In this document: positions 1-64,000 of the stretch, in pieces
How the letters are laid out: each line of letters opens with the position of its first letter
How positions within the stretch are numbered: position 1 is the first letter of the stretch
NCBI RefSeq assembly: GCF_022846255.1
Contig: NZ_AP025682.1
Direction: 5' to 3' (one strand)
Length of the DNA stretch: 64,000 nucleotides
Source: Escherichia coli
Lineage (GTDB): Bacteria; Pseudomonadota; Gammaproteobacteria; Enterobacterales; Enterobacteriaceae
The notes under the pieces: model-generated
The model's input: only the letters and a program-made list of their open reading frames with translations
The model's database searches: none
Told to the model about the DNA's origin: nothing
Program-made: the position numbers and the translations under genes

Positions 1-1
1 A

Positions 2-550
2 ATGCAATACAACCATGACGAAACGAAAGCCAAAGCCGAATGGGATAAAGTGACGAGCAAACCCACCAGCCTGACGTTTCTCTATTCTGATAATGATCCG
101 AACTGGGAACCGATCGCTCTGGCGACACAATCCAGTCTCAACAAGCTGGGCATCAATGTGAAGCTGGAAAAGCTGGCGAACGCCACCATGCGCGACAGAG
201 TGGGTAAAGGTGATTACGACATCGCGATTGGCAACTGGAGTCCGGATTTTGCCGACCCGTATATGTTTATGAATTACTGGTTTGAGTCAGACAAAAAAGG
301 TCTGCCGGGTAACCGCTCGTTCTATGAAAACAGTGAGGTCGATAAGCTACTGCGCAATGCGCTAGCGACCACCGACCAGACGCAGCGTACCCGGGACTAC
401 CAGCAGGCACAGAAAATCGTCATTGATGACGCTGCTTATGTGTACCTGTTCCAGAAAAACTACCAACTGGCGATGAACAAAGAGGTGAAAGGCTTTGTGT
501 TCAATCCCATGCTGGAACAGGTCTTCAATATCAATACCATGAGTAAATAA
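2..550 (+). CDS. ddpA: D,D-dipeptide ABC transporter periplasmic binding protein, C-terminal 182 aa (5' end outside window)
   Basis: ORF runs off the window start; family-5 SBP C-terminal sequence; followed by ddpBCDF in operon order. Confidence 0.85.
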   Translation: MQYNHDETKAKAEWDKVTSKPTSLTFLYSDNDPNWEPIALATQSSLNKLGINVKLEKLANATMRDRVGKGDYDIAIGNWSPDFADPYMFMNYWFESDKKGLPGNRSFYENSEVDKLLRNALATTDQTQRTRDYQQAQKIVIDDAAYVYLFQKNYQLAMNKEVKGFVFNPMLEQVFNINTMSK

Positions 551-551
551 C

Positions 552-1574
552 GTGACCTTCTGGAGTATTTTACGCCAACGCTGCTGGGGGCTGGTGCTCG
601 TGGTGGCGGGCGTCTGTGTGATAACGTTTATTATCTCGCACCTGATCCCCGGCGATCCGGCGCGGTTACTGGCGGGTGACCGCGCCAGCGATGCTATCGT
701 GGATAATATTCGCCAGCAACTGGGACTGGACCAGCCACTGTACGTACAGTTTTACCGCTACGTCAGCGACCTGTTTCAGGGTGACCTAGGAACATCCATT
801 CGTACCGGGCGTCCGGTGCTGGAAGAGTTGCGCATATTTTTCCCGGCGACGCTGGAACTGGCTTTTTGTGCCCTGCTGCTGGCACTCCTGATTGGCATCC
901 CGCTGGGCATACTCTCTGCAGTCTGGCGAAATCGCTGGCTGGATCATCTGGTGCGAATAATGGCCATTACCGGAATCTCCACACCTGCGTTCTGGCTTGG
1001 GCTGGGCGTCATTGTGCTGTTTTATGGTCATCTGCAAATTCTTCCCGGCGGCGGAAGGCTTGATGACTGGCTGGATCCACCAACGCACGTTACCGGCTTT
1101 TATCTGCTCGATGCGCTGCTTGAAGGTAACGGTGAAGTCTTCTTCAATGCGCTGCAACATCTCATCTTACCGGCATTAACGCTGGCGTTCGTTCACCTGG
1201 GAATTGTCGCTCGCCAGATCCGCTCAGCTATGCTGGAACAATTGAGTGAAGATTACATTCGTACCGCCCGGGCCAGCGGCTTGCCCGGCTGGTATATCGT
1301 TTTATGTTATGCGCTACCCAATGCGTTGATCCCCTCGATTACCGTATTGGGTCTGGCGCTGGGCGATTTGTTGTATGGCGCAGTGCTCACCGAAACCGTT
1401 TTTGCCTGGCCCGGAATGGGTGCATGGGTAGTAACATCAATACAGGCGCTCGACTTCCCGGCAGTGATGGGCTTTGCCGTCGTGGTTTCGTTTGCTTATG
1501 TGCTGGTGAACCTGGTGGTGGATTTGCTCTATTTGTGGATTGATCCGCGTATCGAACGTGGAGGTGGTGAATGA
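552..1574 (+). CDS. ddpB: D,D-dipeptide ABC transporter permease
   Basis: 340-aa polytopic membrane ORF with GTG start 1 nt after the ddpA stop; DppB-like permease. Confidence 0.9.
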   Translation: MTFWSILRQRCWGLVLVVAGVCVITFIISHLIPGDPARLLAGDRASDAIVDNIRQQLGLDQPLYVQFYRYVSDLFQGDLGTSIRTGRPVLEELRIFFPATLELAFCALLLALLIGIPLGILSAVWRNRWLDHLVRIMAITGISTPAFWLGLGVIVLFYGHLQILPGGGRLDDWLDPPTHVTGFYLLDALLEGNGEVFFNALQHLILPALTLAFVHLGIVARQIRSAMLEQLSEDYIRTARASGLPGWYIVLCYALPNALIPSITVLGLALGDLLYGAVLTETVFAWPGMGAWVVTSIQALDFPAVMGFAVVVSFAYVLVNLVVDLLYLWIDPRIERGGGE

Positions 1575-2467
1575 TGCTAAGCGAGGAAACGTCAGCCGTG
1601 CGCCCACCAAAACAAACGCGATTTAACGGTGCAAAACTGGTATGGATGCTGAAAGGCAGCCCGCTTACCGTGACCGGCGCAGTCATCATTGTATTAATGC
1701 TACTGATGATGATTTTTTCACCGTGGCTGGCGACGCATGATCCCAACGCCATTGATTTAACCGCCCGCCTTTTGCCGCCTTCTGCGGCGCACTGGTTTGG
1801 CACCGATGAAGTGGGACGCGATCTGTTTAGCCGCGTACTGGTCGGCAGTCAGCAATCAATTCTCGCCGGATTAGTGGTGGTCGCCATTGCAGGTATGATG
1901 GGGTCGCTACTCGGGTGTCTATCCGGTGTGCTTGGCGGACGCGCAGACGCGATTATCATGCGCATCATGGACATTATGCTGTCGATTCCTTCGCTGGTGC
2001 TGACAATGGCACTGGCAGCCGCTCTCGGGCCGAGTTTGTTTAACGCCATGCTGGCGATTGCTATTGTGCGAATTCCCTTTTATGTGCGCCTGGCGCGGGG
2101 GCAAACATTAGTTGTCCGCCAGTACACTTACGTTCAGGCGGCGAAAACCTTTGGTGCGTCGCGTTGGCATCTGATCAACTGGCATATTTTACGTAACTCC
2201 CTGCCGCCGCTGATTGTGCAGGCATCGCTGGATATCGGTAGCGCGATTTTAATGGCCGCCACGTTGGGATTTATTGGCCTTGGTGCTCAACAACCGAGTG
2301 CTGAATGGGGGGCGATGGTGGCGAATGGTCGCAACTATGTGCTCGATCAATGGTGGTATTGCGCATTTCCGGGGGCAGCGATTTTGCTTACCGCCGTCGG
2401 GTTTAATCTCTTTGGCGATGGTATTCGCGATCTGCTTGACCCGAAAGCAGGAGGAAAGCAGTCATGA
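1571..2467 (+). CDS. ddpC: D,D-dipeptide ABC transporter permease
   Basis: 298-aa membrane ORF overlapping ddpB stop by 4 nt; DppC-like. Confidence 0.9.
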   Translation: MMLSEETSAVRPPKQTRFNGAKLVWMLKGSPLTVTGAVIIVLMLLMMIFSPWLATHDPNAIDLTARLLPPSAAHWFGTDEVGRDLFSRVLVGSQQSILAGLVVVAIAGMMGSLLGCLSGVLGGRADAIIMRIMDIMLSIPSLVLTMALAAALGPSLFNAMLAIAIVRIPFYVRLARGQTLVVRQYTYVQAAKTFGASRWHLINWHILRNSLPPLIVQASLDIGSAILMAATLGFIGLGAQQPSAEWGAMVANGRNYVLDQWWYCAFPGAAILLTAVGFNLFGDGIRDLLDPKAGGKQS

Positions 2468-3450
2468 CCCAACCCGTTCTGGACATTCAACAGCTGCATT
2501 TGAGTTTCCCCGGTTTTAACGGCGACGTTCACGCGCTCAACAATGTGTCATTGAAAATCAACCGCGGTGAAATTGTCGGTCTGGTGGGAGAATCCGGCTC
2601 GGGTAAATCAGTCACTGCAATGTTGATTATGCGTCTGTTACCGACGGGCAGTTATTGCGTACATCGGGGGCAGATTTCACTGCTGGGAGAAGATGCTCTT
2701 AACGCTCGGGAAAAGCAGCTTCGTCAGTGGCGCGGCGCACGAGTGGCGATGATCTTTCAGGAACCGATGACCGCCCTTAATCCGACACGTCGAATAGGTC
2801 TTCAGATGATGGACGTGATCCGCCATCATCAACCAATAAGTCGTCGGGAAGCCAGAGCTAAAGCGATTGCCCTGCTGGAAGAGATGCAAATCCCGGATGC
2901 CGTGGAAGTTATGTCGCGCTATCCGTTTGAGCTTTCAGGTGGTATGCGCCAGCGGGTAATGATTGCGCTGGCATTCTCCTGCGAGCCGCAATTGATTATT
3001 GCCGACGAACCGACTACGGCGCTGGACGTCACGGTACAGTTGCAGGTACTGCGTCTGCTTAAACATAAAGCCCGCGCCAGTGGAACTGCGGTACTGTTCA
3101 TCAGCCATGATATGGCCGTGGTGTCGCAACTGTGCGATAGCGTTTACGTGATGTATGCCGGAAGCGTGATTGAAAGCGGCGTGACGGCAGACGTTATCCA
3201 TCATCCCCGGCATCCGTATACCATTGGTTTGCTGCAATGCGCACCGGAACATGGAATACCGCGCCAGCCATTACTCGCTATTCCGGGGACGGTACCAAAC
3301 CTCACCCATTTGCCTGACGGCTGCGCTTTTCGCGATCGTTGCTATGCGGCAGGTGCACAGTGTGAAAACGTCCCGGTGCTAACAGCGTATGGTGACAACA
3401 ACCACCGCTGCGCCTGTTGGTATCCGCAGCAGGAGGTCATTAGTGTCTGA
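2464..3450 (+). CDS. ddpD: D,D-dipeptide ABC transporter ATP-binding protein
   Basis: 328 aa with Walker A GESGSGKS and ABC signature LSGGMRQR; 4-nt overlap with ddpC. Confidence 0.9.
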   Translation: MTQPVLDIQQLHLSFPGFNGDVHALNNVSLKINRGEIVGLVGESGSGKSVTAMLIMRLLPTGSYCVHRGQISLLGEDALNAREKQLRQWRGARVAMIFQEPMTALNPTRRIGLQMMDVIRHHQPISRREARAKAIALLEEMQIPDAVEVMSRYPFELSGGMRQRVMIALAFSCEPQLIIADEPTTALDVTVQLQVLRLLKHKARASGTAVLFISHDMAVVSQLCDSVYVMYAGSVIESGVTADVIHHPRHPYTIGLLQCAPEHGIPRQPLLAIPGTVPNLTHLPDGCAFRDRCYAAGAQCENVPVLTAYGDNNHRCACWYPQQEVISV

Positions 3451-4369
3451 TACATTATTAACGTTACGCGACGTCCATATCAATTTCCCTGCCCGAAAAA
3501 ACTGGCTTGGTAAAACTACGGAACATGTTCATGCCATCAATGGTATTGATTTACAGATCCGTCGTGGTGAAACCTTAGGGATCGTCGGTGAGTCAGGCTG
3601 CGGCAAAAGCACCCTCGCACAGCTTTTAATGGGTATGCTGCAACCGAGCCACGGGCAGTACATCCGTTCAGGATCACAACGCATTATGCAGATGGTGTTT
3701 CAGGACCCGCTCTCTTCGCTTAATCCGCGCTTACCGGTGTGGCGCATCATCACGGAACCGCTCTGGATTGCTAAGCGTAGTAGTGAACAACAGCGGCGAG
3801 CGTTGGCAGAGGAGCTGGCTGTGCAGGTGGGTATTCGTCCGGAGTATCTCGACCGCTTGCCTCATGCGTTTTCCGGCGGGCAGCGGCAACGTATCGCCAT
3901 TGCCAGAGCACTCTCTTCGCAGCCTGACGTGATTGTGCTTGATGAACCAACCTCGGCGCTGGATATCTCCGTGCAGGCGCAGATCCTCAATTTACTGGTA
4001 ACGCTACAGGAAAATCGCGAGCTGACTTATGTGCTGATTTCACACAATGTCTCCGTGATACGTCATATGAGCGATCGGGTGGCGGTGATGTATCTCGGAC
4101 AGATTGTGGAACTAGGAGACGCGCAACAGGTGCTGACAGCTCCGGCACATCCATACACCCGATTATTGCTGGATTCCCTCCCCGCCATTGATAAACCGCT
4201 GGAGGAAGAATGGGCATTACGTAAAACGGATCTGCCGGGAAACCGCACGTTTCCGCAAGGCTGTTTTTTCTACGAACGTTGCCCTCTGGCAACCCACGGA
4301 TGTGAAGTCCGACAATCATTAGCAATAAGGGAGGACGGACGTGAGCTCCGGTGCTGGCGGGCGCTGTAG
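3443..4369 (+). CDS. ddpF: D,D-dipeptide ABC transporter ATP-binding protein
   Basis: ORF track extends to 3389, but the conserved protein begins VSDTLLTLRD at a GTG preceded by aggagg and overlapping the ddpD stop; Walker A GESGCGKS and signature FSGGQRQR. Confidence 0.85.
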   Translation: MSDTLLTLRDVHINFPARKNWLGKTTEHVHAINGIDLQIRRGETLGIVGESGCGKSTLAQLLMGMLQPSHGQYIRSGSQRIMQMVFQDPLSSLNPRLPVWRIITEPLWIAKRSSEQQRRALAEELAVQVGIRPEYLDRLPHAFSGGQRQRIAIARALSSQPDVIVLDEPTSALDISVQAQILNLLVTLQENRELTYVLISHNVSVIRHMSDRVAVMYLGQIVELGDAQQVLTAPAHPYTRLLLDSLPAIDKPLEEEWALRKTDLPGNRTFPQGCFFYERCPLATHGCEVRQSLAIREDGRELRCWRAL

Positions 4370-4424
4370 AGATGCTAACAACGCATCAGGCATTCACGCG
4401 CCTGACGCGTCATCCGGCAATGCT

Positions 4425-4856
4425 TTACGATTTCAACTGGTAATCCAGCGTAATTTCCGCTTTCAGTACCTGAGAGACCGGGCATCCTGCTTTTGCTTTC
4501 TGGATAATGCCGTCAAAAGTAGAGGCATCAATACCCGGCACCGCAACTTCGCTCTTCAGTGCGATTTTAGTAATCGCAAAACCGGCATCCACTTTATCCA
4601 GCGAGACATCGGCGGTGGTATCAATCGATGTTGGCGTGAATCCCGCTTCCCCCAGCATTAATGAAAGCGCCATTGAGAAACATGCGGCATGCGCTGCGCC
4701 AATCAGTTCTTCAGGGTTGGTTCCTTTTTCGCCTTCAAAACGCGTGTTAAATCCATACGGCTGTTGGTTCAGCACGCCGCTCTCAGTAGATACTGTTCCC
4801 TTCCCGCGTTTGATATCGCCTTCCCAGTGTGCCTGACCTTTCTTATGGATTGTCAT
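4425..4856 (-). CDS. osmC: osmotically inducible peroxiredoxin OsmC
   Basis: 143-aa ORF matching remembered OsmC sequence (MTIHKKGQAHWEGD...). Confidence 0.95.
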   Translation of the reverse strand: MTIHKKGQAHWEGDIKRGKGTVSTESGVLNQQPYGFNTRFEGEKGTNPEELIGAAHAACFSMALSLMLGEAGFTPTSIDTTADVSLDKVDAGFAITKIALKSEVAVPGIDASTFDGIIQKAKAGCPVSQVLKAEITLDYQLKS

Positions 4857-5200
4857 TGTTGCTCTCCTGTGGGCTTAAAAAGGAAATTATAGACTACGTG
4901 AGAAACAGCACGAGGATAAGCAGGATAATCCGAATAAAATCCGGCGAAAATATAATTCCTGCACTTAAATTAAATTTCCACAATAGATAACCGGAAATAT
5001 ATAACTCAAGAGATATTGCATCAATATCAATCAACTCATCACAATAATAATACCTATCAATATCATGGAGTTAAAATATAAAAATCATCAACCAGGACTA
5101 ATCTTAACAACGAAGCGGCAAATATTTGCCATGCTGAATGTGCTTTATAAATCTGCGATCCGTAGCAGACACCATAAATACACAGACACGGAGAATCACT

Positions 5201-5416
5201 ATGTTTACTTATTATCAGGCAGAAAATTCAACAGCAGAACCCGCTCTGGTTAATGCCATTGAGCAAGGCCTTCGGGCAGAGCACGGTGTTGTCACTGAAG
5301 ATGACATTCTCATGGAGCTGACCAAATGGGTGGAAGCATCTGATAACGACATCCTCAGTGATATCTACCAGCAAACGATCAATTATGTGGTCAGTGGTCA
5401 GCACCCTACGCTTTAA
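5201..5416 (+). CDS. bdm: biofilm-dependent modulation protein
   Basis: 71-aa product MFTYYQAENSTAEP... starting at an internal ATG of the 92-aa track ORF. Confidence 0.85.
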   Translation: MFTYYQAENSTAEPALVNAIEQGLRAEHGVVTEDDILMELTKWVEASDNDILSDIYQQTINYVVSGQHPTL

Positions 5417-5517
5417 GGTGCTATGCTTGATCGGCAACCTAATTTAGGGGTTTAGCACGTGTTTCTTCGCTACGGCGATGTTGTCCTTAAAACTAGCAAC
5501 AGGATTGAGGAGTTAAA

Positions 5518-5655
5518 ATGAAATCGAACCGTCAGGCACGTCATATTCTTGGACTGGACCATAAAATTTCTAACCAGCGCAAAATAGTTACCGAAGGTGA
5601 CAAATCCAGCGTGGTAAATAATCCCACCGGCAGAAAACGCCCCGCTGAAAAGTAA
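5518..5655 (+). CDS. sra: stationary-phase-induced ribosome-associated protein (45 aa)
   Basis: Hand-translated small [48 protein letters not shown], below the 60-aa track cutoff; RBS ggag upstream; terminator hairpin downstream. Confidence 0.85.
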
Positions 5656-5685
5656 TTCATAACCATCAGTCCTCAATGACGATTA

Positions 5686-5720
5686 AACACCATTGCCTGC
5701 GCAATGGTGTTTTTGTTTTT
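5686..5720 (+). terminator. Rho-independent terminator after sra
   Basis: Inverted repeat aacaccattgc / gcaatggtgtt followed by a T-run. Confidence 0.6.
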
Positions 5721-5811
5721 ATCTGCTTTATACTTGGTACTTGACGCCCTGGCGGTAATGCAAAGACGATAAAAGCCCCCAGGGATGGATATTCAAAAAA
5801 GAGTGAGTGAC

Positions 5812-7509
5812 ATGGAACCAAAAACAAAAAAACAGCGTTCGCTTTATATCCCTTACGCTGGCCCTGTATTGCTGGAATTTCCGTTGTTGAATAAAGGCAG
5901 CGCCTTCAGCATGGAAGAACGCCGTAACTTCAACCTGCTGGGGTTACTGCCGGAAGTGGTCGAAACCATCGAAGAACAAGCGGAACGAGCATGGATCCAG
6001 TATCAGGGATTCAAAACCGAAATCGACAAACACATCTACCTGCGTAACATCCAGGACACTAACGAAACCCTCTTCTACCGTCTGGTAAACAATCATCTTG
6101 ATGAGATGATGCCAGTCATTTACACCCCAACCGTCGGCGCAGCCTGTGAGCGTTTTTCTGAGATCTACCGCCGTTCACGCGGTGTGTTTATCTCTTACCA
6201 GAACCGCCACAATATGGACGATATTCTGCAAAACGTACCAAACCATAATATCAAAGTGATTGTGGTGACTGACGGCGAACGTATTCTGGGGCTTGGTGAC
6301 CAGGGCATCGGCGGGATGGGCATTCCGATCGGTAAACTGTCGCTCTATACCGCCTGTGGCGGCATCAGTCCGGCCTATACCCTTCCGGTGGTGCTGGATG
6401 TCGGCACCAACAACCAACAGCTGCTTAACGATCCGCTGTATATGGGCTGGCGTAATCCGCGTATCACTGACGACGAATACTATGAATTCGTTGATGAATT
6501 TATCCAGGCTGTGAAACAACGCTGGCCGGACGTACTGTTGCAGTTTGAAGACTTCGCACAAAAAAATGCGATGCCGTTACTTAACCGCTATCGCAATGAA
6601 ATTTGTTCTTTTAACGATGACATTCAGGGCACCGCGGCGGTAACAGTCGGCACACTGATCGCAGCCAGCCGCGCGGCAGGCGGTCAGTTAAGCGAGAAAA
6701 AAATCGTCTTCCTTGGCGCAGGTTCAGCGGGATGCGGCATTGCCGAAATGATCATCGCCCAGACCCAGCGCGAAGGATTAAGCGAGGAAGCGGCGCGGCA
6801 GAAAGTCTTTATGGTCGATCGCTTTGGCCTGCTGACCGACAAGATGCCGAACCTGCTGCCTTTCCAGACCAAACTGGTGCAGAAGCGCGAAAACCTCATC
6901 GACTGGGATACCGACAGCGATGTGCTGTCACTGCTGGATGTGGTGCGCAATGTAAAACCAGATATTCTGATTGGCGTCTCAGGACAGACCGGACTGTTTA
7001 CGGAAGAGATCATCCGTGAGATGCATAAACACTGTCCGCGTCCGATCGTGATGCCGCTGTCTAACCCGACGTCACGCGTGGAAGCCACACCGCAGGACAT
7101 TATCGCCTGGACCGAAGGTAACGCGCTGGTCGCCACTGGCAGTCCATTTAATCCAGTGGTATGGAAAGATAAAATCTACCCTATCGCCCAGTGTAATAAC
7201 GCCTTTATTTTCCCGGGCATCGGGCTGGGTGTTATTGCTTCCGGCGCGTCACGTATCACCGATGAAATGCTGATGTCGGCAAGTGAAACGCTTGCTCAGT
7301 ATTCGCCGCTGGTCCTGAACGGCGAAGGTCTGGTACTGCCGGAACTGAAAGATATTCAGAAAGTATCCCGCGCAATTGCGTTTGCGGTTGGCAAAATGGC
7401 GCAGCAGCAAGGCGTGGCGGTGAAAACCTCCGCCGAAGCTCTGCAACAGGCCATTGATGATAATTTCTGGCAAGCCGAATACCGCGACTACCGCCGTACC
7501 TCCATCTAA
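5812..7509 (+). CDS. maeA: NAD-dependent malic enzyme
   Basis: 565-aa product beginning [23 protein letters not shown]; the track ORF start at 5785 is an upstream extension. Confidence 0.95.
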
Positions 7510-7642
7510 GCCTGCGCCCGGTAGTGAAGGCTACCGGGCAATTTCCCTCTCCCTTTTTCAGATCTCATCCATACTGGGTAGTGGCGAATAAATCTCATTT
7601 GCCTCACCTGCTATGCAGAACATCATCCGAAAAGGAGGAACT

Positions 7643-8653
7643 ATGAAGGCTGCAGTTGTTACGAAGGATCATCATGTTGACGTTACGGATAAAACACTGC
7701 GCTCACTGAAACATGGCGAAGCCCTGCTGAAAATGGAGTGTTGTGGTGTATGTCATACCGATCTTCATGTTAAGAATGGCGATTTTGGTGACAAAACCGG
7801 CGTGATTCTGGGACACGAAGGTATTGGTGTGGTGGCAGAAGTTGGCCCTGGTGTTACTTCATTAAAACCAGGCGATCGTGCCAGCGTGGCGTGGTTCTAT
7901 GAAGGATGCGGTCATTGCGAATACTGTAACAGTGGTAACGAAACGCTCTGCCGTTCAGTTAAAAATGCCGGATACAGCGTTGATGGCGGGATGGCGGAAG
8001 AGTGCATCGTGGTCGCCGATTACGCGGTAAAAGTGCCAGATGGTCTGGACTCGGCGGCGGCCAGCAGCATTACCTGTGCGGGGGTCACTACCTACAAAGC
8101 CGTTAAGCTGTCAAAAATTCGTCCAGGACAGTGGATTGCTATCTACGGTCTTGGCGGTCTGGGTAACCTCGCCCTGCAATACGCGAAGAATGTCTTTAAC
8201 GCCAAAGTGATCGCCATTGATGTCAATGATGAACAGTTAAAACTGGCAACCGAAATGGGTGCAGATTTAGCGATTAACTCACGCACCGAAGACGCCGCCA
8301 GAATTGTGCAGGAGAAAGCCGGTGGCGCTCACGCAGCGGTGGTGACAGCGGTAGCTAAAGCTGCGTTTAACTCGGCGGTGGATGCTGTCCGTGCAGGTGG
8401 TCGTGTCGTGGCTGTCGGTCTGCCGCCGGAGTCTATGAGCCTGGACATCCCACGGCTGGTGCTGGATGGTATTGAAGTGGTCGGTTCGCTGGTCGGCACG
8501 CGTCAGGATCTCACCGAAGCCTTCCAGTTTGCCGCCGAAGGCAAAGTGGTGCCGAAAGTCGCCCTGCGTCCGTTAGCGGACATCAACACCATCTTTACCG
8601 AGATGGAAGAAGGCAAAATCCGTGGCCGTATGGTGATTGATTTCCGTCGCTAA
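7643..8653 (+). CDS. adhP: zinc-dependent alcohol dehydrogenase (propanol-preferring)
   Basis: 336-aa product [11 protein letters not shown]... with GHEGIGVV zinc-ADH motif. Confidence 0.95.
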
Positions 8654-8798
8654 GAGGTCTTTGCTGCGACTGCCATGTTCGGGTCGCAGCATCGCACACT
8701 CTCCAACATGAAATGGCTAAATGGATTATTGTTGCGTAGGAAGGAACAATAATGATAGTGTTCCTGGTGAAGGAACGCTACTGAGAGTAAAGACACTG

Positions 8799-9083
8799 AT
8801 GAAAATGGCCAATCCTCCCCGCCCGGGAGACATTATTCAGGAATCACTGGACGAACTTAATGTCAGCCTGCGCGAGTTTGCCAGAGCAATGGAAATTGCT
8901 CCCTCAACGGCAAGCCGATTGCTGACCGGAAAAGCAGCTTTGACGCCAGAAATGGCAATTAAACTTTCCGTGGTGATCGGCAGTTCGCCGCAAATGTGGC
9001 TGAATCTGCAAAACGCCTGGAGCCTGGCAGAGGCTGAAAAAACGGTGGATGTGTCGCGACTGCGCCGTCTGGTTACGCAATAA
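8799..9083 (+). CDS. yddM: HTH (XRE-type) antitoxin-like DNA-binding protein, HigA-like
   Basis: About 94-aa product [45 protein letters not shown]... with a helix-turn-helix; exact start uncertain (track ORF begins at 8721). Confidence 0.8.
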
Positions 9084-9084
9084 A

Positions 9085-9112
9085 AAAATGGCGCTTCTTA
9101 AAGCGCCATTTT
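9085..9112. terminator. bidirectional Rho-independent terminator between convergent yddM and fdnI
   Basis: 12-bp perfect inverted repeat aaaatggcgctt / aagcgccatttt flanked by an A-run and a T-run. Confidence 0.6.
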
Positions 9113-9133
9113 CAGCTTAAAGTTCAAAAGAGA

Positions 9134-9787
9134 TTATATCCCTTCTTCACTCTCTTTTTTCGCTTCTGCCTTCTCGATTTCACGATACCAGCGCGGATGG
9201 TGTTTCTTCGCCCAGCGACGGCTCACCTTCCCTTCGATCATCCCTTTAATCGATCCTTTCACCCAGAATGCCATATACATATGGATCAGGATGGCGTGGA
9301 TCAGGATGATACCCGCAGCCGCGTGAATCAGCAGGCTATAACGGACAACCTGTATCGGGAAGTACTGCGCAAAGTACGGACGCCAGATAATCACCCCGGT
9401 CACCAGCAGCACGAAAATCATGCTCATGATCGACCAGAACATCATCTTTTGCCCGGCGTTGTACTTACCGACATCCGCCACTTTATGCTCATTGCCTTTC
9501 AATACTTCGACAATGTTCAACAGCCACGGAATATCTTTCTTATCCGGGATGTTGTGATGCACAAAACGCACAAACATAAACATCAGTGCGACGAAAATCG
9601 CAATGCCGAAGAACGGGTGCAAAATGCGTCCCATCTGCGGCGTACCGAAGGTTTGCGTCAGCCATTGCAGCGTCGGGAAGAAGAACGAAATCCCGGACAG
9701 CGCCACCAGGAAGAAGCAAATCACCACGGTCCAGTGACAGGCGCGATCAATAAACTTGGTGCGCACAATCATTTTCGACTTACTCAT
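9134..9787 (-). CDS. fdnI: formate dehydrogenase-N cytochrome b556 (gamma) subunit
   Basis: 217-aa membrane protein beginning [19 protein letters not shown]; 8-nt overlap with fdnH. Confidence 0.95.
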
Positions 9788-10664
9788 GATGCTCCTCCTC
9801 GTCATCGTCCACTTCCTTATTCGGGCCAATACCGATGTAGTGGAAAATCAACCCGGCAAAAGTGGCGATAAAGCCAGCCGCTGCCAGCGGTTTCAACGCG
9901 CCTTTCCACAAGTTCACCGATGTGTCGATCTTCGGATCTTTCGGCAGACCGTGATACAGCTCCGGCTGATCGGCGTGATGCAACACGTACATGACGTGCG
10001 TACCACCGACCCCTTCCGGGTTGTAGACGCCAGCATGTTCGTAACCACGCGCTTTCAGTTTCGCCACGCGCTGTTCCGCCAGCTCCATCATCTCCTTCTT
10101 GGTGCCGAAGTGGATAGCCCCGGTCGGACAGGTTTTCACACAAGCCGGTTCCTGGCCGACGCTGACGCGATCGACGCAGAGCGTGCATTTATATACCCGG
10201 TTATCCTCTTTGTTGAGGCGCGGAATATTAAACGGACACCCGGCAATGCAGTAACCACAGCCGATGCAGTTTTCCGACTGGAAATCGACAATCCCGTTAG
10301 CGTACTGAATGATTGCACCAGCAGACGGGCACGCCTTCAGGCAGCCCGGATCTTCACAGTGCATACAGCCGTCTTTACGGATCAGCCACTCCAGCTTGCC
10401 GTTCTGTTCGGTTTCGCTAAAGCGCATCACCGTCCAGGACTTGGCGCTCAGATCGGCGGGGTTATCGTAAACCCCGACGCAGTGCCCCACTTCATCACGG
10501 ATGTCGTTCCACTCCGAACACGCCACCTGACAGGCTTTACAGCCGATACAGGTGGAAACGTCGATAAGTTTTGCGACTTCTGCTTTGTAATCACGCACCT
10601 GAGAAGGCGGCGTGATGGAGTTAGTTGCGGACCTTTTGATAATGTCCTGCGTTTCCATAGCCAT
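9780..10664 (-). CDS. fdnH: formate dehydrogenase-N iron-sulfur (beta) subunit
   Basis: 294 aa with multiple CxxCxxCxxxC ferredoxin motifs and a C-terminal TM helix. Confidence 0.95.
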
Positions 10665-10676
10665 CTGTTCGCCCCC

Positions 10677-13600
10677 TTACGCCTTCTCGATGTTGACTAA
10701 GAACGCTTTATATTCCGGCGTTTGCGAGTTTGCATCACCGACATTCGGCGTCAGAGTGTTAGCGATATAACCTTTACGCGCGACACCCTCAAAGCCCCAG
10801 TGGATCGGAATACCCACCGTTTCAACCTGCTGACCGTTTACATTCAGCGGTTTCAGACGGCGCGTTACCACCGCCACCGCGCGGATAAAGCCACGCTTGC
10901 TTGAGACAGTGACACGATCGCCATTATTAATGCCTTTCGCCGCCGCCAGCGTTTCGCTGATTTCCACAAACTGTTCCGGCTGAGCAATTGCGTTGAGCAA
11001 CGCGTGCTTGGTCCAGGTGTGGAAGTGCTCGGTCAGACGATAGGTCGTACCCACATACGGGAACTGCTCTTTTTTACCCATCCGCAGCGCGTCTTGTTCA
11101 TACAGACGAACGACCGGGTTAGACACCACGTTCGGATGCAGCGGGTTAGTGCCCAGCGGCGTTTCAATCGGCTCGTAGTGTTCCGGGAACGGACCTTCCG
11201 CCATTTTGTTGATGGCAAACAGGCGTCCCATCCCTTCCGGCTGCATGATAAACGGTCCGGTTGGTGTACCTGGCGCGGCATTGCCGAAGTCCGGAATATC
11301 GTTACCCGTCCACTTGCTGCCGTTCCACTGAATCAGCATCCGTTTCGGATCCCACGGTTTACCGTTGATATCCGCCGAAGCACGGTTGTAGAGTACGCGA
11401 CGGTTGAGCGGCCACGCCCAGGCCCATCCCAGCGTATTCCCCAGACCAGATGGGTCAGAGTTATCGCGGTTAGCCATCTGGTTGCCCTGCTCTGTCCAGC
11501 TACCGGTGTAGATCCAGCAAGACGATGCGGTTGTACCGTCATCACGCAGATGCGCAAAGCTACTCAGCAACTGACCTTTCTTCGCAATCAGCACGCCATT
11601 GGCATCATAGAGATCTTCCAGCGCGTAGCCGTTGTTCTCTTTCGCTACTTCGTCAGATTGCGGTTCGTGCGGCTGCTTGTAGTTCCAGCTCATCTTCATC
11701 AGCGGTTCTACGCCTTTACCACCCTCGGCCTGGTACAGCTCGCGCAGATGATGGTAGATACCCGCCAGAATTTCGCCGTCGTTACGTGCTTCGCCCGGCG
11801 CGTCCTGACCTTTCCAGTGCCACTGCAACCAGCGACCGGAGTTAGCGATAGAACCATCTTCTTCAGCAAAGCAGGTCGAAGGCAGACGGAATACTTCAGT
11901 CTGAATAGATGCCGGATCGACATCGTTCGACTCGCCGTGGTTCTGCCAGAAGGTAGAGGTTTCAGTCACCAGCGGATCGATAACCACCATGTACTTCAGT
12001 TTGCTCAGGCAGCTCACCACTTTGTTTTTGTCCGGGAAGGACGCAACCGGGTTAAAGCCCTGGCAGAAATAACCGGTGACTTTGCCTTCGTCCATCATGT
12101 TGAAATACTTGATGACGTCGTAGGTCTGGTCCCACTTCGGCAGCCAGTCGTAGCCCCAGTTGTTCTCTTTCTGCGCGGCATCGCCGTAGAAAGATTTCAT
12201 CAGGCTAACGAAAAACTTCGGATAGTTGCTCCAGTAGTTCACCTGATCAGCCAGCGTCGCTTTCGGCGTGTTCGCTTCCAGATACGACTGCAAATCAACC
12301 TGTTTTTCTGACGGCAGCGTCAGATAACCTGGCAGGCTGGTAGAGAGCAGGCCTAAGTCAGTCAGGCCCTGAATGTTGGAGTGACCACGCAATGCGTTCA
12401 CGCCGCCACCGGCCATACCCATGTTACCGAGCAGCAACTGGATCATCGCCATCGTACGGATGTTCTGCGCACCCACGGTGTGCTGCGTCCAGCCCAGCGC
12501 GTACAGGAAGGTGGTTGTGCGATCCGGTGCGCTGGTGGAGGCCAGCACTTCACACACTTTCAGGAAGTCGGCTTTTGGCGTACCGCAAATGTTTTCTACT
12601 ACGTCCGGCGTGTAGCGGGAAACGTGCGCTTTCAGCAGATTCCATACACAGCGCGGATGAGTCAGCGTGTCATCGCGTTTCGCATAGCCGTTTTCATCGA
12701 ACTGATAGTTCCAGGACGACTTATCGTATTGACGTTTTTCAGCGTCGTAGCCGCTGAACAGACCGTCTTCGAAAGCAAAATCATCACGCACCAGCAGGCT
12801 GGCGTTGGTGTAATGCTTAACGTATTCGGCGTTGATTTTGTTGTTTTCGATCAGGTAGCGCAAAACGCCAGACAGGAACGTAATGTCCGTACCGGAACGA
12901 ATAGGTGCGTAAATATCCGCCACAGAAGCGGTACGCGTAAAACGGGGATCGACAACGATCAAGGTTGCATCGTTGTTGTTTTTCGCTTCCATCGCCCAGC
13001 GGAAACCGACGGGATGCGCTTCAGCAGCGTTACCGCCCATCACCATTACGACGTTAGCGTTTTTGATATCCACCCAGTGGTTGGTCATCGCACCGCGACC
13101 AAATGTTGGAGCAAGACTTGCTACCGTTGGTCCGTGTCAGACGCGCGCCTGGTTGTCTACCGCCAGCATCCCGAGGGAGCGGGCAAATTTTTGAGTCAGC
13201 ATCCCGGTTTCGTTGCTGGCACCGGAAGCACACAGCATACCGGTAGAAAGCCAACGGTTTACCGTTACGCCCTGCTCGTTCTTTTCAATAAAGTTAGCGT
13301 CACGGTCGGCTTTCATCAGCTTCGCAATACGGGAGAATGCTTCTTCCCAGCTAATGCGCTGCCATTTGTCAGAACCTGGCGCACGATATTCCGGGTAGCG
13401 CAGACGGTTTTCGCTGTTGACGTAATCCAGCAAACCGGCCCCTTTCGGGCACAGCGCACCACGGCTTACCGGATGATCCGGGTCACCTTCAATGTGATAA
13501 ATCGCTTCTCTGGCGTTTTTCGCGCCATCACCCAGGCTATACATCAATAGCCCGCAACCTACGGAACAGTATGTGCAGGTGTTACGGATCTCTTTCGCGC

Positions 13601-13724
13601 GTAATAATTTGTAGTTTCGCGCCTGAGCCAGTGCTTGCTTCGGGGCAAAGCCCAATGCTGCTACTGTTGTTCCCGCCATACCGCCCGCGCAGATTTTAAA
13701 AAATTGTCTGCGACTGACGTCCAT
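10677..13724 (-). CDS. fdnG: formate dehydrogenase-N catalytic (alpha) subunit, selenocysteine-containing
   Basis: Two track ORFs (13137..13724 and 10677..13088) are in the same frame, separated only by a TGA at 13137..13139; N-terminus MDVSRRQFFKICAGG is a twin-arginine signal; total 1016 codons. Confidence 0.95.
13089..13136 (-). other. region expected to carry the SECIS stem-loop directing Sec insertion at the fdnG UGA
   Basis: Immediately 3' of the in-frame UGA on the mRNA; inferred from bacterial selenoprotein biology, structure not folded here. Confidence 0.5.
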
Positions 13725-13843
13725 TGCTTTCCTCTTTTTTCAGGGGTATTACTGCGCGAGGAAACTAACAGTAAAATTCTGAATCTTTTTGCGCGAAATC
13801 AAAAAGAACACGTGTTTGCCACAAAATAATCCTCCTGCGCAAA

Positions 13844-13857
13844 TTGACCTACCTCAA
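13844..13857 (-). promoter_or_regulatory. candidate FNR site in the fdnG-yddG divergent intergenic region
   Basis: TTGAC-N4-CTCAA resembles the TTGAT-N4-ATCAA consensus, about 120 bp upstream of the fdnG start; fdnG is known to be FNR-activated. Confidence 0.35.
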
Positions 13858-13956
13858 TAGCGGTAGAAAAACGCACCACTGCCTGACAGGCCAGTTAAAA
13901 AAAATGCTATAAAATTCAGCTTAATTTTTAACGGCAAGAGAGACAAAACAGCGAGC

Positions 13957-14838
13957 ATGACACGACAAAAAGCAACGCTCATAGGGCTAATAGCGATCGT
14001 CCTGTGGAGCACGATGGTAGGATTGATTCGCGGTGTCAGTGAGGGACTCGGCCCGGTCGGCGGCGCAGCTGCTATCTATTCATTAAGCGGGCTGCTGTTA
14101 ATCTTCACGGTTGGATTTCCGCGTATTCGGCAGATCCCGAAAGGCTATTTACTCGCCGGGAGTCTGTTATTCGTCAGCTATGAAATCTGTCTGGCGCTTT
14201 CCTTAGGGTATGCGGCGACCCGTCATCAGGCGATTGAAGTGGGGATGGTGAACTATCTGTGGCCCAGCCTGACAATTCTCTTTGCCATTCTGTTTAATGG
14301 TCAGAAAACCAACTGGCTGATTGTACCAGGATTATTATTAGCCCTGGTCGGCGTCTGCTGGGTGTTAGGCGGTGACAATGGGTTACATTATGATCAAATT
14401 ATTAATAATATCACCACCAGCCCATTGAGTTATTTCCTGGCGTTCATTGGGGCGTTTATCTGGGCAGCCTACTGCACAGTAACGAATAAATACGCACGCG
14501 GATTTAACGGAATTACCGTTTTTGTCCTGCTAACGGGAGCAAGTCTGTGGGTTTACTATTTTCTTACGCCACAACCAGAAATGGTATTTAGCACGCCCGT
14601 CATGATTAAACTCATCTCTGCGGCATTTACCTTAGGATTTGCTTATGCTGCATGGAATGTCGGTATATTACATGGCAACGTCACCATAATGGCGGTAGGT
14701 TCGTATTTTACGCCCGTCCTTTCCTCAGCGCTTGCAGCCGTGCTGCTCAGCGCCCCGCTGTCGTTCTCGTTCTGGCAAGGCGCGCTAATGGTCTGCGGCG
14801 GTTCCCTGCTCTGCTGGCTGGCGACACGTCGTGGCTAA
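13957..14838 (+). CDS. yddG: aromatic amino acid exporter (DMT family)
   Basis: 293-aa polytopic membrane protein matching remembered YddG. Confidence 0.9.
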   Translation: MTRQKATLIGLIAIVLWSTMVGLIRGVSEGLGPVGGAAAIYSLSGLLLIFTVGFPRIRQIPKGYLLAGSLLFVSYEICLALSLGYAATRHQAIEVGMVNYLWPSLTILFAILFNGQKTNWLIVPGLLLALVGVCWVLGGDNGLHYDQIINNITTSPLSYFLAFIGAFIWAAYCTVTNKYARGFNGITVFVLLTGASLWVYYFLTPQPEMVFSTPVMIKLISAAFTLGFAYAAWNVGILHGNVTIMAVGSYFTPVLSSALAAVLLSAPLSFSFWQGALMVCGGSLLCWLATRRG

Positions 14839-15110
14839 AATAATTGTCGGGTCTACGGCCCGGCAGTTAATCAGATAAATTCTGACAATATTAAAAAATA
14901 AATTTCAAATACCAGAAAGTCATTTTAGTTACATTTAGTAACACATATCTGTCTGTTTATTCCACATTCTGCCCCCGCAGTTACGCTTTCTTATCTATTC
15001 TTCTAATCAGCACTTCACCTGATTCATCCTTAATTCTAATAACTGGCTATTGCGCCTTACCTCCTGTTTTGTCTTTTTTTCATTACCAATGTGTGCATGT
15101 GAGGAACAAT

Positions 15111-16499
15111 ATGGCACTGCAAAATGAGAAAAATAGTCGTTATCTTTTACGCGACTGGAAACCAGAAAATCCGGCCTTCTGGGAAAATAAAGGAAAGCAT
15201 ATTGCACGAAGAAACCTCTGGATATCAGTCAGTTGCCTACTTCTTGCCTTCTGTGTCTGGATGCTATTTAGCGCAGTTACTGTTAATCTCAATAAAATCG
15301 GTTTTAATTTCACTACCGATCAACTCTTTTTATTAACCGCATTACCCTCCGTTTCTGGCGCATTATTGCGTGTCCCCTACTCCTTTATGGTGCCTATATT
15401 CGGTGGACGCCGATGGACGGTTTTTAGTACTGCAATCCTGATTATTCCTTGCGTCTGGCTCGGAATTGCCGTGCAAAATCCGAATACCCCTTTTGGGATA
15501 TTTATCGTTATCGCTTTGCTATGCGGTTTTGCAGGTGCGAACTTTGCTTCGAGCATGGGCAATATCAGTTTCTTCTTTCCAAAAGCCAAACAAGGGAGCG
15601 CTCTTGGGATTAATGGCGGATTAGGAAACTTAGGTGTAAGTGTGATGCAGCTGGTTGCACCGCTGGTCATTTTTGTCCCCGTATTTGCCTTTCTCGGCGT
15701 CAATGGCGTACCGCAGGCCGACGGTTCGGTGATGTCGCTGGCGAATGCCGCATGGATTTGGGTGCCATTACTGGCGATTGCCACGATCGCCGCCTGGTCA
15801 GGGATGAATGATATCGCCAGTTCACGCGCCTCAATTGCCGACCAGCTCCCTGTCTTGCAACGCCTGCATCTCTGGCTGCTGAGCCTGCTTTATCTTGCCA
15901 CCTTCGGTTCGTTTATCGGTTTTTCTGCGGGTTTTGCCATGCTGGCAAAAACCCAGTTCCCGGATGTGAATATTCTGCGCCTGGCGTTCTTTGGCCCATT
16001 TATCGGTGCCATCGCGCGATCGGTTGGTGGTGCTATTTCCGATAAATTCGGCGGCGTGCGGGTGACGTTGATCAACTTCATTTTTATGGCGATTTTCAGC
16101 GCCCTGCTGTTCCTTACCTTACCGGGCACAGGCTCCGGTAATTTCATCGCATTTTACGCCGTATTTATGGGGCTGTTTCTGACCGCGGGTCTGGGAAGTG
16201 GTTCTACTTTCCAGATGATCGCCGTCATCTTTCGCCAGATAACAATTTATCGGGTGAAGATGAAAGGCGGTAGTGATGAGCAAGCTCAAAGAGAAGCCGT
16301 CACCGAAACGGCAGCCGCTCTGGGCTTTATCTCAGCCATTGGCGCAGTGGGCGGCTTTTTTATTCCGCAGGCGTTTGGCATGTCGCTCAATATGACCGGC
16401 TCTCCGGTGGGCGCGATGAAAGTGTTTTTAATCTTCTACATCGTTTGTGTGCTACTGACCTGGCTGGTTTATGGTCGGCGGAAGTTCAGCCAAAAATAA
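15111..16499 (+). CDS. narU: nitrate/nitrite transporter (MFS)
   Basis: 462-aa product beginning MALQNEKNSRYLLRDWKPENPAFWENKGK; NarK-like. Confidence 0.95.
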   Translation: MALQNEKNSRYLLRDWKPENPAFWENKGKHIARRNLWISVSCLLLAFCVWMLFSAVTVNLNKIGFNFTTDQLFLLTALPSVSGALLRVPYSFMVPIFGGRRWTVFSTAILIIPCVWLGIAVQNPNTPFGIFIVIALLCGFAGANFASSMGNISFFFPKAKQGSALGINGGLGNLGVSVMQLVAPLVIFVPVFAFLGVNGVPQADGSVMSLANAAWIWVPLLAIATIAAWSGMNDIASSRASIADQLPVLQRLHLWLLSLLYLATFGSFIGFSAGFAMLAKTQFPDVNILRLAFFGPFIGAIARSVGGAISDKFGGVRVTLINFIFMAIFSALLFLTLPGTGSGNFIAFYAVFMGLFLTAGLGSGSTFQMIAVIFRQITIYRVKMKGGSDEQAQREAVTETAAALGFISAIGAVGGFFIPQAFGMSLNMTGSPVGAMKVFLIFYIVCVLLTWLVYGRRKFSQK

Positions 16500-16507
16500 G
16501 AGATCGA

Positions 16508-16530
16508 TGCCTGACACGTCTTATCAGGCT
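16508..16530. repeat. REP-like palindromic element in the narU-narZ spacer
   Basis: gcctgacacgtcttatcaggc resembles the REP unit seen at 24228. Confidence 0.3.
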
Positions 16531-16593
16531 ACAACCGTGTCTCATCCGACAAGGCATCAGATCCCAATTCATTCCTGGAGCAGGAGTTATGTC

Positions 16594-19500
16594 ATGAGTA
16601 AACTTTTGGATCGCTTTCGCTACTTCAAACAAAAGGGCGAAACCTTTGCCGATGGTCACGGACAGGTGATGCATAGCAACCGCGACTGGGAGGACAGCTA
16701 TCGCCAGCGTTGGCAGTTCGACAAAATCGTGCGTTCCACCCACGGTGTTAACTGTACAGGCTCCTGCAGCTGGAAAATCTACGTTAAAAATGGTCTGGTG
16801 ACCTGGGAAATCCAACAGACCGACTACCCGCGCACTCGCCCTGACCTGCCAAATCATGAACCTCGCGGCTGCCCGCGTGGCGCAAGTTACTCCTGGTATC
16901 TCTACAGCGCTAACCGCCTGAAATACCCGCTCATTCGTAAACGACTGATTGAACTGTGGCGCGAAGCCCTCAAACAACACAGCGATCCGGTACTGGCGTG
17001 GGCATCGATTATGAACGATCCGCAAAAGAGCCTGAGCTACAAACAAGTGCGTGGACGCGGTGGCTTTATCCGCTCCAACTGGCAGGAGCTAAATCAGCTG
17101 ATTGCCGCCGCTAACGTCTGGACCATCAAAACTTACGGCCCGGATCGCGTTGCCGGTTTCTCGCCGATTCCGGCGATGTCGATGGTTTCTTACGCCGCCG
17201 GAACACGCTATCTGTCGTTGTTAGGTGGCACCTGTTTAAGCTTCTACGACTGGTATTGCGACCTGCCGCCCGCCTCGCCGATGACCTGGGGCGAGCAAAC
17301 CGACGTACCGGAATCTGCCGACTGGTATAACTCCAGTTACATCATCGCCTGGGGGTCTAACGTACCGCAGACACGTACGCCGGACGCCCATTTCTTTACC
17401 GAAGTACGCTACAAAGGCACTAAAACCATCGCCATTACCCCTGACTACTCTGAAGTGGCCAAATTGTGCGACCAGTGGCTGGCACCGAAACAAGGCACTG
17501 ATAGTGCCCTGGCAATGGCAATGGGCCATGTCATTTTAAAAGAGTTTCATCTCGATAATCCCAGCGATTATTTTATCAACTACTGCCGCCGCTACAGCGA
17601 CATGCCGATGCTGGTAATGCTGGAACCTCGCGACGACGGCAGCTACGTTCCCGGGCGCATGGTCCGCGCATCTGACCTGGTGGATGGACTGGGCGAAAGC
17701 AATAATCCGCAGTGGAAAACCGTGGCAGTTAATACCGCAGGTGAATTGGTAGTGCCGAACGGTTCGATTGGTTTTCGCTGGGGAGAAAAAGGCAAATGGA
17801 ACCTGGAATCCATTGCCGCCGGTACGGAAACCGAATTGTCGTTAACCCTGCTCGGTCAACATGACGCCGTTGCAGGCGTGGCCTTCCCCTACTTTGGCGG
17901 CATTGAAAATCCACATTTTCGCAGCGTAAAACACAATCCTGTCCTGGTGCGCCAATTGCCCGTTAAAAACCTGACATTAGCCGATGGTAGCACCTGTCCG
18001 GTGGTCAGCGTTTATGATTTGGTACTGGCGAATTACGGCCTCGATCGCGGGCTGGAAGATGAAAACAGCGCGAAAGATTACGCTGAAATCAAACCTTATA
18101 CCCCTGCCTGGGGCGAGCAAATTACCGGCGTTCCGCGCCAGTATATTGAAACCATCGCCCGTGAATTTGCCGATACCGCCCATAAAACGCATGGGCGCTC
18201 GATGATTATTCTCGGCGCAGGTGTTAACCACTGGTATCACATGGACATGAACTACCGCGGGATGATCAATATGCTGATCTTCTGCGGTTGTGTCGGGCAA
18301 AGCGGTGGCGGCTGGGCACACTATGTCGGTCAGGAAAAACTGCGCCCGCAAACCGGCTGGCTGCCTCTGGCCTTTGCGCTCGACTGGAACCGACCACCGC
18401 GCCAGATGAACAGCACCTCGTTTTTCTACAATCACTCCAGCCAGTGGCGCTATGAAAAAGTCACCGCGCAGGAATTGCTCTCACCGCTCGCCGATGCCAG
18501 TAAATACAGCGGTCACCTGATTGATTTCAACGTTCGCGCCGAACGTATGGGCTGGCTACCTTCTGCGCCGCAGCTGGGGCGTAACCCGCTCTCCCTGAAA
18601 GCCGAAGCCGACAAGGCCGGATTGTCACCCGCCGAATTTACCGTCCAGGCACTGAAGTCAGGCGAATTACGCATGGCCTGCGAACAGCCGGACAACGGCA
18701 GCAACCATCCGCGTAACCTGTTTGTCTGGCGTTCAAACCTGCTTGGCTCTTCCGGCAAGGGCCACGAGTATATGCAGAAGTATCTGCTGGGTACGAAAAG
18801 TGGCATTCAGGGGGAAGAACTTGGACCGACGGAGGGAATCCAACCAGAAGAAGTCGAGTGGCAAACTGCGGCGATTGAAGGCAAGCTCGACCTGCTGGTG
18901 ACGCTCGACTTCCGCATGTCCAGTACCTGCCTGTTCTCCGATATCGTTCTGCCCACCGCCACCTGGTACGAAAAAGACGATATGAATACCTCGGATATGC
19001 ATCCATTTATTCATCCGCTTTCTGCGGCGGTCGATCCGGCGTGGGAATCACGCAGCGACTGGGAAATCTACAAAGGTATCGCTAAAGCCTTTTCGCAAGT
19101 GTGCATAGGGCATCTCGGCAAAGAAACCGACGTGGTATTACAACCACTGCTGCATGACTCCCCGGCAGAGCTTTCACAGCCGTGTGAAGTGCTCGACTGG
19201 CGCAAAGGTGAATGCGATCTGATTCCAGGCAAAACCGCGCCGAATATTGTGGCGGTGGAGCGCGACTACCCTGCTACCTATGAACGCTTTACCTCACTCG
19301 GGCCATTGATGGACAAACTTGGCAACGGCGGTAAAGGGATTTCGTGGAATACCCAGGATGAAATTGATTTCCTCGGTAAACTCAATTACACCAAGCGTGA
19401 TGGCCCGGCAAAGGGGCGTCCGCTGATTGACACCGCCATTGACGCATCAGAAGTGATTCTGGCACTGGCACCGGAAACCAACGGCCATGTTGCAGTCAAA

Positions 19501-20334
19501 GCGTGGCAAGCGCTGGGCGAGATCACCGGACGCGAACATACCCATCTGGCGCTGCACAAAGAGGACGAGAAGATTCGCTTTCGCGATATTCAGGCGCAGC
19601 CGCGTAAAATTATCTCCAGCCCCACATGGTCTGGTCTGGAAAGCGATCACGTTTCCTATAACGCGGGATACACCAACGTTCATGAGTTAATTCCGTGGCG
19701 CACGCTGTCAGGACGCCAGCAACTCTATCAGGATCATCCGTGGATGCGTGCTTTTGGTGAAAGTCTGGTGGCTTATCGCCCGCCTATCGACACCCGTAGC
19801 GTCAGTGAAATGCGCCAGATACCGCCAAACGGCTTCCCGGAGAAAGCCCTTAACTTCCTGACGCCGCACCAGAAATGGGGCATTCACTCAACCTACAGTG
19901 AAAACCTGCTAATGCTGACGCTCTCTCGCGGTGGACCGATTGTCTGGCTCAGCGAAACCGATGCCCGTGAACTGACCATTGTCGATAACGACTGGGTGGA
20001 AGTGTTTAACGCCAATGGCGCGCTGACTGCCCGCGCGGTGGTCAGCCAGCGTGTACCGCCGGGCATGACCATGATGTATCACGCTCAGGAACGCATTATG
20101 AATATTCCTGGTTCGGAAGTAACTGGCATGCGCGGCGGCATTCATAACTCGGTCACCCGCGTTTGTCCGAAACCAACGCATATGATTGGCGGTTACGCGC
20201 AGCTGGCCTGGGGCTTTAACTACTACGGCACCGTCGGCTCAAACCGCGACGAATTCATCATGATCCGCAAGATGAAGAACGTTAACTGGCTGGATGATGA
20301 AGGTCGCGATCAGGTACAGGAGGCGAAAAAATGA
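16594..20334 (+). CDS. narZ: respiratory nitrate reductase Z alpha subunit
   Basis: 1246-aa product beginning MSKLLDRFRYFKQKGETFADGHGQ (track ORF starts earlier at 16471); molybdopterin oxidoreductase. Confidence 0.95.
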   Translation: MSKLLDRFRYFKQKGETFADGHGQVMHSNRDWEDSYRQRWQFDKIVRSTHGVNCTGSCSWKIYVKNGLVTWEIQQTDYPRTRPDLPNHEPRGCPRGASYSWYLYSANRLKYPLIRKRLIELWREALKQHSDPVLAWASIMNDPQKSLSYKQVRGRGGFIRSNWQELNQLIAAANVWTIKTYGPDRVAGFSPIPAMSMVSYAAGTRYLSLLGGTCLSFYDWYCDLPPASPMTWGEQTDVPESADWYNSSYIIAWGSNVPQTRTPDAHFFTEVRYKGTKTIAITPDYSEVAKLCDQWLAPKQGTDSALAMAMGHVILKEFHLDNPSDYFINYCRRYSDMPMLVMLEPRDDGSYVPGRMVRASDLVDGLGESNNPQWKTVAVNTAGELVVPNGSIGFRWGEKGKWNLESIAAGTETELSLTLLGQHDAVAGVAFPYFGGIENPHFRSVKHNPVLVRQLPVKNLTLADGSTCPVVSVYDLVLANYGLDRGLEDENSAKDYAEIKPYTPAWGEQITGVPRQYIETIAREFADTAHKTHGRSMIILGAGVNHWYHMDMNYRGMINMLIFCGCVGQSGGGWAHYVGQEKLRPQTGWLPLAFALDWNRPPRQMNSTSFFYNHSSQWRYEKVTAQELLSPLADASKYSGHLIDFNVRAERMGWLPSAPQLGRNPLSLKAEADKAGLSPAEFTVQALKSGELRMACEQPDNGSNHPRNLFVWRSNLLGSSGKGHEYMQKYLLGTKSGIQGEELGPTEGIQPEEVEWQTAAIEGKLDLLVTLDFRMSSTCLFSDIVLPTATWYEKDDMNTSDMHPFIHPLSAAVDPAWESRSDWEIYKGIAKAFSQVCIGHLGKETDVVLQPLLHDSPAELSQPCEVLDWRKGECDLIPGKTAPNIVAVERDYPATYERFTSLGPLMDKLGNGGKGISWNTQDEIDFLGKLNYTKRDGPAKGRPLIDTAIDASEVILALAPETNGHVAVKAWQALGEITGREHTHLALHKEDEKIRFRDIQAQPRKIISSPTWSGLESDHVSYNAGYTNVHELIPWRTLSGRQQLYQDHPWMRAFGESLVAYRPPIDTRSVSEMRQIPPNGFPEKALNFLTPHQKWGIHSTYSENLLMLTLSRGGPIVWLSETDARELTIVDNDWVEVFNANGALTARAVVSQRVPPGMTMMYHAQERIMNIPGSEVTGMRGGIHNSVTRVCPKPTHMIGGYAQLAWGFNYYGTVGSNRDEFIMIRKMKNVNWLDDEGRDQVQEAKK

Positions 20335-21875
20335 AAATACGTTCGCAAGTCGGCATGGTGCTTAACCTCGATAAATGTATCGGCTGCCATACCTGTTCGG
20401 TGACCTGTAAAAACGTCTGGACCGGACGCGAAGGCATGGAGTACGCATGGTTTAACAACGTCGAAACCAAACCGGGCATTGGTTATCCGAAAAACTGGGA
20501 AGATCAGGAAGAGTGGCAAGGCGGCTGGGTGCGTGATGTGAATGGCAAGATCCGCCCGCGTCTGGGCAGCAAGATGGGCGTAATAACCAAAATCTTCGCC
20601 AACCCGGTGGTGCCGCAGATTGATGATTACTACGAACCTTTCACCTTCGACTACGAACATTTGCATAGCGCACCGGAAGGCAAACATATCCCTACTGCTC
20701 GCCCGCGTTCACTGATTGACGGCAAACGGATGGACAAAGTGATCTGGGGGCCAAACTGGGAAGAATTGTTGGGCGGCGAATTCGAAAAACGCGCCCGTGA
20801 CCGCAACTTCGAGGCCATGCAAAAGGAGATGTACGGGCAGTTTGAAAACACCTTCATGATGTACCTGCCGCGCTTGTGCGAACACTGCCTCAATCCCAGT
20901 TGCGTGGCGACCTGCCCAAGCGGCGCTATCTACAAACGCGAAGAAGACGGCATTGTGCTGATCGATCAGGATAAATGCCGTGGCTGGCGTTTGTGCATTA
21001 GCGGTTGTCCGTACAAAAAAATCTACTTCAACTGGAAAAGCGGCAAGTCAGAAAAATGTATCTTCTGTTACCCACGAATTGAGTCAGGCCAACCCACCGT
21101 GTGCTCAGAAACCTGCGTGGGTCGCATCCGGTATCTGGGCGTGCTGCTTTACGACGCCGACCGCATCGAGGAAGCGGCGAGCACCGAGCGCGAAGTTGAC
21201 CTCTATGAACGCCAGTGCGAAGTGTTCCTCGATCCGCACGATCCCTCAGTGATCGAAGAAGCCCTGAAACAAGGTATTCCACAAAACGTGATTGACGCTG
21301 CCCAGCGTTCGCCAGTCTACAAAATGGCAATGGACTGGAAACTGGCGCTACCGCTGCACCCTGAATACCGCACCCTGCCGATGGTCTGGTACGTTCCGCC
21401 GCTGTCACCGATTCAGTCCTACGCTGATGCGGGAGGTTTGCCGAAAAGCGAAGGCGTGCTGCCCGCCATCGAAAGCCTGCGTATTCCGGTGCAATATCTC
21501 GCCAATATGTTGAGTGCCGGTGATACCGGTCCGGTACTGCGGGCGCTGAAACGGATGATGGCGATGCGCCACTATATGCGTTCACAAACCGTGGAAGGCG
21601 TTACTGATACTCGTGCCATCGACGAAGTAGGTCTGAGCGTCGCCCAGGTCGAAGAGATGTATCGTTACCTCGCCATTGCCAACTATGAAGACCGTTTTGT
21701 CATCCCGACAAGCCATCGGGAAATGGCGGGCGATGCCTTCGCAGAACGCAACGGCTGCGGTTTTACCTTTGGCGACGGTTGCCACGGCTCGGACAGCAAA
21801 TTCAACCTGTTCAACAGTAGCCGTATCGATGCCATCAACATCACCGAAGTGCGCGACAAAGCGGAGGGCGAATAA
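20331..21875 (+). CDS. narY: respiratory nitrate reductase Z beta subunit (Fe-S)
   Basis: 514 aa with multiple Cys clusters; 4-nt overlap with narZ stop. Confidence 0.95.
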   Translation: MKIRSQVGMVLNLDKCIGCHTCSVTCKNVWTGREGMEYAWFNNVETKPGIGYPKNWEDQEEWQGGWVRDVNGKIRPRLGSKMGVITKIFANPVVPQIDDYYEPFTFDYEHLHSAPEGKHIPTARPRSLIDGKRMDKVIWGPNWEELLGGEFEKRARDRNFEAMQKEMYGQFENTFMMYLPRLCEHCLNPSCVATCPSGAIYKREEDGIVLIDQDKCRGWRLCISGCPYKKIYFNWKSGKSEKCIFCYPRIESGQPTVCSETCVGRIRYLGVLLYDADRIEEAASTEREVDLYERQCEVFLDPHDPSVIEEALKQGIPQNVIDAAQRSPVYKMAMDWKLALPLHPEYRTLPMVWYVPPLSPIQSYADAGGLPKSEGVLPAIESLRIPVQYLANMLSAGDTGPVLRALKRMMAMRHYMRSQTVEGVTDTRAIDEVGLSVAQVEEMYRYLAIANYEDRFVIPTSHREMAGDAFAERNGCGFTFGDGCHGSDSKFNLFNSSRIDAINITEVRDKAEGE

Positions 21876-22570
21876 TGCAGATCCTCAAAGTGATCGGCCT
21901 GTTGATGGAGTATCCGGACGAGCTGTTATGGGAATGTAAGGAGGACGCGCTGGCGTTGATCCGCCGCGACGCACCGATGCTTACGGATTTTACCCGCAAC
22001 CTGCTTAACGCGCCGCTGCTGGATAAACAGGCCGAATGGTGCGAAGTGTTTGACCGTGGACGTACCACATCGCTGCTGCTGTTCGAACATGTTCATGCCG
22101 AGTCCCGCGATCGCGGCCAGGCAATGGTGGACCTGCTGGCGGAGTATGAAAAGGTCGGTCTGCAACTGAATTGTAGGGAACTGCCCGATTATCTACCGCT
22201 GTATCTGGAGTATTTAAGCGTACTTCCGGACGATCAGTCGAAAGAAGGATTACTCAACGTTGCGCCGATCCTCGCCCTGCTTGGCGGACGCTTAAAACAA
22301 CGCGAGGCACCGTGGTACGCGTTATTTGACGCCCTGTTGCAACTGGCAGGAAGCCCTCTGTCAAGTGACAGCGTCACAAAACAGATTCGCAGTGAAGAGC
22401 GTGACGACACCCGCCAGGCGCTGGATGCCGTGTGGGAAGAAGAACAGGTGAAGTTTATTGAAGATAACGCCACGGCGTGTGACAGCTCGCCGCTTAATCA
22501 ATATCAGCGACGCTTTAGCCAGGATGTCGCGCCGCAGTATGTCGACATCAGTGCGGGAGGTGGGAAATGA
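21875..22570 (+). CDS. narW: nitrate reductase Z assembly chaperone (delta)
   Basis: 231 aa immediately after narY, NarJ-like. Confidence 0.9.
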
Positions 22571-23247
22571 TTCAGTATCTGAACGTCTTTTTTTACGATA
22601 TCTACCCGTACTTGTGTGGCACGGTTTTTATCCTTGGAAGCTGGCTGCGCTACGATTACGGGCAGTATACCTGGCGTGCCGCCTCCAGCCAGATGCTGGA
22701 TAAACGCGGGATGGTGCTATGGTCGAACTTGTTCCATATCGGCATTCTGGGGATCTTCTTCGGTCATCTGTTCGGCATGTTAACGCCGCACTGGATGTAC
22801 GCGTGGTTTCTGCCGGTGGCGGTAAAACAGCAGATGGCGATGATCCTCGGCGGAATATGCGGGGTATTGACGCTGATTGGCGGTGCGGGGCTACTGGTGC
22901 GTCGTTTAACAAATCCGCGTATCAGGGTGACGTCTTCTGGTGCGGATATCCTGATCCTCGCCATTTTGTTAATTCAGTGCATTCTTGGGTTAACCACCAT
23001 TCCTTTTTCAGCACAACATCCGGACGGCAGTGAAATGATGAAGCTGGTGGGCTGGGCGCAAAGCATTGTCACTTTCCAGGGCGGTGCATCTACGCATCTT
23101 GATGGTGTCGCCTTTATATTCCGCGTTCATCTGGTGCTTGGAATGACCATCTTCCTGCTCTTCCCGTTCACCCGACTGGTGCATGTCTGGAGCGCGCCGT
23201 TTGAGTACTTTACTCGTCGGTATCAGATTGTGCGTTCGCGGCGTTAA
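22567..23247 (+). CDS. narV: respiratory nitrate reductase Z gamma subunit (cytochrome b)
   Basis: 226-aa membrane protein, 4-nt overlap with narW. Confidence 0.95.
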
Positions 23248-23326
23248 TTCTCACGCGGGCCGGATAGCCCTTCGCTCTCCGGCCACTTGCAGGCTATGAT
23301 AGTTCTCCAGCCACAGGAGAACATTA

Positions 23327-24220
23327 ATGAAACCGCAGGTTTACCACGTCGATGCTTTTACCTCTCAACCGTTTCGCGGCAATTCTGCCGGTGTTGTTTT
23401 CCCCGCCGATAATCTCAGTGAAGCGCAAATGCAGCTTATCGCCCGCGAGTTAGGTCATTCGGAAACTGCTTTTCTGCTGCACAGAGACGACAGCGATGTG
23501 CGCATCCGCTACTTTACGCCAACGGTTGAAGTTCCGATTTGTGGTCACGCGACAGTAGCTGCGCACTATGTACGTGCAAAGGTGTTAGGTTTAGGAAATT
23601 GCACGGTCTGGCAAACATCGCTGGCAGGAAAACATCGCGTGACTATCGAAAAGCACAACGATGATTATCGTATTTCGCTGGAACAAGGTACGCCGGGCTT
23701 TGAGCCACCGCTGGAAGGTGAAACACGTGCGGCGATTATCAACGCGCTTCATCTCACTGAAGACGATATTCTGCCAGGCTTGCCAATTCAGGTGGCAACC
23801 ACAGGACACTCAAAAGTGATGATCCCACTGAAACCGGAAGTGGATATCGACGCCCTTTCGCCTGACCTTAATGCGCTGACCGCTATCAGCAAACAGATTG
23901 GCTGCAATGGTTTCTTCCCGTTCCAGATCCGCCCAGACAAAAACGAAACCGACGGTCGTATGTTCTCGCCTGCCATTGGTATTGTGGAAGATCCGGTGAC
24001 TGGCAATGCCAATGGCCCGATGGGTGCATGGTTAGTACATCACAACGTATTGCCCCACGATGGCAACGTGTTGCGTGTTAAAGGCCATCAGGGGCGCGCA
24101 TTAGGGCGTGACGGCGTGATTGAAGTGACGGTGACAATTCGTGATAACCAACCGGAGAAAGTCACCATTTCTGGCGTGGCGGTGATTTTGTTTCATGCCG
24201 AATGGGCAATTGAACTCTGA
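23327..24220 (+). CDS. yddE: PhzF-family isomerase-like protein
   Basis: 297 aa matching remembered YddE. Confidence 0.9.
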   Translation: MKPQVYHVDAFTSQPFRGNSAGVVFPADNLSEAQMQLIARELGHSETAFLLHRDDSDVRIRYFTPTVEVPICGHATVAAHYVRAKVLGLGNCTVWQTSLAGKHRVTIEKHNDDYRISLEQGTPGFEPPLEGETRAAIINALHLTEDDILPGLPIQVATTGHSKVMIPLKPEVDIDALSPDLNALTAISKQIGCNGFFPFQIRPDKNETDGRMFSPAIGIVEDPVTGNANGPMGAWLVHHNVLPHDGNVLRVKGHQGRALGRDGVIEVTVTIRDNQPEKVTISGVAVILFHAEWAIEL

Positions 24221-24227
24221 AACCGTT

Positions 24228-24304
24228 GCCTGATGCGCTTCGCTTATCAGGTCTACAACCGGGCTAATGTAGGCCGGATAAGGCGTTTACGCCACATCCG
24301 GCAA
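24228..24304. repeat. BIME / paired REP elements between convergent yddE and nhoA
   Basis: gcctgatgcgcttcgcttatcaggtctac followed by gtaggccggataaggcgtttacgccacatccggcaa, classic REP consensus. Confidence 0.6.
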
Positions 24305-24315
24305 CCTGACATAAA

Positions 24316-25161
24316 TTATTTTCCCGCCTCCGGGTGCGTATCAAACGCCGCCATCACCAGCGCTAACTCATCCACAGTAAAGCCATGTTTCGCATCATCT
24401 ACGCCCAGACCAAACTGTTCCTGCATCACGGCATATAACGACGCCACATCTGGTAGATTTCGCTGCTCAACTGCGTGCCCATTTTCATAATGGGTAAAAT
24501 GAAAATTGGTCAGCGTTAGCTTGCCACCGTCCGGCAAATGGCGACACATCAGCAAATGATGGCGAAAATGCGACTGCGGCCAGTGCGCCGACCAGAAATT
24601 GCCCATCACATAATCGCTTTGTTGCTGCTCGCAGAGATCAAAACGGTACATCGACTGCCAGTGCTGATGATGATTAAACTGCAACACCCAATCATCACCC
24701 TCCTGCAACAACCGATACTCTCCGTGTGGCGTGGTTTGCATGATATCCGGCATTAAACGAATCGGCGCGGTTAGCGTCTGCCCACCGAAACCGACATCAG
24801 CAATCCATTTTTCCCCTTCCAGTTCCACCAACAGCAAACGATGGGTGCGCGGCGGTAATGCTGGCGGATTTGATAACACTACGCGCCCTAACAAGCTGCG
24901 AACGTTAAACCCCAGCTCGCGTAACACCCGCTCAAACACGCCATTCTGCTCAAAACAGTAACCACCACGACGGGCTATCACCAGTTTCTCTTCCAGCGAT
25001 TGATCATCAAGCTGTATTTCCCTCGGCAGCAAAACGTCGAGATTTTCAAACGGAATGGTGCAATTGTGTTTCAGGTGCAATGCACGCAGCGTATCAATAT
25101 TGGCCGCAGCAGCTCCCAACCAGTTAATACGGGCAAAATAATGATTCAGAATGGGCGTCAT
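24316..25161 (-). CDS. nhoA: arylamine N-acetyltransferase / N-hydroxyarylamine O-acetyltransferase
   Basis: 281 aa, NAT family. Confidence 0.95.
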   Translation of the reverse strand: MTPILNHYFARINWLGAAAANIDTLRALHLKHNCTIPFENLDVLLPREIQLDDQSLEEKLVIARRGGYCFEQNGVFERVLRELGFNVRSLLGRVVLSNPPALPPRTHRLLLVELEGEKWIADVGFGGQTLTAPIRLMPDIMQTTPHGEYRLLQEGDDWVLQFNHHQHWQSMYRFDLCEQQQSDYVMGNFWSAHWPQSHFRHHLLMCRHLPDGGKLTLTNFHFTHYENGHAVEQRNLPDVASLYAVMQEQFGLGVDDAKHGFTVDELALVMAAFDTHPEAGK

Positions 25162-25335
25162 CAGGCGTTTCCCTTAGTGGTTTTCTCAACTTATAACCTG
25201 GAATAGACGCCGCACTGGCTATTTTGTGCGATCGCGGACATGCATCACGTTCGCAAATCGCCAATCCCGTTAATTTCGTTACTTATTGCGTTACGAGCTA
25301 CGCTTTTAAAACACCCTTCATAGCGAGGCGATATC

Positions 25336-25905
25336 GTGAGCCGATTCATCCCTGTCGAATTACACCATGCCAGCCGTCTGTTAAATCATGGCCCAACTGT
25401 CTTGATCACCAGTTTCGATGAGCAATCCCAGCGGCGTAACATTATGGCAGCAGCCTGGTCAATGCCGGTGGAGTTTGAACCGCCACGCGTGGCGATTGTG
25501 GTAGATAAATCGACATGGACCAGGGAGTTGATTGAACGTAACGGTAAGTTTGGCATCGTTATCCCGGGCGTTGCGGCGACTAACTGGACGTGGGCGGTGG
25601 GAAGTGTGTCGGGGCGTGATGAAGATAAGTTTAATTGCTATGGTATTCCGGTTGTGAAAGGTCCGGTGCTTGGTTTGCCGCTGGTCGAGGAAAAATGTCT
25701 GGCGTGGATGGAGTGTCGCCTGCTACCTGCAACTTCCGCGCAAGAAAAATACGATACGCTATTTGGCGAAGTGGTATCTGCAGCGGCAGACGCACGAGTA
25801 TTTGTCGAAGGCCGCTGGCAGTTTGATGATGACAAACTCAATACGTTGCATCATTTAGGTGCTGGCACGTTTGTTACCAGCGGCAAGCGTGTTACGGCAG
25901 GTTAA
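25336..25905 (+). CDS. yddH: flavin reductase-like domain protein
   Basis: 189 aa matching remembered YddH. Confidence 0.85.
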   Translation: MSRFIPVELHHASRLLNHGPTVLITSFDEQSQRRNIMAAAWSMPVEFEPPRVAIVVDKSTWTRELIERNGKFGIVIPGVAATNWTWAVGSVSGRDEDKFNCYGIPVVKGPVLGLPLVEEKCLAWMECRLLPATSAQEKYDTLFGEVVSAAADARVFVEGRWQFDDDKLNTLHHLGAGTFVTSGKRVTAG

Positions 25906-25908
25906 GCA

Positions 25909-26136
25909 TTACATGCTGTAACCGGGTTTCTTTATCAAAGCCTCCATTTGGGGCTCGACTTCGGCATCCCAGATAGCTTGCCAAGATTCTGGTTGAATCT
26001 GCTGTAGAGAAATGCTTATCGAGCTATCTTTACTGTTCAGATGGCGAATAATAACGTCGGTAATATCTGCAGCAAGTGCTGCTTTTTGTTGTTCGTCCAG
26101 TTCACGCGGAAAACATTTAATGTCTATGTGCGGCAT
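25909..26136 (-). CDS. pptA: tautomerase (4-oxalocrotonate tautomerase family)
   Basis: 75-aa product [16 protein letters not shown]... with the N-terminal Pro typical of tautomerases; start placed by codon arithmetic from the 88-aa track ORF. Confidence 0.85.
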
Positions 26137-26441
26137 GATTGTGCTCCTTTTGAAAGATGTCAGTAAAATTAACACACGTTGTGAATGTCGTGTGTCCGGT
26201 AATGCGTTTTTACGGCAATAATGCCTACTTGAAATTGTACATATTTGTACTACACACTTTTAAATAAAGCGCCAATGAAAACGTTAACTTGCAGAATATA
26301 TTCTTCGCCAACATGCCATTAAGAAAACATCAAGTTCCCGGCTTGCCAATTTGTTAACGCCCATTATAGTTATTCTTGCCCTCACTAAAAATTTTCATCC
26401 GTAATTACCCCCAATAAAAATCCATTCTGGAGACGCTTAAG

Positions 26442-28418
26442 ATGCAGCTTAATCATATCGTTAAAAGTCTGCTAATAACGGGATTATTCACCACCAGTTC
26501 TTTACCTCTCCTCGCGGCGGAAGCTCCTAAAGACGCCACCGCAGCCACGCAACAAGCAAACAATTTACTCTACAACCAGTTGCCGTTTGCCGATAACACT
26601 GACTTTACTGATGCCCATAAAGGTTTTATTGCCCCTATCCCTCAAGACGTGATTAAGGGCGAACAAGGGAATGTTATCTGGGATCCACAACATTACGCTT
26701 TTATCAAAGAAGGCGATAAAGCCCCTGATACGGTGAATCCGAGTTTATGGCGTCAGGCGCAACTGATAAATATCAGCGGGTTATTCGAAGTAACTGAAGG
26801 TGTCTATCAGATTCGCAATCTCGATCTATCAAATATGACCATCATTGAAGGCAAAGAGGGTATTACCGTCGTTGATCCCCTTGTTTCAGCAGAAACAGCC
26901 AAAGTGGGTATGGATCTCTATTACAAAAATCGCGGCAAAAAACCGGTAGTGGCGGTTATCTATACACACAGTCATGTCGATCACTACGGTGGTGTTCGTG
27001 GCGTAATTGATGAAGCTGACGTTAAATCAGGCAAAGTTAAAATCTATGCGCCAGCCGGATTTTTGGAGGAAGCCGTTTCCGAAAACATCATGGCTGGCAA
27101 TGTTATGAGCCGACGAGCCAGTTATATGTATGGCAACTTATTGAAACCTGATGTTAAAGGCCAGGTGGGGGCTGGACTGGGAACGACTACTTCAGCAGGA
27201 ACAGTCACGTTGATTGCTCCTACTAACTACATCACCAAAACCGGACAAATAGAAACTATTGACGGGTTGACTTATGATTTCCTGATGGCGCCAGGTTCTG
27301 AAGCGCCTTCTGAAATGCTGTGGTTTATTGAAGAAAAGAAACTGATCGAAACCGCTGAAGATGTCACGCACACCCTTCATAACACCTATTCGCTGCGTGG
27401 GGCTAAAATTCGCCAACCGCTGCCGTGGTCAAAATATATTAATGAAGCTCTCAATTTGTGGGGTGATAAAGCCGAGATTATTCTCGCTCAACATCACTGG
27501 CCAACCTGGGGCAACGATAACGTGGTCAAACTGCTTAAAAGCCAGCGTGATTTGTATCGTTACATCAATGATCAAACTCTGCGCATGGCTAATCAAGGGA
27601 TGACCCGTGATGAAATTGCCGCAAACTTTAAACTGCCCTCTTCACTGGCTAACACCTGGGCGAATCGCGGCTATTACGGTTCGGTAAGTCATGACGTGAA
27701 AGCAACTTACGTGCTTTATCTCGGCTGGTTTGATGGTAACCCCGCGACGCTTGATGAACTGCCGCCAGAAGAAGGCGCAAAAAAATTCGTCGAGTATATG
27801 GGCGGTGCTGATGCCATTTTACAGAAAGCCAAACAGGATTATGACCAGGGTAATTTCCGCTGGGTTGCCCAAGTTGTTAGTAAGGTGGTGTTTGCCGATC
27901 CAAACAACCAGGCAGCGAGAGATCTGGAAGCTGATGCGCTTGAGCAGTTAGGCTATCAGGCTGAATCTGGGCCGTGGCGTAATTTCTATCTCACTGGTGC
28001 ACAGGAATTGCGTAATGGCGTACAAAAATTACCAACACCAAATACTGCCAGCCCAGACACCGTGCGTGCGATGACGCCGGAGATGTTCTTTGATTATCTT
28101 GCCGTCCATATTAATGGTGAGAAAGCGGCAGATGCCAAAACCGTGTTGAATTTCGATTTTGGTGAAGATGGCGGCACCTATAAAGTGGAGCTTGAAAATG
28201 GTGTTCTCAATCATACCGCTGGTGTAGAGGCTTCGGATGCTGATGCCACTATCACTCTGTCTCGTGATGTATTGAACAAAATTGTACTGAAAGAAGAGAC
28301 GCTGAAAGAAGCCACGGCCAAAGGAGATGTCAAAATTACTGGCAATGCGGAAAAACTCAACGAGCTGTTAGGTTATATGGATAATTTTGAATTTTGGTTC
28401 AATATAGTGACACCATAA
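26442..28418 (+). CDS. secreted alkyl/aryl-sulfatase-like metallo-beta-lactamase-fold hydrolase
   Basis: 658 aa with N-terminal signal peptide (..SLPLLAAEAP) and metal-binding motif HSHVDHYGG; SdsA1/YjcS-like architecture; not at this position in K-12 as I recall. Confidence 0.75.
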   Translation: MQLNHIVKSLLITGLFTTSSLPLLAAEAPKDATAATQQANNLLYNQLPFADNTDFTDAHKGFIAPIPQDVIKGEQGNVIWDPQHYAFIKEGDKAPDTVNPSLWRQAQLINISGLFEVTEGVYQIRNLDLSNMTIIEGKEGITVVDPLVSAETAKVGMDLYYKNRGKKPVVAVIYTHSHVDHYGGVRGVIDEADVKSGKVKIYAPAGFLEEAVSENIMAGNVMSRRASYMYGNLLKPDVKGQVGAGLGTTTSAGTVTLIAPTNYITKTGQIETIDGLTYDFLMAPGSEAPSEMLWFIEEKKLIETAEDVTHTLHNTYSLRGAKIRQPLPWSKYINEALNLWGDKAEIILAQHHWPTWGNDNVVKLLKSQRDLYRYINDQTLRMANQGMTRDEIAANFKLPSSLANTWANRGYYGSVSHDVKATYVLYLGWFDGNPATLDELPPEEGAKKFVEYMGGADAILQKAKQDYDQGNFRWVAQVVSKVVFADPNNQAARDLEADALEQLGYQAESGPWRNFYLTGAQELRNGVQKLPTPNTASPDTVRAMTPEMFFDYLAVHINGEKAADAKTVLNFDFGEDGGTYKVELENGVLNHTAGVEASDADATITLSRDVLNKIVLKEETLKEATAKGDVKITGNAEKLNELLGYMDNFEFWFNIVTP

Positions 28419-28432
28419 ATTTACTGCATACC

Positions 28433-28455
28433 GGGCAGGTATCCTGCCCTTTTTT
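28433..28455 (+). terminator. Rho-independent terminator after the sulfatase gene
   Basis: gggcagg-tat-cctgccc hairpin followed by a T6 run. Confidence 0.6.
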
Positions 28456-28464
28456 GGTTAAAAA

Positions 28465-29562
28465 ATGGCTGAACGAAGAAAAACGCATCACTCATGGAAA
28501 ACCCGCCGCGATATGGTTATTCGCGGCATGACGATTAGTTTGCCATGGTTTGCTTTTATCAATGTCAGTTTTGCATTGATAATTTTGCTGCGCCGTGTTC
28601 TGTTTAATGACCTTACTCCACCCTGGTTAAATGAAAAAAGCCTTATACATTCTATTGATATATCTGCAACGGGTATTCTGCTGATTTGCAGTGGTTTACT
28701 ACTCATCCCTCGGCAAAAAACATTACCTATCCAGGTGCTATTAGTTGCCCTGAGCCTGCTATGGTCATGGTGTAGTTATCACTTTATTGCGTACTGGACG
28801 CTGCAGTTTGCTTATCCACTATGTGTATTATTAATGCTTAGTGGCGTTGTCGCACTTTATTTCCATACCCCATCATTGCTCGCATTTGTCATTCCCTTAT
28901 GGTTCACCACTCCAATAGCGAGTCTTATGCTTAATCAACAGATCAATATTCATTTTGCTGTTGTATGGTGTATTTTTTCACTGGCGCTATATGGTGGGCG
29001 ACTCATTTTGTTACGTTGGTTTGAAGAAGCATGGGTACAAAACAGTTATAACAACCAGTTAATTAATCGCCTTGATGCATTAGCACATCGCGATCCTTTA
29101 ACTGGGATAGCAAACCGACGTGCAATGAACAGTATCTTACACGACGCGATGGATAACGGCGGGTCATTTGCTCTTATTATGCTGGATGTCGATTTTTTTA
29201 AACGTTACAACGACACTTACGGGCATCCTGCTGGGGATCGTTGTCTAATACAAGTTGCCGACGCTCTACAGCGTTCAACTCGCCAGTCGGAGGATGTTGT
29301 TGTCCGTTATGGTGGCGAAGAGTTTGCCATCATACTTTTTAATGCAACATTGCCGGAAGCAGAGACGGTAGCAGCCAGAGTGAAGCAAGAACTTAAACTG
29401 GCAGCTATCCCACATCAGGCATCTGCTGTTAATGCATTCGTTACGGTTAGTCAGGGGATTACCTGTTCTGCTCCCGCAAAAACGGCTGAACAAATTATTT
29501 CAGATGCCGACGCTGCGTTATACCGGGCGAAAGAAAGTGGGCGAAATCGATGGGCTTTATAA
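28465..29562 (+). CDS. membrane-anchored diguanylate cyclase (GGDEF domain)
   Basis: 365 aa: about 190-aa N-terminal region with several predicted TM helices, then GGDEF domain with active-site RYGGEEF; precise start codon uncertain (several in-frame Met). Confidence 0.8.
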   Translation: MAERRKTHHSWKTRRDMVIRGMTISLPWFAFINVSFALIILLRRVLFNDLTPPWLNEKSLIHSIDISATGILLICSGLLLIPRQKTLPIQVLLVALSLLWSWCSYHFIAYWTLQFAYPLCVLLMLSGVVALYFHTPSLLAFVIPLWFTTPIASLMLNQQINIHFAVVWCIFSLALYGGRLILLRWFEEAWVQNSYNNQLINRLDALAHRDPLTGIANRRAMNSILHDAMDNGGSFALIMLDVDFFKRYNDTYGHPAGDRCLIQVADALQRSTRQSEDVVVRYGGEEFAIILFNATLPEAETVAARVKQELKLAAIPHQASAVNAFVTVSQGITCSAPAKTAEQIISDADAALYRAKESGRNRWAL

Positions 29563-29589
29563 GCATTAGGGGACTGGACAGATTACGTC

Positions 29590-30328
29590 TCTCCTCGCTT
29601 AACAAGGGCTGACGGAGGGTAATAATTGTCTATAGCTATCTTCTTAGCGATGTCTTTCTGGTATCACATTGGATCGGTGCAATTATTTTTCCTTTAATAC
29701 CCATTATGTTAAGAAATTCAGAACCAGCTGTAATCTCATTGTTTTTTTCATTCGTCTTGATCTTCCAAGGAATCTGACTGTGCATTATTGAGAACACACT
29801 AATAACGTGAATCGCTCCCTTGCGACGACTCTTGTCATAAGAGTACCGGAGCGTTTTTCCATCAATTGCAATGACGTCTTTATCATCTGAAGAATGGCAG
29901 TCAAGCATCCAGTTAATAAAGCACTCATGAAATTTTTCAGGACTGATACAGGATACAACTCTGGCAATGGTATCGTGAACAGGAATACCATTATCAAAAT
30001 CACCATATTGCTTCAAAAAATCGAGATGTGTTTCCCCAAAATCCTCTATATCTTCCCAGCCTTCTGCACCCGAAATAACGACACAAATAGTCAACAGTAG
30101 AATATCCGATAATTTATGCTCCACTTTCCAGGCTTGTCTGTAATCGGGGATAATAGAAATATGTTCCATCAATTTTTTAAGTTCCATTTTGTTCTCCTTA
30201 ATTATGTAAAGAGTATTTGATCATGTATAAGCAATAAAAAACAGCTTTAGGTAATGAGGAATATCTCAATTTTTAAACATAAAATGCGAATTATTTAGTA
30301 CAAAAAAGCAGCGTTACGTGATCTTTCC
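29590..30328 (-). mobile_element. truncated, diverged ISAs1-family (H-repeat) element copy
   Basis: 183-aa ORF (29636..30187) is similar but not identical to the N-terminal part of the H-repeat transposase at 31727..32554, then diverges; its 5' flank (about 30190..30328) repeats 32560..32695. Confidence 0.6.
29636..30187 (-). pseudogene. ISAs1-family transposase, truncated copy
   Basis: N-terminal about 150 aa align with the second copy, C-terminal tail diverges and terminates early. Confidence 0.65.
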
Positions 30329-30348
30329 ATGGAAAAGAGAGTAATACA

Positions 30349-30364
30349 CTGATTTTTAACGCAG
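30349..30364 (+). promoter_or_regulatory. candidate LexA (SOS) box upstream of the symE-like gene
   Basis: CTG-N10-CAG (ctgatttttaacgcag) with AT-rich spacer about 65 bp upstream of the ATG; deviates from CTGT/ACAG at two conserved positions; K-12 symE is SOS-regulated. Confidence 0.25.
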
Positions 30365-30427
30365 ATTGCCAGTGCTACCAACACTGACAATCTGCTCACC
30401 ACAAGCAACTAACAGAGGTAGTTAATC

Positions 30428-30747
30428 ATGGCTGAACACGATATTACGCCAGAAGTCGCCATTTCCAAAACACAGCGCCGCTATAAAGTCGGCTATGTCA
30501 GAGCCCGCCACATAAACAGCAAACCACGTACTACTCACGACACCCCAGCCTGAACCTTAAGGGCGACTGGCTGAAAGAGGCCGGATTTGATACCGGACGG
30601 GGTGTCACGGTGAAGATTTCGGAGGGGTGCCTGACCATCATCGCTGACAGTGACGAGGTGCAGGAACTGCGGGAGGAACTTTATCAGGTTAAACAGGTGG
30701 TTAAGGGGATGCGGAACGGGATGTTTAGTGTGCTGAACGAGAATTAA
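30428..30747 (+). pseudogene. symE-like type I toxin gene (AbrB-fold), apparently frameshifted
   Basis: 41 codons from ATG 30428 (MAEHDITPEVAISKTQRRYKVGYVRARHINSKP...) end at TGA about 30551; the SymE core LNLKGDWLKEAGFDTGRGVTVKISEGCLTII... continues in the -1 frame to TAA about 30745; restoring one C near 30550 would fuse them. Confidence 0.6.
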
Positions 30748-30797
30748 ATAATAAAAAAGCCGGGGAGATTTAAAATCTTCCCGGCTTTCTTTATCAT

Positions 30798-31100
30798 CTA
30801 AAAAGGTAATAATCCTCTAATAGGAGAAAATTTTGTAATATCAATACCTTGTAATTTAAAGTAATTAAAAGCATCTTCTATATTGGAAAACGCACTAATT
30901 TCTTCAGTTGCATAATCTTCGAACACTTCCATTTTATTTTCTGGTATTTTGAAAAAATAGGTATTGTATTTTTCATCCTGTTTTTTAATGGCATATTGGA
31001 AAAAATAACTTTCACCATTTATTTCCTTTATCTCATCAAAACCTCTAACCTTACCATTCTCTATAGCAACAATTAATTTTTCAATAGACAAATCAACCAT
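30798..31100 (-). CDS. putative immunity protein for the upstream toxin-like ORF
   Basis: 100-aa acidic, low-GC ORF; its ATG overlaps the stop of the upstream ORF (ATGgtTGA), the usual toxin-immunity arrangement; no sequence family recognised. Confidence 0.45.
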   Translation of the reverse strand: MVDLSIEKLIVAIENGKVRGFDEIKEINGESYFFQYAIKKQDEKYNTYFFKIPENKMEVFEDYATEEISAFSNIEDAFNYFKLQGIDITKFSPIRGLLPF

Positions 31101-31440
31101 CTATATCTATCCTCACCATTGTCCCATCAGAACGTTTAATATTTATATGAGGCAAAGAACCATGCCCTGTGCCTTTATGGTCATCATGACCATATACACG
31201 ACCAGTATTAGAATCAATAGGGTAATCTTTCCTATAACGGACAGTACCATCTCTTTTCTTAAATTGTTCCATCTTATGTTTTTTTCTAATACCGGCGGCA
31301 TCCTGCGAACTGATCCCTCTTACTTTTTGAGCATCAGGAAAGGCCTCCATCAATAAATCATGGGCTTCCTGTTTTGATTTAACTGTGACAACGGTTCCTT
31401 GAGGCCCCAGGGCAAGATTACGAAAGCCCGCTCCCCGCAA
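31093..31440 (-). CDS. putative orphan polymorphic-toxin C-terminal domain (3' fragment of an IS-disrupted gene)
   Basis: Track ORF begins inside the ISAs1 end with a TTG; first ATG gives [10 protein letters not shown]... (about 31350); C-terminal His-rich motif [21 protein letters not shown] is reminiscent of HNH/beta-beta-alpha-Me nuclease toxins; low GC. Confidence 0.4.
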
Positions 31441-32695
31441 GGACTGACGCCAGATAGTTTCTGTCCATGGCTGCTTTTCGCATCTTACGTCTTAACCCTG
31501 CCTTGAATACCTTATCATTCGTCAAAATATTAATAGCGATGTGCCGTATCCCTGAAAATAATTCTGCTGCATTTCCTCTTCTTATTTTGCAGTCGTCTTC
31601 ATTCATTACCACGTCCAGACGCCAGTGCAGCTTATTCTCCACGTGCCAGTGGTTTCGGATTGCTGTGGCGAACTTCTCTGCGGTTAAATCAGCAGAACTG
31701 ATATAATATCTGACCGTCATTTCTGGCTATTTCTTTTGTTCTGCTATTATGGACCGAAAGGAGACTGCCACGCATAATTTCTTCAGTCCTTTCCATTCAA
31801 ACGTGAAATCAATAAGTTCATCAGGGACATCGCAAACAATATGAAGACGGATTTCTTCTCTGCCGTGACTTTTTTCACTAATTGCGTAACTGTCATGCTC
31901 TGGATTATTCAATTCTTTCAGCGGAAATTTTTCCTCGAAGGCTTTATTTAGCCGCCCCTGGTTTCCTTTTACAGCGAATAAATAATCACCTCCCTGTTTT
32001 TGTATCTTCTCTGCAATATCTTTCTGGCAACCCATCGCATCAGTTGTGATGATTTTTCCTTTAATATCCAGCATGTTAAGAAGTTCAGGGATAGCTGTAA
32101 TTTCATTGGATTTCTCATCCGTCCTGATCTGTCCGATGACCAGACTGTGCATTGTTGAGAACGCACTAATGACATGAATCGCTCCCCTGCGGCGACTCTT
32201 GTCATAAGAATGTCGGAGCGTTTTTCCATCAATTGCAATAACGTCTTTATCATCTGAAGAATGGCAGTCACGCATCCAGTTAATAAAGCACTCGTGAAAT
32301 TTTGCAGGACTGATACAGGATACAACTCTGGCAATGGTATCGTGAACAGGAATACCATTTTCAAAATCACCATATTGCTTCAAAAAATCGAGATGTGTTT
32401 CCCCAAAACCCTCTATATCTTCCCAGCCTTCTGCACCAGAAATAACGGCACAAATAGTCAACAGTAGAATATCCGATAATTTATGTTCCACTTTCCAGGC
32501 TTGTCTGTAATCGGGGATAATAGAAATATGTTCCATCAATTTTTTAAGTACCATTTTGTTCTCCTTAATTATGTAAGGAGTATTTGATCATGTATAAGCA
32601 ATAAAAAACAGCTTCAGGTAATAAGGAATATCTCAATTTTTAAACATAAAATGCGAATTATTTAGTACAAAAAAGCAGCGTTACGTGATCTTTCC
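31400..32695 (-). mobile_element. ISAs1-family (H-repeat) insertion sequence
   Basis: Transposase reading frame of about 379 codons (31418..32554) with the [26 protein letters not shown]-terminal signature; upstream boundary set where the two copies' flanks diverge (after ...gtgatctttcc). Confidence 0.7.
31418..32554 (-). pseudogene. ISAs1-family transposase, split by a frameshift near 31720-31727
   Basis: 275-aa N-terminal ORF (31727..32554) and 100-aa C-terminal ORF (31418..31720) are contiguous in different frames. Confidence 0.7.
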
Positions 32696-32871
32696 CTGGT
32701 TATCGCTGTTCTTTCCCCTTGACCAGGCAAATATTTTTCATTATGGATCCATACCTTGCTATAATCAATTGTATTCTCAAAAATCGATCTGGCCAATGTT
32801 AATTCACCAGATGTCATTCTCCTTAATGACATATCCTTTCCCCTGGAAATAATATCTTTCAGATAAAACAC
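32662..32871 (-). pseudogene. 5' fragment of a gene truncated by the ISAs1 insertion; N-terminus resembles DUF4157-type domains
   Basis: 69-aa ORF whose last about 12 codons are encoded by IS-end sequence; motif LARSIFENTIDYSKVWIH resembles the E..fG.DfS.VRVH N-terminal signature of DUF4157 (a recollection, not verified). Confidence 0.35.
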
Positions 32872-33769
32872 AAACGCTCTTTGATGTTCAACATTCCCAC
32901 TTTATACAGTATTGATGGCATCATCTTCATAGAAAATGAAATCAAAGCAAGTTATCAACGTTTCCCATTACGATTTCTTAACATTAATTCTCAGCATTTT
33001 TATTAATCTATTTTCAATATCAATAACCGATGCAAATGATTACGCAGTTAACATAATCCTTATCAATTGATTAATATCTGTAAACGCTACCGCCCCACCC
33101 TGATATCTTAATCTGCACATAGCAATCTTAACGTTATGCCCCATACATTAGTAATGTAAATTAAGAATTCGGAATATATCAAATTCACTTCATAAATTAA
33201 TATCGGGAATGATATACACATTAATTATATTGAAGTAATGGTTTAAGAGTTGTAATGACCATGGAACAGGACTAATTCCAGAAACTCCTGTTGGGCAATA
33301 GCGCGTTTATCATCCTACATGCCTCTTACATTTTTTAGCCTTTTCTTTAACGTCAGCAATTGGCTCATTTAATCAGCAATGGTATTGGTATTTGGCGTAT
33401 TACCCCTGAAACCCGTCATGTGCTAGCACCTCACTATTCAATGAGCCAACCACGCCAGTGTCCACTGCAACCACTGGCGTTCAGAGCGACGAACGAGTGG
33501 CGCAAGAGTAGGACTGCCGTCGGGCATCATCAAACCAATAGTTGTTGTTTCCGTCAAAATTTCATCAGGTTGCTATTTGGTTGCCGGCCGCCTTTATCCC
33601 CACATATTTATAGCGGGATTATTTTGCATCGTTACACGATAAAAGGTAGGATTCTGCGCCGACAGTTATACCCATAAAGAATAATGGTGAATCTTGTCAT
33701 CGCCAGGATGAATAAACATTGTTCATGGCAACTTATATGACTTTTTCATTAAAGCAATCAGGGAGAGCA

Positions 33770-35269
33770 ATGAGTAAACACGACACCGACACTTCAGATC
33801 AACACGCCGCGAAACGCCGCTGGCTTAATGCCCACGAAGAGGGGTATCACAAAGCGATGGGCAATCGCCAGGTACAGATGATCGCCATTGGCGGCGCGAT
33901 TGGCACCGGCTTGTTTTTAGGTGCAGGAGCCCGACTGCAAATGGCGGGGCCAGCACTGGCACTGGTCTATTTAATCTGCGGCCTGTTTTCATTTTTTATT
34001 CTGCGTGCATTGGGTGAGCTGGTGCTACACCGCCCTTCCAGTGGCAGTTTTGTCTCTTATGCCCGTGAGTTTTTAGGAGAGAAAGCCGCTTACGTTGCAG
34101 GCTGGATGTACTTCATCAACTGGGCGATGACGGGGATTGTCGATATTACCGCCGTCGCTCTGTATATGCATTACTGGGGTGCGTTTGGCGGCGTGCCGCA
34201 GTGGGTCTTTGCGCTCGCTGCGCTGACCATCGTTGGTACCATGAATATGATTGGTGTGAAATGGTTTGCGGAGATGGAGTTCTGGTTTGCGCTTATTAAA
34301 GTGCTCGCCATCGTGACCTTTTTGGTCGTGGGTACAGTGTTCCTCGGTAGCGGTCAGCCGCTGGATGGCAACGCCACTGGCTTTCATTTAATTACCGATA
34401 ACGGCGGCTTTTTCCCCCACGGTTTGCTGCCTGCGCTGGTGTTGATTCAGGGCGTAGTGTTTGCTTTTGCCTCCATTGAAATGGTGGGTACAGCGGCCGG
34501 AGAATGTAAAGATCCGCAGACCATGGTGCCTAAAGCGATTAACAGTGTGATTTGGCGTATTGGTCTGTTTTACGTCGGCTCCGTGGTGTTGCTGGTTATG
34601 TTATTGCCGTGGAGCGCGTATCAGGCGGGGCAAAGTCCGTTCGTGACGTTTTTCTCTAAACTGGGTGTGCCATATATCGGCAGCATTATGAACATTGTGG
34701 TGCTGACCGCTGCCCTCTCCAGCCTGAATTCAGGTCTGTACTGCACCGGGCGTATTCTGCGCTCGATGGCGATGGGCGGTTCCGCACCGAGTTTTATGGC
34801 GAAAATGAGTCGTCAGCATGTGCCGTATGCCGGGATTCTGGCGACACTGGTTGTGTATGTCGTCGGCGTATTCCTCAACTATCTGGTGCCGTCGCGCGTA
34901 TTTGAGATTGTGTTGAACTTCGCGTCGCTGGGAATCATCGCTTCATGGGCGTTTATCATCGTGTGCCAGATGCGCCTGCGTAAAGCGATTAAAGAAGGCA
35001 AAGCAGCGGATGTCAGTTTTAAACTGCCTGGCGCGCCCTTCACTTCCTGGCTGACATTACTGTTTTTACTGAGTGTCCTTGTGCTGATGGCGTTCGATTA
35101 CCCGAACGGGACTTATACTATCGCGGCGCTGCCGTTTATCGGTATTCTGCTGGTTATAGGCTGGTTTGGTGTGCGCAAACGCGTTGCTGAAATTCACAGC
35201 ACTGCGCCAGTCGTCGAGGAAGATGAAGAACAACAGGAAATTGTGTTTAAGCCTGAAACGGCGAGTTAA
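33770..35269 (+). CDS. ansP: L-asparagine permease (APC family)
   Basis: 499-aa product beginning MSKHDTDTSDQHAAKRRWLNAHEEGYHK; track ORF starts upstream at 33719. Confidence 0.95.
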   Translation: MSKHDTDTSDQHAAKRRWLNAHEEGYHKAMGNRQVQMIAIGGAIGTGLFLGAGARLQMAGPALALVYLICGLFSFFILRALGELVLHRPSSGSFVSYAREFLGEKAAYVAGWMYFINWAMTGIVDITAVALYMHYWGAFGGVPQWVFALAALTIVGTMNMIGVKWFAEMEFWFALIKVLAIVTFLVVGTVFLGSGQPLDGNATGFHLITDNGGFFPHGLLPALVLIQGVVFAFASIEMVGTAAGECKDPQTMVPKAINSVIWRIGLFYVGSVVLLVMLLPWSAYQAGQSPFVTFFSKLGVPYIGSIMNIVVLTAALSSLNSGLYCTGRILRSMAMGGSAPSFMAKMSRQHVPYAGILATLVVYVVGVFLNYLVPSRVFEIVLNFASLGIIASWAFIIVCQMRLRKAIKEGKAADVSFKLPGAPFTSWLTLLFLLSVLVLMAFDYPNGTYTIAALPFIGILLVIGWFGVRKRVAEIHSTAPVVEEDEEQQEIVFKPETAS

Positions 35270-35320
35270 TTGCAAAACTGCCCGGCTACGTGCCGGGCAA
35301 ATTCAGACTACTGACGAAGG

Positions 35321-35345
35321 TGCCGGATGCGGCGTGATAAAAGTC
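35321..35345. repeat. REP element
   Basis: tgccggatgcggcgtga matches the REP consensus. Confidence 0.45.
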
Positions 35346-35381
35346 AGGCAAGTCTCTCCATTTTCACCCTCGCCATATCTA

Positions 35382-36443
35382 TTACAGCGCAATACGAATC
35401 ACATCGTCCGGCTGGGTAGCTTCCTGCTGTTTAGTGGATTTTTGTTTCACACTGACATACAGCGTTTTGCCATCGGCAGACAGCGCCAGGCTGTTCGGAT
35501 GAGTCGGCGTATCGAACGTTTTCACCACTTTATAGCTTTTCGCGTCAATCACACTGACTTTACCTGCCTGACGATGCGTCACGTAGGCTTCATTACGCGC
35601 GGGGTTAAACAGCACAGCCAGTGATTCCGGTGCCGCAACCTTCGCCAGAATATTGCCATTACGGGTATCGACCACTAACACTTCTGCCGCTTTAGAATCG
35701 GTGATAAATGCACGCTGCCTGGCGGTATCAAGGCTAATGTTGATAAAGAAGTGCTCTTTGCCGTCATCCAGCAGCTTTTTACGGCTGAGGATTTTATTGT
35801 CGGCGGTGTCGATGGTAATCAATTCGCCGTCAGCGTTAGTGGTGTAAAGACGTTTGCCTTTGCTATCCAGCGCCAAACCGGTACTCATTTTACCGGTGTT
35901 CTGGATGGCGGTTTTCAGTTTGATATTCTCGCCATCAACGACCCAAATCACGCTCTCTTTACCAATACCACTGATGTAAACGGTGTTCGTGGCATCATCA
36001 GTTACCAGCTCACGCGGCTGCAACGGACGCACTTCTTCGGTACGTTTACGCTCATCAAGCACCAGACGTCCTTTCACTTCGCCCGTTTTGGCATCTATCG
36101 CCGTGACCGCACTATTTACGGTGTTACCAAACCACAACGTCTGAGTCGTGTTATTGATGGTGGCACCAAACGACTTGAGATCGTTATGGATCGCCTGCGT
36201 CACTTCCAGAGTAACCGGATCAAGACGATAAACCACACCGCCTTTATCCAGTTTGCGGCTTTGCGAAGTGGCGAGCCACAGCGCGTTTTCTTGCTGGCTA
36301 TAAGCCATTTCGTAGGCACCTTTACCTACCGCTTTACGCAGCATTTCTTCTGCGGCCTGCGTACTGAATGATGAAGCAACGAGCAATGAACCTAACAGTA
36401 ATGAACCACGCAGGCGCGATGAAAACAGATGACGTAAATGCAT
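35382..36443 (-). CDS. yncE: seven-bladed beta-propeller protein (PQQ-like repeats), exported
   Basis: 353 aa with signal peptide, matching remembered YncE. Confidence 0.9.
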   Translation of the reverse strand: MHLRHLFSSRLRGSLLLGSLLVASSFSTQAAEEMLRKAVGKGAYEMAYSQQENALWLATSQSRKLDKGGVVYRLDPVTLEVTQAIHNDLKSFGATINNTTQTLWFGNTVNSAVTAIDAKTGEVKGRLVLDERKRTEEVRPLQPRELVTDDATNTVYISGIGKESVIWVVDGENIKLKTAIQNTGKMSTGLALDSKGKRLYTTNADGELITIDTADNKILSRKKLLDDGKEHFFINISLDTARQRAFITDSKAAEVLVVDTRNGNILAKVAAPESLAVLFNPARNEAYVTHRQAGKVSVIDAKSYKVVKTFDTPTHPNSLALSADGKTLYVSVKQKSTKQQEATQPDDVIRIAL

Positions 36444-36685
36444 GACGACTCCCTTTGATGAACCGATATTTTTGCTGCTTCACAATGCTTCGCTAAGCGT
36501 AATCATCGTTACGCCCTTGTTATAAATGGGAATGGTAATCATTATTTTCTCAAATGTGGAGCATTTCTTACCGTTACGACTACAATTTTCTCAATTACTT
36601 AACGTATTGTGCCGTTTCGTTTTCCATAATTTTACAATTTTATTACTATGACGGTGTTTTCCCCATTCTTAACCTGGCTTTTTTC

Positions 36686-38788
36686 ATGAAGATTTTTTCC
36701 GTCCGACAAACCGTTTTGCCCGCACTGCTTGTCCTTTCCCCCGTTGTTTTTGCCGCTGATGAACAGACCATGATTGTCAGTGCCGCACCGCAGGTGGTTT
36801 CAGAACTGGATACCCCAGCAGCCGTGAGCGTGGTGGATGGCGAGGAGATGCGCCTGGCAACACCGCGCATTAACTTGTCTGAATCACTGACTGGCGTGCC
36901 TGGTTTGCAGGTACAAAACCGGCAGAACTATGCGCAAGATTTACAGCTGTCGATTCGCGGATTTGGCTCCCGCTCCACTTACGGAATTCGTGGTATTCGC
37001 CTGTATGTGGACGGTATTCCCGCCACCATGCCCGACGGACAAGGGCAAACATCTAACATCGATTTAAGCAGTGTGCAAAATGTGGAAGTGCTGCGTGGCC
37101 CCTTCTCTGCTCTGTATGGCAACGCGTCTGGCGGTGTAATGAATGTCACCACCCAGACCGGACAACAGCCACCAACCATTGAAGCCAGTAGTTACTACGG
37201 CAGTTTTGGCAGCTGGCGCTATGGGCTGAAAGCTACGGGCGCAACGGGCGACGGCACACAGCCTGGCGATGTCGATTACACCGTCTCAACCACACGTTTT
37301 ACGACCCACGGCTATCGTGACCATAGTGGCGCACAGAAAAATTTAGCCAATGCCAAACTGGGCGTTCGCATTGATGACGCCAGCAAATTAAGCCTGATTT
37401 TCAATAGTGTGGATATCAAAGCAGATGACCCAGGTGGGCTAACCGAAGCAGAATGGAAGGCGAATCCACAACAAGCGCCTCGTGCAGAACAGTACGACAC
37501 GCGAAAAACCATCAAGCAAACTCAGGCTGGGTTGCGCTATGAGCGTAGCCTGAGCGCGCAAGATGATATGAGTGTGATGATGTATGCCGGAGAGCGAGAA
37601 ACGACCCAGTACCAGTCAATCCCGATGGCCCCCCAACTTAACCCGTCGCATGCGGGCGGCGTGATTACTCTGCAACGCCATTACCAGGGGATAGACAGCC
37701 GCTGGACACACCGTGGTGATCTGGGCGTTCCGGTCACGTTCACTACCGGCCTGAACTATGAAAACATGAGTGAAAACCGCAAGGGCTACAATAACTTCCG
37801 CCTGAATAGCGGCGTGCCGGAATACGGGCAAAAAGGTGAGTTGCGCCGCGACGAACGCAATCTGATGTGGAACGTCGATCCCTATTTACAGACGCAGTGG
37901 CAGCTGAGCGAAAAACTGTCGCTGGATGCTGGCGTGCGCTACAGCTCCGTGTGGTTTGATTCCAACGACCATTACGTTACTCCGGGTAACGGCGATGACA
38001 GCGGTGATGCCAGTTATCACAAATGGCTACCTGCCGGTTCGTTAAAATATGCAATGACCGATGCCTGGAATATCTATCTGGCAGCCGGGCGAGGTTTTGA
38101 AACGCCGACGATTAATGAGCTGTCTTATCGTGCTGATGGACAAAGCGGTATGAACTTTGGGTTAAAACCCTCCACCAACGATACAATTGAGATCGGCAGT
38201 AAAACGCGTATTGGTGATGGGCTGCTTAGTCTCGCATTGTTCCAGACCGACACCGATGATGAAATTGTTGTCGATAGCAGTAGCGGTGGGCGTACGACTT
38301 ACAAAAATGCCGGAAAGACCCGTCGTCAAGGCGCTGAACTGGCATGGGCTCAACGTTTCGCGGGAGATTTTCGCGTAAAAGCGTCCTGGACCTGGCTTGA
38401 TGCGACCTATCGCAGCAATGTGTGCAATGAACAGGATTGTAACGGTAACCGGATGCCAGGGATCGCCCGTAATATGGGCTTTGCGTCGATAGGTTATATA
38501 CCGGAAGATGGTTGGTATGCAGGCACGGAAGCGCGTTATATGGGCGATATTATGGCAGATGATGAAAATACGGCCAAAGCGCCTTCTTATACACTCGTCG
38601 GCTTATTCACCGGGTATAAATACAATTACCACAATTTTACCGTGGATTTATTTGGTCGTGTCGATAATTTATTCGATAAAGAATACGTTGGCTCTGTCAT
38701 TGTCAATGAGTCAAACGGGCGATATTACGAACCTGCGCCCGGACGAAATTATGGTGTCGGCATAAATATTGCGTGGCGATTTGAGTGA
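36686..38788 (+). CDS. yncD: TonB-dependent outer-membrane receptor
   Basis: 700-aa product beginning MKIFSVRQTVLPALLVLSPVVFA, TonB-box-like DEQTMIVSA, C-terminal aromatic residue; track ORF extends upstream to 36554. Confidence 0.9.
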   Translation: MKIFSVRQTVLPALLVLSPVVFAADEQTMIVSAAPQVVSELDTPAAVSVVDGEEMRLATPRINLSESLTGVPGLQVQNRQNYAQDLQLSIRGFGSRSTYGIRGIRLYVDGIPATMPDGQGQTSNIDLSSVQNVEVLRGPFSALYGNASGGVMNVTTQTGQQPPTIEASSYYGSFGSWRYGLKATGATGDGTQPGDVDYTVSTTRFTTHGYRDHSGAQKNLANAKLGVRIDDASKLSLIFNSVDIKADDPGGLTEAEWKANPQQAPRAEQYDTRKTIKQTQAGLRYERSLSAQDDMSVMMYAGERETTQYQSIPMAPQLNPSHAGGVITLQRHYQGIDSRWTHRGDLGVPVTFTTGLNYENMSENRKGYNNFRLNSGVPEYGQKGELRRDERNLMWNVDPYLQTQWQLSEKLSLDAGVRYSSVWFDSNDHYVTPGNGDDSGDASYHKWLPAGSLKYAMTDAWNIYLAAGRGFETPTINELSYRADGQSGMNFGLKPSTNDTIEIGSKTRIGDGLLSLALFQTDTDDEIVVDSSSGGRTTYKNAGKTRRQGAELAWAQRFAGDFRVKASWTWLDATYRSNVCNEQDCNGNRMPGIARNMGFASIGYIPEDGWYAGTEARYMGDIMADDENTAKAPSYTLVGLFTGYKYNYHNFTVDLFGRVDNLFDKEYVGSVIVNESNGRYYEPAPGRNYGVGINIAWRFE

Positions 38789-38823
38789 TTATCTTGATGC
38801 CCGGTATTTGCTGGGCATTTAAT

Positions 38824-39489
38824 TTAACGATTATATTGCTGGTATAACATAGCAACATTTTGTTGCATAATTTCAGCAAGACAATGTCTGCATCCCTCTT
38901 TGTCTTTTACTTTTAACGCGGCGAGTAGTTCATGATAGCTTTCTATACGCTCACGTAATTCCGCTGGGTTAATCGCTTCATAAAGATAATGTAAACCAGG
39001 TCCCATCCTGATCCACAGTTGCTCAATCATTTCACACAGGATGGGCATATTTGAACGATGATAAATCGCTAAGCGAAATAGTCTGTTCGCATTAATGATT
39101 TGTTCCATGTCGCCCTTTTCTTGCGCCTGCTGTAATTTCTCGAGCAATTCCTCGAGTTCCGCCAGGTCTGGCGGGGTGAGGTTTTCAAGAGCCAGAGTAA
39201 CTGCCATTAATTCCAGTTCGTAGCGAATCCGATTGATTTCGTCTAATTGACGTTTCCCCACTTCCGGAACTGTAAATGCTTGCGCTGGTGCGACAGAAAG
39301 CGCATTCACCGAAACCAGACGTAATAATGCTTCACGCACGGGTGTAATACTCATACCTAATTGCTCCGCCAGATTTTTAGTAATCAGGCGTGCGCCAGGT
39401 TTTAATGCGCCAATACTAAGCTGATGTTTCAGGTCGTTCTCAACCTGCATAGTCAAACTGATATGCGGTATTTTTTCCGTTCCAGGCAT
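38824..39489 (-). CDS. mcbR: GntR-family transcriptional regulator (colanic acid / biofilm regulator)
   Basis: 221 aa with N-terminal GntR HTH and FCD domain. Confidence 0.9.
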   Translation of the reverse strand: MPGTEKIPHISLTMQVENDLKHQLSIGALKPGARLITKNLAEQLGMSITPVREALLRLVSVNALSVAPAQAFTVPEVGKRQLDEINRIRYELELMAVTLALENLTPPDLAELEELLEKLQQAQEKGDMEQIINANRLFRLAIYHRSNMPILCEMIEQLWIRMGPGLHYLYEAINPAELRERIESYHELLAALKVKDKEGCRHCLAEIMQQNVAMLYQQYNR

Positions 39490-39687
39490 GTTATTTCCTT
39501 CACGTGTATTCGTTCTAACTCTGCCGGTATAGCAGAAGTTGTTTACCTGGCGTATGAAGCTGAATAATCATTATCCACTCATCTTTATTGTTATTAGCCG
39601 TCGAACAGTGATGTAGTTAGTTAATTAAAGCTGGAAATAAGATTTTTGCCTGGATTTTTGTGGCGGCTTTACGCCGCCGTCGTATCT

Positions 39688-40725
39688 TTAGTCATCACCC
39701 GCGACGCGAATAACAACTTTACCGAAGTTTTTGCCGTTCAGCAGGCCAATAAACGTCTGTGGGGCGTTCTCCAAACCGTTGGTAACTTGTTCACGATAGT
39801 GAATTTTTCCCTCTTTTACCCACTGCCCCATCTCTTGCTGAAACTCATGGATGCGGTGACCATAATCCTGACTAATAATAAACCCTTGCAAGCGAATGCG
39901 TTTTTTCAGCACCGTTGCCATCAACAGGGGTAAACGATCCGGACCGGGTGGTAGCTCTGTAGCGTTATAGCTGCTCACTAAGCCACAAACGGGAATGCGC
40001 GCAGATGTATTAAGTAATGGTAGCACTGCATCAAATACCTTACCGCCCACGTTTTCATAATAGATATCAATACCTTTTGGGCACGCTTTCGCCAGTTGTT
40101 CGGCAAAATCGTCCGCGTGGTGATCAAGGCAAACATCGAAGCCTAACACCTCGGTAGCATGGCGGCATTTTTCCGCGCCACCGGCTACCCCCACCACTCT
40201 GCAACCTTTAAGTTTGCCGATTTGCCCCACCGTCGCCCCTACTGGTCCTGTCGCCGCCGCAACCACCAGCGTTTCGCCCTCTTTAGGCTGACCGATATCC
40301 AGTAGGCCCATATAAGCAGTAAAGCCTGGCATCCCCAGCACACCCAGCGACCACGATGGATTTTGCGGATGATCGCCAAGTTTCACCAGTTCATCACCAC
40401 TGGATATGTCATAGTCCTGCCATCCACTGTAGCCCAGCACCCAGTCGCCAGGCTGATAATCAGGATGATTCGACTCCACGACACGGCTCACCGTGCCGCC
40501 GACCATCACGCCGCCAATATCAACAGGCGGTGAATAAGATGGCTCATCGCTCATACGTCCACGCATATACGGGTCCAGTGACAAATAAACTGTGCGCAGT
40601 AACACCTGTCCTTCACCCGGTGTGGCGACATCATCTTCTTCAAGACGGAAATTCTCCGGAACCGGTGCGCCATGCGGACGCGAGGCCAGAACCCAACGGC
40701 GGTTACGCTGCTTTTGTTGCCCCAT
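39688..40725 (-). CDS. curA: NADPH-dependent curcumin/dihydrocurcumin reductase (MDR family)
   Basis: 345-aa product beginning MGQQKQRNRRWVLASRPHG; track ORF extends upstream to 40818. Confidence 0.9.
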   Translation of the reverse strand: MGQQKQRNRRWVLASRPHGAPVPENFRLEEDDVATPGEGQVLLRTVYLSLDPYMRGRMSDEPSYSPPVDIGGVMVGGTVSRVVESNHPDYQPGDWVLGYSGWQDYDISSGDELVKLGDHPQNPSWSLGVLGMPGFTAYMGLLDIGQPKEGETLVVAAATGPVGATVGQIGKLKGCRVVGVAGGAEKCRHATEVLGFDVCLDHHADDFAEQLAKACPKGIDIYYENVGGKVFDAVLPLLNTSARIPVCGLVSSYNATELPPGPDRLPLLMATVLKKRIRLQGFIISQDYGHRIHEFQQEMGQWVKEGKIHYREQVTNGLENAPQTFIGLLNGKNFGKVVIRVAGDD

Positions 40726-40905
40726 AATGCTCTCCTGTGCTTTTAGCATGAATCCATCAATAGTAGCAGGCTCACAGGATTGGTTTTGTTTGCAGCCGTC
40801 ACATCCCCTCTGCAACACGCAATAATTTCATAGAGGAATCCGTTGCTTCGGGCTGTTTTCGATAGTATTGATAACATCATCATCATTATTTTATCGAGGC
40901 CAGAC

Positions 40906-41424
40906 ATGTCCATCCGTTTTGCCCGCAAAGCCGACTGTGCTGCAATTGCGGAAATTTATAACCACGCCGTGTTGTATACGGCGGCTATCTGGAATGACCA
41001 AACGGTGGATGCGGATAACCGCATTGCCTGGTTTGAAGCGCGGACCATAGCAGGTTATCCGGTGCTGGTGAGTGAAGAAGATGGCGTAGTGACGGGATAT
41101 GCCTCGTTTGGCGACTGGCGTAGTTTTGATGGTTTTCGCCATACCGTGGAACATTCGGTTTATGTCCATCCCGATCATCAGGGGAAAGGTCTGGGGCGTA
41201 AATTGTTAAGCCGATTGATTGATGAAGCGCGGGATTGCGGGAAGCATGTCATGGTCGCCGGGATCGAATCGCAAAATCAGGCCTCGCTGCATCTGCACCA
41301 GTCGCTGGGATTTGTCGTCACCGCGCAAATGCCGCAGGTAGGCACTAAATTTGGGCGCTGGCTGGATCTGACATTTATGCAGTTGCAACTCGACGAGCGC
41401 ACTGAACCGGACGCGATTGGATGA
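40906..41424 (+). CDS. mnaT: GNAT L-amino acid N-acyltransferase
   Basis: 172-aa product beginning MSIRFARKADCAAIAEIYNH; track ORF starts at 40843. Confidence 0.9.
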   Translation: MSIRFARKADCAAIAEIYNHAVLYTAAIWNDQTVDADNRIAWFEARTIAGYPVLVSEEDGVVTGYASFGDWRSFDGFRHTVEHSVYVHPDHQGKGLGRKLLSRLIDEARDCGKHVMVAGIESQNQASLHLHQSLGFVVTAQMPQVGTKFGRWLDLTFMQLQLDERTEPDAIG

Positions 41425-41870
41425 ATCAGTCACTTACCCTTGCCTTTTTGATTGCAGCCGGGATTGGTCTGGTAGTCCAGAACACGCTGATGGTGCGCAT
41501 CACCCAGACCTCCTCTACCATTCTCATCGCCATGTTGCTGAACTCACTGGTGGGGATTGTGCTCTTTGTTTCTATTTTATGGTTTAAACAAGGCATGGCG
41601 GGGTTTGGCGAACTGGTGTCCAGCGTGCGCTGGTGGACACTTATACCTGGCTTGCTGGGATCGTTTTTTGTCTTCGCCAGTATCAGCGGATATCAGAATG
41701 TGGGAGCGGCGACAACTATTGCAGTACTGGTCGCCAGCCAGCTGATTGGCGGTCTGGTGCTGGATATCTTCCGCAGCCATGGCGTACCACTTCGGGCGTT
41801 GATCGGCCCAATTTGTGGCGCAATTTTACTTGTGGTTGGCGCCTGGCTGGTGGCCAGACGCTCATTTTAA
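41421..41870 (+). CDS. ydcZ: inner membrane protein (DMT-like, DUF606)
   Basis: 149-aa hydrophobic ORF, 4-nt overlap with mnaT stop. Confidence 0.85.
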   Translation: MNQSLTLAFLIAAGIGLVVQNTLMVRITQTSSTILIAMLLNSLVGIVLFVSILWFKQGMAGFGELVSSVRWWTLIPGLLGSFFVFASISGYQNVGAATTIAVLVASQLIGGLVLDIFRSHGVPLRALIGPICGAILLVVGAWLVARRSF

Positions 41871-42104
41871 TCAGAGGATGGTACCGCCTTTGGTTAACTG
41901 TTCGTGGCGCGCTTCCATATCTTCTTTATGTTTGCGACCGTGATGAGCAATAGCGGTGCGCAAACGCTGCTGCTGGGTGTAGCGATCTTCCCGACTTAAC
42001 TCCGCGTCATCGCTCAGGGCGATTAATAATTCGTTCATATGGGCAATGACGCTCTCTTCAATCGCGGCATCCACGCGCGCGATGACTTCATCCAGATGCG
42101 ACAT
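41871..42104 (-). CDS. ydcY: DUF2526 family protein
   Basis: 77-aa ORF convergent with ydcZ. Confidence 0.8.
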   Translation of the reverse strand: MSHLDEVIARVDAAIEESVIAHMNELLIALSDDAELSREDRYTQQQRLRTAIAHHGRKHKEDMEARHEQLTKGGTIL

Positions 42105-42189
42105 ACTTTCTCCTTAGCCACTTGTGAAATTTATCGATTCATCCAAATGATATAAGTCTGCGTGGTGCCGTCAAGCCAGTGCATAAGAT

Positions 42190-42363
42190 TTAAAACAGAG
42201 AAAACAACAGCGCCACCGGGAAACTCATCGGCCATGTTGCCCCCACCAGAAAGGCGCTTAAGAAACGGATGCGTTTCTTATCGTGAGAAAGAAACCAGGT
42301 GATAAGAAATGCGATTGCTGCCATAACCGCATAAAAAACAAGCATATGTTGATAGAGAGACAT
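42190..42363 (-). CDS. ortT: small membrane toxin OrtT (orphan toxin related to TisB)
   Basis: 57-aa hydrophobic product MSLYQHMLVFYAVMAAIAFLITWFLSHDKK...; track ORF has a 22-codon upstream extension. Confidence 0.8.
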   Translation of the reverse strand: MSLYQHMLVFYAVMAAIAFLITWFLSHDKKRIRFLSAFLVGATWPMSFPVALLFSLF

Positions 42364-42558
42364 GTACGGGCGTCCAGCCAGATGAATAAAACGCGCGCAA
42401 ATATGCGTCATTTTTTTGACGTGCATCAAGTTTTTTCACCAGTTAGAGAAAAAATCATCAAACAGCAACTTGCCCTTCTCTATCTTCAGAATGAGTATTA
42501 TTGCGGATTTTCTTAACCCGTACTATACACATAGGGGCAATGATAAAAGGTGGCAAAA

Positions 42559-42654
42559 ATGAATGTTTCCAGTAGAACTGTAGTACTGATAAATGTCTTT
42601 GCTGCTGTTGGTTTGTTTACTCTTATCTCTATGAGATTTGGCTGGTTTATTTGA
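42559..42654 (+). CDS. yncL: small protein YncL (31 aa, single TM helix)
   Basis: Hand-translated MNVSSRTVVLINVFAAVGLFTLISMRFGWFI, below the track cutoff; RBS aaaggtgg 8 nt upstream. Confidence 0.7.
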   Translation: MNVSSRTVVLINVFAAVGLFTLISMRFGWFI

Positions 42655-42750
42655 TGTTGTGATTTTGCACGCAGCACGTACTGTCAGAGAAATCAGTGCT
42701 CTGACAGTACGCAAGATCATCTCATACTCTTACGATCTGCAATATTATCC

Positions 42751-44175
42751 TTAATGTTTAACCATGACGTGGCGGACGACGGTGTAATCCTCCAGCCCAT
42801 AAAGTGACATATCCTTGCCGTAACCAGAAAGTTTCTGCCCACCGTGCGGCATTTCACTTACCAGCATGAAATGGGTATTGACCCAGGTACAACCATATTG
42901 CAGCCGCGCGCTGACGCGATGCACCCTGCCCACATCTTTCGTCCATACCGAAGATGCAAGTCCGTACTGGCTGTCATTCGCCCAGTTCACCACCTGTTCT
43001 TCGTTGTCGAAGAGCGTAACACTCACTACCGGACCAAATACCTCTTTTTGCACGATGGCATCGTCCTGTAATGCGCCAGCCAGCAGCGTCGGCGCATAGT
43101 AATAGCCATTACCCTTGCGCTTTTCACCGCCAGTGATCACTTTGATGTGCCCTGTCGCTTTCGCCTCTTCTACCGCCTTGCTGACGCGTTCGAGATGCGC
43201 CAGCGAGCTTAAAGGTCCAAGCTCCGTAGACTCGTCATCCGGCGAACCCGATTTTAACGTTGCCACCGCAGCACCGAGTTTTTCCACCAGCGTATCGTAA
43301 ATGCCTTTTTGCGCGTAGATCCGACAAGCCGCAGTACAATCCTGTCCGGCATTGTAATAGCCAAAAGTACGTACACCTTCGACCACTGCTTCAATATCCG
43401 CATCATCAAAAACAATCACTGGCGCTTTGCCACCAAGTTCCATATGAGTACGCTTAATGGACGGCGCGGTATGGCTGATGATGTGTTCCCCAGTGGCGAT
43501 AGAACCCGTCAGCGACACCATCCGCACTTTGGGATGTCCGGTCAGCGGATCGCCCACCGTTTTGCCTCTGCCAAACAGCACGTTAATCACGCCAGCCGGG
43601 AAGATATCTTTCGCCAGCTCTGCCAACTTCAACGCGGTCAGCGGGGTAATTTCTGATGGTTTAAGCACTACGCAGTTCCCTGCCGCCAGCGCCGGAGCCA
43701 GTTTCCACGCAGCCATCATCAGCGGATAATTCCACGGTGCGATAGAAGCCACGACCCCCAACGGATCGCGACGGATCATCGAAGTATGACCTTCAAGATA
43801 TTCACCTGCCGCCAGACCATTCAGGCAGCGCGCCGCACCGGCGAAAAAGCGAAAGACATCGACAATCGCCGGAATTTCATCATTGAACGCGCGATGCAGC
43901 GGTTTGCCACAATTACGGGACTCCAGTTCGGCAAAAACCTGACCATTTTCTTCAATAACATCAGCCAGTTTCAGCAGGCATTCCGCACGCGCTTTTGGCG
44001 TGGTTTGCCCCCATTCGGCAAATGCTGCATCTGCCGCGCGAACAGCAGCATTGACCTGCTCTGCGGATGCCTCGGCAATCTCCAGTAAAACGTCCCCCGT
44101 TGCCGGATTATAGACAGGCTGTTTTTCCCCTTCGCCGCTAACCAGTTCTCCGTTAATCAGTAACTTATGTTGCAT
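42751..44175 (-). CDS. patD: gamma-aminobutyraldehyde dehydrogenase
   Basis: 474-aa aldehyde dehydrogenase beginning [27 protein letters not shown]. Confidence 0.95.
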
Positions 44176-44196
44176 AGCATATTCCTGTATCAGTGG

Positions 44197-44991
44197 TTAT
44201 TGACCATTGTCGCCTTCGCGGGTTAGCCACCAGGCCCCCAGGATCGGCAAGGTTGTTACCAACATAACCAGCAGTGCCACCACGTTGGTTACCGGGACAT
44301 CACGCGGTCGCCCAAGCTGATTGAGCAACCACAACGGTAACGTTCGTTCATGACCTGCCGTAAAAGTCGTCACGATGATTTCATCGAACGACAAGGCAAA
44401 CGCCAGCATTCCTCCAGCCAGTAACGCCGAACTGAGATTCGGCAACACTACGTAGCGGAAGGTTTGCCAGCCATTGGCCCCAAGATCCATTGACGCCTCA
44501 ACCAGACTCCACGAGGTGCGGCGAAAACGGGCGATGACATTGTTAAACACCACCACTACGCAAAAAGTCGCATGACCGACTACGATGGTGAAAAATCCCG
44601 GCTCCAGATTGATGGTTTTAAAAGCGGTTAATAGCGCCAGACCAGTGACAATGCCCGGCAGCGCAATGGGCAGCAGCAGTAACAACGAAATGGCGTTTTT
44701 ACCGAAAAAGTCTCGTCGCCACAGCGCGGCAGCGGCCAGCGTCCCTAACACCAGCGCGATTAATGTCGCCAGCGCCGCCACTTTAAGTGACAGTGTCACG
44801 GCATCAAGAATATCACTACGCTGTGCTGCCACGCTAAACCAGCGCAGCGTCAGGCCTTGCGGTGGAAAACTAAACGCCGCATCTTCAGTGTTAAACGCAT
44901 AAACGGCGATAATCAGAATGGGAAAATGTAAGAAAACCACGCCGCCCCAGGCCGCCAGTTTGAGGAAAAACGGTGCGCGTTCAGAGTGCAT
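44197..44991 (-). CDS. ydcV: polyamine-type ABC transporter permease
   Basis: 264-aa membrane protein in the ydcSTUV operon. Confidence 0.9.
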
Positions 44992-45922
44992 CGAACGCTC
45001 CCAGACGTTTCACGAACGCCAGGTAAAGTGCGATGAGAACAATCGGCACCAGGGTGAATGCCGCCGCCATCGGCATATTGCCAATCGCCCCCTGCTGGGA
45101 ATAAACCATATTGCCGATAAAATATCCTGGAGGGCCAACCAGCTGCGGGACAATAAAATCGCCCAGCGTGAGTGAGAAGGTAAAGATAGAGCCAGCGGCA
45201 ATACCCGGGATTGCCAGCGGCAGCACCACATAGCGAAAGGTTTGTCGTGGACGTGCGCCAAGATCAGCCGACGCCTGCAACAATGACGGCGGCAAACGCT
45301 CAAGCGCCGCCTGCACCGGGAGGATCATGAACGGCAACCAGATATAGAGAAACACCAGAAAGCGCCCCAGCCCGGAAGTTGACAGCGTATTGCCGCCCAC
45401 CGCCGGTAGCGTGAGGAACGCAGTCAGCAGTGGTTCCAGCCCCAGATGTTGTAAAAACCACTGCGCCACGCCATCTTTTGCCAGCAATAACGTCCAGGCA
45501 TAGGCTTTAACAATGTAGCTCGCCCACATCGGCAACATTACCGCGATATAAAAAAACGCTTTCATTTTTCCGCTGGTATAGCGCGCCATATACCACGCCA
45601 TTGGAAAAGCCAGAATGGCGCTGGCGATAGTGACTGCCACAGCCATGGTCAGCGTGCGGAGAATGATGTCGTAATTCGCCGGATTAAACAGCGCACGGAT
45701 ATTCGCCAGCGTCAGTTCCGGCGTTACCGACATGGTGAAATCGTCAAAGGTATAAAAGCCCTGCCACAACAGCGTCAGCAGCGAGCCGAAATAGACAATG
45801 CCAAACCACATTAGCGGGCCAAGCAGCAGCAAAAACAGCCCCAGCCCCGGATTACGCCAGAAGAAACCGGACACCTTACCCAGACCTGGACGTGAAGGTG
45901 ATTGCAATACGTTCATCGCCAT
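44981..45922 (-). CDS. ydcU: polyamine-type ABC transporter permease
   Basis: 313-aa membrane protein, overlaps ydcV start. Confidence 0.9.
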
Positions 45923-46936
45923 TCACCTCTCCTCAACCAGCGCCACCATCACATCACGCGACCAGGAAACCATCACCTGTTGTCCGGGCGTGAGCGTGGC
46001 AGGCAGTTCTTCGCCTGTCATATTGGCCTGACTCACCAGCAGTTTTTCACCGCCGCTCAGTGTCAGTTCAAAACGAGTTGCCGCGCCCTGATACTGCACC
46101 GCCTGGATCGTGCCATTAGCCTGCATTTCGCCAGGGGTGTTGAGGCGGATATGTTCCGGTCGTAGTGCGAAGCTTCCCGTCATGCCACAAAGTTTCTCTG
46201 CCATCAGTCCATCAAAAACATTCGATGTCCCAACGAATCCCGCAACAAACGGCGTGCGCGGGCGCATATAGAGATCGCGCGGAGAATCGACCTGTTCAAT
46301 GCGTCCATTATTGAAAACCGCCACCCGATCGGACATCGATAACGCTTCGCCCTGATCGTGGGTAACGAAGATAAAAGTGATACCGAGAGACTGTTGCAGC
46401 TTTTTCAGCTCAAGCTGCATTTGCTCTCGCAATTTGAGATCCAGCGCGCCGAGCGGTTCATCCAGCAACAACACACGCGGTTCGTTCACCAGTGCTCTGG
46501 CGATGGCGACTCGCTGGCGCTGACCACCAGAAAGTTGTGACGGTTTACGTTGCTGTACAAACCCCAACGCCACTTTCTCAAGCGCCTCTTGCGCCATTGC
46601 ATGCCGCTGCTTTTTATTCACGCCTTTGACCATCAGCCCGTAGGCTACGTTGTCAAGAATCGACATATGCGGAAATAGCGCGTAGTCCTGGAAGACAGTA
46701 TTCACGTCCCGCTCCCACGGTGGCAGATTGCTGGCGGGCGTACCAAAAATAGAGATAGCCCCGCCGGAAAGCTGTTCGAATCCAGCAATCAGGCGCAGGC
46801 AAGTGGTTTTGCCGGAGCCGGACGGCCCCAGCATAGAGAAGAACTCACCATCTTTTATCGCAATACTGACGCCATCTACTGCGCGCACGTCACCGTACAA
46901 CCGTGAGACGTTGTCAAACTCCACTGCGTACGTCAT
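45923..46936 (-). CDS. ydcT: polyamine-type ABC transporter ATP-binding protein
   Basis: 337 aa with Walker A GPSGSGKT and signature LSGGQRQR. Confidence 0.9.
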   Translation of the reverse strand: MTYAVEFDNVSRLYGDVRAVDGVSIAIKDGEFFSMLGPSGSGKTTCLRLIAGFEQLSGGAISIFGTPASNLPPWERDVNTVFQDYALFPHMSILDNVAYGLMVKGVNKKQRHAMAQEALEKVALGFVQQRKPSQLSGGQRQRVAIARALVNEPRVLLLDEPLGALDLKLREQMQLELKKLQQSLGITFIFVTHDQGEALSMSDRVAVFNNGRIEQVDSPRDLYMRPRTPFVAGFVGTSNVFDGLMAEKLCGMTGSFALRPEHIRLNTPGEMQANGTIQAVQYQGAATRFELTLSGGEKLLVSQANMTGEELPATLTPGQQVMVSWSRDVMVALVEER

Positions 46937-46953
46937 AAAACACCCCAGCGAAG

Positions 46954-48099
46954 TTAGCGACCGCCCATAATGGCAATGTAATCCTGCGTCCAGCGACTGT
47001 AGGGAACAAACTTGCCCCCTTCTGCTATAGGCGTTTTCCAGAAGGCGATTTTATCGAAATAGTTAAAACCGTTTGTTTCACAACCTTTCTCGCCTAATAA
47101 CGGACTGGCTTTACACCCTTGCGGCACTACTGGTAACGAGCCAAACCAGGCCGCCACATCGCCCTGCACTTTTGGGGTTAATGACCAGTTCATCCATTTG
47201 TAGGCGCAAACCGGATGTTTCGCTTCGCTATGTAGCATGGTGGTGTCAGCCCAACCGGTAACGCCCTCCTTCGGGAAAACGGTAGCGACAGGCTGGCCTT
47301 CGGCTTTCAGGGCGTTGGCCTGATAGGGCCATGCACTGGAAGCCACCACACCCTCGTTTTTGAAATCGCTCATTTGCACGGTAGTGTCATGCCAGTAGCG
47401 ATGGATCAAATTATGTTGATCGCGCAGCACTTTCAGCACCGCCTGATACTGTTCTTCGGTGAGTTGATACGGATCACTGATGCCCAACTGTGGCTGCGTG
47501 GCTTTGACGAACAACGCGGCATCCGCAATGTAGATAGGGCCATCATAAGCCTGTACCCGGCCTTTATTGCTCTTGCCGTCCGGCAGATTCTGCTCAACAA
47601 AAACCACTTGCCAGCTATCCGGCGGCGTCGGGAAGGTTTTAGTGTTGTACATCAGCAGGTTCGGCCCCCATTGGTAAGGTGTGCCGTAAACTTTGCCACC
47701 AACGTTAAACCAGTCGCCTTTAACCACGCGCGGATCGAGCGCTTTCCAGTTGGGAATCAAGGCGGTATTAATTGGCTGCACGCGTTTGCCCATAATCAAA
47801 CGCAGCGAGGCATCGCCGGATGCCGTAACCAGATCGTAACCCCCTTTGGCCATCAGACTGACCATTTCATCGGAAGTCGCGGCGGTTTTAACATTCACCG
47901 CGCAGCCTGTCTCTTTTTCGAATTGCGTTACCCAGTCGTACTGTTTATCAGTTTGTCCGCGTTCGATGTATCCCGGCCAGGCGATAATATCCAGTCGCCC
48001 TTCCGGATTCTCTAAATTGGTAGGCGGTTCGGCGGCGTGAGCGGTCATTATTGTCATGCTGAGCGCACACAGGCTGCTGCGGGCAAATGTCTTGCTCAT
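46954..48099 (-). CDS. ydcS: periplasmic polyamine-binding protein (also reported as PHB synthase)
   Basis: 381 aa with signal peptide; PotD/PotF-like. Confidence 0.9.
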   Translation of the reverse strand: MSKTFARSSLCALSMTIMTAHAAEPPTNLENPEGRLDIIAWPGYIERGQTDKQYDWVTQFEKETGCAVNVKTAATSDEMVSLMAKGGYDLVTASGDASLRLIMGKRVQPINTALIPNWKALDPRVVKGDWFNVGGKVYGTPYQWGPNLLMYNTKTFPTPPDSWQVVFVEQNLPDGKSNKGRVQAYDGPIYIADAALFVKATQPQLGISDPYQLTEEQYQAVLKVLRDQHNLIHRYWHDTTVQMSDFKNEGVVASSAWPYQANALKAEGQPVATVFPKEGVTGWADTTMLHSEAKHPVCAYKWMNWSLTPKVQGDVAAWFGSLPVVPQGCKASPLLGEKGCETNGFNYFDKIAFWKTPIAEGGKFVPYSRWTQDYIAIMGGR

Positions 48100-48343
48100 A
48101 AGGTCTTACTCCTGTCGTAATTAATTGTTCAGCCGCCGTGCCGTAAAAATATCTCCTTGTTTAACCATAGACGGCGGCTTGCAGGCACACCTTCGGCCCT
48201 GAGAAAATTTAATCAGGTTGTGAGCTACCGCGCATTATGCCGTCTGTAAGGTTATCTTCTGGAGTATAGACAAGGAGTTAGGATATATGACTGCTATTCG
48301 AAATTCATATTACCCAACCTGAGAGGAATTAAATTAAACGCTA

Positions 48344-49750
48344 TTACAGCCGTTCTTGAATAAGTTTGCCTAATTGTTTTACCGCCTGTTCTTCACGTTC
48401 TCCCCACTGCCACGCGGTATTAAAACGAAAAAAACGTGACCAGTTTTCACCGGTAGAAAACATATTACCCGGCGCAATACTGATATGATGCGTCAGTGCC
48501 ACCAGGCTTAATTCTCCTGCATCTAACGGCTCGGGGAGCTCCAGCCAGAGAAAATAACCGCTGTCATTGTGATGAATTTTGACTTCCGCAGGCAGATAAC
48601 GCAGCAAAGCCTGCCAGGCGCGTTGTTTACGTTCCGCAAGCTGGCGACGCAGGCGACGAAGATGAGCATCGTATCGGCGAGTAGAAAGGTAATCCACCAG
48701 CGCAAGCTGCATCGGTGAGCTGGTGGAAAGCGTACTCATCAACTGCAAGCGTTGAATTTTACGTGCATGTTTTCCGGCGGCGACCCAACCAATACGAAAA
48801 CCAGGCACCAGACATTTCGAAAACGAAGAGCAATGCAAAACACCATCGTGGCGATCCCACGCTTTCGCAGGCAGCGGTTTTTCCCGTCCAAAATAAAGTT
48901 CGCTATAAACGTCATCTTCAATCAGCGTTACGTTGTACTGATTGAGCAACGCTACCAGCCGCACTTTTTTCTGCGGCGTTAAGGTAAATCCAAGTGGGTT
49001 CTGGCTATTAGTCATCAGCCAGCACGCTTTCACCGGATACTCCTGCAACGCCAGTTCCAGCGCCTGAAGATCGATCCCTTCTTTAATATCCGTCGCTACC
49101 GATAACGCCTTCAGCCGTAACCGCTCCAGCGCCTGCAACGCGCCGTAGAAACAAGGATTCTCTACTATCACCCAATCGCCCGGTTCAGTGACCGCTTGCA
49201 AACTGAGGTTTAATGCCTCTAACGCCCCGGCGGTAATGACAATTTCATCAGGAGAAATGGTGATGCCCTGTAAGGCATAGCGACGAGCAATAGCCTGACG
49301 CAGTTCTACGTTTCCTGGCGGTAAGTTTTCAATCACGCTCATCGCCGTGGCGGTTTTGCTTACCTGCGCCAGCGAGCGGTTTAGTTGTTGGAGGGGGAAA
49401 AGTCGCGGGTCGGGAAAGGCCGAGGCAAACGGAACTACCGACGGATCACGACTGGCCTGCAACATATCAAAAATATAGGTGTTGATATCGACTGCTTCAT
49501 CTCGTGTGACTGGAATGACTGTCGCTTTCGGCATTTTTATTGCCTGTGGCGCAACGTAATAACCCGATTGCGGTCGCGCGATAATATATCCCTGACTTTC
49601 GAGCAACTGATAGGCATGGCTGACAGTCATAAAGCTCATGCCAGAAAGCGCCACCTGGTCACGCAACGAAGGCAAACGATCGCCGGGTTGCCAGATACCC
49701 GACGCAATCTGCTCGCGTAATTGTTCTGCAAGCTGCTGGTATTTTTTCAT
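48344..49750 (-). CDS. ydcR: MocR-family regulator (GntR HTH fused to aminotransferase-like domain)
   Basis: 468 aa, N-terminal HTH plus PLP-fold domain. Confidence 0.9.
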   Translation of the reverse strand: MKKYQQLAEQLREQIASGIWQPGDRLPSLRDQVALSGMSFMTVSHAYQLLESQGYIIARPQSGYYVAPQAIKMPKATVIPVTRDEAVDINTYIFDMLQASRDPSVVPFASAFPDPRLFPLQQLNRSLAQVSKTATAMSVIENLPPGNVELRQAIARRYALQGITISPDEIVITAGALEALNLSLQAVTEPGDWVIVENPCFYGALQALERLRLKALSVATDIKEGIDLQALELALQEYPVKACWLMTNSQNPLGFTLTPQKKVRLVALLNQYNVTLIEDDVYSELYFGREKPLPAKAWDRHDGVLHCSSFSKCLVPGFRIGWVAAGKHARKIQRLQLMSTLSTSSPMQLALVDYLSTRRYDAHLRRLRRQLAERKQRAWQALLRYLPAEVKIHHNDSGYFLWLELPEPLDAGELSLVALTHHISIAPGNMFSTGENWSRFFRFNTAWQWGEREEQAVKQLGKLIQERL

Positions 49751-49828
49751 TATCGAATCGTAATTATGTGCAGATGATTCGGCAGTCTATATCAGTTGTT
49801 AAAAATGACAACTTTTCATTAACTGTAA

Positions 49829-50032
<204 letters not shown>

Positions 50033-50243
50033 TTCAATAAAGTGATCGTGACTATTTAATGGCGAAGTTTACCTCCGTGTGTAATGTGCTCGAAAATAGC
50101 ACTAAATCGCCGCAACGGCAGAATGCAATGCAAAATCAGGAAGGAAGATTCCAGAATTTCTTTGCTCTAATTTGCAAAACTGAATAATAACCTCAAGAAA
50201 CGATCGGCATCATAGCGGCAAAAGGTTAGAAAAAGGTGGCGGG

Positions 50244-50474
50244 ATGTTTTCGAAGGCGTTATCGGTTGTCTTATTAACGTGTGCACTGTTCTCAGGACAA
50301 CTCATGGCAGGGCACAAAGGACATGAATTTATGTGGGTAAAGAATGTGGATCATCAGCTGCGTCATGAAGCGGACAGCGATGAATTGCGTGCTGTGGCGG
50401 AAGAGTCGGCGGAAGGTTTGCGCGAGCATTTTTACTGGCAAAAATCGCGCAAACCAGAAGCGGGACAGCGTTGA
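50244..50474 (+). CDS. yncJ: small exported protein YncJ
   Basis: 76 aa with signal peptide, ...AGHKGHEFMWVKNVDHQLRHEADSDELRAV... Confidence 0.85.
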   Translation: MFSKALSVVLLTCALFSGQLMAGHKGHEFMWVKNVDHQLRHEADSDELRAVAEESAEGLREHFYWQKSRKPEAGQR

Positions 50475-50484
50475 GTCGTGTGTT

Positions 50485-50515
50485 GCCGGATGCGGCGTGA
50501 CACCTTACCCGGCAG
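50485..50515. repeat. REP element downstream of yncJ
   Basis: tgccggatgcggcgtgacaccttacccggca, REP consensus. Confidence 0.5.
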
Positions 50516-50565
50516 GCAATATCATGCAGATTTGATGAGTGGTGAGTAACCCGAAAACTGGCGTT

Positions 50566-52569
50566 TTACCCTTTTCGCTTCGGCAATGTTTTCAGCAGAT
50601 CATCCGGACTTACGGATGCCACTACGCTTCCCGGTAACGGCATTTTCAGTATGTGATTTTTGATTTTGCCAATGACGTGCATCTCGCATGGGCGGCAATC
50701 AAACTTTAGCGTTAATACTTCATCGCCGTTAACCAGTTGCATTGGCGTCGCCTTCCAGCTTTTGATATTGCCTTTCGCCTGTTTCGGGCACAGATTGAAG
50801 GCAAAGCGCAGACAATGCTTGGTGATCATCACCGGGACTTCGCCCTTCTCTTCATGTGCCTCATACGCCGCGTCAATCAGTTGCACACCATAGCGATGAT
50901 AAAATTCACGCGCTTTCTGGTTGTATACGTTCGCGAGGAAACTCAGATGCGTTTGCGGATAAACCGGCGCAGGATCAGCAACCGGTTTACGGCTGCCGCG
51001 CTGGTAACTGGCAAGACGCGCAGCATCAAGCATATCGGCGGCTTCACGGCGGAACTGGTTTAACAGACTGTTTGGTACAAACAGCGCCCCCGGCAAATTA
51101 ATTTGCACATTGCGGGCGTAATAGATGGTTTGCCCCAGTTTTGCCAGACCATCCTTCAGATTGTTCATTGCTTTTTCGGCGTTATTGGCTTCGTCGAACT
51201 GCCCGTCCAGCGTATGTGTGATGCTGACACCCTCTTCACTGGTGAGGGTCAGAATCAGTTGTTCCTGCCAGCCGCCCAGTTCAATGTCTACCGCCACCCG
51301 GCGTTCGCTGGAGGTTTTTGTCAGTGCCTGCTGCCAGTTATGATCAAGATTTCGGTTTAGTGGGTGATGCGGGCGAATTTTGTGCAAATCTGCTGGCATT
51401 TCATTGGGCCAGACGCGGTACTGATTTTCTCCGGTTTTCTCTACCGTATTAGCACGAAAACCGACGACTTCACGTTTAATCATCACGTTCAGGCCATCGC
51501 CATTTGCCAGTGGCTCGGTAACGGCAACATCAATATGATCTTTCGCTACTTTCAATACTTCGCCCACCGGCAGGCCGATAAATTTCGGCGAATCGAACGC
51601 GCCAATATCGCCTTTACGGGCATTCACAAAATAATCTGTGCTACCACGGTGGAAAGTCTTTTCCGTCGATGGAACAAAGAAATGTTCAGTACGACCTGAT
51701 GAAGCGCGCGCCAGATCGCCACGTTCTTCAATAATGGCATCCAGCATCTGACGATAATGGGCGGTGATATTCTTCACGTAGCTCATATCTTTGTAACGCC
51801 CTTCAATCTTGAAGGAGCGTACGCCAGCATCAATCAGCGCGCCGAGGTTGGCAGTCTGATCGTTATCTTTCATCGACAGCAGATGTTTTTCATAGGAAAC
51901 CACCCGCCCCTGATCGTCTTTCAATGTGTATGGCAAACGGCACGCCTGCGAGCAATCGCCACGGTTGGCGCTACGCCCTGTTTGCGCATGAGAAATGTAG
52001 CACTGACCCGAATAGGCCACGCACAATGCGCCATGAATAAAGAATTCAATGGTCGCGTCCGTGGCCTGGTGAATCGCGCGGATCTGCTCAAGATTCAGCT
52101 CTCGCGCCAGCACAATCTGCGTGAAGCCAACATCAGAGAGGAACTTCGCTTTTTCTACTGTACGAATATCGCACTGCGTACTGGCGTGCAGTTCAATCGG
52201 CGGAATATCAAGTTCCAGAATCCCCATATCCTGAACAATCAGCGCATCGACACCGATCTGGTAGAGGTCAGTAATCAGCCGTTGCGCGGGTTCCAGCTCA
52301 TCATCATGCAAAATGGTGTTAAGCGTGACGAAAATTTTTGCACCATAACGATGGGCAAACGGCACCAACTCGGCAATATCTTTCAGGCTATTACTGGCAT
52401 TATGACGGGCACCAAAACCAGGGCCGCCGATATAAACAGCATCGGCACCGTGCAAAATAGCTTCGCGGGCAATGGCGGCATCGCGTGCCGGGCTTAACAG
52501 TTCAAGACGATGAGAAGATACGGTCACTTTCTTATCCAGTAGCTGAAAAATGGCGGCTATTTTAGCCAC
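50566..52569 (-). CDS. ydcP: peptidase U32 family protein (23S rRNA hydroxycytidine synthase RlhA)
   Basis: 667-aa ORF with U32-family features; the true start may be an internal codon. Confidence 0.85.
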   Translation of the reverse strand: MAKIAAIFQLLDKKVTVSSHRLELLSPARDAAIAREAILHGADAVYIGGPGFGARHNASNSLKDIAELVPFAHRYGAKIFVTLNTILHDDELEPAQRLITDLYQIGVDALIVQDMGILELDIPPIELHASTQCDIRTVEKAKFLSDVGFTQIVLARELNLEQIRAIHQATDATIEFFIHGALCVAYSGQCYISHAQTGRSANRGDCSQACRLPYTLKDDQGRVVSYEKHLLSMKDNDQTANLGALIDAGVRSFKIEGRYKDMSYVKNITAHYRQMLDAIIEERGDLARASSGRTEHFFVPSTEKTFHRGSTDYFVNARKGDIGAFDSPKFIGLPVGEVLKVAKDHIDVAVTEPLANGDGLNVMIKREVVGFRANTVEKTGENQYRVWPNEMPADLHKIRPHHPLNRNLDHNWQQALTKTSSERRVAVDIELGGWQEQLILTLTSEEGVSITHTLDGQFDEANNAEKAMNNLKDGLAKLGQTIYYARNVQINLPGALFVPNSLLNQFRREAADMLDAARLASYQRGSRKPVADPAPVYPQTHLSFLANVYNQKAREFYHRYGVQLIDAAYEAHEEKGEVPVMITKHCLRFAFNLCPKQAKGNIKSWKATPMQLVNGDEVLTLKFDCRPCEMHVIGKIKNHILKMPLPGSVVASVSPDDLLKTLPKRKG

Positions 52570-52599
52570 AAGCGCGACGTTGCGAAATAGTTTTCCCGC

Positions 52600-53136
52600 T
52601 TAACTGCGCGGGTAATGGATGAGGGAATGAAAATGTACGGTTTGCTCCCCACCATTACGATAGACATGCGTGACGTCTGCAGCAAATCGAACGCCTTCCC
52701 CACAATTAAGGCTCTGCCATTCACCATCAACACACAGATCAAGTTGTCCATCAATGACGACGACATGTTCGATTACCCCCTTTTCATGGGGCGTCGATTC
52801 GCTTATTGCACCGGGTGCCATCTGAATCGAGAAGTGTTCAAAGCAGAGTTGTGGATCATAAGGAAACAGCGAAGTGATCACCATCGCCTGCCGTTGTGGA
52901 TCATAAACTGAAGGCGTAGAGGACTGCGGCGGAGAAATAAATGTTGAAAATGGCACGTTCAACCCGGTGGCAATTTTCCATAATGTCGCGACCGTCGGGC
53001 TGGATTCATTACGCTCAATCTGCCCTAACATCGCTTTAGAAACGCCCGTCGCTTCTGCCAGTCGCGAAAGACTCCAGCCGCGCTGCTGACGTAGTTGTTT
53101 AAGTGTGGTGGATAAAAAGCGAGCGAGATTTTCCAT
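52600..53136 (-). CDS. ydcN: XRE-HTH / cupin-domain transcriptional regulator (SutR)
   Basis: 178 aa, N-terminal HTH and C-terminal cupin. Confidence 0.85.
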   Translation of the reverse strand: MENLARFLSTTLKQLRQQRGWSLSRLAEATGVSKAMLGQIERNESSPTVATLWKIATGLNVPFSTFISPPQSSTPSVYDPQRQAMVITSLFPYDPQLCFEHFSIQMAPGAISESTPHEKGVIEHVVVIDGQLDLCVDGEWQSLNCGEGVRFAADVTHVYRNGGEQTVHFHSLIHYPRS

Positions 53137-53227
53137 GCGACTCCTCCGGCAAAACGGAAGTTTATCACTTGTGCGTTATAACGGACAAATGCTACGGTAC
53201 CTGTACGTTATAACGCACGAGGTGACT

Positions 53228-54403
53228 ATGCGTCTGTTTTCTATTCCTCCACCCACGCTACTGGCGGGGTTTCTGGCGGTATTAATTGGCTACGCCAGTT
53301 CAGCGGCAATAATCTGGCAAGCAGCGATTGTCGCCGGAGCCACCACTGCACAAATCTCTGGCTGGATGACGGCGCTGGGGCTGGCAATGGGCGTCAGTAC
53401 GCTGACTCTGACATTATGGTATCGCGTACCTGTTCTCACCGCATGGTCAACGCCTGGCGCGGCTTTGTTGGTCACCGGATTACAGGGACTAACACTTAAC
53501 GAAGCCATCGGCGTTTTTATTGTCACCAACGTGTTAATAGTCCTCTGCGGCATAACGGGACTCTTTGCTCGTCTGATGCGCATTATTCCGCACTCGCTTG
53601 CGGCGGCAATGCTTGCCGGGATTTTATTACGTTTTGGTTTACAGGCGTTTGCCAGTCTGGATGGTCAATTTACGTTGTGTGGCAGTATGTTGCTGGTATG
53701 GCTGGCAACCAGGGCCGTTGCGCCGCGCTATGCGGTAATTGCCGCGATGATTATTGGGATCGTGATCGTTATCGCGCAAGGTGACGTTGTCACAACTGAT
53801 GTTGTCTTTAAACCCGTTCTCCCCACTTATATTCCCCCTGATTTTTCGTTTGCTCACAGTCTGAGCGTTGCACTCCCCCTTTTTCTGGTGACGATGGCAT
53901 CGCAAAACGCACCGGGTATCGCAGCAATGAAAGCAGCCGGATATTCGGCTCCTGTTTCGCCATTAATTATATTTACTGGATTGCTGGCACTGGTTTTTTC
54001 CCCTTTCGGCGTTTATTCCGTCGGTATTGCGGCAATCACCGCGGCTATTTGCCAAAGCCCGGAAGCGCATCCGGATAAAGATCAACGTTGGCTGGCAGCT
54101 GCCGTTGCAGGCATTTTCTATTTGCTCGCAGGTCTGTTTGGTAGTGCCATTACCGGGATGATGGCTGCCCTGCCCGTAAGTTGGATCCAGATGCTGGCAG
54201 GTCTGGCGCTGTTGAGTACCATTGGCGGCAGTTTGTATCAGGCGCTGCATAATGAGCGTGAGCGCGACGCGGCGGTGGTGGCATTTCTGGTAACGGCAAG
54301 TGGATTGACGCTGGCCGGGATTGGTTCTGCGTTTTGGGGATTAATTGCCGGAGGCGTTTGTTACGTGGTGTTGAATTTAATCGCTGACAGAAACCGATAT
54401 TGA
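53228..54403 (+). CDS. ydcO: BenE-family membrane transporter
   Basis: 391-aa product beginning MRLFSIPPPTLLAGFLAVLIGYASS; track ORF extends upstream to 53105. Confidence 0.9.
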   Translation: MRLFSIPPPTLLAGFLAVLIGYASSAAIIWQAAIVAGATTAQISGWMTALGLAMGVSTLTLTLWYRVPVLTAWSTPGAALLVTGLQGLTLNEAIGVFIVTNVLIVLCGITGLFARLMRIIPHSLAAAMLAGILLRFGLQAFASLDGQFTLCGSMLLVWLATRAVAPRYAVIAAMIIGIVIVIAQGDVVTTDVVFKPVLPTYIPPDFSFAHSLSVALPLFLVTMASQNAPGIAAMKAAGYSAPVSPLIIFTGLLALVFSPFGVYSVGIAAITAAICQSPEAHPDKDQRWLAAAVAGIFYLLAGLFGSAITGMMAALPVSWIQMLAGLALLSTIGGSLYQALHNERERDAAVVAFLVTASGLTLAGIGSAFWGLIAGGVCYVVLNLIADRNRY

Positions 54404-54408
54404 CATCC

Positions 54409-54430
54409 TCCACGCCCTGAAGGACGTGGA
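54409..54430. repeat. IS200/IS605-type subterminal hairpin (tnpB-proximal end)
   Basis: tccacg-ccctgaagga-cgtgga stem-loop just after the ydcO stop. Confidence 0.45.
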
Positions 54431-54442
54431 TCCCTGCTACGT

Positions 54443-55651
54443 TCAGGCTGTCGCCTGAATCATTTCGGTGGGTTCCTGCTTCAACGGGCGGCCTGACTGC
54501 ACCATCTCTCCACAGGCAAGAACGGCGTGCCCCGCCGCTAAAATGTTACGAGCGCCATTTACATCGGCGTTCGCTGTATATCCACATACCTGGCATCTGA
54601 ATTTACTTTGTGACAGGCGGTTCTCTTTCGCTGTATGACCACAGTACGCGCAACGCTGGCTTGTATACGCTGGCGGAACAGCAAGCACCTGACCGCCACG
54701 CCAGAGCTGCTTGTACTCAAGCTGGCGGCGCATTTCATACCAGCCCTGATCCAGTATCGAACGGTTTAAACCTGATTTTGCCCGGACATTGCGCCCCGGC
54801 TGGCTGACCGTACCCGCTGCTGACTTTGACATGTTGCTGACCTTCAAATCCTCAATGACTATCATTGCGTGGTTTTTGCTGACGGCCGTTGTGACTTTGT
54901 GAAGGTAGTCCCTGCGGATATTTGCGATACAGGAATGCAGTCGCTGTATTTTGCGTTTCTGCTTCTGCCAGTTGTTGCTGAATTTGACCTTGCGGCTTAA
55001 CTGTCGCTGAAGTCTCGCCAGCGTCTTCTGGTTTTTCTGAAAACTGTTTACAGGCTCAAAGACTGTGCCATCTGACAGCGTGGCGAGTTTAGCCACGCCA
55101 GCATCCAGCCCGACCATTGATGCTGAAGGGTGAGCCGGAGTGGATACTTCACTTTCTGTCTGAATACTGATGTACCACTTACCGCAGGACTGGCTGACAG
55201 TGACATTTTTCACAACACCCGTGACCTGACGGCTATTCCGGTAGCGCATCCAGCCCAGTTTCGGCAGAAAAATACGGCTGTTTTCCTGATCGAGCTTAAC
55301 GCCCTGCGGGTAGCGGAATGCATCATTCTGTCCCCGCTTTTTGAATCGGGGAAAAGCAGCCCGCTTCCGGAAGAAGTTTTTGTAAGCCCGCTCAAGGTCT
55401 TTCAGTGACTGTTGCAATGGCTGTGAGGGAGAATCTTTAAGCCATTGCGTTTCAGTGGCGTTTTTCCACTCAACCAGCCAGGAAGCCATTTTCCCGTAAG
55501 GGATGTATTTATTACCGGCCTCATGATTCTCATTCTGAAGCGCCAGAGCACGATTGAAAACGAAACGACATGCGCCTGCGAAGCGCCTCATTTCACACTC
55601 CTGTTGACCACCTGGTCTTAACTGGAATTTAAATGCCTGTAATCGTTTCAC
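54443..55651 (-). CDS. insQ: IS609 TnpB / OrfB (RuvC-like, RNA-guided nuclease family)
   Basis: 402-aa track ORF (alternative start at [10 protein letters not shown], 55591) with a C-terminal Cys cluster CAYCGH...CQVCG and OrfB_IS605 features. Confidence 0.85.
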
Positions 55652-55658
55652 AGGTCAA

Positions 55659-56150
55659 ATGATACTTTGGTCTGTGAAAAAAGAAACCGATATCCGGCGT
55701 GGAAGGCATTGTGTTTTCCTGATGCATGTTCAGCTGGTCTTTGTCCCAAATACCGACGCCAGATTTTTGACCATGACGCGACAGAAAAACTACGCACTTA
55801 CTATTCAAATGTATGTGCTGATTTTGAAGCTGAACTGGTTGAAATGGATGGCGAACCAGATCACGTCCATTTGTTAATTAACTATCCTCCCAAACTGGCG
55901 ATATCCAGTCTGGTAAACAGCCTCAAAGGCGTATCGGGTAGGTGACTGCGACGAGATCGACCAGATATTGCAGTCAGGTATTACTACAAAGGCGTTTTGT
56001 GGAGTCCTGGCTATTTTGCCAGTAGCTGCGGAGGTGCGCCAATATCCGTCATCCGCCAATACATTGAACAACAGCAAACACCTGGTCAGGTGGAAAACCG
56101 CGCCTTATATCCCCGCCCTGAAGGACGGGGTTTTACGGCGCACCGGATAA
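55659..56150 (+). pseudogene. IS200-like TnpA (Y1 HUH transposase) split over three reading frames
   Basis: Frame A HVQLVFVPNTD, frame B EAELVEMDGEPDHVHLLINYPPK (HUH motif), frame C YYKGVLWSPGYFASSCGGAPISVIRQYIEQQ (catalytic Tyr region); at least two frameshifts. Confidence 0.75.
56111..56130. repeat. IS200/IS605-type subterminal hairpin (tnpA-proximal end)
   Basis: ccccg-ccctgaagga-cgggg, same loop as the hairpin at 54409. Confidence 0.45.
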
Positions 56151-56176
56151 AAAGCGCCATCTAACGATGGCGCGTC
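56150..56176 (-). terminator. Rho-independent terminator after ydcL
   Basis: On the minus strand: gcgccatcg-tta-gatggcgc followed by T-run. Confidence 0.5.
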
Positions 56177-56181
56177 TGGAA

Positions 56182-56850
56182 CTACTTTTTGTTAACGTCA
56201 AACATGGTGGCATCGGTCGCCATGTCATCAATAACTTGTTTAATATTTTCGAAAGCCATTGGCGTACTTTCGTTATTCAGGTCTTTACCTTCGCCCTGAC
56301 GAACGACTTTGATAACCGGTTTATTAGTCGCTGCATCAATCAGCTCACCTTCAAAATACAAGCGAGTATCCATGGTTCGGTGGCCTGTAGCCATTTGCGT
56401 CCCCGCTACCACTAATGCAACAGGAACCACTTCATAGAATTGCAGCCCTTCTTTACTGGTATCTACACCGGTAATGGCCCCACGGAAAATCAGACTACGC
56501 GGCCCAGCGGTGGTAACCAGTGGTTTACGCTGCGCTATCGCTTCTTTCATTTCGGTGTTGGTATAGTTCAAAATTTTATCCAGAACTTTCTGCCCTACCT
56601 GGGTAGAAGGTTTCGGTACCGGATAATAAGTGATTGGGTTCCAGACGATGCTGTCATATTTGCTTTGATCAAAACTCGGGTCTACCCAACGTAAAACAGG
56701 TTTACCTGTTGCCGAGGTTGTTTCTTTTAAATCAGAGTAATTGTTTAAAAAACCAGAATATTTATCTGGCTGGGTGATTTTAGAGGCACAACCAGACAGA
56801 GCCAACAAGCCGCATAAAGCTGCAACTTTCGCAAATGATGTGGTACGCAT
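56182..56850 (-). CDS. ydcL: lipoprotein (DUF3313)
   Basis: 222 aa with lipobox LALSGC. Confidence 0.9.
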   Translation of the reverse strand: MRTTSFAKVAALCGLLALSGCASKITQPDKYSGFLNNYSDLKETTSATGKPVLRWVDPSFDQSKYDSIVWNPITYYPVPKPSTQVGQKVLDKILNYTNTEMKEAIAQRKPLVTTAGPRSLIFRGAITGVDTSKEGLQFYEVVPVALVVAGTQMATGHRTMDTRLYFEGELIDAATNKPVIKVVRQGEGKDLNNESTPMAFENIKQVIDDMATDATMFDVNKK

Positions 56851-56946
56851 GAATAGTTTCCTGAGATGATTATATTACTTTCTAAGTTATAGCAAAAAGC
56901 GCCGCTTCGTGTTGTGGCAAAAAAAGTGTTGGTGAAAATAAATTTT

Positions 56947-56991
56947 TTAGCCCCTTTTCAGACGACATAGTCAATGCCGAAAAAGGGGCTA
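56947..56991. terminator. strong inverted repeat between tehB and ydcL (likely tehAB terminator)
   Basis: ttagcccctttt ... aaaaggggctaa, 12-bp arms flanking a 21-nt loop. Confidence 0.4.
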
Positions 56992-57152
56992 AGTCAATCA
57001 TCAGTAGTTAAATTTCAGTAAGTTAAGCGGCTAAAAAACTTCGACTACTGTGATTAATTTCACATCCCTTCGATAAAAAATATGCTTACCGAAAAGAAGA
57101 ACAGTAAACCATCTCAGCGTGGGGAATTTTCACGCGCTTTGTTCTTACCGGA

Positions 57153-57746
57153 TCATTTTTTACGTGCCAGCATCGTGGCGAAACGCAGTTTAATACGATT
57201 ACCGTTGGCGTCGGTGCGGTGCAGTTCGCCGACGTCTTCATTGTATTTCACCATCTCCCAGCCTTCGTAATATCGACGTAATTCCCCCTCTTTGAAGGCA
57301 AACGGGAAGCCGACGGTACATGGATAATCAGCGGTATCCATCGCCGCCACAATCAGGTTGTAACCACCAGGTTTCGTGCAACGTTGCATATTGGCAATCA
57401 GCCCTGGGATGGTTTTAGCCTCAAGGAACATCAGCACCACAGTCGAAAGAATAAAATCGTATTTCCCATCAAATGTGAGGTTATTCAGATCAACGACCCG
57501 GGTGTGTAAATTATCCAGATTTTCAATGGATTTAATGCGCTCGACGTTGGCGATACTCATGGCATTTTTATCCCATGCGTCAACATCATAACCATTGGCT
57601 GCCAGGTAGAGACTGTTACGACCATTGCCACAGCCCAGATCCAGCGTTTTACCCGGTTTAACCACTTTCACCGCTTCCAGTACTTCAGAGTGTGTGCGAG
57701 TTAATTCATATTTATCAGTAAAATAGTTTTCGTCACGAATGATCAT
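57153..57746 (-). CDS. tehB: tellurite methyltransferase (SAM-dependent)
   Basis: 197 aa with SAM-binding motif [15 protein letters not shown]. Confidence 0.95.
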
Positions 57747-58735
57747 TCTTTGTCCTCTGCTTTCATTAAAACGGCGCGCTCGGTTCTGATTAACAATTTT
57801 CCCTGCATCAGAAGCGCAAAAGTACGGATGAGCAGTATTGCAATAATAAAATTGGTAAAGATAAACAGCGGCACCGCCAGCGTATGGAAAAATCCATTAT
57901 CGCTGCTACTCCCCAGATGCAAACCGGTGGTTGCCAGTGCAGATACACCGAACGAGAAACTCCAGAATGAAGCATTAAATGGCTGGGAGAGATACCATGG
58001 CATCAGACGTAGCATAAACAGCAGTTGCAGCAGTCCATAACCGAAAAGCATTTTCGCCAGCGTGTCACCCTCGCCGCCGTTGACGCTCAGCCAGGCACTA
58101 CAGGCCACCAGCGCAGGAGCGAGCTGAATGCCGAGTGATGTCCGCAGTGCCGTGGGTAATTCTCCCGAACTGCGCAGACGCTGCAAGATCACCGGTTCCA
58201 GGCTTAGCCATGAGAAAACGCCTGCGCCTAAAAACACCAGACCGGCGTCGGTGTAGCCCAACGCACCACAGGCCATTGCGCTGATAAAGTTGTTGGCAAC
58301 TGTCGGCAGATACAGTCCAGGCGTGGTAGCTTCTTCAGGGTGAGATCCGCGCCATAATCCCGCAGTTTGCCAGGCGGCATAAGCCAACTGAACCACGACA
58401 CCAAAACTGAACAGGCACACCGCCAGTGGGCGAAACCACGGAACAAAACCAATCGCCACCAGCATCGTCGTTGCCGGAAACAAACTCACAAAACTGCTCA
58501 GCACTGGATGGCGCACTTCTGCCAGCACGCTATGCGGAAAGCGTATGAGTCGGGTAATAAATGCGCCAGTCAATAATCCCCAGATGATCATCGCCAGAAT
58601 CACCAGCCCATCACCCAACCAGTGGCTGACCTGCCAAACCTGGCTGGCATAGCGCCAGGCAAATCCCATCCCTATCGTCCCCAACACAATACCAAAGTAG
58701 CCTGCCGGCAAATTGAGCACTTTATCGCTCTGCAT
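57743..58735 (-). CDS. tehA: tellurite resistance / dicarboxylate-type membrane transporter
   Basis: 330-aa product beginning [17 protein letters not shown]; track ORF extends to 58843; 4-nt overlap with tehB. Confidence 0.9.
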
Positions 58736-58858
58736 CTTCTTACTCATTTTGTTTAATTTATAAAGTATATTTGAAATGCATTTTATGGAATTTTCTCGAG
58801 CATAGCCAGAGCCGCAGAATTTGCTACGGTTATAGTAAGTCACCTGTGGGAAAACGCT

Positions 58859-59839
58859 ATGCGTAAATATCGTCTAAGTGAAGAACAGCGAGCCTTTAGT
58901 TATCAGGAAGATGGCACTAAAAAAAGTGTGTTATTACGGCAAATTATCGCCATGAGCGATTTTAACGATGTGATAGCAGGAAGCGCTGGCGGCTGGATCG
59001 ATCGCGAAACGGTGTTAGCACAGGAAGGAAATTGCTGGATTTACGACCAGAATGCTATTGCGTTCGGCGGAACGGTGATTTCCGGGAATACGCGTATCAC
59101 CGGCACCAGCGTGCTGTGGGGAGAGGTTTACGCAACGGATAATGTCTGGATCGATAATAGTGAAATCAGCCAGGGGGCATATATAAGTGACAGCGTCACC
59201 ATTCGTGACTCATTAGTTTGCGGTCAATGTAGAATATTTGGTCACGCCTTAATTGATCAACATTCTATGATCGTCGCCGCACAAGGCTTAACGCCCGAAC
59301 ATCAACTCCTGCTACAAATTTATGATCGCGCGAGGGTTAGCGCCTCGCGTATTGTCCACCAGGCACAAATTTATGACGATGCCGTCGTCCGGTATGCTTT
59401 TATTGAACATCGCGCCGAAGTTTTTGATTTTGCCAGTATTGAAGGTAATGAAGAGAACAACGTCTGGCTATGCGATTGCGCTAAAGTTTACGGTCACGCG
59501 CAGGTGAAATCTGGCATAGAAGAAGATGCCATTCCGACGATTCATTACAGTTCACAGGTGGCGGAATATGCCATTGTGGAAGGTAATTGTGTGTTAAAAC
59601 ATCATGTCTTGATTGGCGGAAATGCCGTGGTACGTGGCGGACCGATTCTGCTCGACGAGCACGTTGTCATACAAGGTGAGAGCCGTATTACAGGTGCGGT
59701 GATAATTGAAAACCATGTGGAGTTAACTGACCACGCCGTCGTTGAAGCCTTTGATGGCGACACGATTCATATCCGTGGTCCAAAAGTCATTAACGGCGAG
59801 GAGCGCATTACGCGAACGCTGCTGGCAGGGTTATTGTGA
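58859..59839 (+). CDS. ydcK: hexapeptide-repeat (left-handed beta-helix) protein
   Basis: 326 aa with repetitive I/V-x-G-x hexapeptide pattern. Confidence 0.85.
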
Positions 59840-60370
59840 ATCGATAATACGCGCGTATAAGTTCACATCATCATAGGCATCATTCAGGAACTCAGCCTGT
59901 TTAAGGCAACCTTCAAGGATAAAACCATTGCGCAACGCTACCTGGTTGCTTTGCGGATTGTCCACCCGACATTTGATCACGAAGCGTCTAAGTTCACCAG
60001 ACTGAGCGTAATGATGAATCAATGCCTGCAGCGCCTGAGAAATGATCCCCTGCCCCTGATGAGATTCGTCCAGCCAGTAGCCGATTTCAGCGGTTTTATT
60101 CAGTGGTTCAATACGATTAAACGAGATAACGCCGATAAGTTCATCTTCTTTGAAAATCATGAACATTTTGGCATAGCCGCGTTGATGCAACATTACATTG
60201 CCCTGCACTGTTTTTCGCGTGTCCTCTTCACTTTGAACAAACTGCGGCCAGTTTAGCGACTGCTGTAACCAGGTTCTATTTTTACAGATTAACTGATAAA
60301 GAGGTGTGACATGACTTTCTGCAACAGCATGTAATTCAAGTGATTCGCTTACTTTTATCGTTTCGGTCAT
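59831..60370 (-). CDS. rimL: ribosomal protein L7/L12 serine N-acetyltransferase
   Basis: 179-aa GNAT protein beginning [16 protein letters not shown]; converges on and overlaps the ydcK 3' end by 9 nt. Confidence 0.9.
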
Positions 60371-60432
60371 CTTATCTCCAGTCAATCCATGCAGTTGTTA
60401 AAAAAGCCGCCTGGCTGGCGGCTTAGGAAAGT

Positions 60433-60657
60433 TTACACCTCTTTGACGCTCTCCTGCTGCAGGATTTTGAGCATCTCATCTTTTAACTGTAGCTTTTGTT
60501 TTTTCATGCGGACCACTTCCGCATTGTACCCTCGACCGTTGGAACCTTCCTTTCTGGCAATTTCATGATCAAGTTTATTGTGTTTATCGAACAAGGACAT
60601 AAAGCGAGGATTTTCGTTTTTCAGACGGGATATTAAATCTCGATATTCTGGAAACAT
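60433..60657 (-). CDS. ydcH: DUF465 family protein
   Basis: 74-aa product MFPEYRDLISRLKNENPRFMSLFDKHNKLDHEIARKEG... Confidence 0.85.
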   Translation of the reverse strand: MFPEYRDLISRLKNENPRFMSLFDKHNKLDHEIARKEGSNGRGYNAEVVRMKKQKLQLKDEMLKILQQESVKEV

Positions 60658-60796
60658 ACGCACTCCCTGTTAGTGGCTGACAAGGTGTATCTGAAATACA
60701 CACCATCAGATTACTCATTTAACTTAGGGAAAAATGCGAGCGGGATCGTGTTTAACCAGACGGCACCTCCCGAAGAAGATGCCGAAGAAAAAACGA

Positions 60797-62452
60797 TTAA
60801 CTCATCACGCGGTCATCAACATACTGACGTTTATCCGGCGCTGGCGGGAAATACTGATACAGCCATGTTTCACTGATAGCGTCGCCCTGACAACGCAGAT
60901 ACATCCGCATATCGACCGGATCAGTGGAGTCCGAAGTCGGATACCAGTCAAACTGAATACGATAACCATCAATGGGTTCAATATAGAGAATTTCGATTTG
61001 CTTCGCTTCCCCACTGGAAAGCGTAATCACCGGCTCAATGCCTTTTGGCGCGGCAGCTTTCAGATCACCACCAACGAAATCGACGGCAAAACGACGCGCC
61101 CATTTTTCGGGATAGTGTTCACCTGGAGCCCAACCTTCCGGGAAACCACCCATGCCGGTACGCGTCGCCATAACGCGCGCTAATGGGCAATGAACAGGCG
61201 GTTGCGCACTCCAGTACAGACGATACTGGAATGCAAACTCATCACCCGCTTTTACAGCTTTTTCTGGCTGCCAGAAGCAGACAATGTTATCCAGCGTTTC
61301 GCCCGTTGTTGGGATTTCCATCAGGCCGATGGTGCCCTTACCCCACTTGTTACGCGGTTCCACCCACAGACTTGGGCGTTTGTTATACCAGCCCATAATG
61401 TCCTGATAATGGGAGAAATCACGATCCAGTTGCAATAAACCAAACCCTTTCGGGTTGTTGTCGGTGTAAGCATTGAACTGCAATTTTTGCGGATTGTTCA
61501 GCGGACGACAAATCCACTCGCCGTTGCCCCGCCACATGGACAAACGATCAGAGTCATGGATTTGCGGATGAATGGTGTCGCACATCCGACGTTCATTAGT
61601 ACCGCAGCTGAACATACTGGTCATCGGCGCAATGCCCAGCTGTTTAATGTCTTTGCGCGCATACAGGTGATTTTCCACATCCATAATCACCTGACTTTTC
61701 TCGCAATGGATAGTGAACTTATAGGCACCAGTAATGCTGGCGCTATCGAGCAACGCATAAACGGTAAAGGTGGTTGCCCCCGGTTTTACCGTATCAAACC
61801 AGAAGGCGGTAAAGTCGGGGAACTCTTCTTTACTGTCGGTGTAAGTGTCGATCGCCAGGCCGCGAGCCGATAGACCGTATTGATATGTGTCGTCAACGGC
61901 GCGGAAATAACTCGCACCGAGGAATGATACTACATCACGGCGCGCCAGTTCGGGGGCTTTAAACACGCGAAAACCGGCAAAACCGAGATCGCTTTGCCCT
62001 TCTAATTGTTTGGTATCCACACCCGCATCGTTGTATTTGAACAACTCCGGGCGAAAGTGAATTTCACGCGCCAGATGTGTTGCGGGATCAACAGAAAACA
62101 TACGAACGCGGCGACGGAATCCCATTCCCATATGGAAAAACTGAGCGTCCAGTTGACGGTTCTCAACGTTATGCCAGAGCGATTTTTCGGCGTCGTATTG
62201 AATACTGTTATAAGCCTGCGGCGTCATTGTCGCCAGCGTGTCAGGTAACGGACGCGGCGCACCACGCCACGCTGTTTGCGCTAAGTCGTGCGCCATTGAC
62301 TGTAGAATGGAGAAGTCAAAACGCTGGGTTTGCCCGTCGGCAATATCAGAATCTGCCGCGAATGCCGCCTGAGAAAAAAGAGAAACAATGCCGCTGGTAC
62401 CGCACACGGCGGCCATAGCCATTGAACCTTTAATAAATCGTCTACGATCCAT
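60797..62452 (-). CDS. opgD: periplasmic glucans biosynthesis protein D (Tat-exported)
   Basis: 551 aa with twin-arginine signal [16 protein letters not shown]...AFA. Confidence 0.95.
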
Positions 62453-62676
62453 ACCTGAAAGTGAGTCCTTCTGGTGTTGTGAATGGTCCCGCGCTGGTCG
62501 TTTTCAGCGGCAAGAAAGTGCTTATTTATGACCGCTCACTCTAGACAATATTTATTAATAATCCAATTGTTGAACTGAGAGAATATGCATAAATCGGCAA
62601 TTTTTTTATGTCGATGGGATGAGCCTGATTCGTTTGTAAAATCAGGCAAATTTTTGCAAAGGCGGATGGTCAGAAT

Positions 62677-64000
62677 TTAAAGCAAACCACAGCGACGTTT
62701 ACTGCGTTCTTCCGCTTCCTGATAAAGCTGGAACTCATCCAAAACCGGGCAGCCCAACGCCTGCTCAAATGCTTCGCGACTGGCATTACCGTGACTGCGT
62801 GCCTGCGTTTCATTACCCAGATTTGACTGGAAGATCCCCGCCGCGCTAACGGGCAAGAAATCTTCATAGGTAATGGGTTGCGCCACTACCCAACCACGTT
62901 CAATTAAGGGCTGTGGATCGTCTCCGGGATGAATCGCCTGACGATGCGCCTCACCCGAAGGCGTCAGACGGTACCGGAACCATGCCAACCCTTGCTGACG
63001 CATTAAAAACTCACTGTCAGGAAAAGTGCGGAAGGTTTCCTGTAAATGCATTTGGTGAGTGAGATTATCCTGCCCGGTTCCAGCGTTACGCAGAAGATCA
63101 TCATACAGTTGTCGCCCTTTCGGCGTTAATGCCACACCACGCTGCTCTATTTCACCAAAGCGCGCGGTATGCGTACCCTGTTTCTGCCCTGCAAACAACA
63201 CCGTCTCTTCCAGTGCTTTAAAGCTGGTCTGGCGTAGTAAAATCGGTACCTCGCGGCGCGGCGGCCCTTCGATCAGAATTTTGGGTTCAATCCCGCATTC
63301 AGGCATCATCGACTGCACCCGGTCAATATCCAGCGTACGTGGCGTCAGGTGGTTGATATGGCATCCAGGAAAACAGACCACATCAGCAATCAACCGATGT
63401 TCGTTGTGCAAGGCGCGATAGGTTTCTTCATCTACCGTTGCTGACTGGTGCCAACGAAACGTTTCCAGGGCTTCCTGCACAAACTCCTGTGCCTGTGTTT
63501 CGTTAAAACCGCCCCGCTGCTCATACTCCTCTAACAGTTGTCGACAACGTGGGGTGAAGATATCGCGCTGACGCAGAATCTCCGCCGCTTTCTGGCGCAA
63601 AAATTCGTTCTCGATAAGCTCAAGGCGGAGTAATGAGGTAAAAACGCGGAAGGGATTACGCGCCAGAGAAGCATCATCAATGGGCCGAAATGCTGTGGAA
63701 TGTACCGGCACTCCCGCCTGCGAGAGATCGTAATAGCTCACCGGGTACATCCCCATAATGGTAAACATCCGCCGAAGAGTAGCAAGCTCTTGTGCAGTCC
63801 CAACACGAATCGCCCCATGACGTTCAACATTCAGTCGCGCCAGCTCGTCTGCATTTACCATTTTTTCGTGCAGTTGAGGATTGTTTTCCAGCACAGCCAG
63901 ATTCACATCAGCTACCAGTTCCAGCAGCGTGCCATATTGCGGAACTTCTTGCTGGTACATGGCTGACATTGCCTGCGAAAACTGTTCCCGAATCTCATCC
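62677..64000 (-). CDS. ydcJ: DUF1338 family protein, N-terminus beyond window end
   Basis: 430-aa track ORF reaches 63969; the coding frame stays open to the window edge, consistent with a longer protein starting past 64000. Confidence 0.85.
   Translation of the reverse strand, partial: DEIREQFSQAMSAMYQQEVPQYGTLLELVADVNLAVLENNPQLHEKMVNADELARLNVERHGAIRVGTAQELATLRRMFTIMGMYPVSYYDLSQAGVPVHSTAFRPIDDASLARNPFRVFTSLLRLELIENEFLRQKAAEILRQRDIFTPRCRQLLEEYEQRGGFNETQAQEFVQEALETFRWHQSATVDEETYRALHNEHRLIADVVCFPGCHINHLTPRTLDIDRVQSMMPECGIEPKILIEGPPRREVPILLRQTSFKALEETVLFAGQKQGTHTARFGEIEQRGVALTPKGRQLYDDLLRNAGTGQDNLTHQMHLQETFRTFPDSEFLMRQQGLAWFRYRLTPSGEAHRQAIHPGDDPQPLIERGWVVAQPITYEDFLPVSAAGIFQSNLGNETQARSHGNASREAFEQALGCPVLDEFQLYQEAEERSKRRCGLL

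Follow-up and report, generated by a model that had tools for sequence, protein, structure and literature searches.

The interval between pptA and ansP in the DNA analysed here, a stretch of 64,000 nucleotides from Escherichia coli (NZ_AP025682.1; the window), is the rhsE locus of E. coli, already known and highly variable, and it has two parts with separate histories. The left part (26226-29554), which encodes a sulfatase and a membrane cyclase, appears from genome comparison to be native to the locus, and the right part (29555-33614) is inserted DNA. The locus is in all likelihood a rearrangement hot spot, and the window shows one of its many decayed states. The interval exemplifies ordinary plasticity of the genome and no novel type of element.

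Limits and composition of the interval

Both flanks keep the gene order of K-12 MG1655 (narI-yddE-nhoA-yddH-pptA on the left and ansP-yncE-pqqU on the right), as the original prediction held. The locus, b1455-b1461 in K-12, is included in a list of Rhs sites (PMC3032704, Table 6), and between the flanks K-12 has ydcC, an ISAs1 pseudogene, yncO, ydcD, rhsE′, yncH and yncG. Homology to K-12 stops at 26225, the exact end of the K-12 ISAs1 element (ydcC), and resumes rightward at 33615. The differing stretch first placed at 26176-33769 is therefore real, with limits that the alignment moves to 26226-33614. Its gene content had also been read correctly: the sulfatase-like gene, the membrane GGDEF gene, two diverged ISAs1 copies, the symE-like pseudogene and the toxin/immunity-like module are all present, and apart from weak ISAs1 paralogy none of the interior K-12 DNA, including rhsE, ydcD, yncG and yncH, is found anywhere in the window. 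The statement that these genes replace the K-12 content is not supported for the sulfatase and cyclase genes, since K-12 itself appears to be the state from which these two were lost and the contrast is not one of island against no island.

The AT-rich parts noticed at the outset are evident in the base composition, with GC contents of 0.31-0.49 per 500-bp step within the interval against 0.51-0.55 outside it. The mean is 0.413 over 26226-33614, compared with about 0.52 in the flanks, and 0.388 over 29563-33614. Below-average GC is a usual hint of foreign origin. The sulfatase gene (0.46) and the cyclase gene (0.43) both lie under the local average, and pptA itself has a value of 0.44.

Table 1. 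Features of the pptA-ansP interval and its flanks (window coordinates)
Feature	Position	Strand	Basis
pptA, left conserved flank gene	25909-26136	-	NCBIfam PptA equivalog, 153.8 bits (cutoff 83); coordinates by offset from RefSeq annotation of L001
Two-gene block (sulfatase and cyclase) missing in K-12	26226-29554	+	K-12 homology ends at 26225; island-free homology ends at 29554
Predicted periplasmic alkyl/aryl sulfatase of the MBL-fold (type III) class, 658 aa	26442-28418	+	Pfam domains and PDB relatives
MASE5-GGDEF membrane diguanylate cyclase, 349 aa	28513-29562	+	Pfam MASE5 7.5e-44, GGDEF 1.9e-48; NCBIfam GGDEF 157.6 bits
Inserted DNA of 4060 bp, GC 0.39: ISAs1 copies and what is left of a vgrG-Rhs type VI effector island	29555-33614		Absent from island-free relatives
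ISAs1 fragment, transposase 5′ half and outer inverted repeat	29637-30331	-	NCBIfam transpos_ISAs1 profile positions 1-142 of 314
Candidate symR-like antisense RNA covering the symE start	30358-30433	-	Rfam symR 48.3 bits, under gathering score 61, E 6.4e-7
symE-family toxin pseudogene, 41-aa product	30429-30747	+	10-bp deletion after about 30522, aligned to intact 110-aa gene of 2014C-3338
Terminator-like hairpin, 15-bp stem, between convergent symE and immunity genes	30756-30788		
Candidate immunity gene for Rhs toxin tip, intact, 100 aa, GC 0.26	30798-31100	-	Identical sequence directly downstream of toxin tip in 2014C-3338 and APEC E12049
Rhs C-terminal toxin tip, lacking first 12 residues and entire Rhs shell	31093-31407	-	Same sequence in Rhs genes of L001 and L006
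ISAs1-family element (ydcC/ISEc1-like), 1291 bp	31408-32698	-	NCBIfam transpos_ISAs1 (NF033564), 305 and 97 bits on two ORFs
First 44 codons of gene for 176-aa HExxH protein	32699-32832	-	Matches L001 13829-13963; heads vgrG island in relatives
AT-rich upstream region of island	32833-33614		Contiguous with L001 and L006, absent from K-12
ansP, right conserved flank gene	33770-35269	+	Offset from RefSeq annotations of L001 and L002; start by offset from RefSeq annotation of strain 2014C-3338

The sulfatase and cyclase block

The sulfatase carries the full set of three Pfam domains, Lactamase_B (PF00753), Alkyl_sulf_dimr (PF14863) and Alkyl_sulf_C (PF14864), and so has the MBL catalytic, dimerisation and SCP2-like C-terminal domains of a type III alkyl sulfatase. 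This architecture is that of SdsA1, PSdsA and YjcS, and the solved structures are matched strongly over the full length (7tl5, 1192 bits; PSdsA 4nur, 1035; YjcS 4pdx, 699; SdsA1 2cfu, 635). YjcS of K-12 is a paralogue of the window protein, which is nearer to 7tl5 and PSdsA. The N-terminus resembles a signal peptide when judged by eye, the exact protein occurs on at least 1000 contigs, and a terminator-like hairpin lies 3′ of the gene at 28433-28449.

In the translated cyclase, the GG(D/E)EF active-site motif of the GGDEF domain is intact and reads GGEEF, and the upstream RxxD inhibition site reads RQSED, which is not canonical. The final two codons of the gene derive from the inserted DNA, the protein ending in ...RNRWAL here and in ...RNRWEK in the island-free form. 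A longer ORF for the cyclase starts at 28465. Both the sulfatase and the cyclase are intact and probably functional today. DgcX, a horizontally transferred diguanylate cyclase of EAEC and O104:H4, is likewise an extra membrane GGDEF cyclase without a K-12 counterpart. Its domain is MASE4, and its gene adjoins lambdoid prophages at attB or elsewhere (PMC4287979, PMC10459773). The window cyclase, with its MASE5 domain and its fixed position by pptA, is not DgcX.

The whole block is present in 438 of 5426 complete E. coli genomes. E. coli 980-2 has the order pptA-sulfatase-GGDEF-yncG-ansP without mobile DNA, the GGDEF gene abutting yncG, and this island-free junction occurs in 86 of the 5426 genomes. 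Three other genomes, L009, L010 and L011, are only 87.6-89.4% identical to K-12 in narI-yddH and are therefore Escherichia other than E. coli. L009 has the same order as 980-2, again free of mobile DNA, L011 has pptA-sulfatase-GGDEF-ansP with yncG missing, and L010 has a partial sulfatase gene and the GGDEF gene at the same site. Identity to the window in their sulfatase and GGDEF DNA, at 80-97%, lies in the flank-gene range (87-95%); for L011, however, GGDEF identity is just 80%, far under that of its flanks. In two genomes of Citrobacter, a GGDEF gene with 64% identity lies between yddH and pptA. Since 980-2, the 86 genomes and L009, L010 and L011 carry the block at this site, it lacks the mark of a genomic island, which is absence from the same site in relatives.

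Remnants of the block are found next to ISAs1 in two strains. In RS571 the pptA-flank DNA continues 70 bp into the sulfatase gene, where ydcC follows, and OkiPb01695 has a 3′ remnant of the GGDEF gene, 90.8% identical, adjoining ydcC. K-12 and other strains thus appear to have lost the sulfatase and cyclase genes by deletions that end at an ISAs1 copy and have left stumps in these two. The yncG gene, which is missing from the window, is equally native. Because both the sulfatase-cyclase pair and yncG are native, the window and K-12 would be alternative decay products of one composite locus.

The inserted DNA

The insertion breakpoint is exact, homology to the island-free form ending at 29554. 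The segment 29555-33614 is missing between the GGDEF gene and yncG in 980-2 and L009, and between the GGDEF gene and ansP in L011, and together with its low GC and its ISAs1 copies this absence marks a genomic island. Horizontally acquired cargo, which had been proposed for the entire interval, is accordingly present as inserted mobile DNA in this segment and does not include the 3 kb of the sulfatase and cyclase genes, native at the same site. The fullest form of the island, in APEC E12049, carries genes for an HExxH protein, a lipoprotein, VgrG, a DcrB-like protein and Rhs with its toxin tip, an immunity gene and symE. The window is 99.5% identical to this orphan vgrG-Rhs type VI effector island (APEC E12049/2014C-3338) over 26000-31408 and 98.3% over 32698-34000, and has in common with it symE, the immunity gene, the toxin tip and the start of the HExxH gene. 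Unlike that island, it is without the lipoprotein gene, vgrG, the DcrB-like gene and the Rhs core, and has ISAs1 instead. The full-length HExxH protein, which carries HEMMH, has no match in Pfam or NCBIfam. Strain C10 shares the junction between ISAs1 and the HExxH stub. In the measured part of the AT-rich upstream region, 32872-33614, the GC content is 0.38.

The two ISAs1 copies of the window are 88-92% alike. The fragment is 91-92% identical to ydcC, and its edge is also where the conserved block common to all carriers ends (30328-30333). The 1291-bp copy is 97.0% identical to ydcC of K-12; it is recognised as ISAs1 by a DDE transposase matching the family model and by the inverted repeats at its two ends, CAGGGCAAGATTACG and CAGGGAAAGATCACG. 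Its transposase is split into ORFs of 275 aa (31727-32554) and 100 aa (31418-31720) and would seem to be frameshifted. No target duplication is found at this copy, and the flanking sequences are unrelated. It therefore has neither the intact transposase nor the target duplication of a simple, potentially active insertion. It occupies the place of L001 9418-13829. Copies of this element at 97-98% identity are bordered by different DNA in K-12, C10, SA186, RS571 and OkiPb01695.

In L001 and L006, an Rhs gene has the toxin-tip sequence after its ...NPLSWIDPLGL motif. The window match stops at 31408, 12 residues after DPLGL of L001, and the window has no YD-repeat core ORF ending in PxxxxDPxGL; the core is present in the relatives L006, L003 and L091. 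What the window does have of an Rhs element is a variable C-terminal tip, a putative toxin, followed by a small, putatively cognate immunity gene, and an H-rpt/ISAs1 component at a known Rhs locus. The candidate immunity gene overlaps the stop of the toxin tip, and its product has no Pfam or NCBIfam match. The toxin tip of the window presumably cannot be delivered, and the intact candidate immunity gene could protect against neighbours delivering this toxin. The decayed RhsE element of K-12 likewise lies at the pptA-ansP site and has ISAs1 (ydcC) and a toxin tip with a small immunity gene after it. It differs in that the window is without any YD-repeat core, has a tip/immunity pair other than rhsE/ydcD, and keeps the sulfatase and cyclase genes while lacking the yncG and yncH that K-12 keeps.

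The symE gene appears to be dead, its 10-bp deletion leaving no intact toxin reading frame. This deletion is not found in the 71 genomes holding the module. Intact relatives are annotated as SymE family by RefSeq, and one scores 50.9 bits, below the NCBIfam SymE cutoff of 132. A SymE-family ORF with a symR-like antisense match over its start may point to a SymE/SymR type I toxin-antitoxin system; both matches fall under the curated thresholds, and the ORF is broken. An Rfam isrA antisense match lies within symE at 30499-30617 (96.4 bits, gathering score 51).

History of the locus

The island-free genomes indicate that the ancestral order would have been pptA, sulfatase, MASE5-GGDEF cyclase, yncG and ansP, with no mobile DNA. 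The type VI effector island may then have entered at the last cyclase codons, between the cyclase gene and yncG, and ISAs1 (H-rpt) elements would next have inserted into the island; this order, island first and ISAs1 later, is based on a handful of genomes and not on a phylogeny. Deletions or ISAs1-ISAs1 recombination appear, from the comparison of strains, to have removed different stretches in each lineage, because the same ISAs1 element, in the same orientation, has different neighbours in each strain and is without a target duplication here. The window genome would have lost the DNA from codon 45 of the HExxH gene through residue 12 of the toxin tip, and also yncG; in K-12, the sulfatase and cyclase genes would have been removed instead.

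The proposal of a recombination hot spot is borne out by at least nine architectures of the interval among the fetched genomes, by the mosaic identity of the window flanks (83% to 99.8% per 500 bp), and by the arrangement at 30200-33700, found at 80% coverage or more in none of the 5426 genomes. Among carrier strains with flanks up to 16% apart, identity over the block that runs from pptA to the toxin tip (26000-31400) is 99.2-100%. In eight further genomes, identity is 99.4-99.8% over 26200-30330 and 95.5-96.2% over the adjacent 10.9 kb. On the narZ side, the best identity of the flank (10000-24000) in the complete-genome set is 98.9%. Since the block is near-identical and its flanks diverged, homologous recombination in the conserved flanks would also have carried it from one E. 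coli lineage to another. Block diversity is at most 0.6% in most carriers, which fits recent spread of a single haplotype and not long vertical descent in every carrier; the term ancestral consequently holds for the locus and the genus and not necessarily for each strain.

A single horizontally acquired island spanning 26176-33769 in place of K-12 genes, as first proposed, would fit the low GC throughout, the ISAs1 copies and the limited number of genomes with the sulfatase-GGDEF pair (438 of 5426). It is nevertheless very improbable, because 86 E. coli genomes and non-coli Escherichia have the pair in this position with no mobile DNA, gene stumps adjoin ISAs1 in strains without it, and the inserted DNA begins only at 29555, so that for 26226-29554 this account is already contradicted. 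It is unlikely, too, that the pair and the ISAs1 fragment recently entered from another Escherichia by flank recombination and then swept, most E. coli never having had the block. The carriers are indeed 99.4-99.9% identical with flanks at least 4% apart, and Escherichia sp. E1V33 has a window-type junction downstream of a 96.8%-identical GGDEF gene. However, E. coli has another allele class, about 98.2% identical, in the island-free arrangement with yncG, the stumps of RS571 and OkiPb01695 are separate, the latter with its lower identity, and no non-coli donor closer than 92-97% was found. Native genes at a decaying rhsE hot spot remain the preferred reading.

Within the inserted DNA, the toxin tip and immunity gene might still be a working pair, in which read-out from ISAs1 expresses a 115-aa fusion that the immunity protein neutralises, an addiction-like module that keeps the DNA. 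The tip is fused to the ISAs1 end in an ORF with a TTG start (31093-31440) that crosses the junction, and gene calling on an independent metagenome contig gave exactly this 115-aa product; of the 116 residues of the toxin domain only 12 are missing, all conserved positions (H99, H94, D73 and Y74) are retained, and the immunity gene is intact. Such a module is very doubtful, since the promoter search gave just weak consensus matches, the lost residues span most of the predicted first helix (residues 5-12), and in every relative examined a frameshift already separates the tip from Rhs, suggestive of relaxed selection.

Gene content of the pptA-ansP interval

The genes on either side of the interval follow the K-12 order, narI-yddE-nhoA-yddH-pptA on the left and ansP-yncE-pqqU on the right. 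The K-12 MG1655 interval contains ydcC (ISAs1), an ISAs1 pseudogene, yncO, ydcD, the rhsE pseudogene, yncH and yncG; apart from weak ISAs1 paralogy, none of this interior DNA is found in the 64-kb window. The GC content from 26226 to 33614 is 0.41, compared with 0.50 for the whole window and 0.51-0.55 for the flanks. The gene content, the low GC and the difference from K-12 described in the original prediction are thus all correct. Between pptA and ansP lies a known Rhs/ISAs1 hot spot, now decayed, beside two native genes that K-12 has lost, and the locus reflects ordinary genome plasticity rather than a new kind of system. Genes b1455-b1461 are the Rhs locus in Table 6 of PMC3032704.

Features of the pptA-ansP interval and its borders
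Feature	Position	Strand	Remarks
pptA	25909-26136	-	NCBIfam PptA; left border of the interval
Alkyl sulfatase, 658 aa	26442-28418	+	Three Pfam domains of SdsA1/YjcS type
MASE5-GGDEF protein	28513-29562	+	GGEEF motif present
ISAs1 fragment, 695 bp	29637-30331		
symE-family gene	30429-30747	+	10-bp deletion
Immunity candidate, 100 aa	30798-31100	-	Intact
Rhs toxin tip	31093-31407	-	
ISAs1 element, 1291 bp	31408-32698		Split transposase
44-codon stub of the gene for a 176-aa HExxH protein	32699-32832	-	
AT-rich DNA	32833-33614		
ansP	start 33770		Right border of the interval

The sulfatase matches the solved structures 7tl5, 4nur, 4pdx and 2cfu with 635-1192 bits. In a scan of one genome per GTDB species, full-length relatives of the cyclase occur only in Escherichia, Citrobacter and, distantly, Aeromonas. 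Databases name it only 'GGDEF domain-containing' or 'membrane-associated sensor domain-containing', and a full-text literature search for MASE5 gave only unrelated material among the matches listed (12 of 21). The protein may be the one called 'DgcY' in Povolotsky and Hengge 2016 and in Hengge's nomenclature paper of 2016. It is not DgcX, which has a MASE4 domain and is encoded next to prophages at attB. The sulfatase and the cyclase are kept as neighbours across Escherichia species, and they might form a sensory pair that couples sulfated compounds to c-di-GMP. The pair is whole in 438 of 5426 complete E. coli genomes; about 8% of E. coli have an additional diguanylate cyclase, apparently intact, along with a second alkyl sulfatase, which bears on differences in c-di-GMP signalling between strains.

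Native genes, inserted DNA and exchange between lineages

The neighbouring genes were mapped by tblastn in non-coli genomes. Three Escherichia genomes do not belong to E. coli, since their narI-yddH region is only 87.6-89.4% identical to that of K-12. The order is pptA-sulfatase-GGDEF-yncG-ansP in one of them (L009) and pptA-sulfatase-GGDEF-ansP in another (L011), while Escherichia sp. E1V33 has pptA, a partial sulfatase gene and GGDEF, followed by Rhs. The sulfatase and GGDEF genes of these three share 80-97% identity with those of the window, within the range of the flank genes (87-95%). Two Citrobacter genomes have the order yddH-GGDEF-pptA-yncG-ansP, with 64% identity in GGDEF. E. coli 980-2 also has pptA-sulfatase-GGDEF-yncG-ansP, with GGDEF abutting yncG and mobile DNA absent; this type of GGDEF-yncG junction is present in 86 of the 5426 complete genomes. 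In the alignment, homology between the window and the island-free form ends at 29554|29555, leaving two codons to the cyclase stop, and the cyclase C-terminus reads RNRWEK in 980-2 and RNRWAL in the window. Homology to K-12 picks up again at 33615. The island-free gene orders and the two ends of homology argue that 26226-29554 is most probably native to the locus and that 29555-33614 (4060 bp, GC 0.39) is most probably inserted. Of the original interpretation, a recombination hot spot with horizontally acquired cargo, the hot spot survives, but 26226-29554 does not appear to be acquired cargo.

The gene yncG, which is absent from the window, is also native. Together with yncH, it is whole in 3581 of the 5426 genomes; the 74 bp that follow the cyclase gene in the window hold no yncG remnants. 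K-12 should be used with caution as a baseline, as the 'accessory' genes are old residents here and the laboratory strain is the loser. The alleles of yncG are unusually diverse, with most genomes only 90-95% identical to that of 980-2 (11337-11954 of L098). At 29555-29562, the last two cyclase codons are swapped by the island insertion (EK to AL), and the junction sequence is common to the window and Escherichia sp. E1V33.

Between 26000 and 31400, identity per 500 bp to APEC E12049 and 2014C-3338 is 99.2-100%, while the flanks of this block are at 83.6% to 99.8%. TUM14771 matches at 99.6-100%, only up to the ISAs1 fragment (about 30330). A further comparison covered eight genomes chosen by the window's exact YddH allele, which is very common. 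In these, 26200-30330 is 99.4-99.8% identical, compared with 95.5-96.2% for the 10.9 kb leftward, and the identity always stops at 30328-30333, where the ISAs1 fragment has its outer end; beyond this lie differing Rhs tips and immunity genes. A further class of alleles, with about 98.2% identity, accompanies the island-free arrangement. On this evidence, the term 'recombination hot spot' holds, and the block does pass from one E. coli lineage to another. Less probably, it would be a recent introgression from another Escherichia lineage. The narZ-side flank (10000-24000) has a best identity of 98.9% among the 5426 complete genomes, to B2-type strains. The narZ-to-yddH flank (17500-25999) is strongly mosaic, with dips between stretches at 99% or more; per 500 bp, identity falls to 90.6% in the 18500 bin against APEC E12049 and to 83.6% in the 22500 bin against a relative with an Rhs core (L003).

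ISAs1 copies and the states of the locus

The H-rpt (ISAs1) components of Rhs elements have long been known. The 1291-bp element in the window has terminal inverted repeats, and target-site duplications were sought around it and not found. It stands in place of 9418-13829 of 2014C-3338. APEC E12049 has the fullest inserted DNA among the compared strains. Starting from ansP, it carries genes for the HExxH protein, a lipoprotein, VgrG, a DcrB-like protein and Rhs, then the toxin tip and the immunity gene, followed by symE, the ISAs1 fragment, GGDEF, sulfatase and pptA. Elsewhere, the same ISAs1 (97-98% identity) keeps its orientation, but its neighbours vary from strain to strain. In K-12, its left end meets the pptA flank at 26225; in RS571 it adjoins the initial 70 bp of the sulfatase gene, and in OkiPb01695 a 3' remnant of GGDEF. 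C10 and the window share the right junction, which lies within the HExxH gene. SA186, whose match pattern resembles that of JJ1887 and its relatives, has lost pptA itself. Such differing neighbours are what deletions, or recombination between ISAs1 copies, leave behind when they are anchored on an insertion sequence. Since gene stumps remain, the sulfatase and cyclase genes were present before the loss. The locus is a worked example of how Rhs islands, ISAs1 (H-rpt) elements and flank-mediated recombination shape one site, with many gene contents among the 5426 genomes. In SA186 (4372-6960 of L005), the locus is reduced to yddH-ydcC(ISAs1)-ansP, and the same match pattern is seen in JJ1887 and many clinical strains.

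The toxin tip and its neighbours

In 2014C-3338 and APEC E12049, the same tip sequence directly follows an NPLSWIDPLGL motif at the end of the Rhs gene. The copy in the window starts 12 residues in and is joined to the ISAs1 end, so that a 115-aa ORF starting with TTG spans the junction; the insertion sequence supplies its first 11 residues. This tip is not deliverable because the Rhs shell, the PAAR domain and VgrG are all absent. In both genomes examined, a frameshift of one base, placed directly before INLYQY, breaks the link between the tip and the Rhs core and puts the tip out of frame with the Rhs shell. The frameshift lies exactly between DPIGLAGG and INLYQYAPNPLSWIDPLGL, at about 9470-9540 in 2014C-3338 and about 15060-15140 in APEC E12049.

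The tip matches no Pfam or NCBIfam family, and a PDB profile search gave nothing below E = 0.18. An exhaustive search of cluster representatives finds the domain in about 91 clusters at 50% identity; inside a longer protein, it is always at the C-terminal end. Its AlphaFold DB matches, from many phyla, are annotated as Rhs, Hint-domain or pre-toxin TG (PT-TG) proteins. The alignment of 58 sequences has one invariant histidine and a conserved YHKDY...GH...H...PHINI pattern, and the AlphaFold model is confident (pLDDT 93.3). Together, the C-terminal position in its carriers, the confident model and the conserved pattern suggest that the tip may have a new toxic activity. It could be an undescribed polymorphic-toxin domain whose immunity gene has been kept by the window's strain. 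The reading in which these parts of the locus, the tip as a new toxin domain and the sulfatase and MASE5 cyclase as a c-di-GMP sensory pair, hold something new is improbable.

The immunity candidate overlaps the stop codon of the tip, has the same sequence as in 2014C-3338 and APEC E12049, and matches no Pfam or NCBIfam family. The orphan immunity gene may affect the range of competitors whose type VI toxins the strain can withstand. An Rfam match to isrA, a Salmonella island sRNA, lies antisense to the symE coding region (30499-30617, minus strand; 96.4 bits against a gathering score of 51), and the 10-bp deletion falls within it. A symR-like match over the symE start (30358-30433, minus strand) scores 48.3 bits, below the gathering score of 61. 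The module of symE, immunity gene and toxin tip is whole in 71 of the 5426 complete genomes; the top matches listed lack the 10-bp deletion, since they span 1086 bases in the record against 1076 in the query. The window's arrangement from 30200 to 33700 occurs in none of the 5426 at a coverage of at least 80%.

One further occurrence of the exact 115-aa junction ORF is in a metagenome contig (ERZ929318 k127_11549, 1-9459); the contig is 98.8% identical to 32698-29982 of the window and likewise carries the broken symE of 41 aa. Past the ISAs1, this contig carries a type VI secretion cluster (TssM, Rap1a, Tae4, TagF and a glucosaminidase), which may reflect another genomic setting or a join made across the repeat during assembly.

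The HExxH protein matches no Pfam or NCBIfam family. The 118-aa lipoprotein has a sub-threshold match to the NCBIfam 'putative T6SS immunity periplasmic lipoprotein' (30.9 bits against 43). The vgrG island begins with the genes for these two proteins, the 176-aa one with an HEMMH motif (22174-23057 in APEC E12049). The RefSeq label of the HExxH protein, 'type IV secretion protein Rhs', is an apparent misnomer.

Follow-up and report, generated by a model that had tools for sequence, protein, structure and literature searches.

The alkyl sulfatase locus

The window, i.e., the whole stretch of 64,000 nucleotides that was analysed, originates from Escherichia coli (RefSeq assembly GCF_022846255.1, contig NZ_AP025682.1) and contains the narZYWV-yddE-nhoA-yddH-pptA locus of this species. 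The site described here lies between yddH/pptA and ansP and comprises the following features:

26343..26370, + strand: candidate sigma-70 promoter, TTGCCA-16 nt-TATAGT, 10/12 consensus matches, 72 nt 5' of the ATG
26429..26432, + strand: Shine-Dalgarno sequence GGAG, read from the sequence 9 nt 5' of the ATG
26442..28418, + strand: alkyl sulfatase gene, 658 aa plus stop, identified by its open reading frame, Pfam domains, PDB homologues and RefSeq product
26442..26516, + strand: Sec signal peptide predicted from sequence features and hydropathy, aa 1-25, with the cleavage site near LLA-AEA
26517..27602, + strand: catalytic metallo-beta-lactamase (MBL)-fold domain, holding H176, H178, D180, H181, E287, E306 and H351 as well as Y230 and G247
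26967..26993, + strand: metal-binding motif HSHVDHYGG (HxHxDH), aa 176-184, with HSHVDH at aa 176-181
27603..28019, + strand: alkyl-sulfatase dimerisation domain, aa 388-526 (PF14863)
28041..28415, + strand: SCP2-like C-terminal domain, aa 534-658 (PF14864, PF02036)
28433..28455, + strand: intrinsic terminator, GGGCAGG-TAT-CCTGCCC followed by TTTTTT, starting 15 nt past the sulfatase stop codon
28465..29562, + strand: MASE5-GGDEF diguanylate cyclase gene with a GGEEF active-site motif (Pfam MASE5, E=5.3e-44; GGDEF, E=1.4e-48)
29637..30306, - strand: truncated ISAs1-family element bounding the gene pair, found by blastn to K-12 ydcC and annotated as a transposase pseudogene by PGAP in identical genomes

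The sulfatase reading frame in the ORF list is intact and starts with ATG. Family, fold and likely chemistry of the enzyme are established knowledge; the gene is annotated in RefSeq as 'alkyl/aryl-sulfatase' (WP_001176573.1, annotation by PGAP in 99.9%-identical genomes) and UniRef relatives carry the name 'Linear primary-alkylsulfatase'; the gene encodes an ordinary zinc-dependent alkyl sulfatase. The candidate promoter is a consensus match only and not significant on its own, with 13 such sites in the region compared to 9.5+/-3.0 in shuffles, and the counts of promoters and terminators across 25800-30300 showed no excess over the shuffled expectation. The individual terminator is nevertheless argued to be real, not by region-wide counts but because of its position, its stability and its positional conservation: the stem (28433-28449) has 7 bp, six of them G-C pairs, with -13.5 kcal/mol and z=-2.39, and GC-rich hairpins were found at the equivalent position in orthologous loci of other genera. 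The ATG of the GGDEF gene follows only 10 nt past the T-run, leaving no room for a promoter in between; PGAP places its start 48 nt later, at 28513. In these respects the locus agrees with the original prediction, which had described the 658-aa reading frame, a terminator of its own and an adjoining GGDEF gene.

Domain architecture, metal site and export

By domain content and homology the protein is a type III (SdsA1-class) alkyl sulfatase. Pfam assigns Lactamase_B (PF00753, E=3.9e-19) to aa 128-226, Alkyl_sulf_dimr (PF14863, E=5.2e-63) over the full length of its profile (1-139 of 139), Alkyl_sulf_C (PF14864, E=1.3e-44) over 1-125 of 125 and SCP2 (PF02036, E=3.8e-07) to the C-terminal region, and this three-domain architecture is far above chance. 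The best matches among solved structures are all type III alkyl sulfatases, and they extend from end to end: 7tl5 with 1192 bits, SdsAP (4nur) with 1035, YjcS (4pdx) with 699, Pisa1 with 645 and SdsA1 with 635. With 7tl5 as a gap-free match of 79.7% identity across the entire mature chain, the fold can be regarded as effectively known.

The zinc ligands were mapped from the numbering of SdsAP (PMC5426288). All seven listed ligands are kept, with the expected residue at every mapped position, and E287, E306 and H351 occupy the positions of SdsAP Glu303, Glu322 and His367. In alkyl sulfatases the binuclear zinc site has glutamates in place of the class B beta-lactamase ligands His196 and Cys221, plus a distal histidine (PMC5426288). 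Moreover, SdsAP Tyr246 and Gly263, whose mutation was shown to abolish SDS hydrolysis (PMC5426288), are kept as Y230 and G247. The original prediction had rested on the HSHVDHYGG motif and a presumed SdsA1/YjcS-type arrangement of MBL, dimerisation and SCP2-like domains, and had proposed an HMM or structure-based comparison with these enzymes as a check; the motif is present at aa 176-184, each domain was found by Pfam, and SdsA1 and YjcS are both among the end-to-end matches.

In the N-terminus, MQLNHIVKSLLITGLFTTSSLPLLA followed by AEA, a basic n-region precedes a hydrophobic core and a cleavage site of the A-x-A-like kind. Crystallised homologues have mature chains that start at the equivalents of aa 26-29: the chain of SdsAP (4nur) begins at the position corresponding to aa 26, and the alignment to 7tl5 starts from aa 29. 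For SdsAP the signal peptide was taken off for expression (PMC5426288). The protein had been described beforehand as secreted: the predicted signal peptide points to export, and in E. coli its location would most likely be the periplasm.

Distribution in E. coli

Among 5426 complete E. coli genomes, 439 (about 8%) have an intact sulfatase gene and 436 have the MASE5-GGDEF partner gene. MS 69-1 is one of the carrier strains. The single match of the E. coli gene to a 'plasmid' was discarded, the 4.9-Mb record being a mislabelled chromosome. yjcS is near-core in the same set (5344/5426), and by alignment the sulfatase gene is a second, divergent paralogue of it (49% identity). With yjcS present in 5344 genomes and the sulfatase gene in 439, most carriers must have both paralogues by the pigeonhole principle. 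The carriers, about 8% of the complete genomes, have a second type III sulfatase besides the near-core YjcS, and in these strains phenotypes concerning SDS or alkyl sulfates, as well as yjcS knock-outs, may behave differently.

Ancestry and loss at the yddH/pptA-ansP site

The patchy presence of the gene is attributable to loss and not to gain, as judged from the nested breakpoints in E. coli genomes that do not carry it, which mostly abut ISAs1. The breakpoint classes abutting ISAs1 lie at the window-equivalent positions 25965, 26186, 26225 and 26503-26511, a fifth class was found at 26369, and one of the breakpoints is inside pptA. Furthermore, 88 genomes retain the first 62-70 nt of the sulfatase gene, which in the one inspected are fused to ISAs1, and 2375 genomes are of the K-12 type. 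Beyond E. coli, at least eight genomes of Citrobacter have the sulfatase gene at the syntenic site, without the GGDEF gene and with a nucleotide identity of 76-80% compared to 75-82% for the flanks, and E. whittamii and two other diverged Escherichia lineages have the sulfatase-GGDEF pair there, again with flank-like divergence. Read from synteny, divergence and breakpoints, the sulfatase gene has long resided at the yddH/pptA-ansP site and was deleted by most E. coli, mostly next to the ISAs1 elements of the RhsE region.

The competing explanation, that the sulfatase and GGDEF genes are a two-gene island recently acquired in this strain, draws on several properties of the locus: the low G+C content of both genes (45.9% for the sulfatase gene and 43.7% for the GGDEF gene, with about 52% in the flanking core genes), the presence of the pair in such a small fraction of E. 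coli genomes, the ISAs1/Rhs debris alongside, the joint travel of both families in Salmonella lambdoid prophages and on a plasmid, and close relatives of the sulfatase (83-86% identity) on plasmids and prophages. Against this, the G+C content of the sulfatase follows the host genus (46%, 53% and 55%), and the truncated ISAs1, where the Rhs/ISAs1 rearrangement zone running towards ansP begins, lies on one side of the pair only, next to the GGDEF gene, and does not bracket it. The properties of an island, i.e., absence from syntenic relatives, a divergence departing from that of the flanks and mobile boundaries on both sides, were not found for the pair. A recent acquisition is very improbable and was rejected on the grounds of the synteny, the flank-like divergence and the deletion scars represented by the 88 remnant genomes and the nested breakpoints. 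In its simple form, the idea in the original prediction that the sulfatase gene may have come in as cargo along with the GGDEF gene does not survive the Citrobacter synteny without the GGDEF gene, the flank-like divergence and the nested deletions; some support is left for the notion of a two-gene unit, on a deeper time scale and not as recent cargo, since the pair recurs in Enterobacterales, in Salmonella prophages and on a plasmid. Horizontal movement of the sulfatase clade is real, the low G+C content of the gene would fit a foreign origin long ago, and an ancient transfer to this site is conceivable. The locus illustrates well how an ancestral gene pair is eroded by nested, mostly ISAs1-abutting deletions at the RhsE region, and cautions against reading low G+C content, patchy distribution and a nearby IS element as acquisition.

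The MASE5-GGDEF neighbour

The sulfatase and the MASE5-GGDEF gene are a recurrent linked pair across Enterobacterales. Of 79 species-level loci of this sulfatase clade, 13 have a MASE5-GGDEF gene as a neighbour. The arrangements include tandem genes (at two identified chromosomal sites), a same-strand position upstream and convergent genes, and the divergent arrangement occurs in Salmonella prophages and on a plasmid.

The neighbour is not DgcX: DgcX is a MASE4-GGDEF protein whose gene adjoins lambdoid prophages at attB (PMC4287979; PMC10459773), and the neighbour is a MASE5 protein encoded at pptA-ansP. Literature searches returned only unrelated engineering work for MASE5 and only irrelevant Vibrio work for GGDEF proteins together with alkyl sulfatases in E. 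coli. We presume that the neighbour may be the 'DgcY' of Povolotsky & Hengge 2016; a search for this name returned unrelated proteins only.

The recurrent association raises the thought, which we put forward tentatively and regard as rather doubtful, that the periplasmic sulfatase and the downstream cyclase form a conserved functional module. In such a module, the membrane-embedded MASE5 domain might sense alkyl sulfates, the long-chain alcohols produced from them or a perturbation of the membrane, and the cyclase would then raise c-di-GMP to bring about protection by aggregation or biofilm formation as the detergent is cleared by the sulfatase. The intergenic terminator could act as an attenuator resulting in a high-enzyme, low-cyclase ratio. 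As a precedent, earlier reports describe an SDS-triggered aggregation in P. aeruginosa that depends on the diguanylate cyclase SiaD (PMC6107682; PMC4768041). The adjacency is a testable hint at what the orphan sensor domain MASE5 detects.

Proposed activity and alternatives

Location, substrate range and physiological role are inferred here. The sulfatase would carry a Sec signal peptide when synthesised and act in the periplasm as a homodimer. Its MBL-fold domain is predicted to bind two zinc ions via H176, H178, D180, H181, E287, E306 and H351, which would activate a water molecule or hydroxide for the hydrolysis of a sulfate monoester to the alcohol and inorganic sulfate, and the dimerisation and SCP2-like domains would form a hydrophobic channel accommodating the alkyl chain. 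Linear primary alkyl sulfates like SDS would be the most likely substrates, and the enzyme might serve in the detoxification of amphiphiles or in scavenging of sulfur or carbon.

An assignment to a different MBL subfamily, such as a true beta-lactamase or RNase, had been named at the outset as the result of domain analysis that would speak against an alkyl sulfatase, and the HxHxDH motif is indeed common to the whole MBL superfamily. The subfamilies considered here were true beta-lactamases, RNase Z/J and glyoxalase II. NCBIfam models for class B beta-lactamase, RNase Z and GloB do match weakly, with best scores of 29.4 bits for bla_class_B_core (cut-off 100), 18.3 for RNase Z (293) and 17.7 for GloB (201), yet all such matches, including SoxH-like ones, remain at 15-29 bits compared to cut-offs of 100-750 and span only about 45-85 residues round the metal motif, whereas the sulfatase-specific dimerisation and C-terminal domains are matched over their full length and the protein has the glutamate ligands characteristic of alkyl sulfatases. 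These subfamilies were rejected, and the chance that the protein belongs to one of them, or that it is an inactive relic despite an intact reading frame with all ligands kept in hundreds of genomes, is practically negligible. A more serious alternative, although still an unlikely one, is a type III sulfatase with another specificity, i.e., for secondary alkyl sulfates with inversion as in Pisa1, for aryl sulfates or for a natural sulfate ester of the gut. The family displays contrasting specificities on a single scaffold (PMC6107682): for SdsA, YjcS, SdsAP and SdsA1, hydrolysis of SDS or of primary sulfate esters was reported, and the substrates of Pisa1 are secondary alkyl sulfates (PMC6107682). 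The homologues from which the substrate would be deduced share at most 69% identity with the protein and vary in specificity between primary and secondary alkyl, the match to Pisa1 still reaches 645 bits, the PGAP name is hedged as 'alkyl/aryl', and as YjcS already handles SDS in E. coli, the divergence of its paralogue might extend to the substrate. On the other side, the protein is far closer to the primary-alkyl sulfatase SdsAP (69%) than to Pisa1, the two residues needed for SDS hydrolysis in SdsAP are conserved, and the TLHN..Y.LRGA segment agrees in the alignment with SdsAP, SdsA1 and YjcS and differs from Pisa1, whose specific version of this region is absent. The markers E306, Y230 and G247 favour the primary-alkyl over the sec-alkyl subtype as indications and not as proof of specificity; a Pisa1-like specificity is disfavoured by the ligand at position 306, which is Glu here and Asp in Pisa1, and by this neighbouring motif.

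Taken together, we hold with considerable confidence that the gene encodes an SdsA1-class zinc alkyl sulfatase, probably periplasmic, for which SDS-type substrates are likely, and that it is an old resident of its site deleted by most E. coli.

Comparison with characterised alkyl sulfatases

The closest solved structure, 7tl5, shares 79.7% identity with the protein over 630 ungapped residues, i.e., over the full length, and was deposited as 'Lactamase_B domain-containing protein' without a functional name. YjcS of E. coli K-12 (PDB 4pdx, 'linear primary-alkylsulfatase'), which was reported to be active on SDS (PMC6107682), has the family, architecture, ligands, species and, as predicted for the protein here, a signal peptide in common with it, but the identity is only 49% and yjcS resides elsewhere, in the alsK-yjcS-ytcA-mdtNOP locus. 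SdsA1 of P. aeruginosa (PDB 2cfu), the founding type III member, has the same architecture and a binuclear zinc site with glutamate ligands; it is more distant (635 bits), and sdsA1 belongs to an SDS-catabolic context in Pseudomonas, whereas no alcohol-oxidation genes flank the E. coli sulfatase gene. The inverting Pisa1 of Pseudomonas sp. DSM 6611 (PDB 2yhe, 4av7) shares the fold and the domain order and has aspartate where this protein, SdsA1, SdsAP and YjcS have glutamate.

Of the characterised enzymes compared, the most similar is SdsAP from Pseudomonas sp. S9, a primary alkyl sulfatase that is thermostable. Both proteins are 69.4% identical over 633 ungapped residues and have the same three domains, the seven zinc ligands, the tyrosine and glycine for SDS hydrolysis and, as predicted for the protein here, an N-terminal signal peptide in common. 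They differ in the length of the signal peptide (about 25 aa predicted here and 41 in SdsAP) and in the host, which is enteric here and a pseudomonad for SdsAP.

Organization and distribution of the sulfatase locus in E. coli

On the E. coli chromosome the sulfatase gene is found in the order narZYWV-yddE-nhoA-yddH-pptA, sulfatase gene, MASE5-GGDEF diguanylate cyclase gene, ISAs1/Rhs debris and ansP. It is an uninterrupted open reading frame (ORF) with an ATG start and a GGAG sequence located 9 nt upstream of it. The features of the locus are:

26442–28418 (+), sulfatase gene, 658 codons
28433–28449, terminator hairpin
28465–29562 (+), MASE5-GGDEF gene
29637–30306, truncated ISAs1-family copy
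30798–31100 and 31093–31440 (−), small ORFs without Pfam match
31406–32715, near-complete ISAs1-family copy with interrupted transposase

The terminator postulated in the original prediction was recovered: 15 nt past the stop codon, a 7-bp hairpin with 6 GC pairs is followed by TTTTTT (−13.5 kcal/mol; z = −2.4 versus shuffles). Counted over the whole region, terminator-like sites are no more frequent than expected, but this one is well positioned. GC-rich hairpins are present at the same position on the 3′ side of orthologues in Escherichia, Atlantibacter, Enterobacter, Lelliottia, Pseudenterobacter and Citrobacter. The two small ORFs between the ISAs1 copies (29637–32715) probably encode the orphaned tip of an Rhs toxin and the matching immunity protein; the window lacks the 4.2-kb Rhs core of strain MS 69-1.

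The sulfatase is already annotated in RefSeq ('alkyl/aryl-sulfatase', WP_001176573.1 in strain MS 69-1) and a crystal structure of an 80%-identical protein exists. Among 5426 complete E. coli genomes, 439 carry the full-length sulfatase gene, 436 the GGDEF gene, 88 a sulfatase remnant consisting of the first 62–70 nt alone, and 2375 the K-12-type ISAs1/pptA junction. Since yjcS, encoding a 49% identical paralogue, is present in 5344 of these genomes, most carriers must have two type III sulfatases. The sole E. coli 'plasmid' with the sulfatase gene in PLSDB (NZ_CP134663.1, database match H92) is a 4.9-Mb chromosome filed as a plasmid; a genuine plasmid copy from E. coli is absent from these collections. 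The sulfatase alleles are at least 99% identical in 338 genomes and about 96.5–98% identical in roughly 100, and the adjoining GGDEF gene is at least 99% identical in 439. In CUVET19-1993, the sulfatase gene shows 97.9% and the GGDEF gene 99.5% identity, and such allele mismatch suggests that recombination breakpoints may lie inside the pair.

Acquisition or ancestral residence

It had been proposed that the sulfatase gene may be cargo acquired together with the GGDEF gene. The low G+C content (sulfatase gene 45.9%, GGDEF gene 43.7%, flanks about 52%), the patchy distribution and the adjacent insertion sequence (IS) indeed resemble an acquisition. However, the comparative evidence points otherwise. 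The G+C content of the sulfatase gene tracks the host genus (Escherichia 46%, Citrobacter 53%, Enterobacter 55%). Eight Citrobacter genomes, among them C. sedlakii and C. portucalensis, have the sulfatase gene at the same site, by yddH/nhoA/narV; it is followed by yncG-ansP-yncE in C. sedlakii and by other genes before yncG in C. portucalensis, and none of these eight genomes has a GGDEF gene at the syntenic site. The nucleotide identity of the sulfatase gene to the window is 79.6% for C. sedlakii and 76.5% for C. portucalensis, matching the 75–82% of the flanking core genes. Moreover, E. whittamii and two further diverged lineages of Escherichia have the pair at this position, with a divergence similar to the flanks, and in two of the three ansP directly follows the pair without any IS.

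In E. coli genomes lacking the pair, homology to the window ends at five different points between the window-equivalent positions 25965 and 26511.

Breakpoints in E. coli genomes without the pair (window 25909–26520 compared with loci L002, L003, L099, L100 and L101)
26503–26511, within the sulfatase gene: ECONIH1-type, ISAs1 adjoins
26369: PSJ-42, other genes (SymE) adjoin, ISAs1 not directly
26225: K-12-type, ISAs1 adjoins
26186: BL21-type, ISAs1 adjoins
25965, within pptA: U14A-type, ISAs1 adjoins

In the four ISAs1-bounded classes the element is fixed and the endpoints are variable, which argues for IS-adjacent deletion from a gene-containing state. Next to the GGDEF gene of the window, ISAs1 is present as a truncated copy, and it does not bracket the pair. 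The lack of the pair in most E. coli is accounted for by the five breakpoints. Synteny, flank-like divergence and nested breakpoints are best read as long residence at this site with subsequent repeated loss in E. coli, so that the proposed acquisition gives way to a probably ancestral pair that was mostly deleted in this species.

Association of the sulfatase with a MASE5-GGDEF cyclase

Scanning one genome per species resulted in 79 loci with sulfatase relatives of at least 76% identity. That the two genes belong together gains some support, on a deeper time scale, from recurrent pairing (13 of the 79 loci, the partner being absent from 66) and from mobile copies; their joint acquisition at the E. 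coli site does not. In ten loci, from Escherichia, Atlantibacter, Enterobacter, Lelliottia and Pseudenterobacter, the MASE5-GGDEF gene is located immediately downstream on the same strand; in the tandem loci that were measured, the spacer is 47–77 nt long and includes the hairpin. Three further loci differ in arrangement, all with MASE5 and GGDEF confirmed by Pfam: the cyclase gene precedes the sulfatase gene on the same strand in Pantoea rodasii and an Enterobacter sp., and the two genes are convergent in Serratia proteamaculans. The pair occupies at least two chromosomal contexts, in the Enterobacter group between tynA and feaB, where Leclercia carries the sulfatase gene alone. Loci with a MASE5-GGDEF neighbor are L011, L012, L013, L019, L021, L022, L028, L037, L039, L047, L052, L057, L074, L093 and L095.

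Outside the E. coli site this recurrent pair is mobile. In a lambdoid (Gifsy-like) prophage of Salmonella enterica, an 85%-identical sulfatase is cargo of the nin/Q region, between the replication and Q-antiterminator modules, usually with a divergent MASE5-GGDEF gene, and the same divergent block is found on a 263-kb plasmid of serovar Sandiego (Salmonella loci: L011 4474–7980; L012; L019 3475–6980; L016 967–2946). The sulfatase gene also occurs without its partner, in one prophage record and on several Enterobacterales plasmids.

In several species the sulfatase clade is represented by two paralogues, one usually sharing about 85% and the other about 79% identity with the query (L054/L075, L059/L076, L038/L086, L025/L081, L053/L064, L062/L092, L065/L089, L068/L080, L074/L084, L078/L098, L090/L095, L093/L097); in Citrobacter sp. 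R56 and Citrobacter sp. Awk 4 both copies lie within about 8 kb. In Enterobacter hormaechei, in whose assembly the locus occurs on two contigs (L013, L014), a 23-codon remnant (L013 9519–9587) is located about 380 nt downstream of that genome's own MASE5-GGDEF gene. It shares 78% identity with the C-terminal end of the E. coli-type cyclase, a hint that the partner gene may have been replaced or duplicated.

The cyclase evolves much faster than the sulfatase: cyclases paired with sulfatases of about 86% identity share only about 50%. In the window, the GGDEF ATG (28465) is located 10 nt past the T-run of the terminator and no promoter-like site lies between terminator and ATG, suggesting that the cyclase is probably expressed by read-through. 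The start assigned by PGAP corresponds to 28513 (350 aa). The longer ORF from 28465 (365 aa) includes an N-terminal W-x-x-R-x-D-M-V that is also conserved in the partner cyclases of Enterobacter, Salmonella, Pantoea and Atlantibacter, and the upstream start thus looks more likely. For P. aeruginosa, c-di-GMP-dependent aggregation in response to SDS was reported (PMC6107682). The pairing, an association from few independent events, is suggestive of a functional coupling of sulfatase and MASE5 cyclase, and this possible link is the mildly novel thread of the analysis.

Domain architecture, proposed mechanism and relation to known alkyl sulfatases

The predicted 658-aa protein with HSHVDHYGG (residues 176–184) was confirmed, as was its architecture of metallo-β-lactamase (MBL), dimerization and SCP2-like domains.

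Pfam domains of the sulfatase
Lactamase_B: aa 128–226, E = 3.9e-19
Alkyl_sulf_dimr: aa 388–526, E = 5.2e-63, profile matched full-length
Alkyl_sulf_C: aa 534–658, E = 1.3e-44, profile matched full-length
SCP2: E = 3.8e-07

The N-terminus, MQLNHIVKSLLITGLFTTSSLPLLA followed by AEAPKD, is organized like a Sec signal peptide, and the mature chains of crystallized homologues begin at residues aligned to positions 26–29. The enzyme, originally termed secreted, is predicted to be exported and is more cautiously described as probably periplasmic.

A search of all solved structures returned type III alkyl sulfatases as the only strong matches, all aligned end-to-end.

Structure matches of the sulfatase
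7tl5, uncharacterized deposit: 1192 bits, 79.7% identity
4nur, SdsAP of Pseudomonas sp. S9: 1035 bits, 69.4% identity
4pdx, E. coli YjcS: 699 bits, 49% identity
4av7/2yhe, Pisa1: 645/637 bits
2cfu, SdsA1: 635 bits

Domain analysis did not assign the protein to another MBL subfamily: class B β-lactamase, RNase Z and glyoxalase II scored 15–29 bits against cut-offs of 100–750, matching the metal motif alone. Homologues of 84–93% identity are widespread in Enterobacterales (Citrobacter, Serratia, Scandinavium, Rahnella, Buttiauxella, Enterobacter, Yokenella, Klebsiella and Salmonella, among others) and are named alkyl/aryl-sulfatase or 'Linear primary-alkylsulfatase' by their sources.

Members of sulfatase group III have an MBL-like domain at the N-terminus and an SCP2-like one at the C-terminus; SdsA, YjcS, SdsAP and SdsA1 hydrolyze SDS or primary sulfate esters, and C–O bond cleavage with inversion was described for SdsA1 and Pisa1 (PMC6107682). 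Based on this family knowledge, the protein would be an exported, dimeric, binuclear-zinc hydrolase in which water activated by the metal splits a linear alkyl sulfate into alcohol and sulfate, the dimerization and SCP2-like domains accommodating the alkyl chain. Its likely substrates would be SDS-like primary alkyl sulfates, and its physiological role may be detoxification or sulfur/carbon scavenging.

In SdsAP, zinc is bound by His192, His194, Asp196, His197, Glu303, Glu322 and His367, and mutation of Tyr246 or Gly263 abolishes SDS hydrolysis (PMC5426288). Transferred by the ungapped alignment offset, these residues correspond to H176, H178, D180, H181, E287, E306, H351, Y230 and G247, with the expected residue at all positions. 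All sequence-testable defining features of a type III alkyl sulfatase are present, and domains, zinc ligands and structure matches support the SdsA1/YjcS-type assignment. The markers of the primary-alkyl subtype are also present: position 306 is Glu in the sulfatase as in SdsA1, SdsAP and YjcS, whereas it is Asp in the secondary-alkyl enzyme Pisa1, and the adjoining THTLHNTYSLRGA segment resembles the primary-alkyl enzymes.

Follow-up and report, generated by a model that had tools for sequence, protein, structure and literature searches.

The gene at positions 28465 to 29562 (+ strand) of the window analyzed here, a 64,000-nucleotide stretch of Escherichia coli contig NZ_AP025682.1 (assembly GCF_022846255.1), most probably encodes an inner-membrane diguanylate cyclase (DGC) composed of a MASE5 sensor domain and a GGDEF output domain. 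With a probability of roughly 0.8, this predicted cyclase is the downstream member of a sulfatase unit and an ancestral gene that is retained by approximately 8% of complete E. coli genomes. The open reading frame is intact from its ATG to the stop codon included in these coordinates and encodes 365 amino acids, while the RefSeq start differs and lies at 28513, giving a protein of 349 amino acids (WP_000236740.1). Exact sequences for both forms are present in public collections, and the longer open reading frame is favored because its N-terminal extension, with a conserved Trp/Arg, occurs in homologs of every genus aligned. The ATG is located 46 nt past the stop of an alkyl/aryl-sulfatase gene (26442..28418, + strand), which matches the placement of the cyclase immediately downstream of a sulfatase gene in the initial annotation. 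The sulfatase (658 amino acids) is a putative detergent-degrading enzyme of the metallo-beta-lactamase type, and its N-terminus resembles a signal peptide.

That annotation had also described a GGDEF protein that spans the membrane several times and keeps its GGEEF motif intact, a description borne out by Pfam, by the sequence, and by a six-helix AlphaFold2 model. The N-terminal domain had been considered assignable to no named sensor family; it does have a name, since residues 25-206 (28537..29082, + strand) match Pfam MASE5 over its full length (PF17178, E 7.5e-44, model positions 2-192 of 192). The GGDEF catalytic domain (residues 207-362; 29083..29550, + strand) matches PF00990 equally completely (E 1.9e-48, model positions 1-161 of 161), the protein scores 157.6 bits against TIGR00254 (cut-off 37.4), and 47 solved DGC chains match it at E<=1e-10. 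All homologs of the cyclase carry both PF17178 and PF00990 in precomputed domain assignments. The A-site GGEEF (G283-F287; 29311..29325, + strand) can be read directly from the sequence and is invariant in the homolog alignment; the peptide quoted in the initial annotation, RQSEDVVVRYGGEEF, corresponds to residues 273-287. Amongst 20 aligned homologs (37-93% identity), D241, K246, N249, D258, R281, G283-F287, K356, and R360 are invariant, and we take these to be the counterparts of PleD D327, K332, N335, D344, R366, GGEEF, K442, and R446. The predicted GGDEF domain contains the full set of residues usually needed for GTP/Mg2+ binding and catalysis.

The AlphaFold2 model (mean pLDDT 84) has six transmembrane helices joined by very short loops (14-41, 58-80, 86-109, 116-131, 135-157, and 162-207; hydropathy was also computed), and helix 6 runs on as a cytoplasmic stalk into the GGDEF domain. 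The best Foldseek match in the PDB is full-length Pseudomonas aeruginosa ImcA (8wcn, a 6TM-GGDEF protein; E 1.1e-12, TM-scores 0.56/0.54, 367 columns), and ImcA is also the best sequence match of the GGDEF domain among solved structures (E 8.4e-32). By analogy with other GGDEF enzymes and with ImcA, the cyclase would be a homodimer held by its transmembrane domain. A signal sensed within the membrane would alter the register of the stalk helices, and this register would decide whether the two GTP-loaded GGDEF domains meet and form c-di-GMP. A search with the MASE5 domain alone against 1.84 billion representatives revealed no link to another sensor family or output domain, because it returned only 44 clusters, mostly fragments; five of seven inspected sequences keep the GGEEF region, and all five have a VRxxxD..GGEEF signature.

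Compared with the curated NCBIfam equivalog models of named DGCs (DgcN, DgcQ, DgcJ, AdrA/DgcC, and others), the cyclase gives GGDEF-only matches far under the cut-offs (e.g., 119.8 versus 325 for DgcN and 92.3 versus 402 for AdrA). Together with a K-12 locus that lacks the gene and a published table that contains a MASE5-GGDEF protein without an MG1655 counterpart (PMC7232144), these scores uphold the earlier statement that this is not a K-12 cyclase. It is nevertheless a known kind of gene belonging to an already catalogued family. Of 5426 complete E. coli genomes surveyed for presence or absence, 443 (~8%) have the gene, 436 of them as a full-length copy at >=99% identity and seven as a truncated one; the strain-variable distribution that had been proposed is therefore real.

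The absence of the gene from K-12 and from ~92% of complete E. coli genomes could be read as the mark of a recently acquired extra cyclase, one that escapes inhibition by its own product and, being unregulated, supplies c-di-GMP that alters biofilm formation and motility. The gene neighborhoods and the identity gradient point instead to retention. Orthologs at this locus are present both in genomes of the E. marmotae type and in Citrobacter koseri: an E. marmotae-type genome (L010) has the order nhoA-yddH-pptA-sulfatase-dgc and is collinear at 83% nucleotide identity, and the loci L008 and L009 read narZYWV-nhoA-yddH-dgc-GST-ansP. Identity of the cyclase declines stepwise from E. whittamii (93%) through unclassified Escherichia spp. 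(81%) and E. marmotae (77%) to C. koseri (64%). In K-12 MG1655, the H-repeat gene ydcC abuts the region upstream of pptA and both the sulfatase and the cyclase are missing. The segment lacking there by blastn (26226..31405; its flanks are contiguous in the K-12 locus, L002 8964/8965) contains, besides the sulfatase and cyclase genes, one truncated copy of the H-repeat and a pair of small open reading frames (30798-31440) for which no Pfam match was found. The truncated ISAs1-family (H-repeat) transposase copy (29636..30306, - strand; 672 nt, 91% identical to K-12 ydcC) lies immediately downstream of the cyclase and is described in RefSeq as a frameshifted, incomplete ISAs1 family transposase. 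A second H-repeat (31406..32715, - strand; 96.6% identical to K-12 ydcC) is the equivalent of K-12 ydcC, with its frame split into 31418-31720 and 31727-32554. Genomes without the cyclase have ISAs1/H-repeat elements at the locus, in some cases beside a sulfatase stub of 62 nt; strain MS1718, for example, retains 62 nt of the sulfatase 5' end adjoining ISAs1, and about 88 genomes carry stubs of this kind.

Judged by this synteny, by the graded identity across Escherichia species and C. koseri, and by the deletion scars next to ISAs1, the cyclase is an ancestral Escherichia gene that was lost in most E. coli, including K-12, and not a recent acquisition. In the lineages that lack it, the gene would have been deleted next to ISAs1/H-repeat elements, so that its presence would mark lineages that escaped ISAs1-associated deletion. 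Plasmid or phage carriage was considered and rejected; the only full-length match labeled as a plasmid is a mislabeled 4.9-Mb chromosome. The dN/dS ratio of the cyclase (0.145 overall, 0.17 for MASE5, and 0.12 for GGDEF) indicates a gene under purifying selection.

The proposed lack of feedback inhibition concerns the I-site, which is defined as an RxxD motif whose Asp precedes GG(D/E)EF by five residues (PMC4287979). Positions -9 to -6 of the cyclase read QSED, with an Arg at -10, and thus depart from the canonical RxxD. In an ungapped HMMER alignment, Q274 is paired with WspR R242 and D277 with WspR D245, while the Arg of the cyclase stands one residue further upstream, yielding R273-Q-S-E-D277 (29281..29295, + strand), or RxxxD in place of RxxD. 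The earlier remark that the residues before GGEEF do not fit the canonical spacing therefore holds, and the Gln at the Arg position speaks for the unregulated reading, as does the fact that the authors of a Pantoea study scored their own MASE5-GGEEF enzyme as lacking RxxD (PMC8294551). It cannot be concluded from this that product feedback inhibition is absent. An RxxD motif is missing in 13 of 21 Pantoea sp. YR343 DGCs and in E. coli DgcN (PMC8294551), a commonplace absence that does not by itself imply missing regulation. The claim is further left unproven because R273 (-10) and D277 (-6) are invariant in ~130 MASE5-GGDEF homologs, down to 28% MASE5 identity, as is R305 in the aligned homologs, whereas positions -9 to -7 between the invariant Arg and Asp vary freely.

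These invariant residues may instead form a functional I-site with a loop extended by one residue, mediating feedback inhibition by c-di-GMP or interactions with a partner, a reading that is possible although the odds are somewhat against it. R305 presumably occupies the position of PleD R390. In the AlphaFold2 model, R273 lies two residues past helix 255-271 and D277 just before strand 278-281, so both anchors would hold their place relative to the flanking elements. The pattern R(-10)/non-R(-9)/D(-6) was found in only 2 of 83 other GGDEF domains, an unrelated set from distant phyla taken among the matches listed in a profile search of genome contigs. On the other side, this set is biased toward close GGDEF relatives, a structural salt bridge or a surface for interactions could explain the conservation of the Arg and Asp instead of nucleotide binding, and the literature searched contains no experimental precedent for an RxxxD I-site, the three matches being typos or PilZ-motif mutants.

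The cyclase appears to be coupled to the sulfatase in occurrence and may be so in expression. Full-length sulfatase and cyclase genes are found in 439 and 436 E. coli genomes, respectively, and the sulfatase orthologs carry the Pfam domains Lactamase_B, Alkyl_sulf_dimr, and Alkyl_sulf_C. In a neighborhood sample of 12 places (~11 distinct contexts), the sulfatase-cyclase pair was observed at four distinct positions on Enterobacterales chromosomes, in most cases with an intergenic hairpin. This recurrence, which is new here, suggests that the pair is a functional two-gene module. Cyclases without a sulfatase neighbor were found in C. koseri, Enterobacter, Hafnia, and Pantoea. As a separate observation, identity among the sulfatases is 85-95%, against ~50% among the cyclases.

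Within the unit, the conserved order would be periplasmic alkyl sulfatase, hairpin, and cyclase. The hairpin in E. coli (GGGCAGG-TAT-CCTGCCC followed by T6; 28433..28455, + strand) was identified by consensus scan between the sulfatase stop and the cyclase ATG and resembles a terminator; its fold of -13.5 kcal/mol has a z of only -1.1 and is not statistically exceptional. Analogous hairpins occupy the same position in L097 and L092, and the one in the E. marmotae-type locus L010 is degraded. The best sigma-70-like match upstream of the sulfatase (TTGCCA-16-TATAGT, 10/12; 26343..26370, + strand) could be the promoter from which the entire module is transcribed, although the number of sites in the scan is not above the shuffled expectation, which makes this weak evidence. 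The consensus scan gave no promoter-like sites in the last 1100 nt before the cyclase ATG; the nearest upstream + strand match (27250-27278) lies inside the sulfatase gene, and a hand-found TTGGTT-16-TAAATT falls below the scan threshold. A promoter of the cyclase's own between hairpin and ATG was rejected, as the space comprises 9 nt only. Transcription of the E. coli cyclase probably depends mostly on read-through from the promoter of the sulfatase. With a hairpin before the ATG, a weak Shine-Dalgarno sequence, and no room for a promoter, very low expression of the cyclase is a possibility.

The same features could be those of a decaying relic that is silent or enzymatically irrelevant in the minority of strains still carrying it: most E. 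coli lack the gene, a terminator-like hairpin stands directly upstream with no recognizable promoter behind it, and some of the copies (7/443) are truncated. Such decay is very improbable given that full length and >=99% identity are kept by 436 of the 443 copies, that dN/dS is 0.145, and that the catalytic residues are all invariant. Moreover, because the stop-hairpin-start layout is conserved in other genera, it suggests regulation instead of decay. The hairpin with its T-run directly upstream, like the purifying selection on the sensor domain, also speaks against a recently acquired, unregulated cyclase. An extra and possibly unregulated c-di-GMP source, as first proposed, is not supported: the gene is ancestral by the comparisons above, encodes a sensor domain, and sits behind a hairpin that leaves no space for a promoter of its own. 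Recent acquisition without feedback control is accordingly judged improbable, and a retained membrane cyclase, presumably controlled through its sensor domain, is preferred.

For this retained cyclase, coupling to a sulfatase makes alkyl sulfates or long-chain alcohols candidate signals for its sensor, a domain without a known ligand. In a speculative and rather unlikely extension, sulfatase and MASE5 cyclase would constitute a surfactant-response module, in which the near-loopless MASE5 domain would detect alkyl sulfates partitioned into the membrane, or the long-chain alcohols that the periplasmic sulfatase sets free, and would drive c-di-GMP-dependent aggregation or biofilm formation, with the hairpin attenuating expression and RxxxD being a one-residue-expanded I-site not recognized before. 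P. aeruginosa would offer a parallel in its SiaABCD/c-di-GMP response, in which SDS induces aggregation. E. coli lineages vary in how many c-di-GMP cyclases they have and of which type, with effects on biofilm formation, curli/cellulose production, and motility, and the present cyclase is one of the few non-K-12 cyclases of the species. The results leave the current understanding in place and describe a mostly ordinary gene with two modest new angles.

Amongst known systems, DgcX of E. coli O104:H4 and EAEC 55989 is likewise a strain-variable membrane GGDEF cyclase with an intact A-site. It has a MASE4 domain of ~270 amino acids with eight transmembrane helices, a GGDEF domain at 269-441, and an intact RxxD, and it adjoins lambdoid prophages at attB (PMC4287979, PMC10459773). 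The cyclase described here differs in having MASE5, 365 amino acids, six transmembrane helices, a GGDEF domain at 207-362, and RxxxD, and in residing at the pptA locus with no prophage; its identification as DgcX is ruled out by sensor domain, length, I-site, and locus. Unlike DgcX, a horizontally acquired virulence add-on, it would be a retained ancestral gene. We take the cyclase to be, most probably, DgcY of the E. coli c-di-GMP nomenclature and pangenome, which was reportedly named and defined in the nomenclature of Povolotsky and Hengge (2016) and Hengge et al. (2016). Both are membrane-associated non-K-12 GGDEF cyclases of E. coli and nothing is known to differ between them; because DgcX, DgcT, and CdgI are MASE4 proteins, DgcY is the sole E. 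coli DGC type able to have founded Pfam MASE5. The name DgcY is used by no source in the protein collection, a full-text search returned unrelated uses only (Halomonas, P. fluorescens names, and cytometry tools), and the supplement of PMC5635171 mentions DgcX but not DgcY.

DGC3134 (PMI39_03134) of Pantoea sp. YR343, also a MASE5-GGEEF protein scored without RxxD, is the only MASE5 cyclase with experimental data found in the literature searched: induction of its promoter was seen in biofilm as well as on plant roots (PMC8294551). It belongs to another genus, and the Pantoea homologs examined are ~51% identical to the E. coli cyclase and have loci without a sulfatase neighbor. ImcA shares the overall fold and architecture, a six-helix transmembrane domain followed by a GGEEF cyclase, and is a homodimer via its transmembrane domain, which is required for its activity (PMC10904736). 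The two proteins are 23% identical, and TM1-5 have no detectable sequence similarity: phmmer aligns 8wcn only to residues 173-362 of the query, so that the resemblance of the transmembrane domains, as modeled, is structural only. ImcA furthermore has a canonical RPLD at -9 to -6 where the E. coli cyclase has RxxxD, and its control involves iron and a partner protein, IsmP; no such partner is evident for the E. coli cyclase. WspR and PleD share with the cyclase the GGDEF fold, all catalytic residues, the Asp at -6, and an Arg presumably equivalent to PleD R390, but their input is a receiver domain in place of a membrane domain, and the Arg of their RxxD is shifted by one residue in the E. coli cyclase. 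Being fixed family-wide, the RxxxD variant is well suited, as a clean natural experiment, to show how strictly the RxxD spacing must be kept.

The diguanylate cyclase gene at 28465-29562 (+) is a real and correctly delimited feature, an uninterrupted reading frame of 365 codons with an ATG start, separated by 46 nt from the stop of an upstream 658-aa gene (26442-28418) named alkyl/aryl-sulfatase in RefSeq, orthologues of which carry the Pfam domains Lactamase_B, Alkyl_sulf_dimr, and Alkyl_sulf_C. The peptide quoted in the initial annotation corresponds to residues 273-287, with GGEEF at 283-287. RefSeq, which labels the product a GGDEF domain-containing protein or diguanylate cyclase, takes a shorter start at M17 (nt 28513; 349 aa), and public collections contain both the exact 365-aa sequence and the 349-aa form, the latter on at least 1000 contigs. 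The RefSeq start is probably too short; the longer coordinates are favored because the 16-codon upstream extension is open in Escherichia, Citrobacter, Enterobacter, Salmonella, and Hafnia, with a Trp and basic residues conserved in the homologue alignment, and because helix 1 begins at residue 14 of an AlphaFold2 model (built on a 20-homologue alignment; mean pLDDT 84).

The N-terminal domain, previously considered unassignable, is named by Pfam as MASE5 (PF17178; residues 25-206, E 7.5e-44, model positions 2-192 of 192), a catalogued sensor family, and is followed by the GGDEF domain (PF00990; residues 207-362, E 1.9e-48). On sequence grounds the protein belongs to the catalogued MASE5-GGDEF family. 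This family is narrow: a search with MASE5 only against 1.84 billion representative proteins returned just 44 clusters at E<=0.001, the majority of them fragments, and the named members are all Enterobacterales (Escherichia, Citrobacter, Enterobacter, Lelliottia, Leclercia, Salmonella, Hafnia, and Pantoea). The invariant residues among 20 homologues (37-93% identity) include D241, K246, N249, D258, R281, G283-F287, K356, and R360, which correspond to D327, K332, N335, D344, R366, GGEEF, K442, and R446 of PleD, residues that bind metal, guanine, and phosphate, and the enzyme is accordingly predicted to be catalytically competent. An Enterobacter MASE5-GGDEF protein has been tabulated as lacking an MG1655 counterpart (PMC7232144).

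The distribution of the gene confirms that it is strain-variable and absent from K-12. Of 5426 complete E. coli genomes, 443 carry it (full-length in 436, at least 99% identical in 439), and the sulfatase is full-length in 439 genomes of the same survey. In K-12 MG1655, the region upstream of pptA directly meets the H-repeat (ISAs1-family) gene ydcC, leaving 26226-31405 of the window without a counterpart, and none of the NCBIfam equivalogs for named cyclases (DgcN, DgcQ, DgcJ, AdrA, SiaD, PleD, and others) attains its cut-off, their matches spanning the GGDEF domain only. No genuine plasmid carrying the region was found in the plasmid collection searched; the PLSDB record NZ_CP134663.1 (4.9 Mb), in which the entire region is present at 99.8% identity, is clearly a misfiled chromosome.

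A reading of the gene as an extra acquisition is contradicted by the comparative data. Orthologue identity is graded, from 93% in E. whittamii through 81% in unclassified Escherichia spp. and 77% in E. marmotae to 64% in Citrobacter koseri and ~50% in Enterobacter and Salmonella. The same chromosomal neighborhood recurs in relatives, with an E. marmotae-type locus collinear with 24542-29587 of the window from nhoA to the cyclase (83% nucleotide identity) and a C. koseri-type locus in the order narZYWV-nhoA-yddH-cyclase-GST-ansP. Between E. coli and the E. marmotae-type gene dN/dS is 0.145 (MASE5 0.17, GGDEF 0.12). Additionally, ~88 complete genomes without the pair keep just 60-70 nt from the 5' end of the sulfatase gene, stubs that are a scar of IS-adjacent deletion. 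Absence from the genomes without the gene is thus read from these sequences as loss, not gain, because graded identity, a shared locus, low dN/dS, and sulfatase stubs all point in that direction. One such stub, of 62 nt, lies 18 nt from the ISAs1 (ydcC) end in E. coli MS1718 (5001-5080 of the comparison locus). The 83% nucleotide identity and the cyclase dS of 0.89 seem to indicate a divergence above the genome-wide level between E. coli and E. marmotae; either the region is fast-evolving or the metagenomic contig with the E. marmotae-type locus comes from a more distant relative.

Downstream of the cyclase, a truncated ISAs1 copy (29636-30306) lies 74 nt away. A second H-repeat copy is the equivalent of ydcC, which is intact in K-12; here its transposase frame (31418-32554, -) is broken into two ORFs (275 and 100 aa) and is probably a pseudogene. 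Between the two copies lie two small overlapping ORFs of 100 and 115 aa (30798-31440, -), neither with a match in a Pfam scan, whose position hints at a possible orphan toxin/immunity-like pair, a remnant of Rhs/H-repeat rearrangement. Nothing in the window corresponds to the K-12 genes yncG, yncH, rhsE, ydcD, and yncI, which lie between ansP and ydcC.

Across the 12 homologue places inspected (about 11 distinct contexts), an orthologous alkyl sulfatase adjoins the cyclase at four different chromosomal loci: in tandem at pptA in Escherichia, between tynA and feaB in an Enterobacter-like genome, and between purEK and bhsA-lpxH in another Enterobacterales, and in divergent orientation between SMR/uspF and ttcA in Salmonella enterica subsp. 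indica (P0083 loci). The cyclase is found without a sulfatase neighbor in C. koseri, other Enterobacter, Hafnia, and Pantoea. This recurrent pairing suggests a conserved module, and because of this coupling the signal sensed by MASE5 could, hypothetically, be amphiphilic alkyl sulfates or the alcohols released by the sulfatase. Between genera, the sulfatase proteins share 85-95% identity and the adjoining cyclases only ~50% (77% for the E. marmotae type), a large asymmetry of rate or transfer within one pair (window 26442-29562; comparison loci L097 2985-6143, L092 3056-6122, and L005 3736-7128). At the tynA-feaB locus of one Enterobacter-type genome, a ParE toxin-antitoxin pair (L096 4370-4892) occupies exactly the place upstream of the MASE5 cyclase where another genome has the sulfatase (L092 3056-5032).

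At the tandem loci, the gap that separates sulfatase and cyclase holds a stem-loop. The window has GGGCAGG-TAT-CCTGCCC followed by T6 (28433-28455), 9 nt before the cyclase ATG; L097 has an 11-bp stem with T7 and L092 a 12-bp stem (z -4.6), and the hairpin is degraded at the E. marmotae-type locus. Because the space after the hairpin leaves no room for a promoter before the cyclase ATG, the E. coli cyclase would be expressed through attenuated read-through from the sulfatase promoter, for which the best candidate, TTGCCA-16-TATAGT (26343-26370), is a weak consensus match.

The sequence preceding GGEEF had been described as out of register with the RxxD inhibitory site (I-site), with possible loss of product feedback inhibition. 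The first part is correct: in an ungapped HMMER alignment, R242 and D245 of WspR fall on Q274 and D277, and the sole Arg at the site, R273, lies one position further upstream than WspR R242. The resulting RxxxD (R273-Q-S-E-D277; R at -10 and D at -6 relative to GGEEF) is present in every MASE5-GGDEF homologue retrieved (~130), and so is not a strain-specific degeneration; the intervening positions vary (-9 Q/T/S/H/R/M/K; -8 S/P/T/E/R/H; -7 E/D/A/H/V/N/G/R). Among seven distant representatives from the MASE5-only search (28-40% MASE5 identity), all five retaining the GGEEF region share the motif, the other two being frameshift-corrupted or truncated. R305, presumably at the position of PleD R390, the third primary I-site residue, is also invariant in the 20-homologue alignment. 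In the AlphaFold2 model, R273 lies two residues past helix 255-271 and D277 directly before strand 278-281, consistent with an I-site loop lengthened by one residue instead of a lost site. In a biased sample of 83 GGDEF domains of unrelated bacteria, the canonical R(-9)/D(-6) occurs in 66 and the combination of R(-10), non-R(-9), and D(-6) in only two; a literature search turned up no experimentally documented RxxxD I-site. With R273, D277, and R305 invariant, lost feedback inhibition is not established, and the description of an unregulated c-di-GMP source does not stand. Missing inhibition, even if real, would not be unusual: RxxD is missing in 13 of 21 Pantoea sp. YR343 cyclases and in E. 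coli DgcN, and the YR343 MASE5-GGEEF enzyme was likewise scored by its authors as lacking it (PMC8294551).

The AlphaFold2 model has six TM helices (14-41, 58-80, 86-109, 116-131, 135-157, and 162-207) connected by loops that are very short, with the sixth helix running unbroken from the membrane into the GGDEF domain, and hydropathy together with the positive-inside Lys/Arg distribution supports an N-in, C-in topology. The best Foldseek PDB match is P. aeruginosa ImcA, which was solved at full length by cryo-EM (8wcn; TM-scores 0.56/0.54 over 367 columns, E 1.1e-12, 23% identity) and has the same 6TM-GGDEF architecture. ImcA is a homodimer whose TM domain is the dimer interface and is needed for cyclase activity (PMC10904736). 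By this analogy the E. coli cyclase is likely dimerized via its TM domain, and a membrane-level signal passing through the TM6 stalk would set how its two GGDEF domains are placed relative to each other.

Retention versus ISAs1-linked loss, a family-fixed RxxxD, and recurrent sulfatase pairing with an intercistronic hairpin are modest, testable additions to the initial annotation. The cyclase has almost certainly been named already. Povolotsky & Hengge (2016) reportedly added two membrane cyclases, DgcX and DgcY, to those of the E. coli pangenome, and the accompanying nomenclature paper reportedly defined MASE5. Since DgcX is excluded by its sensor, GGDEF position, RxxD, and prophage setting, the gene is, by elimination and as a lead, probably dgcY, a name attached to this sequence by no entry in the public protein collections searched. 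DgcX, familiar as the additional cyclase of O104:H4 and EAEC strains, has a sensor of ~270 aa with eight TM helices, later classed as MASE4, a GGDEF domain at 269-441, an intact RxxD, and a position adjoining lambdoid prophages (PMC4287979, PMC10459773), whereas the cyclase described here combines a six-TM MASE5 sensor with a GGDEF domain at 207-362 and RxxxD, and resides at the pptA locus.

Follow-up and report, generated by a model that had tools for sequence, protein, structure and literature searches.

The symE-like locus at 30349..30747 of this Escherichia coli contig carries its conserved SymE core in a frame other than that of its own N-terminus, which raises the question of whether the gene is dead, misread or expressed in an unusual way, and of what controls it. 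All coordinates refer to the window, i.e. the whole stretch of 64,000 nucleotides analysed. The preliminary description of this DNA had offered inactivation, a sequencing error and expression through frameshifting as explanations, had ascribed the frame change to a single missing C, and had proposed a LexA box upstream and an antisense sRNA opposite the 5' end. The evidence collected here makes it very probable that the locus is a recently inactivated, Rhs/H-repeat-linked allele of a SymE-family type I toxin-antitoxin module, paralogous to K-12 symE-symR and related to iasE-IsrA (features in Table 1).

Table 1. Features of the symE-like locus and its immediate surroundings in the window
Feature	Position	Strand	Remarks
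Truncated ISAs1 (H-repeat) copy 1	29637..30332	-	N-terminal transposase fragment, ORF 29636..30187; end ...GATCTTTCCATGG
Candidate sense -10 TAATAC	30342..30347	+	placed by eye, inferred only; any -35 would be inside the IS end
CTG-N10-CAG motif CTGATTTTTAACGCAG	30349..30364		proposed LexA box; judged no LexA operator
SymR-like cis-antisense RNA gene	30358..30433	-	Rfam RF01809 symR; two-hairpin fold
SymR-like hairpin 2	30362..30396	-	GCAGATTGCCAGTG...CACTGACAATCTGC
Shine-Dalgarno AGAGG of the symE-like ORF	30414..30418	+	
symE-like 5' ORF fragment	30428..30553	+	codons 1-32 native, then 9 out-of-frame codons and TGA
Candidate SymR-like promoter, inside codons 5-14	30441..30468	-	placed by eye: -35 TTGGAA 30468..30463, 16-nt spacer, -10 TAATAT 30446..30441
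Frame-3 remainder of the symE-like gene (SymE/AbrB-fold core and C-terminal helices)	30487..30747	+	PF08845; without usable start codon
IsrA-like antisense segment, within the coding region and spanning the deletion site	30499..30617	-	Rfam RF01385
Deletion junction, 10 bp (AACCTACATG in the intact allele)	30522..30523	+	from alignment; 1-nt microhomology only
GC-rich hairpin with A-run and T-run flanks, likely bidirectional terminator	30756..30788		terminator scan: 15 pairs, 7 GC, then CTTTATC
Convergent ORF pair, 115 aa (31093..31440) and 100 aa (30798..31100)	30798..31440	-	
ISAs1 (H-repeat) copy 2, about 1.29 kb	31409..32699	-	terminal inverted repeats CCAGGG(A/C)AAGAT

The ATG ORF of the locus comprises 41 codons (MAEHDITPEVAISKTQRRYKVGYVRARHINSKPRTTHDTPA), beginning MAEHDITPEV and ending TPA before its stop. 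The SymE core is encoded in the +2 frame relative to this ORF (...TTYYSRHPSLNLKGDWLKEAGFDTGRGVTVKISEGCL...NEN and stop; ...TTYYSRHPSLNLKGDWLKEAGFDTGRGVTVKISEGCLTIIADSDEVQELREELYQVKQVVKGMRNGMFSVLNEN and stop) and ends at 30747. When an intact homologue was compared with the window by tblastn, the match was divided between two reading frames, one segment in each (E 7e-18 and 4e-49), and the frame-3 translation matched the Pfam SymE_toxin family PF08845 (E 1.6e-16, model positions 10-53 of 54), a domain also carried by 369 homologues. The product of the intact allele, WP_000807556.1, has 109 aa and carries the annotation 'SymE family type I addiction module toxin'. Both the two-frame structure and the membership in the SymE family that had been described beforehand are thus borne out. 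The SymE domain has no uninterrupted ORF with a start codon in the window, since the ATG ORF ends at 30553 and the ATG of Met35 is deleted. No other symE-like copy was found elsewhere in the window; the median of 4 places per genome in the E. coli search is due to the ISAs1 end and does not count paralogues.

Alignment to the intact allele identified the lesion. Within the gene, the sole difference between the window and the allele encoding WP_000807556.1 is a 10-bp deletion between 30522 and 30523, and the frame-3 remainder 3' of it is 100% identical to the intact sequence. Over a 571-nt region aligned with E. coli strain 104, the differences amount to the 10-bp gap and one substitution, the latter outside the gene. 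The deletion is judged recent because nothing else within the gene has changed. It removes 3 1/3 codons, including the ATG of Met35, and an internally initiated core protein is therefore also excluded. This differs from the single C thought to be missing near 30550. A loss from the CCCC run at 30543..30546 was rejected on the alignment and on the reading frame: the conserved TTYYSRHP is already read by frame 3 (30524..30549) upstream of the C-run, and the frame switch must therefore lie 5' of it. The frameshift itself, and inactivation as its consequence, stand.

The distribution of the deleted allele bears on whether the lesion is real. In a megablast search of 5,426 complete E. coli genomes, 81 cover the entire 571-nt region, and among the best matches listed all are 10 nt longer than the query. 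With a query spanning the junction, the deleted form was found in 0 of the 5,426 genomes, and the longer version in all 180 of the 180 genomes with a match. Five contigs encode precisely this truncated product of 41 aa, from an ENA metagenome, from Logan (DRR322657 and ERR2349758) and from NCBI (GCA_005387665.1); two of the five come from the same run, ERR2349758, and the window's own source genome may be included, so these represent at least two or three truly independent observations, not five. The deleted form is present in L035-L038, contigs from other datasets. Over 494-1139 nt, three of the deletion-bearing contigs show 100% identity to the window; a fourth aligned without gaps at 98.8% over 2.7 kb.

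These data weigh against the explanation that the organism's gene is intact and that the frameshift is a sequencing or assembly error, placed in the C-run by the preliminary description. In favor of that explanation, frameshifts in draft assemblies are often artefacts, and in two further family members (L013 and L015, one of them from a MAG) a single nucleotide is missing from an A-run. Here, however, the lesion is 10 bp in non-repetitive sequence and changes the length of no homopolymer, and the identical deleted allele occurs in contigs assembled separately from other datasets; a sequencing error is therefore very unlikely. The deletion is a genuine but rare lineage allele.

The third explanation, that programmed ribosomal frameshifting joins both frames into a functional SymE-like protein, draws on the overlap of the two frames at 30487..30553, where a -1 shift would join them. 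The overlap, read directly, contains no X XXY YYZ slippery heptamer, and no other sign of programmed frameshifting was seen. The joined product would be without residues 33-36, and where TYMTTYYSRH is conserved in the family its sequence would be scrambled. Single-frame alleles are moreover the norm (180 E. coli genomes, 369 homologues), intact alleles need no frameshifting, and a single recent deletion separates this allele from an intact one. Of the three explanations offered, this one is left with the least credence, lower still than a sequencing error.

Other members of the family are also out of frame. An Enterobacteriaceae isolate (L013:2501-2640) and an Erwinia MAG (L015:2501-2640) each lack one base of the same AAA run at codon 20 (TATAAAG), so that the SymE core is out of frame with the N-terminus in alignment A3, and L020 is frameshifted several times. 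These could be cases of recurrent toxin decay or homopolymer sequencing errors.

An Rfam scan run at an E-value threshold gave matches on the minus strand that indicate how the gene would be controlled. The Rfam symR model (RF01809) matches over its full length (model positions 1-77 of 77; E 3.6e-7) with 48.3 bits, below the gathering score of 61, which marks the match as a diverged relative and no formal member of RF01809. As in K-12, its 5' end (AGCCAUGAUU) falls within the ORF, here by 6 nt, and the predicted RNA is antisense to the AUG, Shine-Dalgarno sequence and 5' UTR of the symE-like mRNA. An 82-nt minus-strand RNA folds into two hairpins with a minimum free energy of -35.3 kcal/mol (z -5.4), the architecture of K-12 SymR (z -5.3). 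In the Erwinia MAG homologue both hairpins are kept (z -6.2) with a largely different hairpin-2 sequence, which amounts to compensatory change. The fold was judged from single-sequence predictions, as MAFFT misaligned hairpin 2 among four sequences and RNAalifold recovered it only partly.

The predicted antisense start is at 30433, and the candidate -10 lies at +14..+19 from the ATG, the position of TAGAAT in K-12. This candidate promoter agrees with the consensus at only 8 of 12 positions, under the 9-of-12 threshold of a promoter scan that called neither a sense nor an antisense promoter at the symE-like gene; the segment is nearly invariant across genera. On the sense strand, the candidate -10 aligns with TATATA in the LexA box/-10 region of K-12 symE and with GTAACT in L015. 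The transposase-proximal end of the first ISAs1 copy abuts the upstream region 95 nt before the ATG, and any native -35 region has therefore been replaced. The sense promoter is weak, and with ISAs1 sequence in place of its -35 region the expression of even an intact allele at this site may be poor.

Conservation across the family is consistent with an antisense gene embedded in the ORF. Among 11 loci from several genera (the comparison drew on window 30416..30500, L001, L004-L006, L009, L013, L015, L030 and L032-L034), mean pairwise identity is 0.85 at -12..-1, 0.95 at +1..+30 and 0.81 at +31..+72, against about 0.55 at +73..+150. Identity at third codon positions is 0.82 in the first 24 codons versus 0.58 afterwards. 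This pattern indicates a constraint at the nucleotide level, as would be expected if the 5' segment also encodes an antisense RNA. Conserved nucleotides upstream of SymE start codons, suggesting sRNA control, have been described before (Kawano et al. 2007, PMC1891008). In our comparison, many of the SymE-family loci have sequences unrelated to one another beyond about -25.

A second antisense similarity lies further inside the gene. The Rfam isrA model (RF01385), whose gathering score is 51, matches with 96.4 bits (E 3.4e-21) and a 10-nt gap in the alignment; the intact allele scores 118.8 bits, and most family loci also have an isrA match. On computational evidence, a cis-antisense sRNA of the symE-symR type is predicted to cover the ribosome-binding site and start codon, with its promoter in the ORF, and the antisense sRNA proposed earlier opposite the 5' end is well supported by the full-length symR match and the K-12-like hairpins. 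In K-12, the SymR promoter is embedded in symE, and SymR lowers translation more than the mRNA level (Kawano et al. 2007, PMC1891008).

A second 5' type was seen in six loci (L007, L011, L014, L016, L017 and L020; alignment A6), whose leader is homologous but rearranged (…GCTACCGCCACACCCTGATAA…TAATCAGCAGGTTAAATAC…). These loci no longer have an ATG where it is otherwise conserved, and the start would be elsewhere, e.g. at the Met35 equivalent in some copies.

The proposed LexA box was then weighed against this arrangement. The CTG-N10-CAG motif exists as described, 64-79 nt upstream of the ATG, and bare motifs of this kind occur 24 times in the window against 12.8 expected. Were the locus SOS-regulated, LexA bound here would repress the sense promoter as at K-12 symE. 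The motif is about correctly placed, just downstream of the candidate -10, and shares ACTGAT with the K-12 symE box TACTGATGATATATACAGGT; moreover, the title of Acuna et al. 2020 gives a Salmonella relative, STM0294.1n, the name iasE and describes it as SOS-induced. Scored with a position weight matrix, however, CACTGATTTTTAACGCAGAT reaches 4.8 bits versus 12.9-26.8 for 28 known E. coli LexA sites, of which the symE/yjiW site TACTGATGATATATACAGGT is the one verified in K-12 sequence. Nineteen 20-mers of the window outscore it, its heterology-like index is 17.3 versus at most 11.8 for the known sites, and a G precedes the CAG half-site at a position where A or C stands in nearly all of the listed sites. 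When the two loci are aligned pairwise, the K-12 box comes to lie at the IS junction, about 15 nt upstream of the motif.

The family and the RNA structure argue in the same direction. None of 19 family loci has a LexA site of at least 12.9 bits within 400 nt upstream, in contrast to K-12 symE, where a site of 18.7 bits lies at -95. The CAG itself (30362..30364) forms the base of SymR-like hairpin 2, in a stem GCAG...CTGC that reads GCGG...CCGC in L015; with the other arm compensating the change from CAG to CGG, these bases are conserved as RNA structure, not as a LexA half-site. No operator resembling TACTG(TA)5CAGTA was found at the promoter, where this motif, at 4.8 bits in the matrix of the 28 listed sites, is the best candidate. 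The LexA box was thus rejected on the matrix, the heterology-like index, the rank in the window and the 19 family loci, and SOS control of the locus is regarded as improbable. Of the earlier claim, the motif remains and the LexA role falls away.

Control by a SymR-like antisense RNA is the reading preferred here, and the locus stands close to known systems. To K-12 symE-symR it is tied by the SymE_toxin domain in a protein 42% identical over the core, by a predicted antisense RNA of about 77 nt whose start is only a few nucleotides into the ORF and which spans AUG, Shine-Dalgarno sequence and leader, by the two-hairpin fold and by the position of the antisense -10. It differs in location, lying in an Rhs/ISAs1 region near nhoA-yddH and not between mcrB and hsdS, in its scores (50.9 bits for the repaired protein against NCBIfam NF010128, the K-12 SymE equivalog, with a cut-off of 132, and the symR score under its own threshold), in having no credible LexA box, and in its broken ORF. 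Judged by the equivalog score, the core identity and the location, the window gene is to be classed as a paralogue, not an orthologue, of K-12 symE.

What the intact protein would do is inferred from K-12 SymE, the only member for which toxicity on over-expression, repression by an RNA and degradation by Lon are known (PMC1891008, PMC11894785). The label 'endonuclease-like' used in the preliminary description is dated for that protein: RefSeq now names it a nucleoid-associated protein, and, according to the summary in PMC11894785, Thompson et al. 2022 observed DNA binding and no RNase activity. K-12 SymE is now regarded as a nucleoid-condensing DNA-binding protein and not as an endoribonuclease (PMC11894785).

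The locus is tied to the Salmonella Typhimurium pair IsrA/STM0294.1n (iasE) by the RF01385 match, above the gathering score, on the antisense strand of its coding region, as in most family loci. IsrA was reported as an RNA of 423 nt, cis-antisense to STM0294.1n at the 5' end of that gene and inversely expressed with it (Padalon-Brauch et al. 2008, PMC2330248). The Rfam model covers 129 nt of the mapped 423 nt, so the ends of IsrA cannot be placed in the window, and the window deletion takes 10 nt from the IsrA-like segment. Partial similarity to Shigella flexneri Ssr1 (RF02627) was also seen on the antisense strand at 30458..31044 (-), with 113 bits, far under the gathering score of 820; what the two have in common is limited to the stretch that overlaps the symE-like gene. 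RF02627 also partly matches L009, L011 and L016, again antisense to the SymE-family gene and the region downstream of it, the scores ranging over 113-268 bits with the window included. Ssr1 was placed between an Rhs-family gene and a hypothetical gene, and SymE is not mentioned (Wang et al. 2016, PMC4782007); from the partial match and the Rhs neighbor, the Ssr1 locus probably overlaps a SymE-family module.

The genomic neighborhood links the gene to Rhs elements and H-repeats. ISAs1 sequences stand on both sides, as had been noted. The first copy corresponds to an ISAs1 family transposase pseudogene annotated at the syntenic E. coli loci; its transposase-proximal end, 30230..30332, is repeated at 32597..32699 (97%), and 29637..30328 is 92.7% identical to the ISAs1 copy of L035. 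In the second copy two ORFs, of 275 and 100 aa, share the broken transposase, whereas L035 has an intact 378-aa gene with DDE_Tnp_1 domains. Assignment to ISAs1/H-repeat follows from the syntenic RefSeq annotation, the DDE_Tnp_1 domains in L035 and the inverted repeats read in the window.

Downstream, the likely terminator hairpin separates the symE-like gene from the convergent ORF pair. The region of these ORFs is 99.7% identical to sequence of E. coli 104 and 2014C-3338 that adjoins the downstream side of an RHS core gene; in those strains the ORFs are preceded by this gene, a DcrB-like gene and vgrG. Pfam and NCBIfam searches with the 115-aa and 100-aa ORFs gave no matches; from their position alone, the two are interpreted as a C-terminal Rhs toxin tip and its immunity gene. 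The intact WP_000807556.1 locus has the same flanks (a GGDEF gene, the ISAs1 fragment and the 100-aa ORF). In the window, by comparison, 10 bp are missing from the gene, and the Rhs core, DcrB-like and VgrG genes are absent, the second ISAs1 copy standing in their place and separating the ORF pair from the Rhs core at a breakpoint at 31408/31409. Salmonella homologues are likewise convergent to Rhs genes, and RHS neighborhoods of SymE genes were noted by Kawano et al. 2007 (PMC1891008).

A mechanism can be proposed by homology with these systems. An intact allele would translate a 109-aa AbrB-fold protein, presumably toxic, from a leader of about 75 nt, and a small RNA read in the opposite direction from a promoter within codons 5-14 would be fully complementary to the start codon, Shine-Dalgarno sequence and leader and would block translation. 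In the window allele, the deletion after codon 32 shifts the frame and leaves only a 41-aa peptide without a SymE domain; with the ATG of Met35 also lost, the toxin half is dead. The antisense RNA gene, with its predicted promoter and two hairpins, is untouched, and the CTG-N10-CAG motif, judged not to be a LexA operator, overlaps the 3' end of this predicted RNA, its CAG forming the base of the second hairpin. The locus is of a known kind, an ordinary pseudogene of an annotated family with an antisense regulator of a known type left intact.

For annotation, this means a pseudogene through a 10-bp deletion, neither a frameshifting candidate nor an SOS gene, and a SymR-like/IsrA-like antisense RNA gene opposite the symE-like 5' end. 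The locus also offers a clean natural example of a type I module that has lost its toxin and retained its antitoxin RNA. In contrast to K-12 symE, no LexA box could be recognised at the Rhs-linked SymE paralogues examined, and this calls for caution in applying 'SOS-induced' to the whole family.

The orphan SymR-like RNA might act in trans and repress intact symE-like paralogues elsewhere in the same genome. Such action is conceivable because the antisense gene is untouched and the -12..+72 segment is almost invariant between paralogues and genera; we consider it unlikely, if somewhat less so than SOS control. If true, the Rhs-linked copies would form a cross-regulated network, not independent modules. 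The invariant 5' segment could also serve as a recombination joint that shuffles Rhs-orphan cassettes.

Further observations concern the window at large and other copies of the gene. The segment 24000..38000 of the window is at best about 97.8% identical over 14 kb to complete E. coli genomes, none of which reaches 99%. E. coli 2014C-3338 has a second SymE-family gene (L003:9419-9661), 5'-truncated and encoding 80 aa, whose upstream part is Rhs core sequence; as this copy lies downstream of another Rhs fragment, symE-like genes recur in Rhs orphan arrays. In ybgA-linked symE-like copies (L032:1479-1512, L034:1479-1512 and L009:2445-2478), a 34-nt fragment of the other ISAs1 end (CAGGGCAAGATTACGAAAGC.CGCTCCCCGCAAG), corresponding to window 31409..31442, is fused at -22 and replaces SymR-like hairpin 2. 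As the fusion junction has GCTC(C/A)CC(G/A)CAAG in common with the window leader, a short near-homology may have been the site of recombination. Beside symE-like 5' regions, ISAs1 ends are thus found repeatedly and in both orientations.
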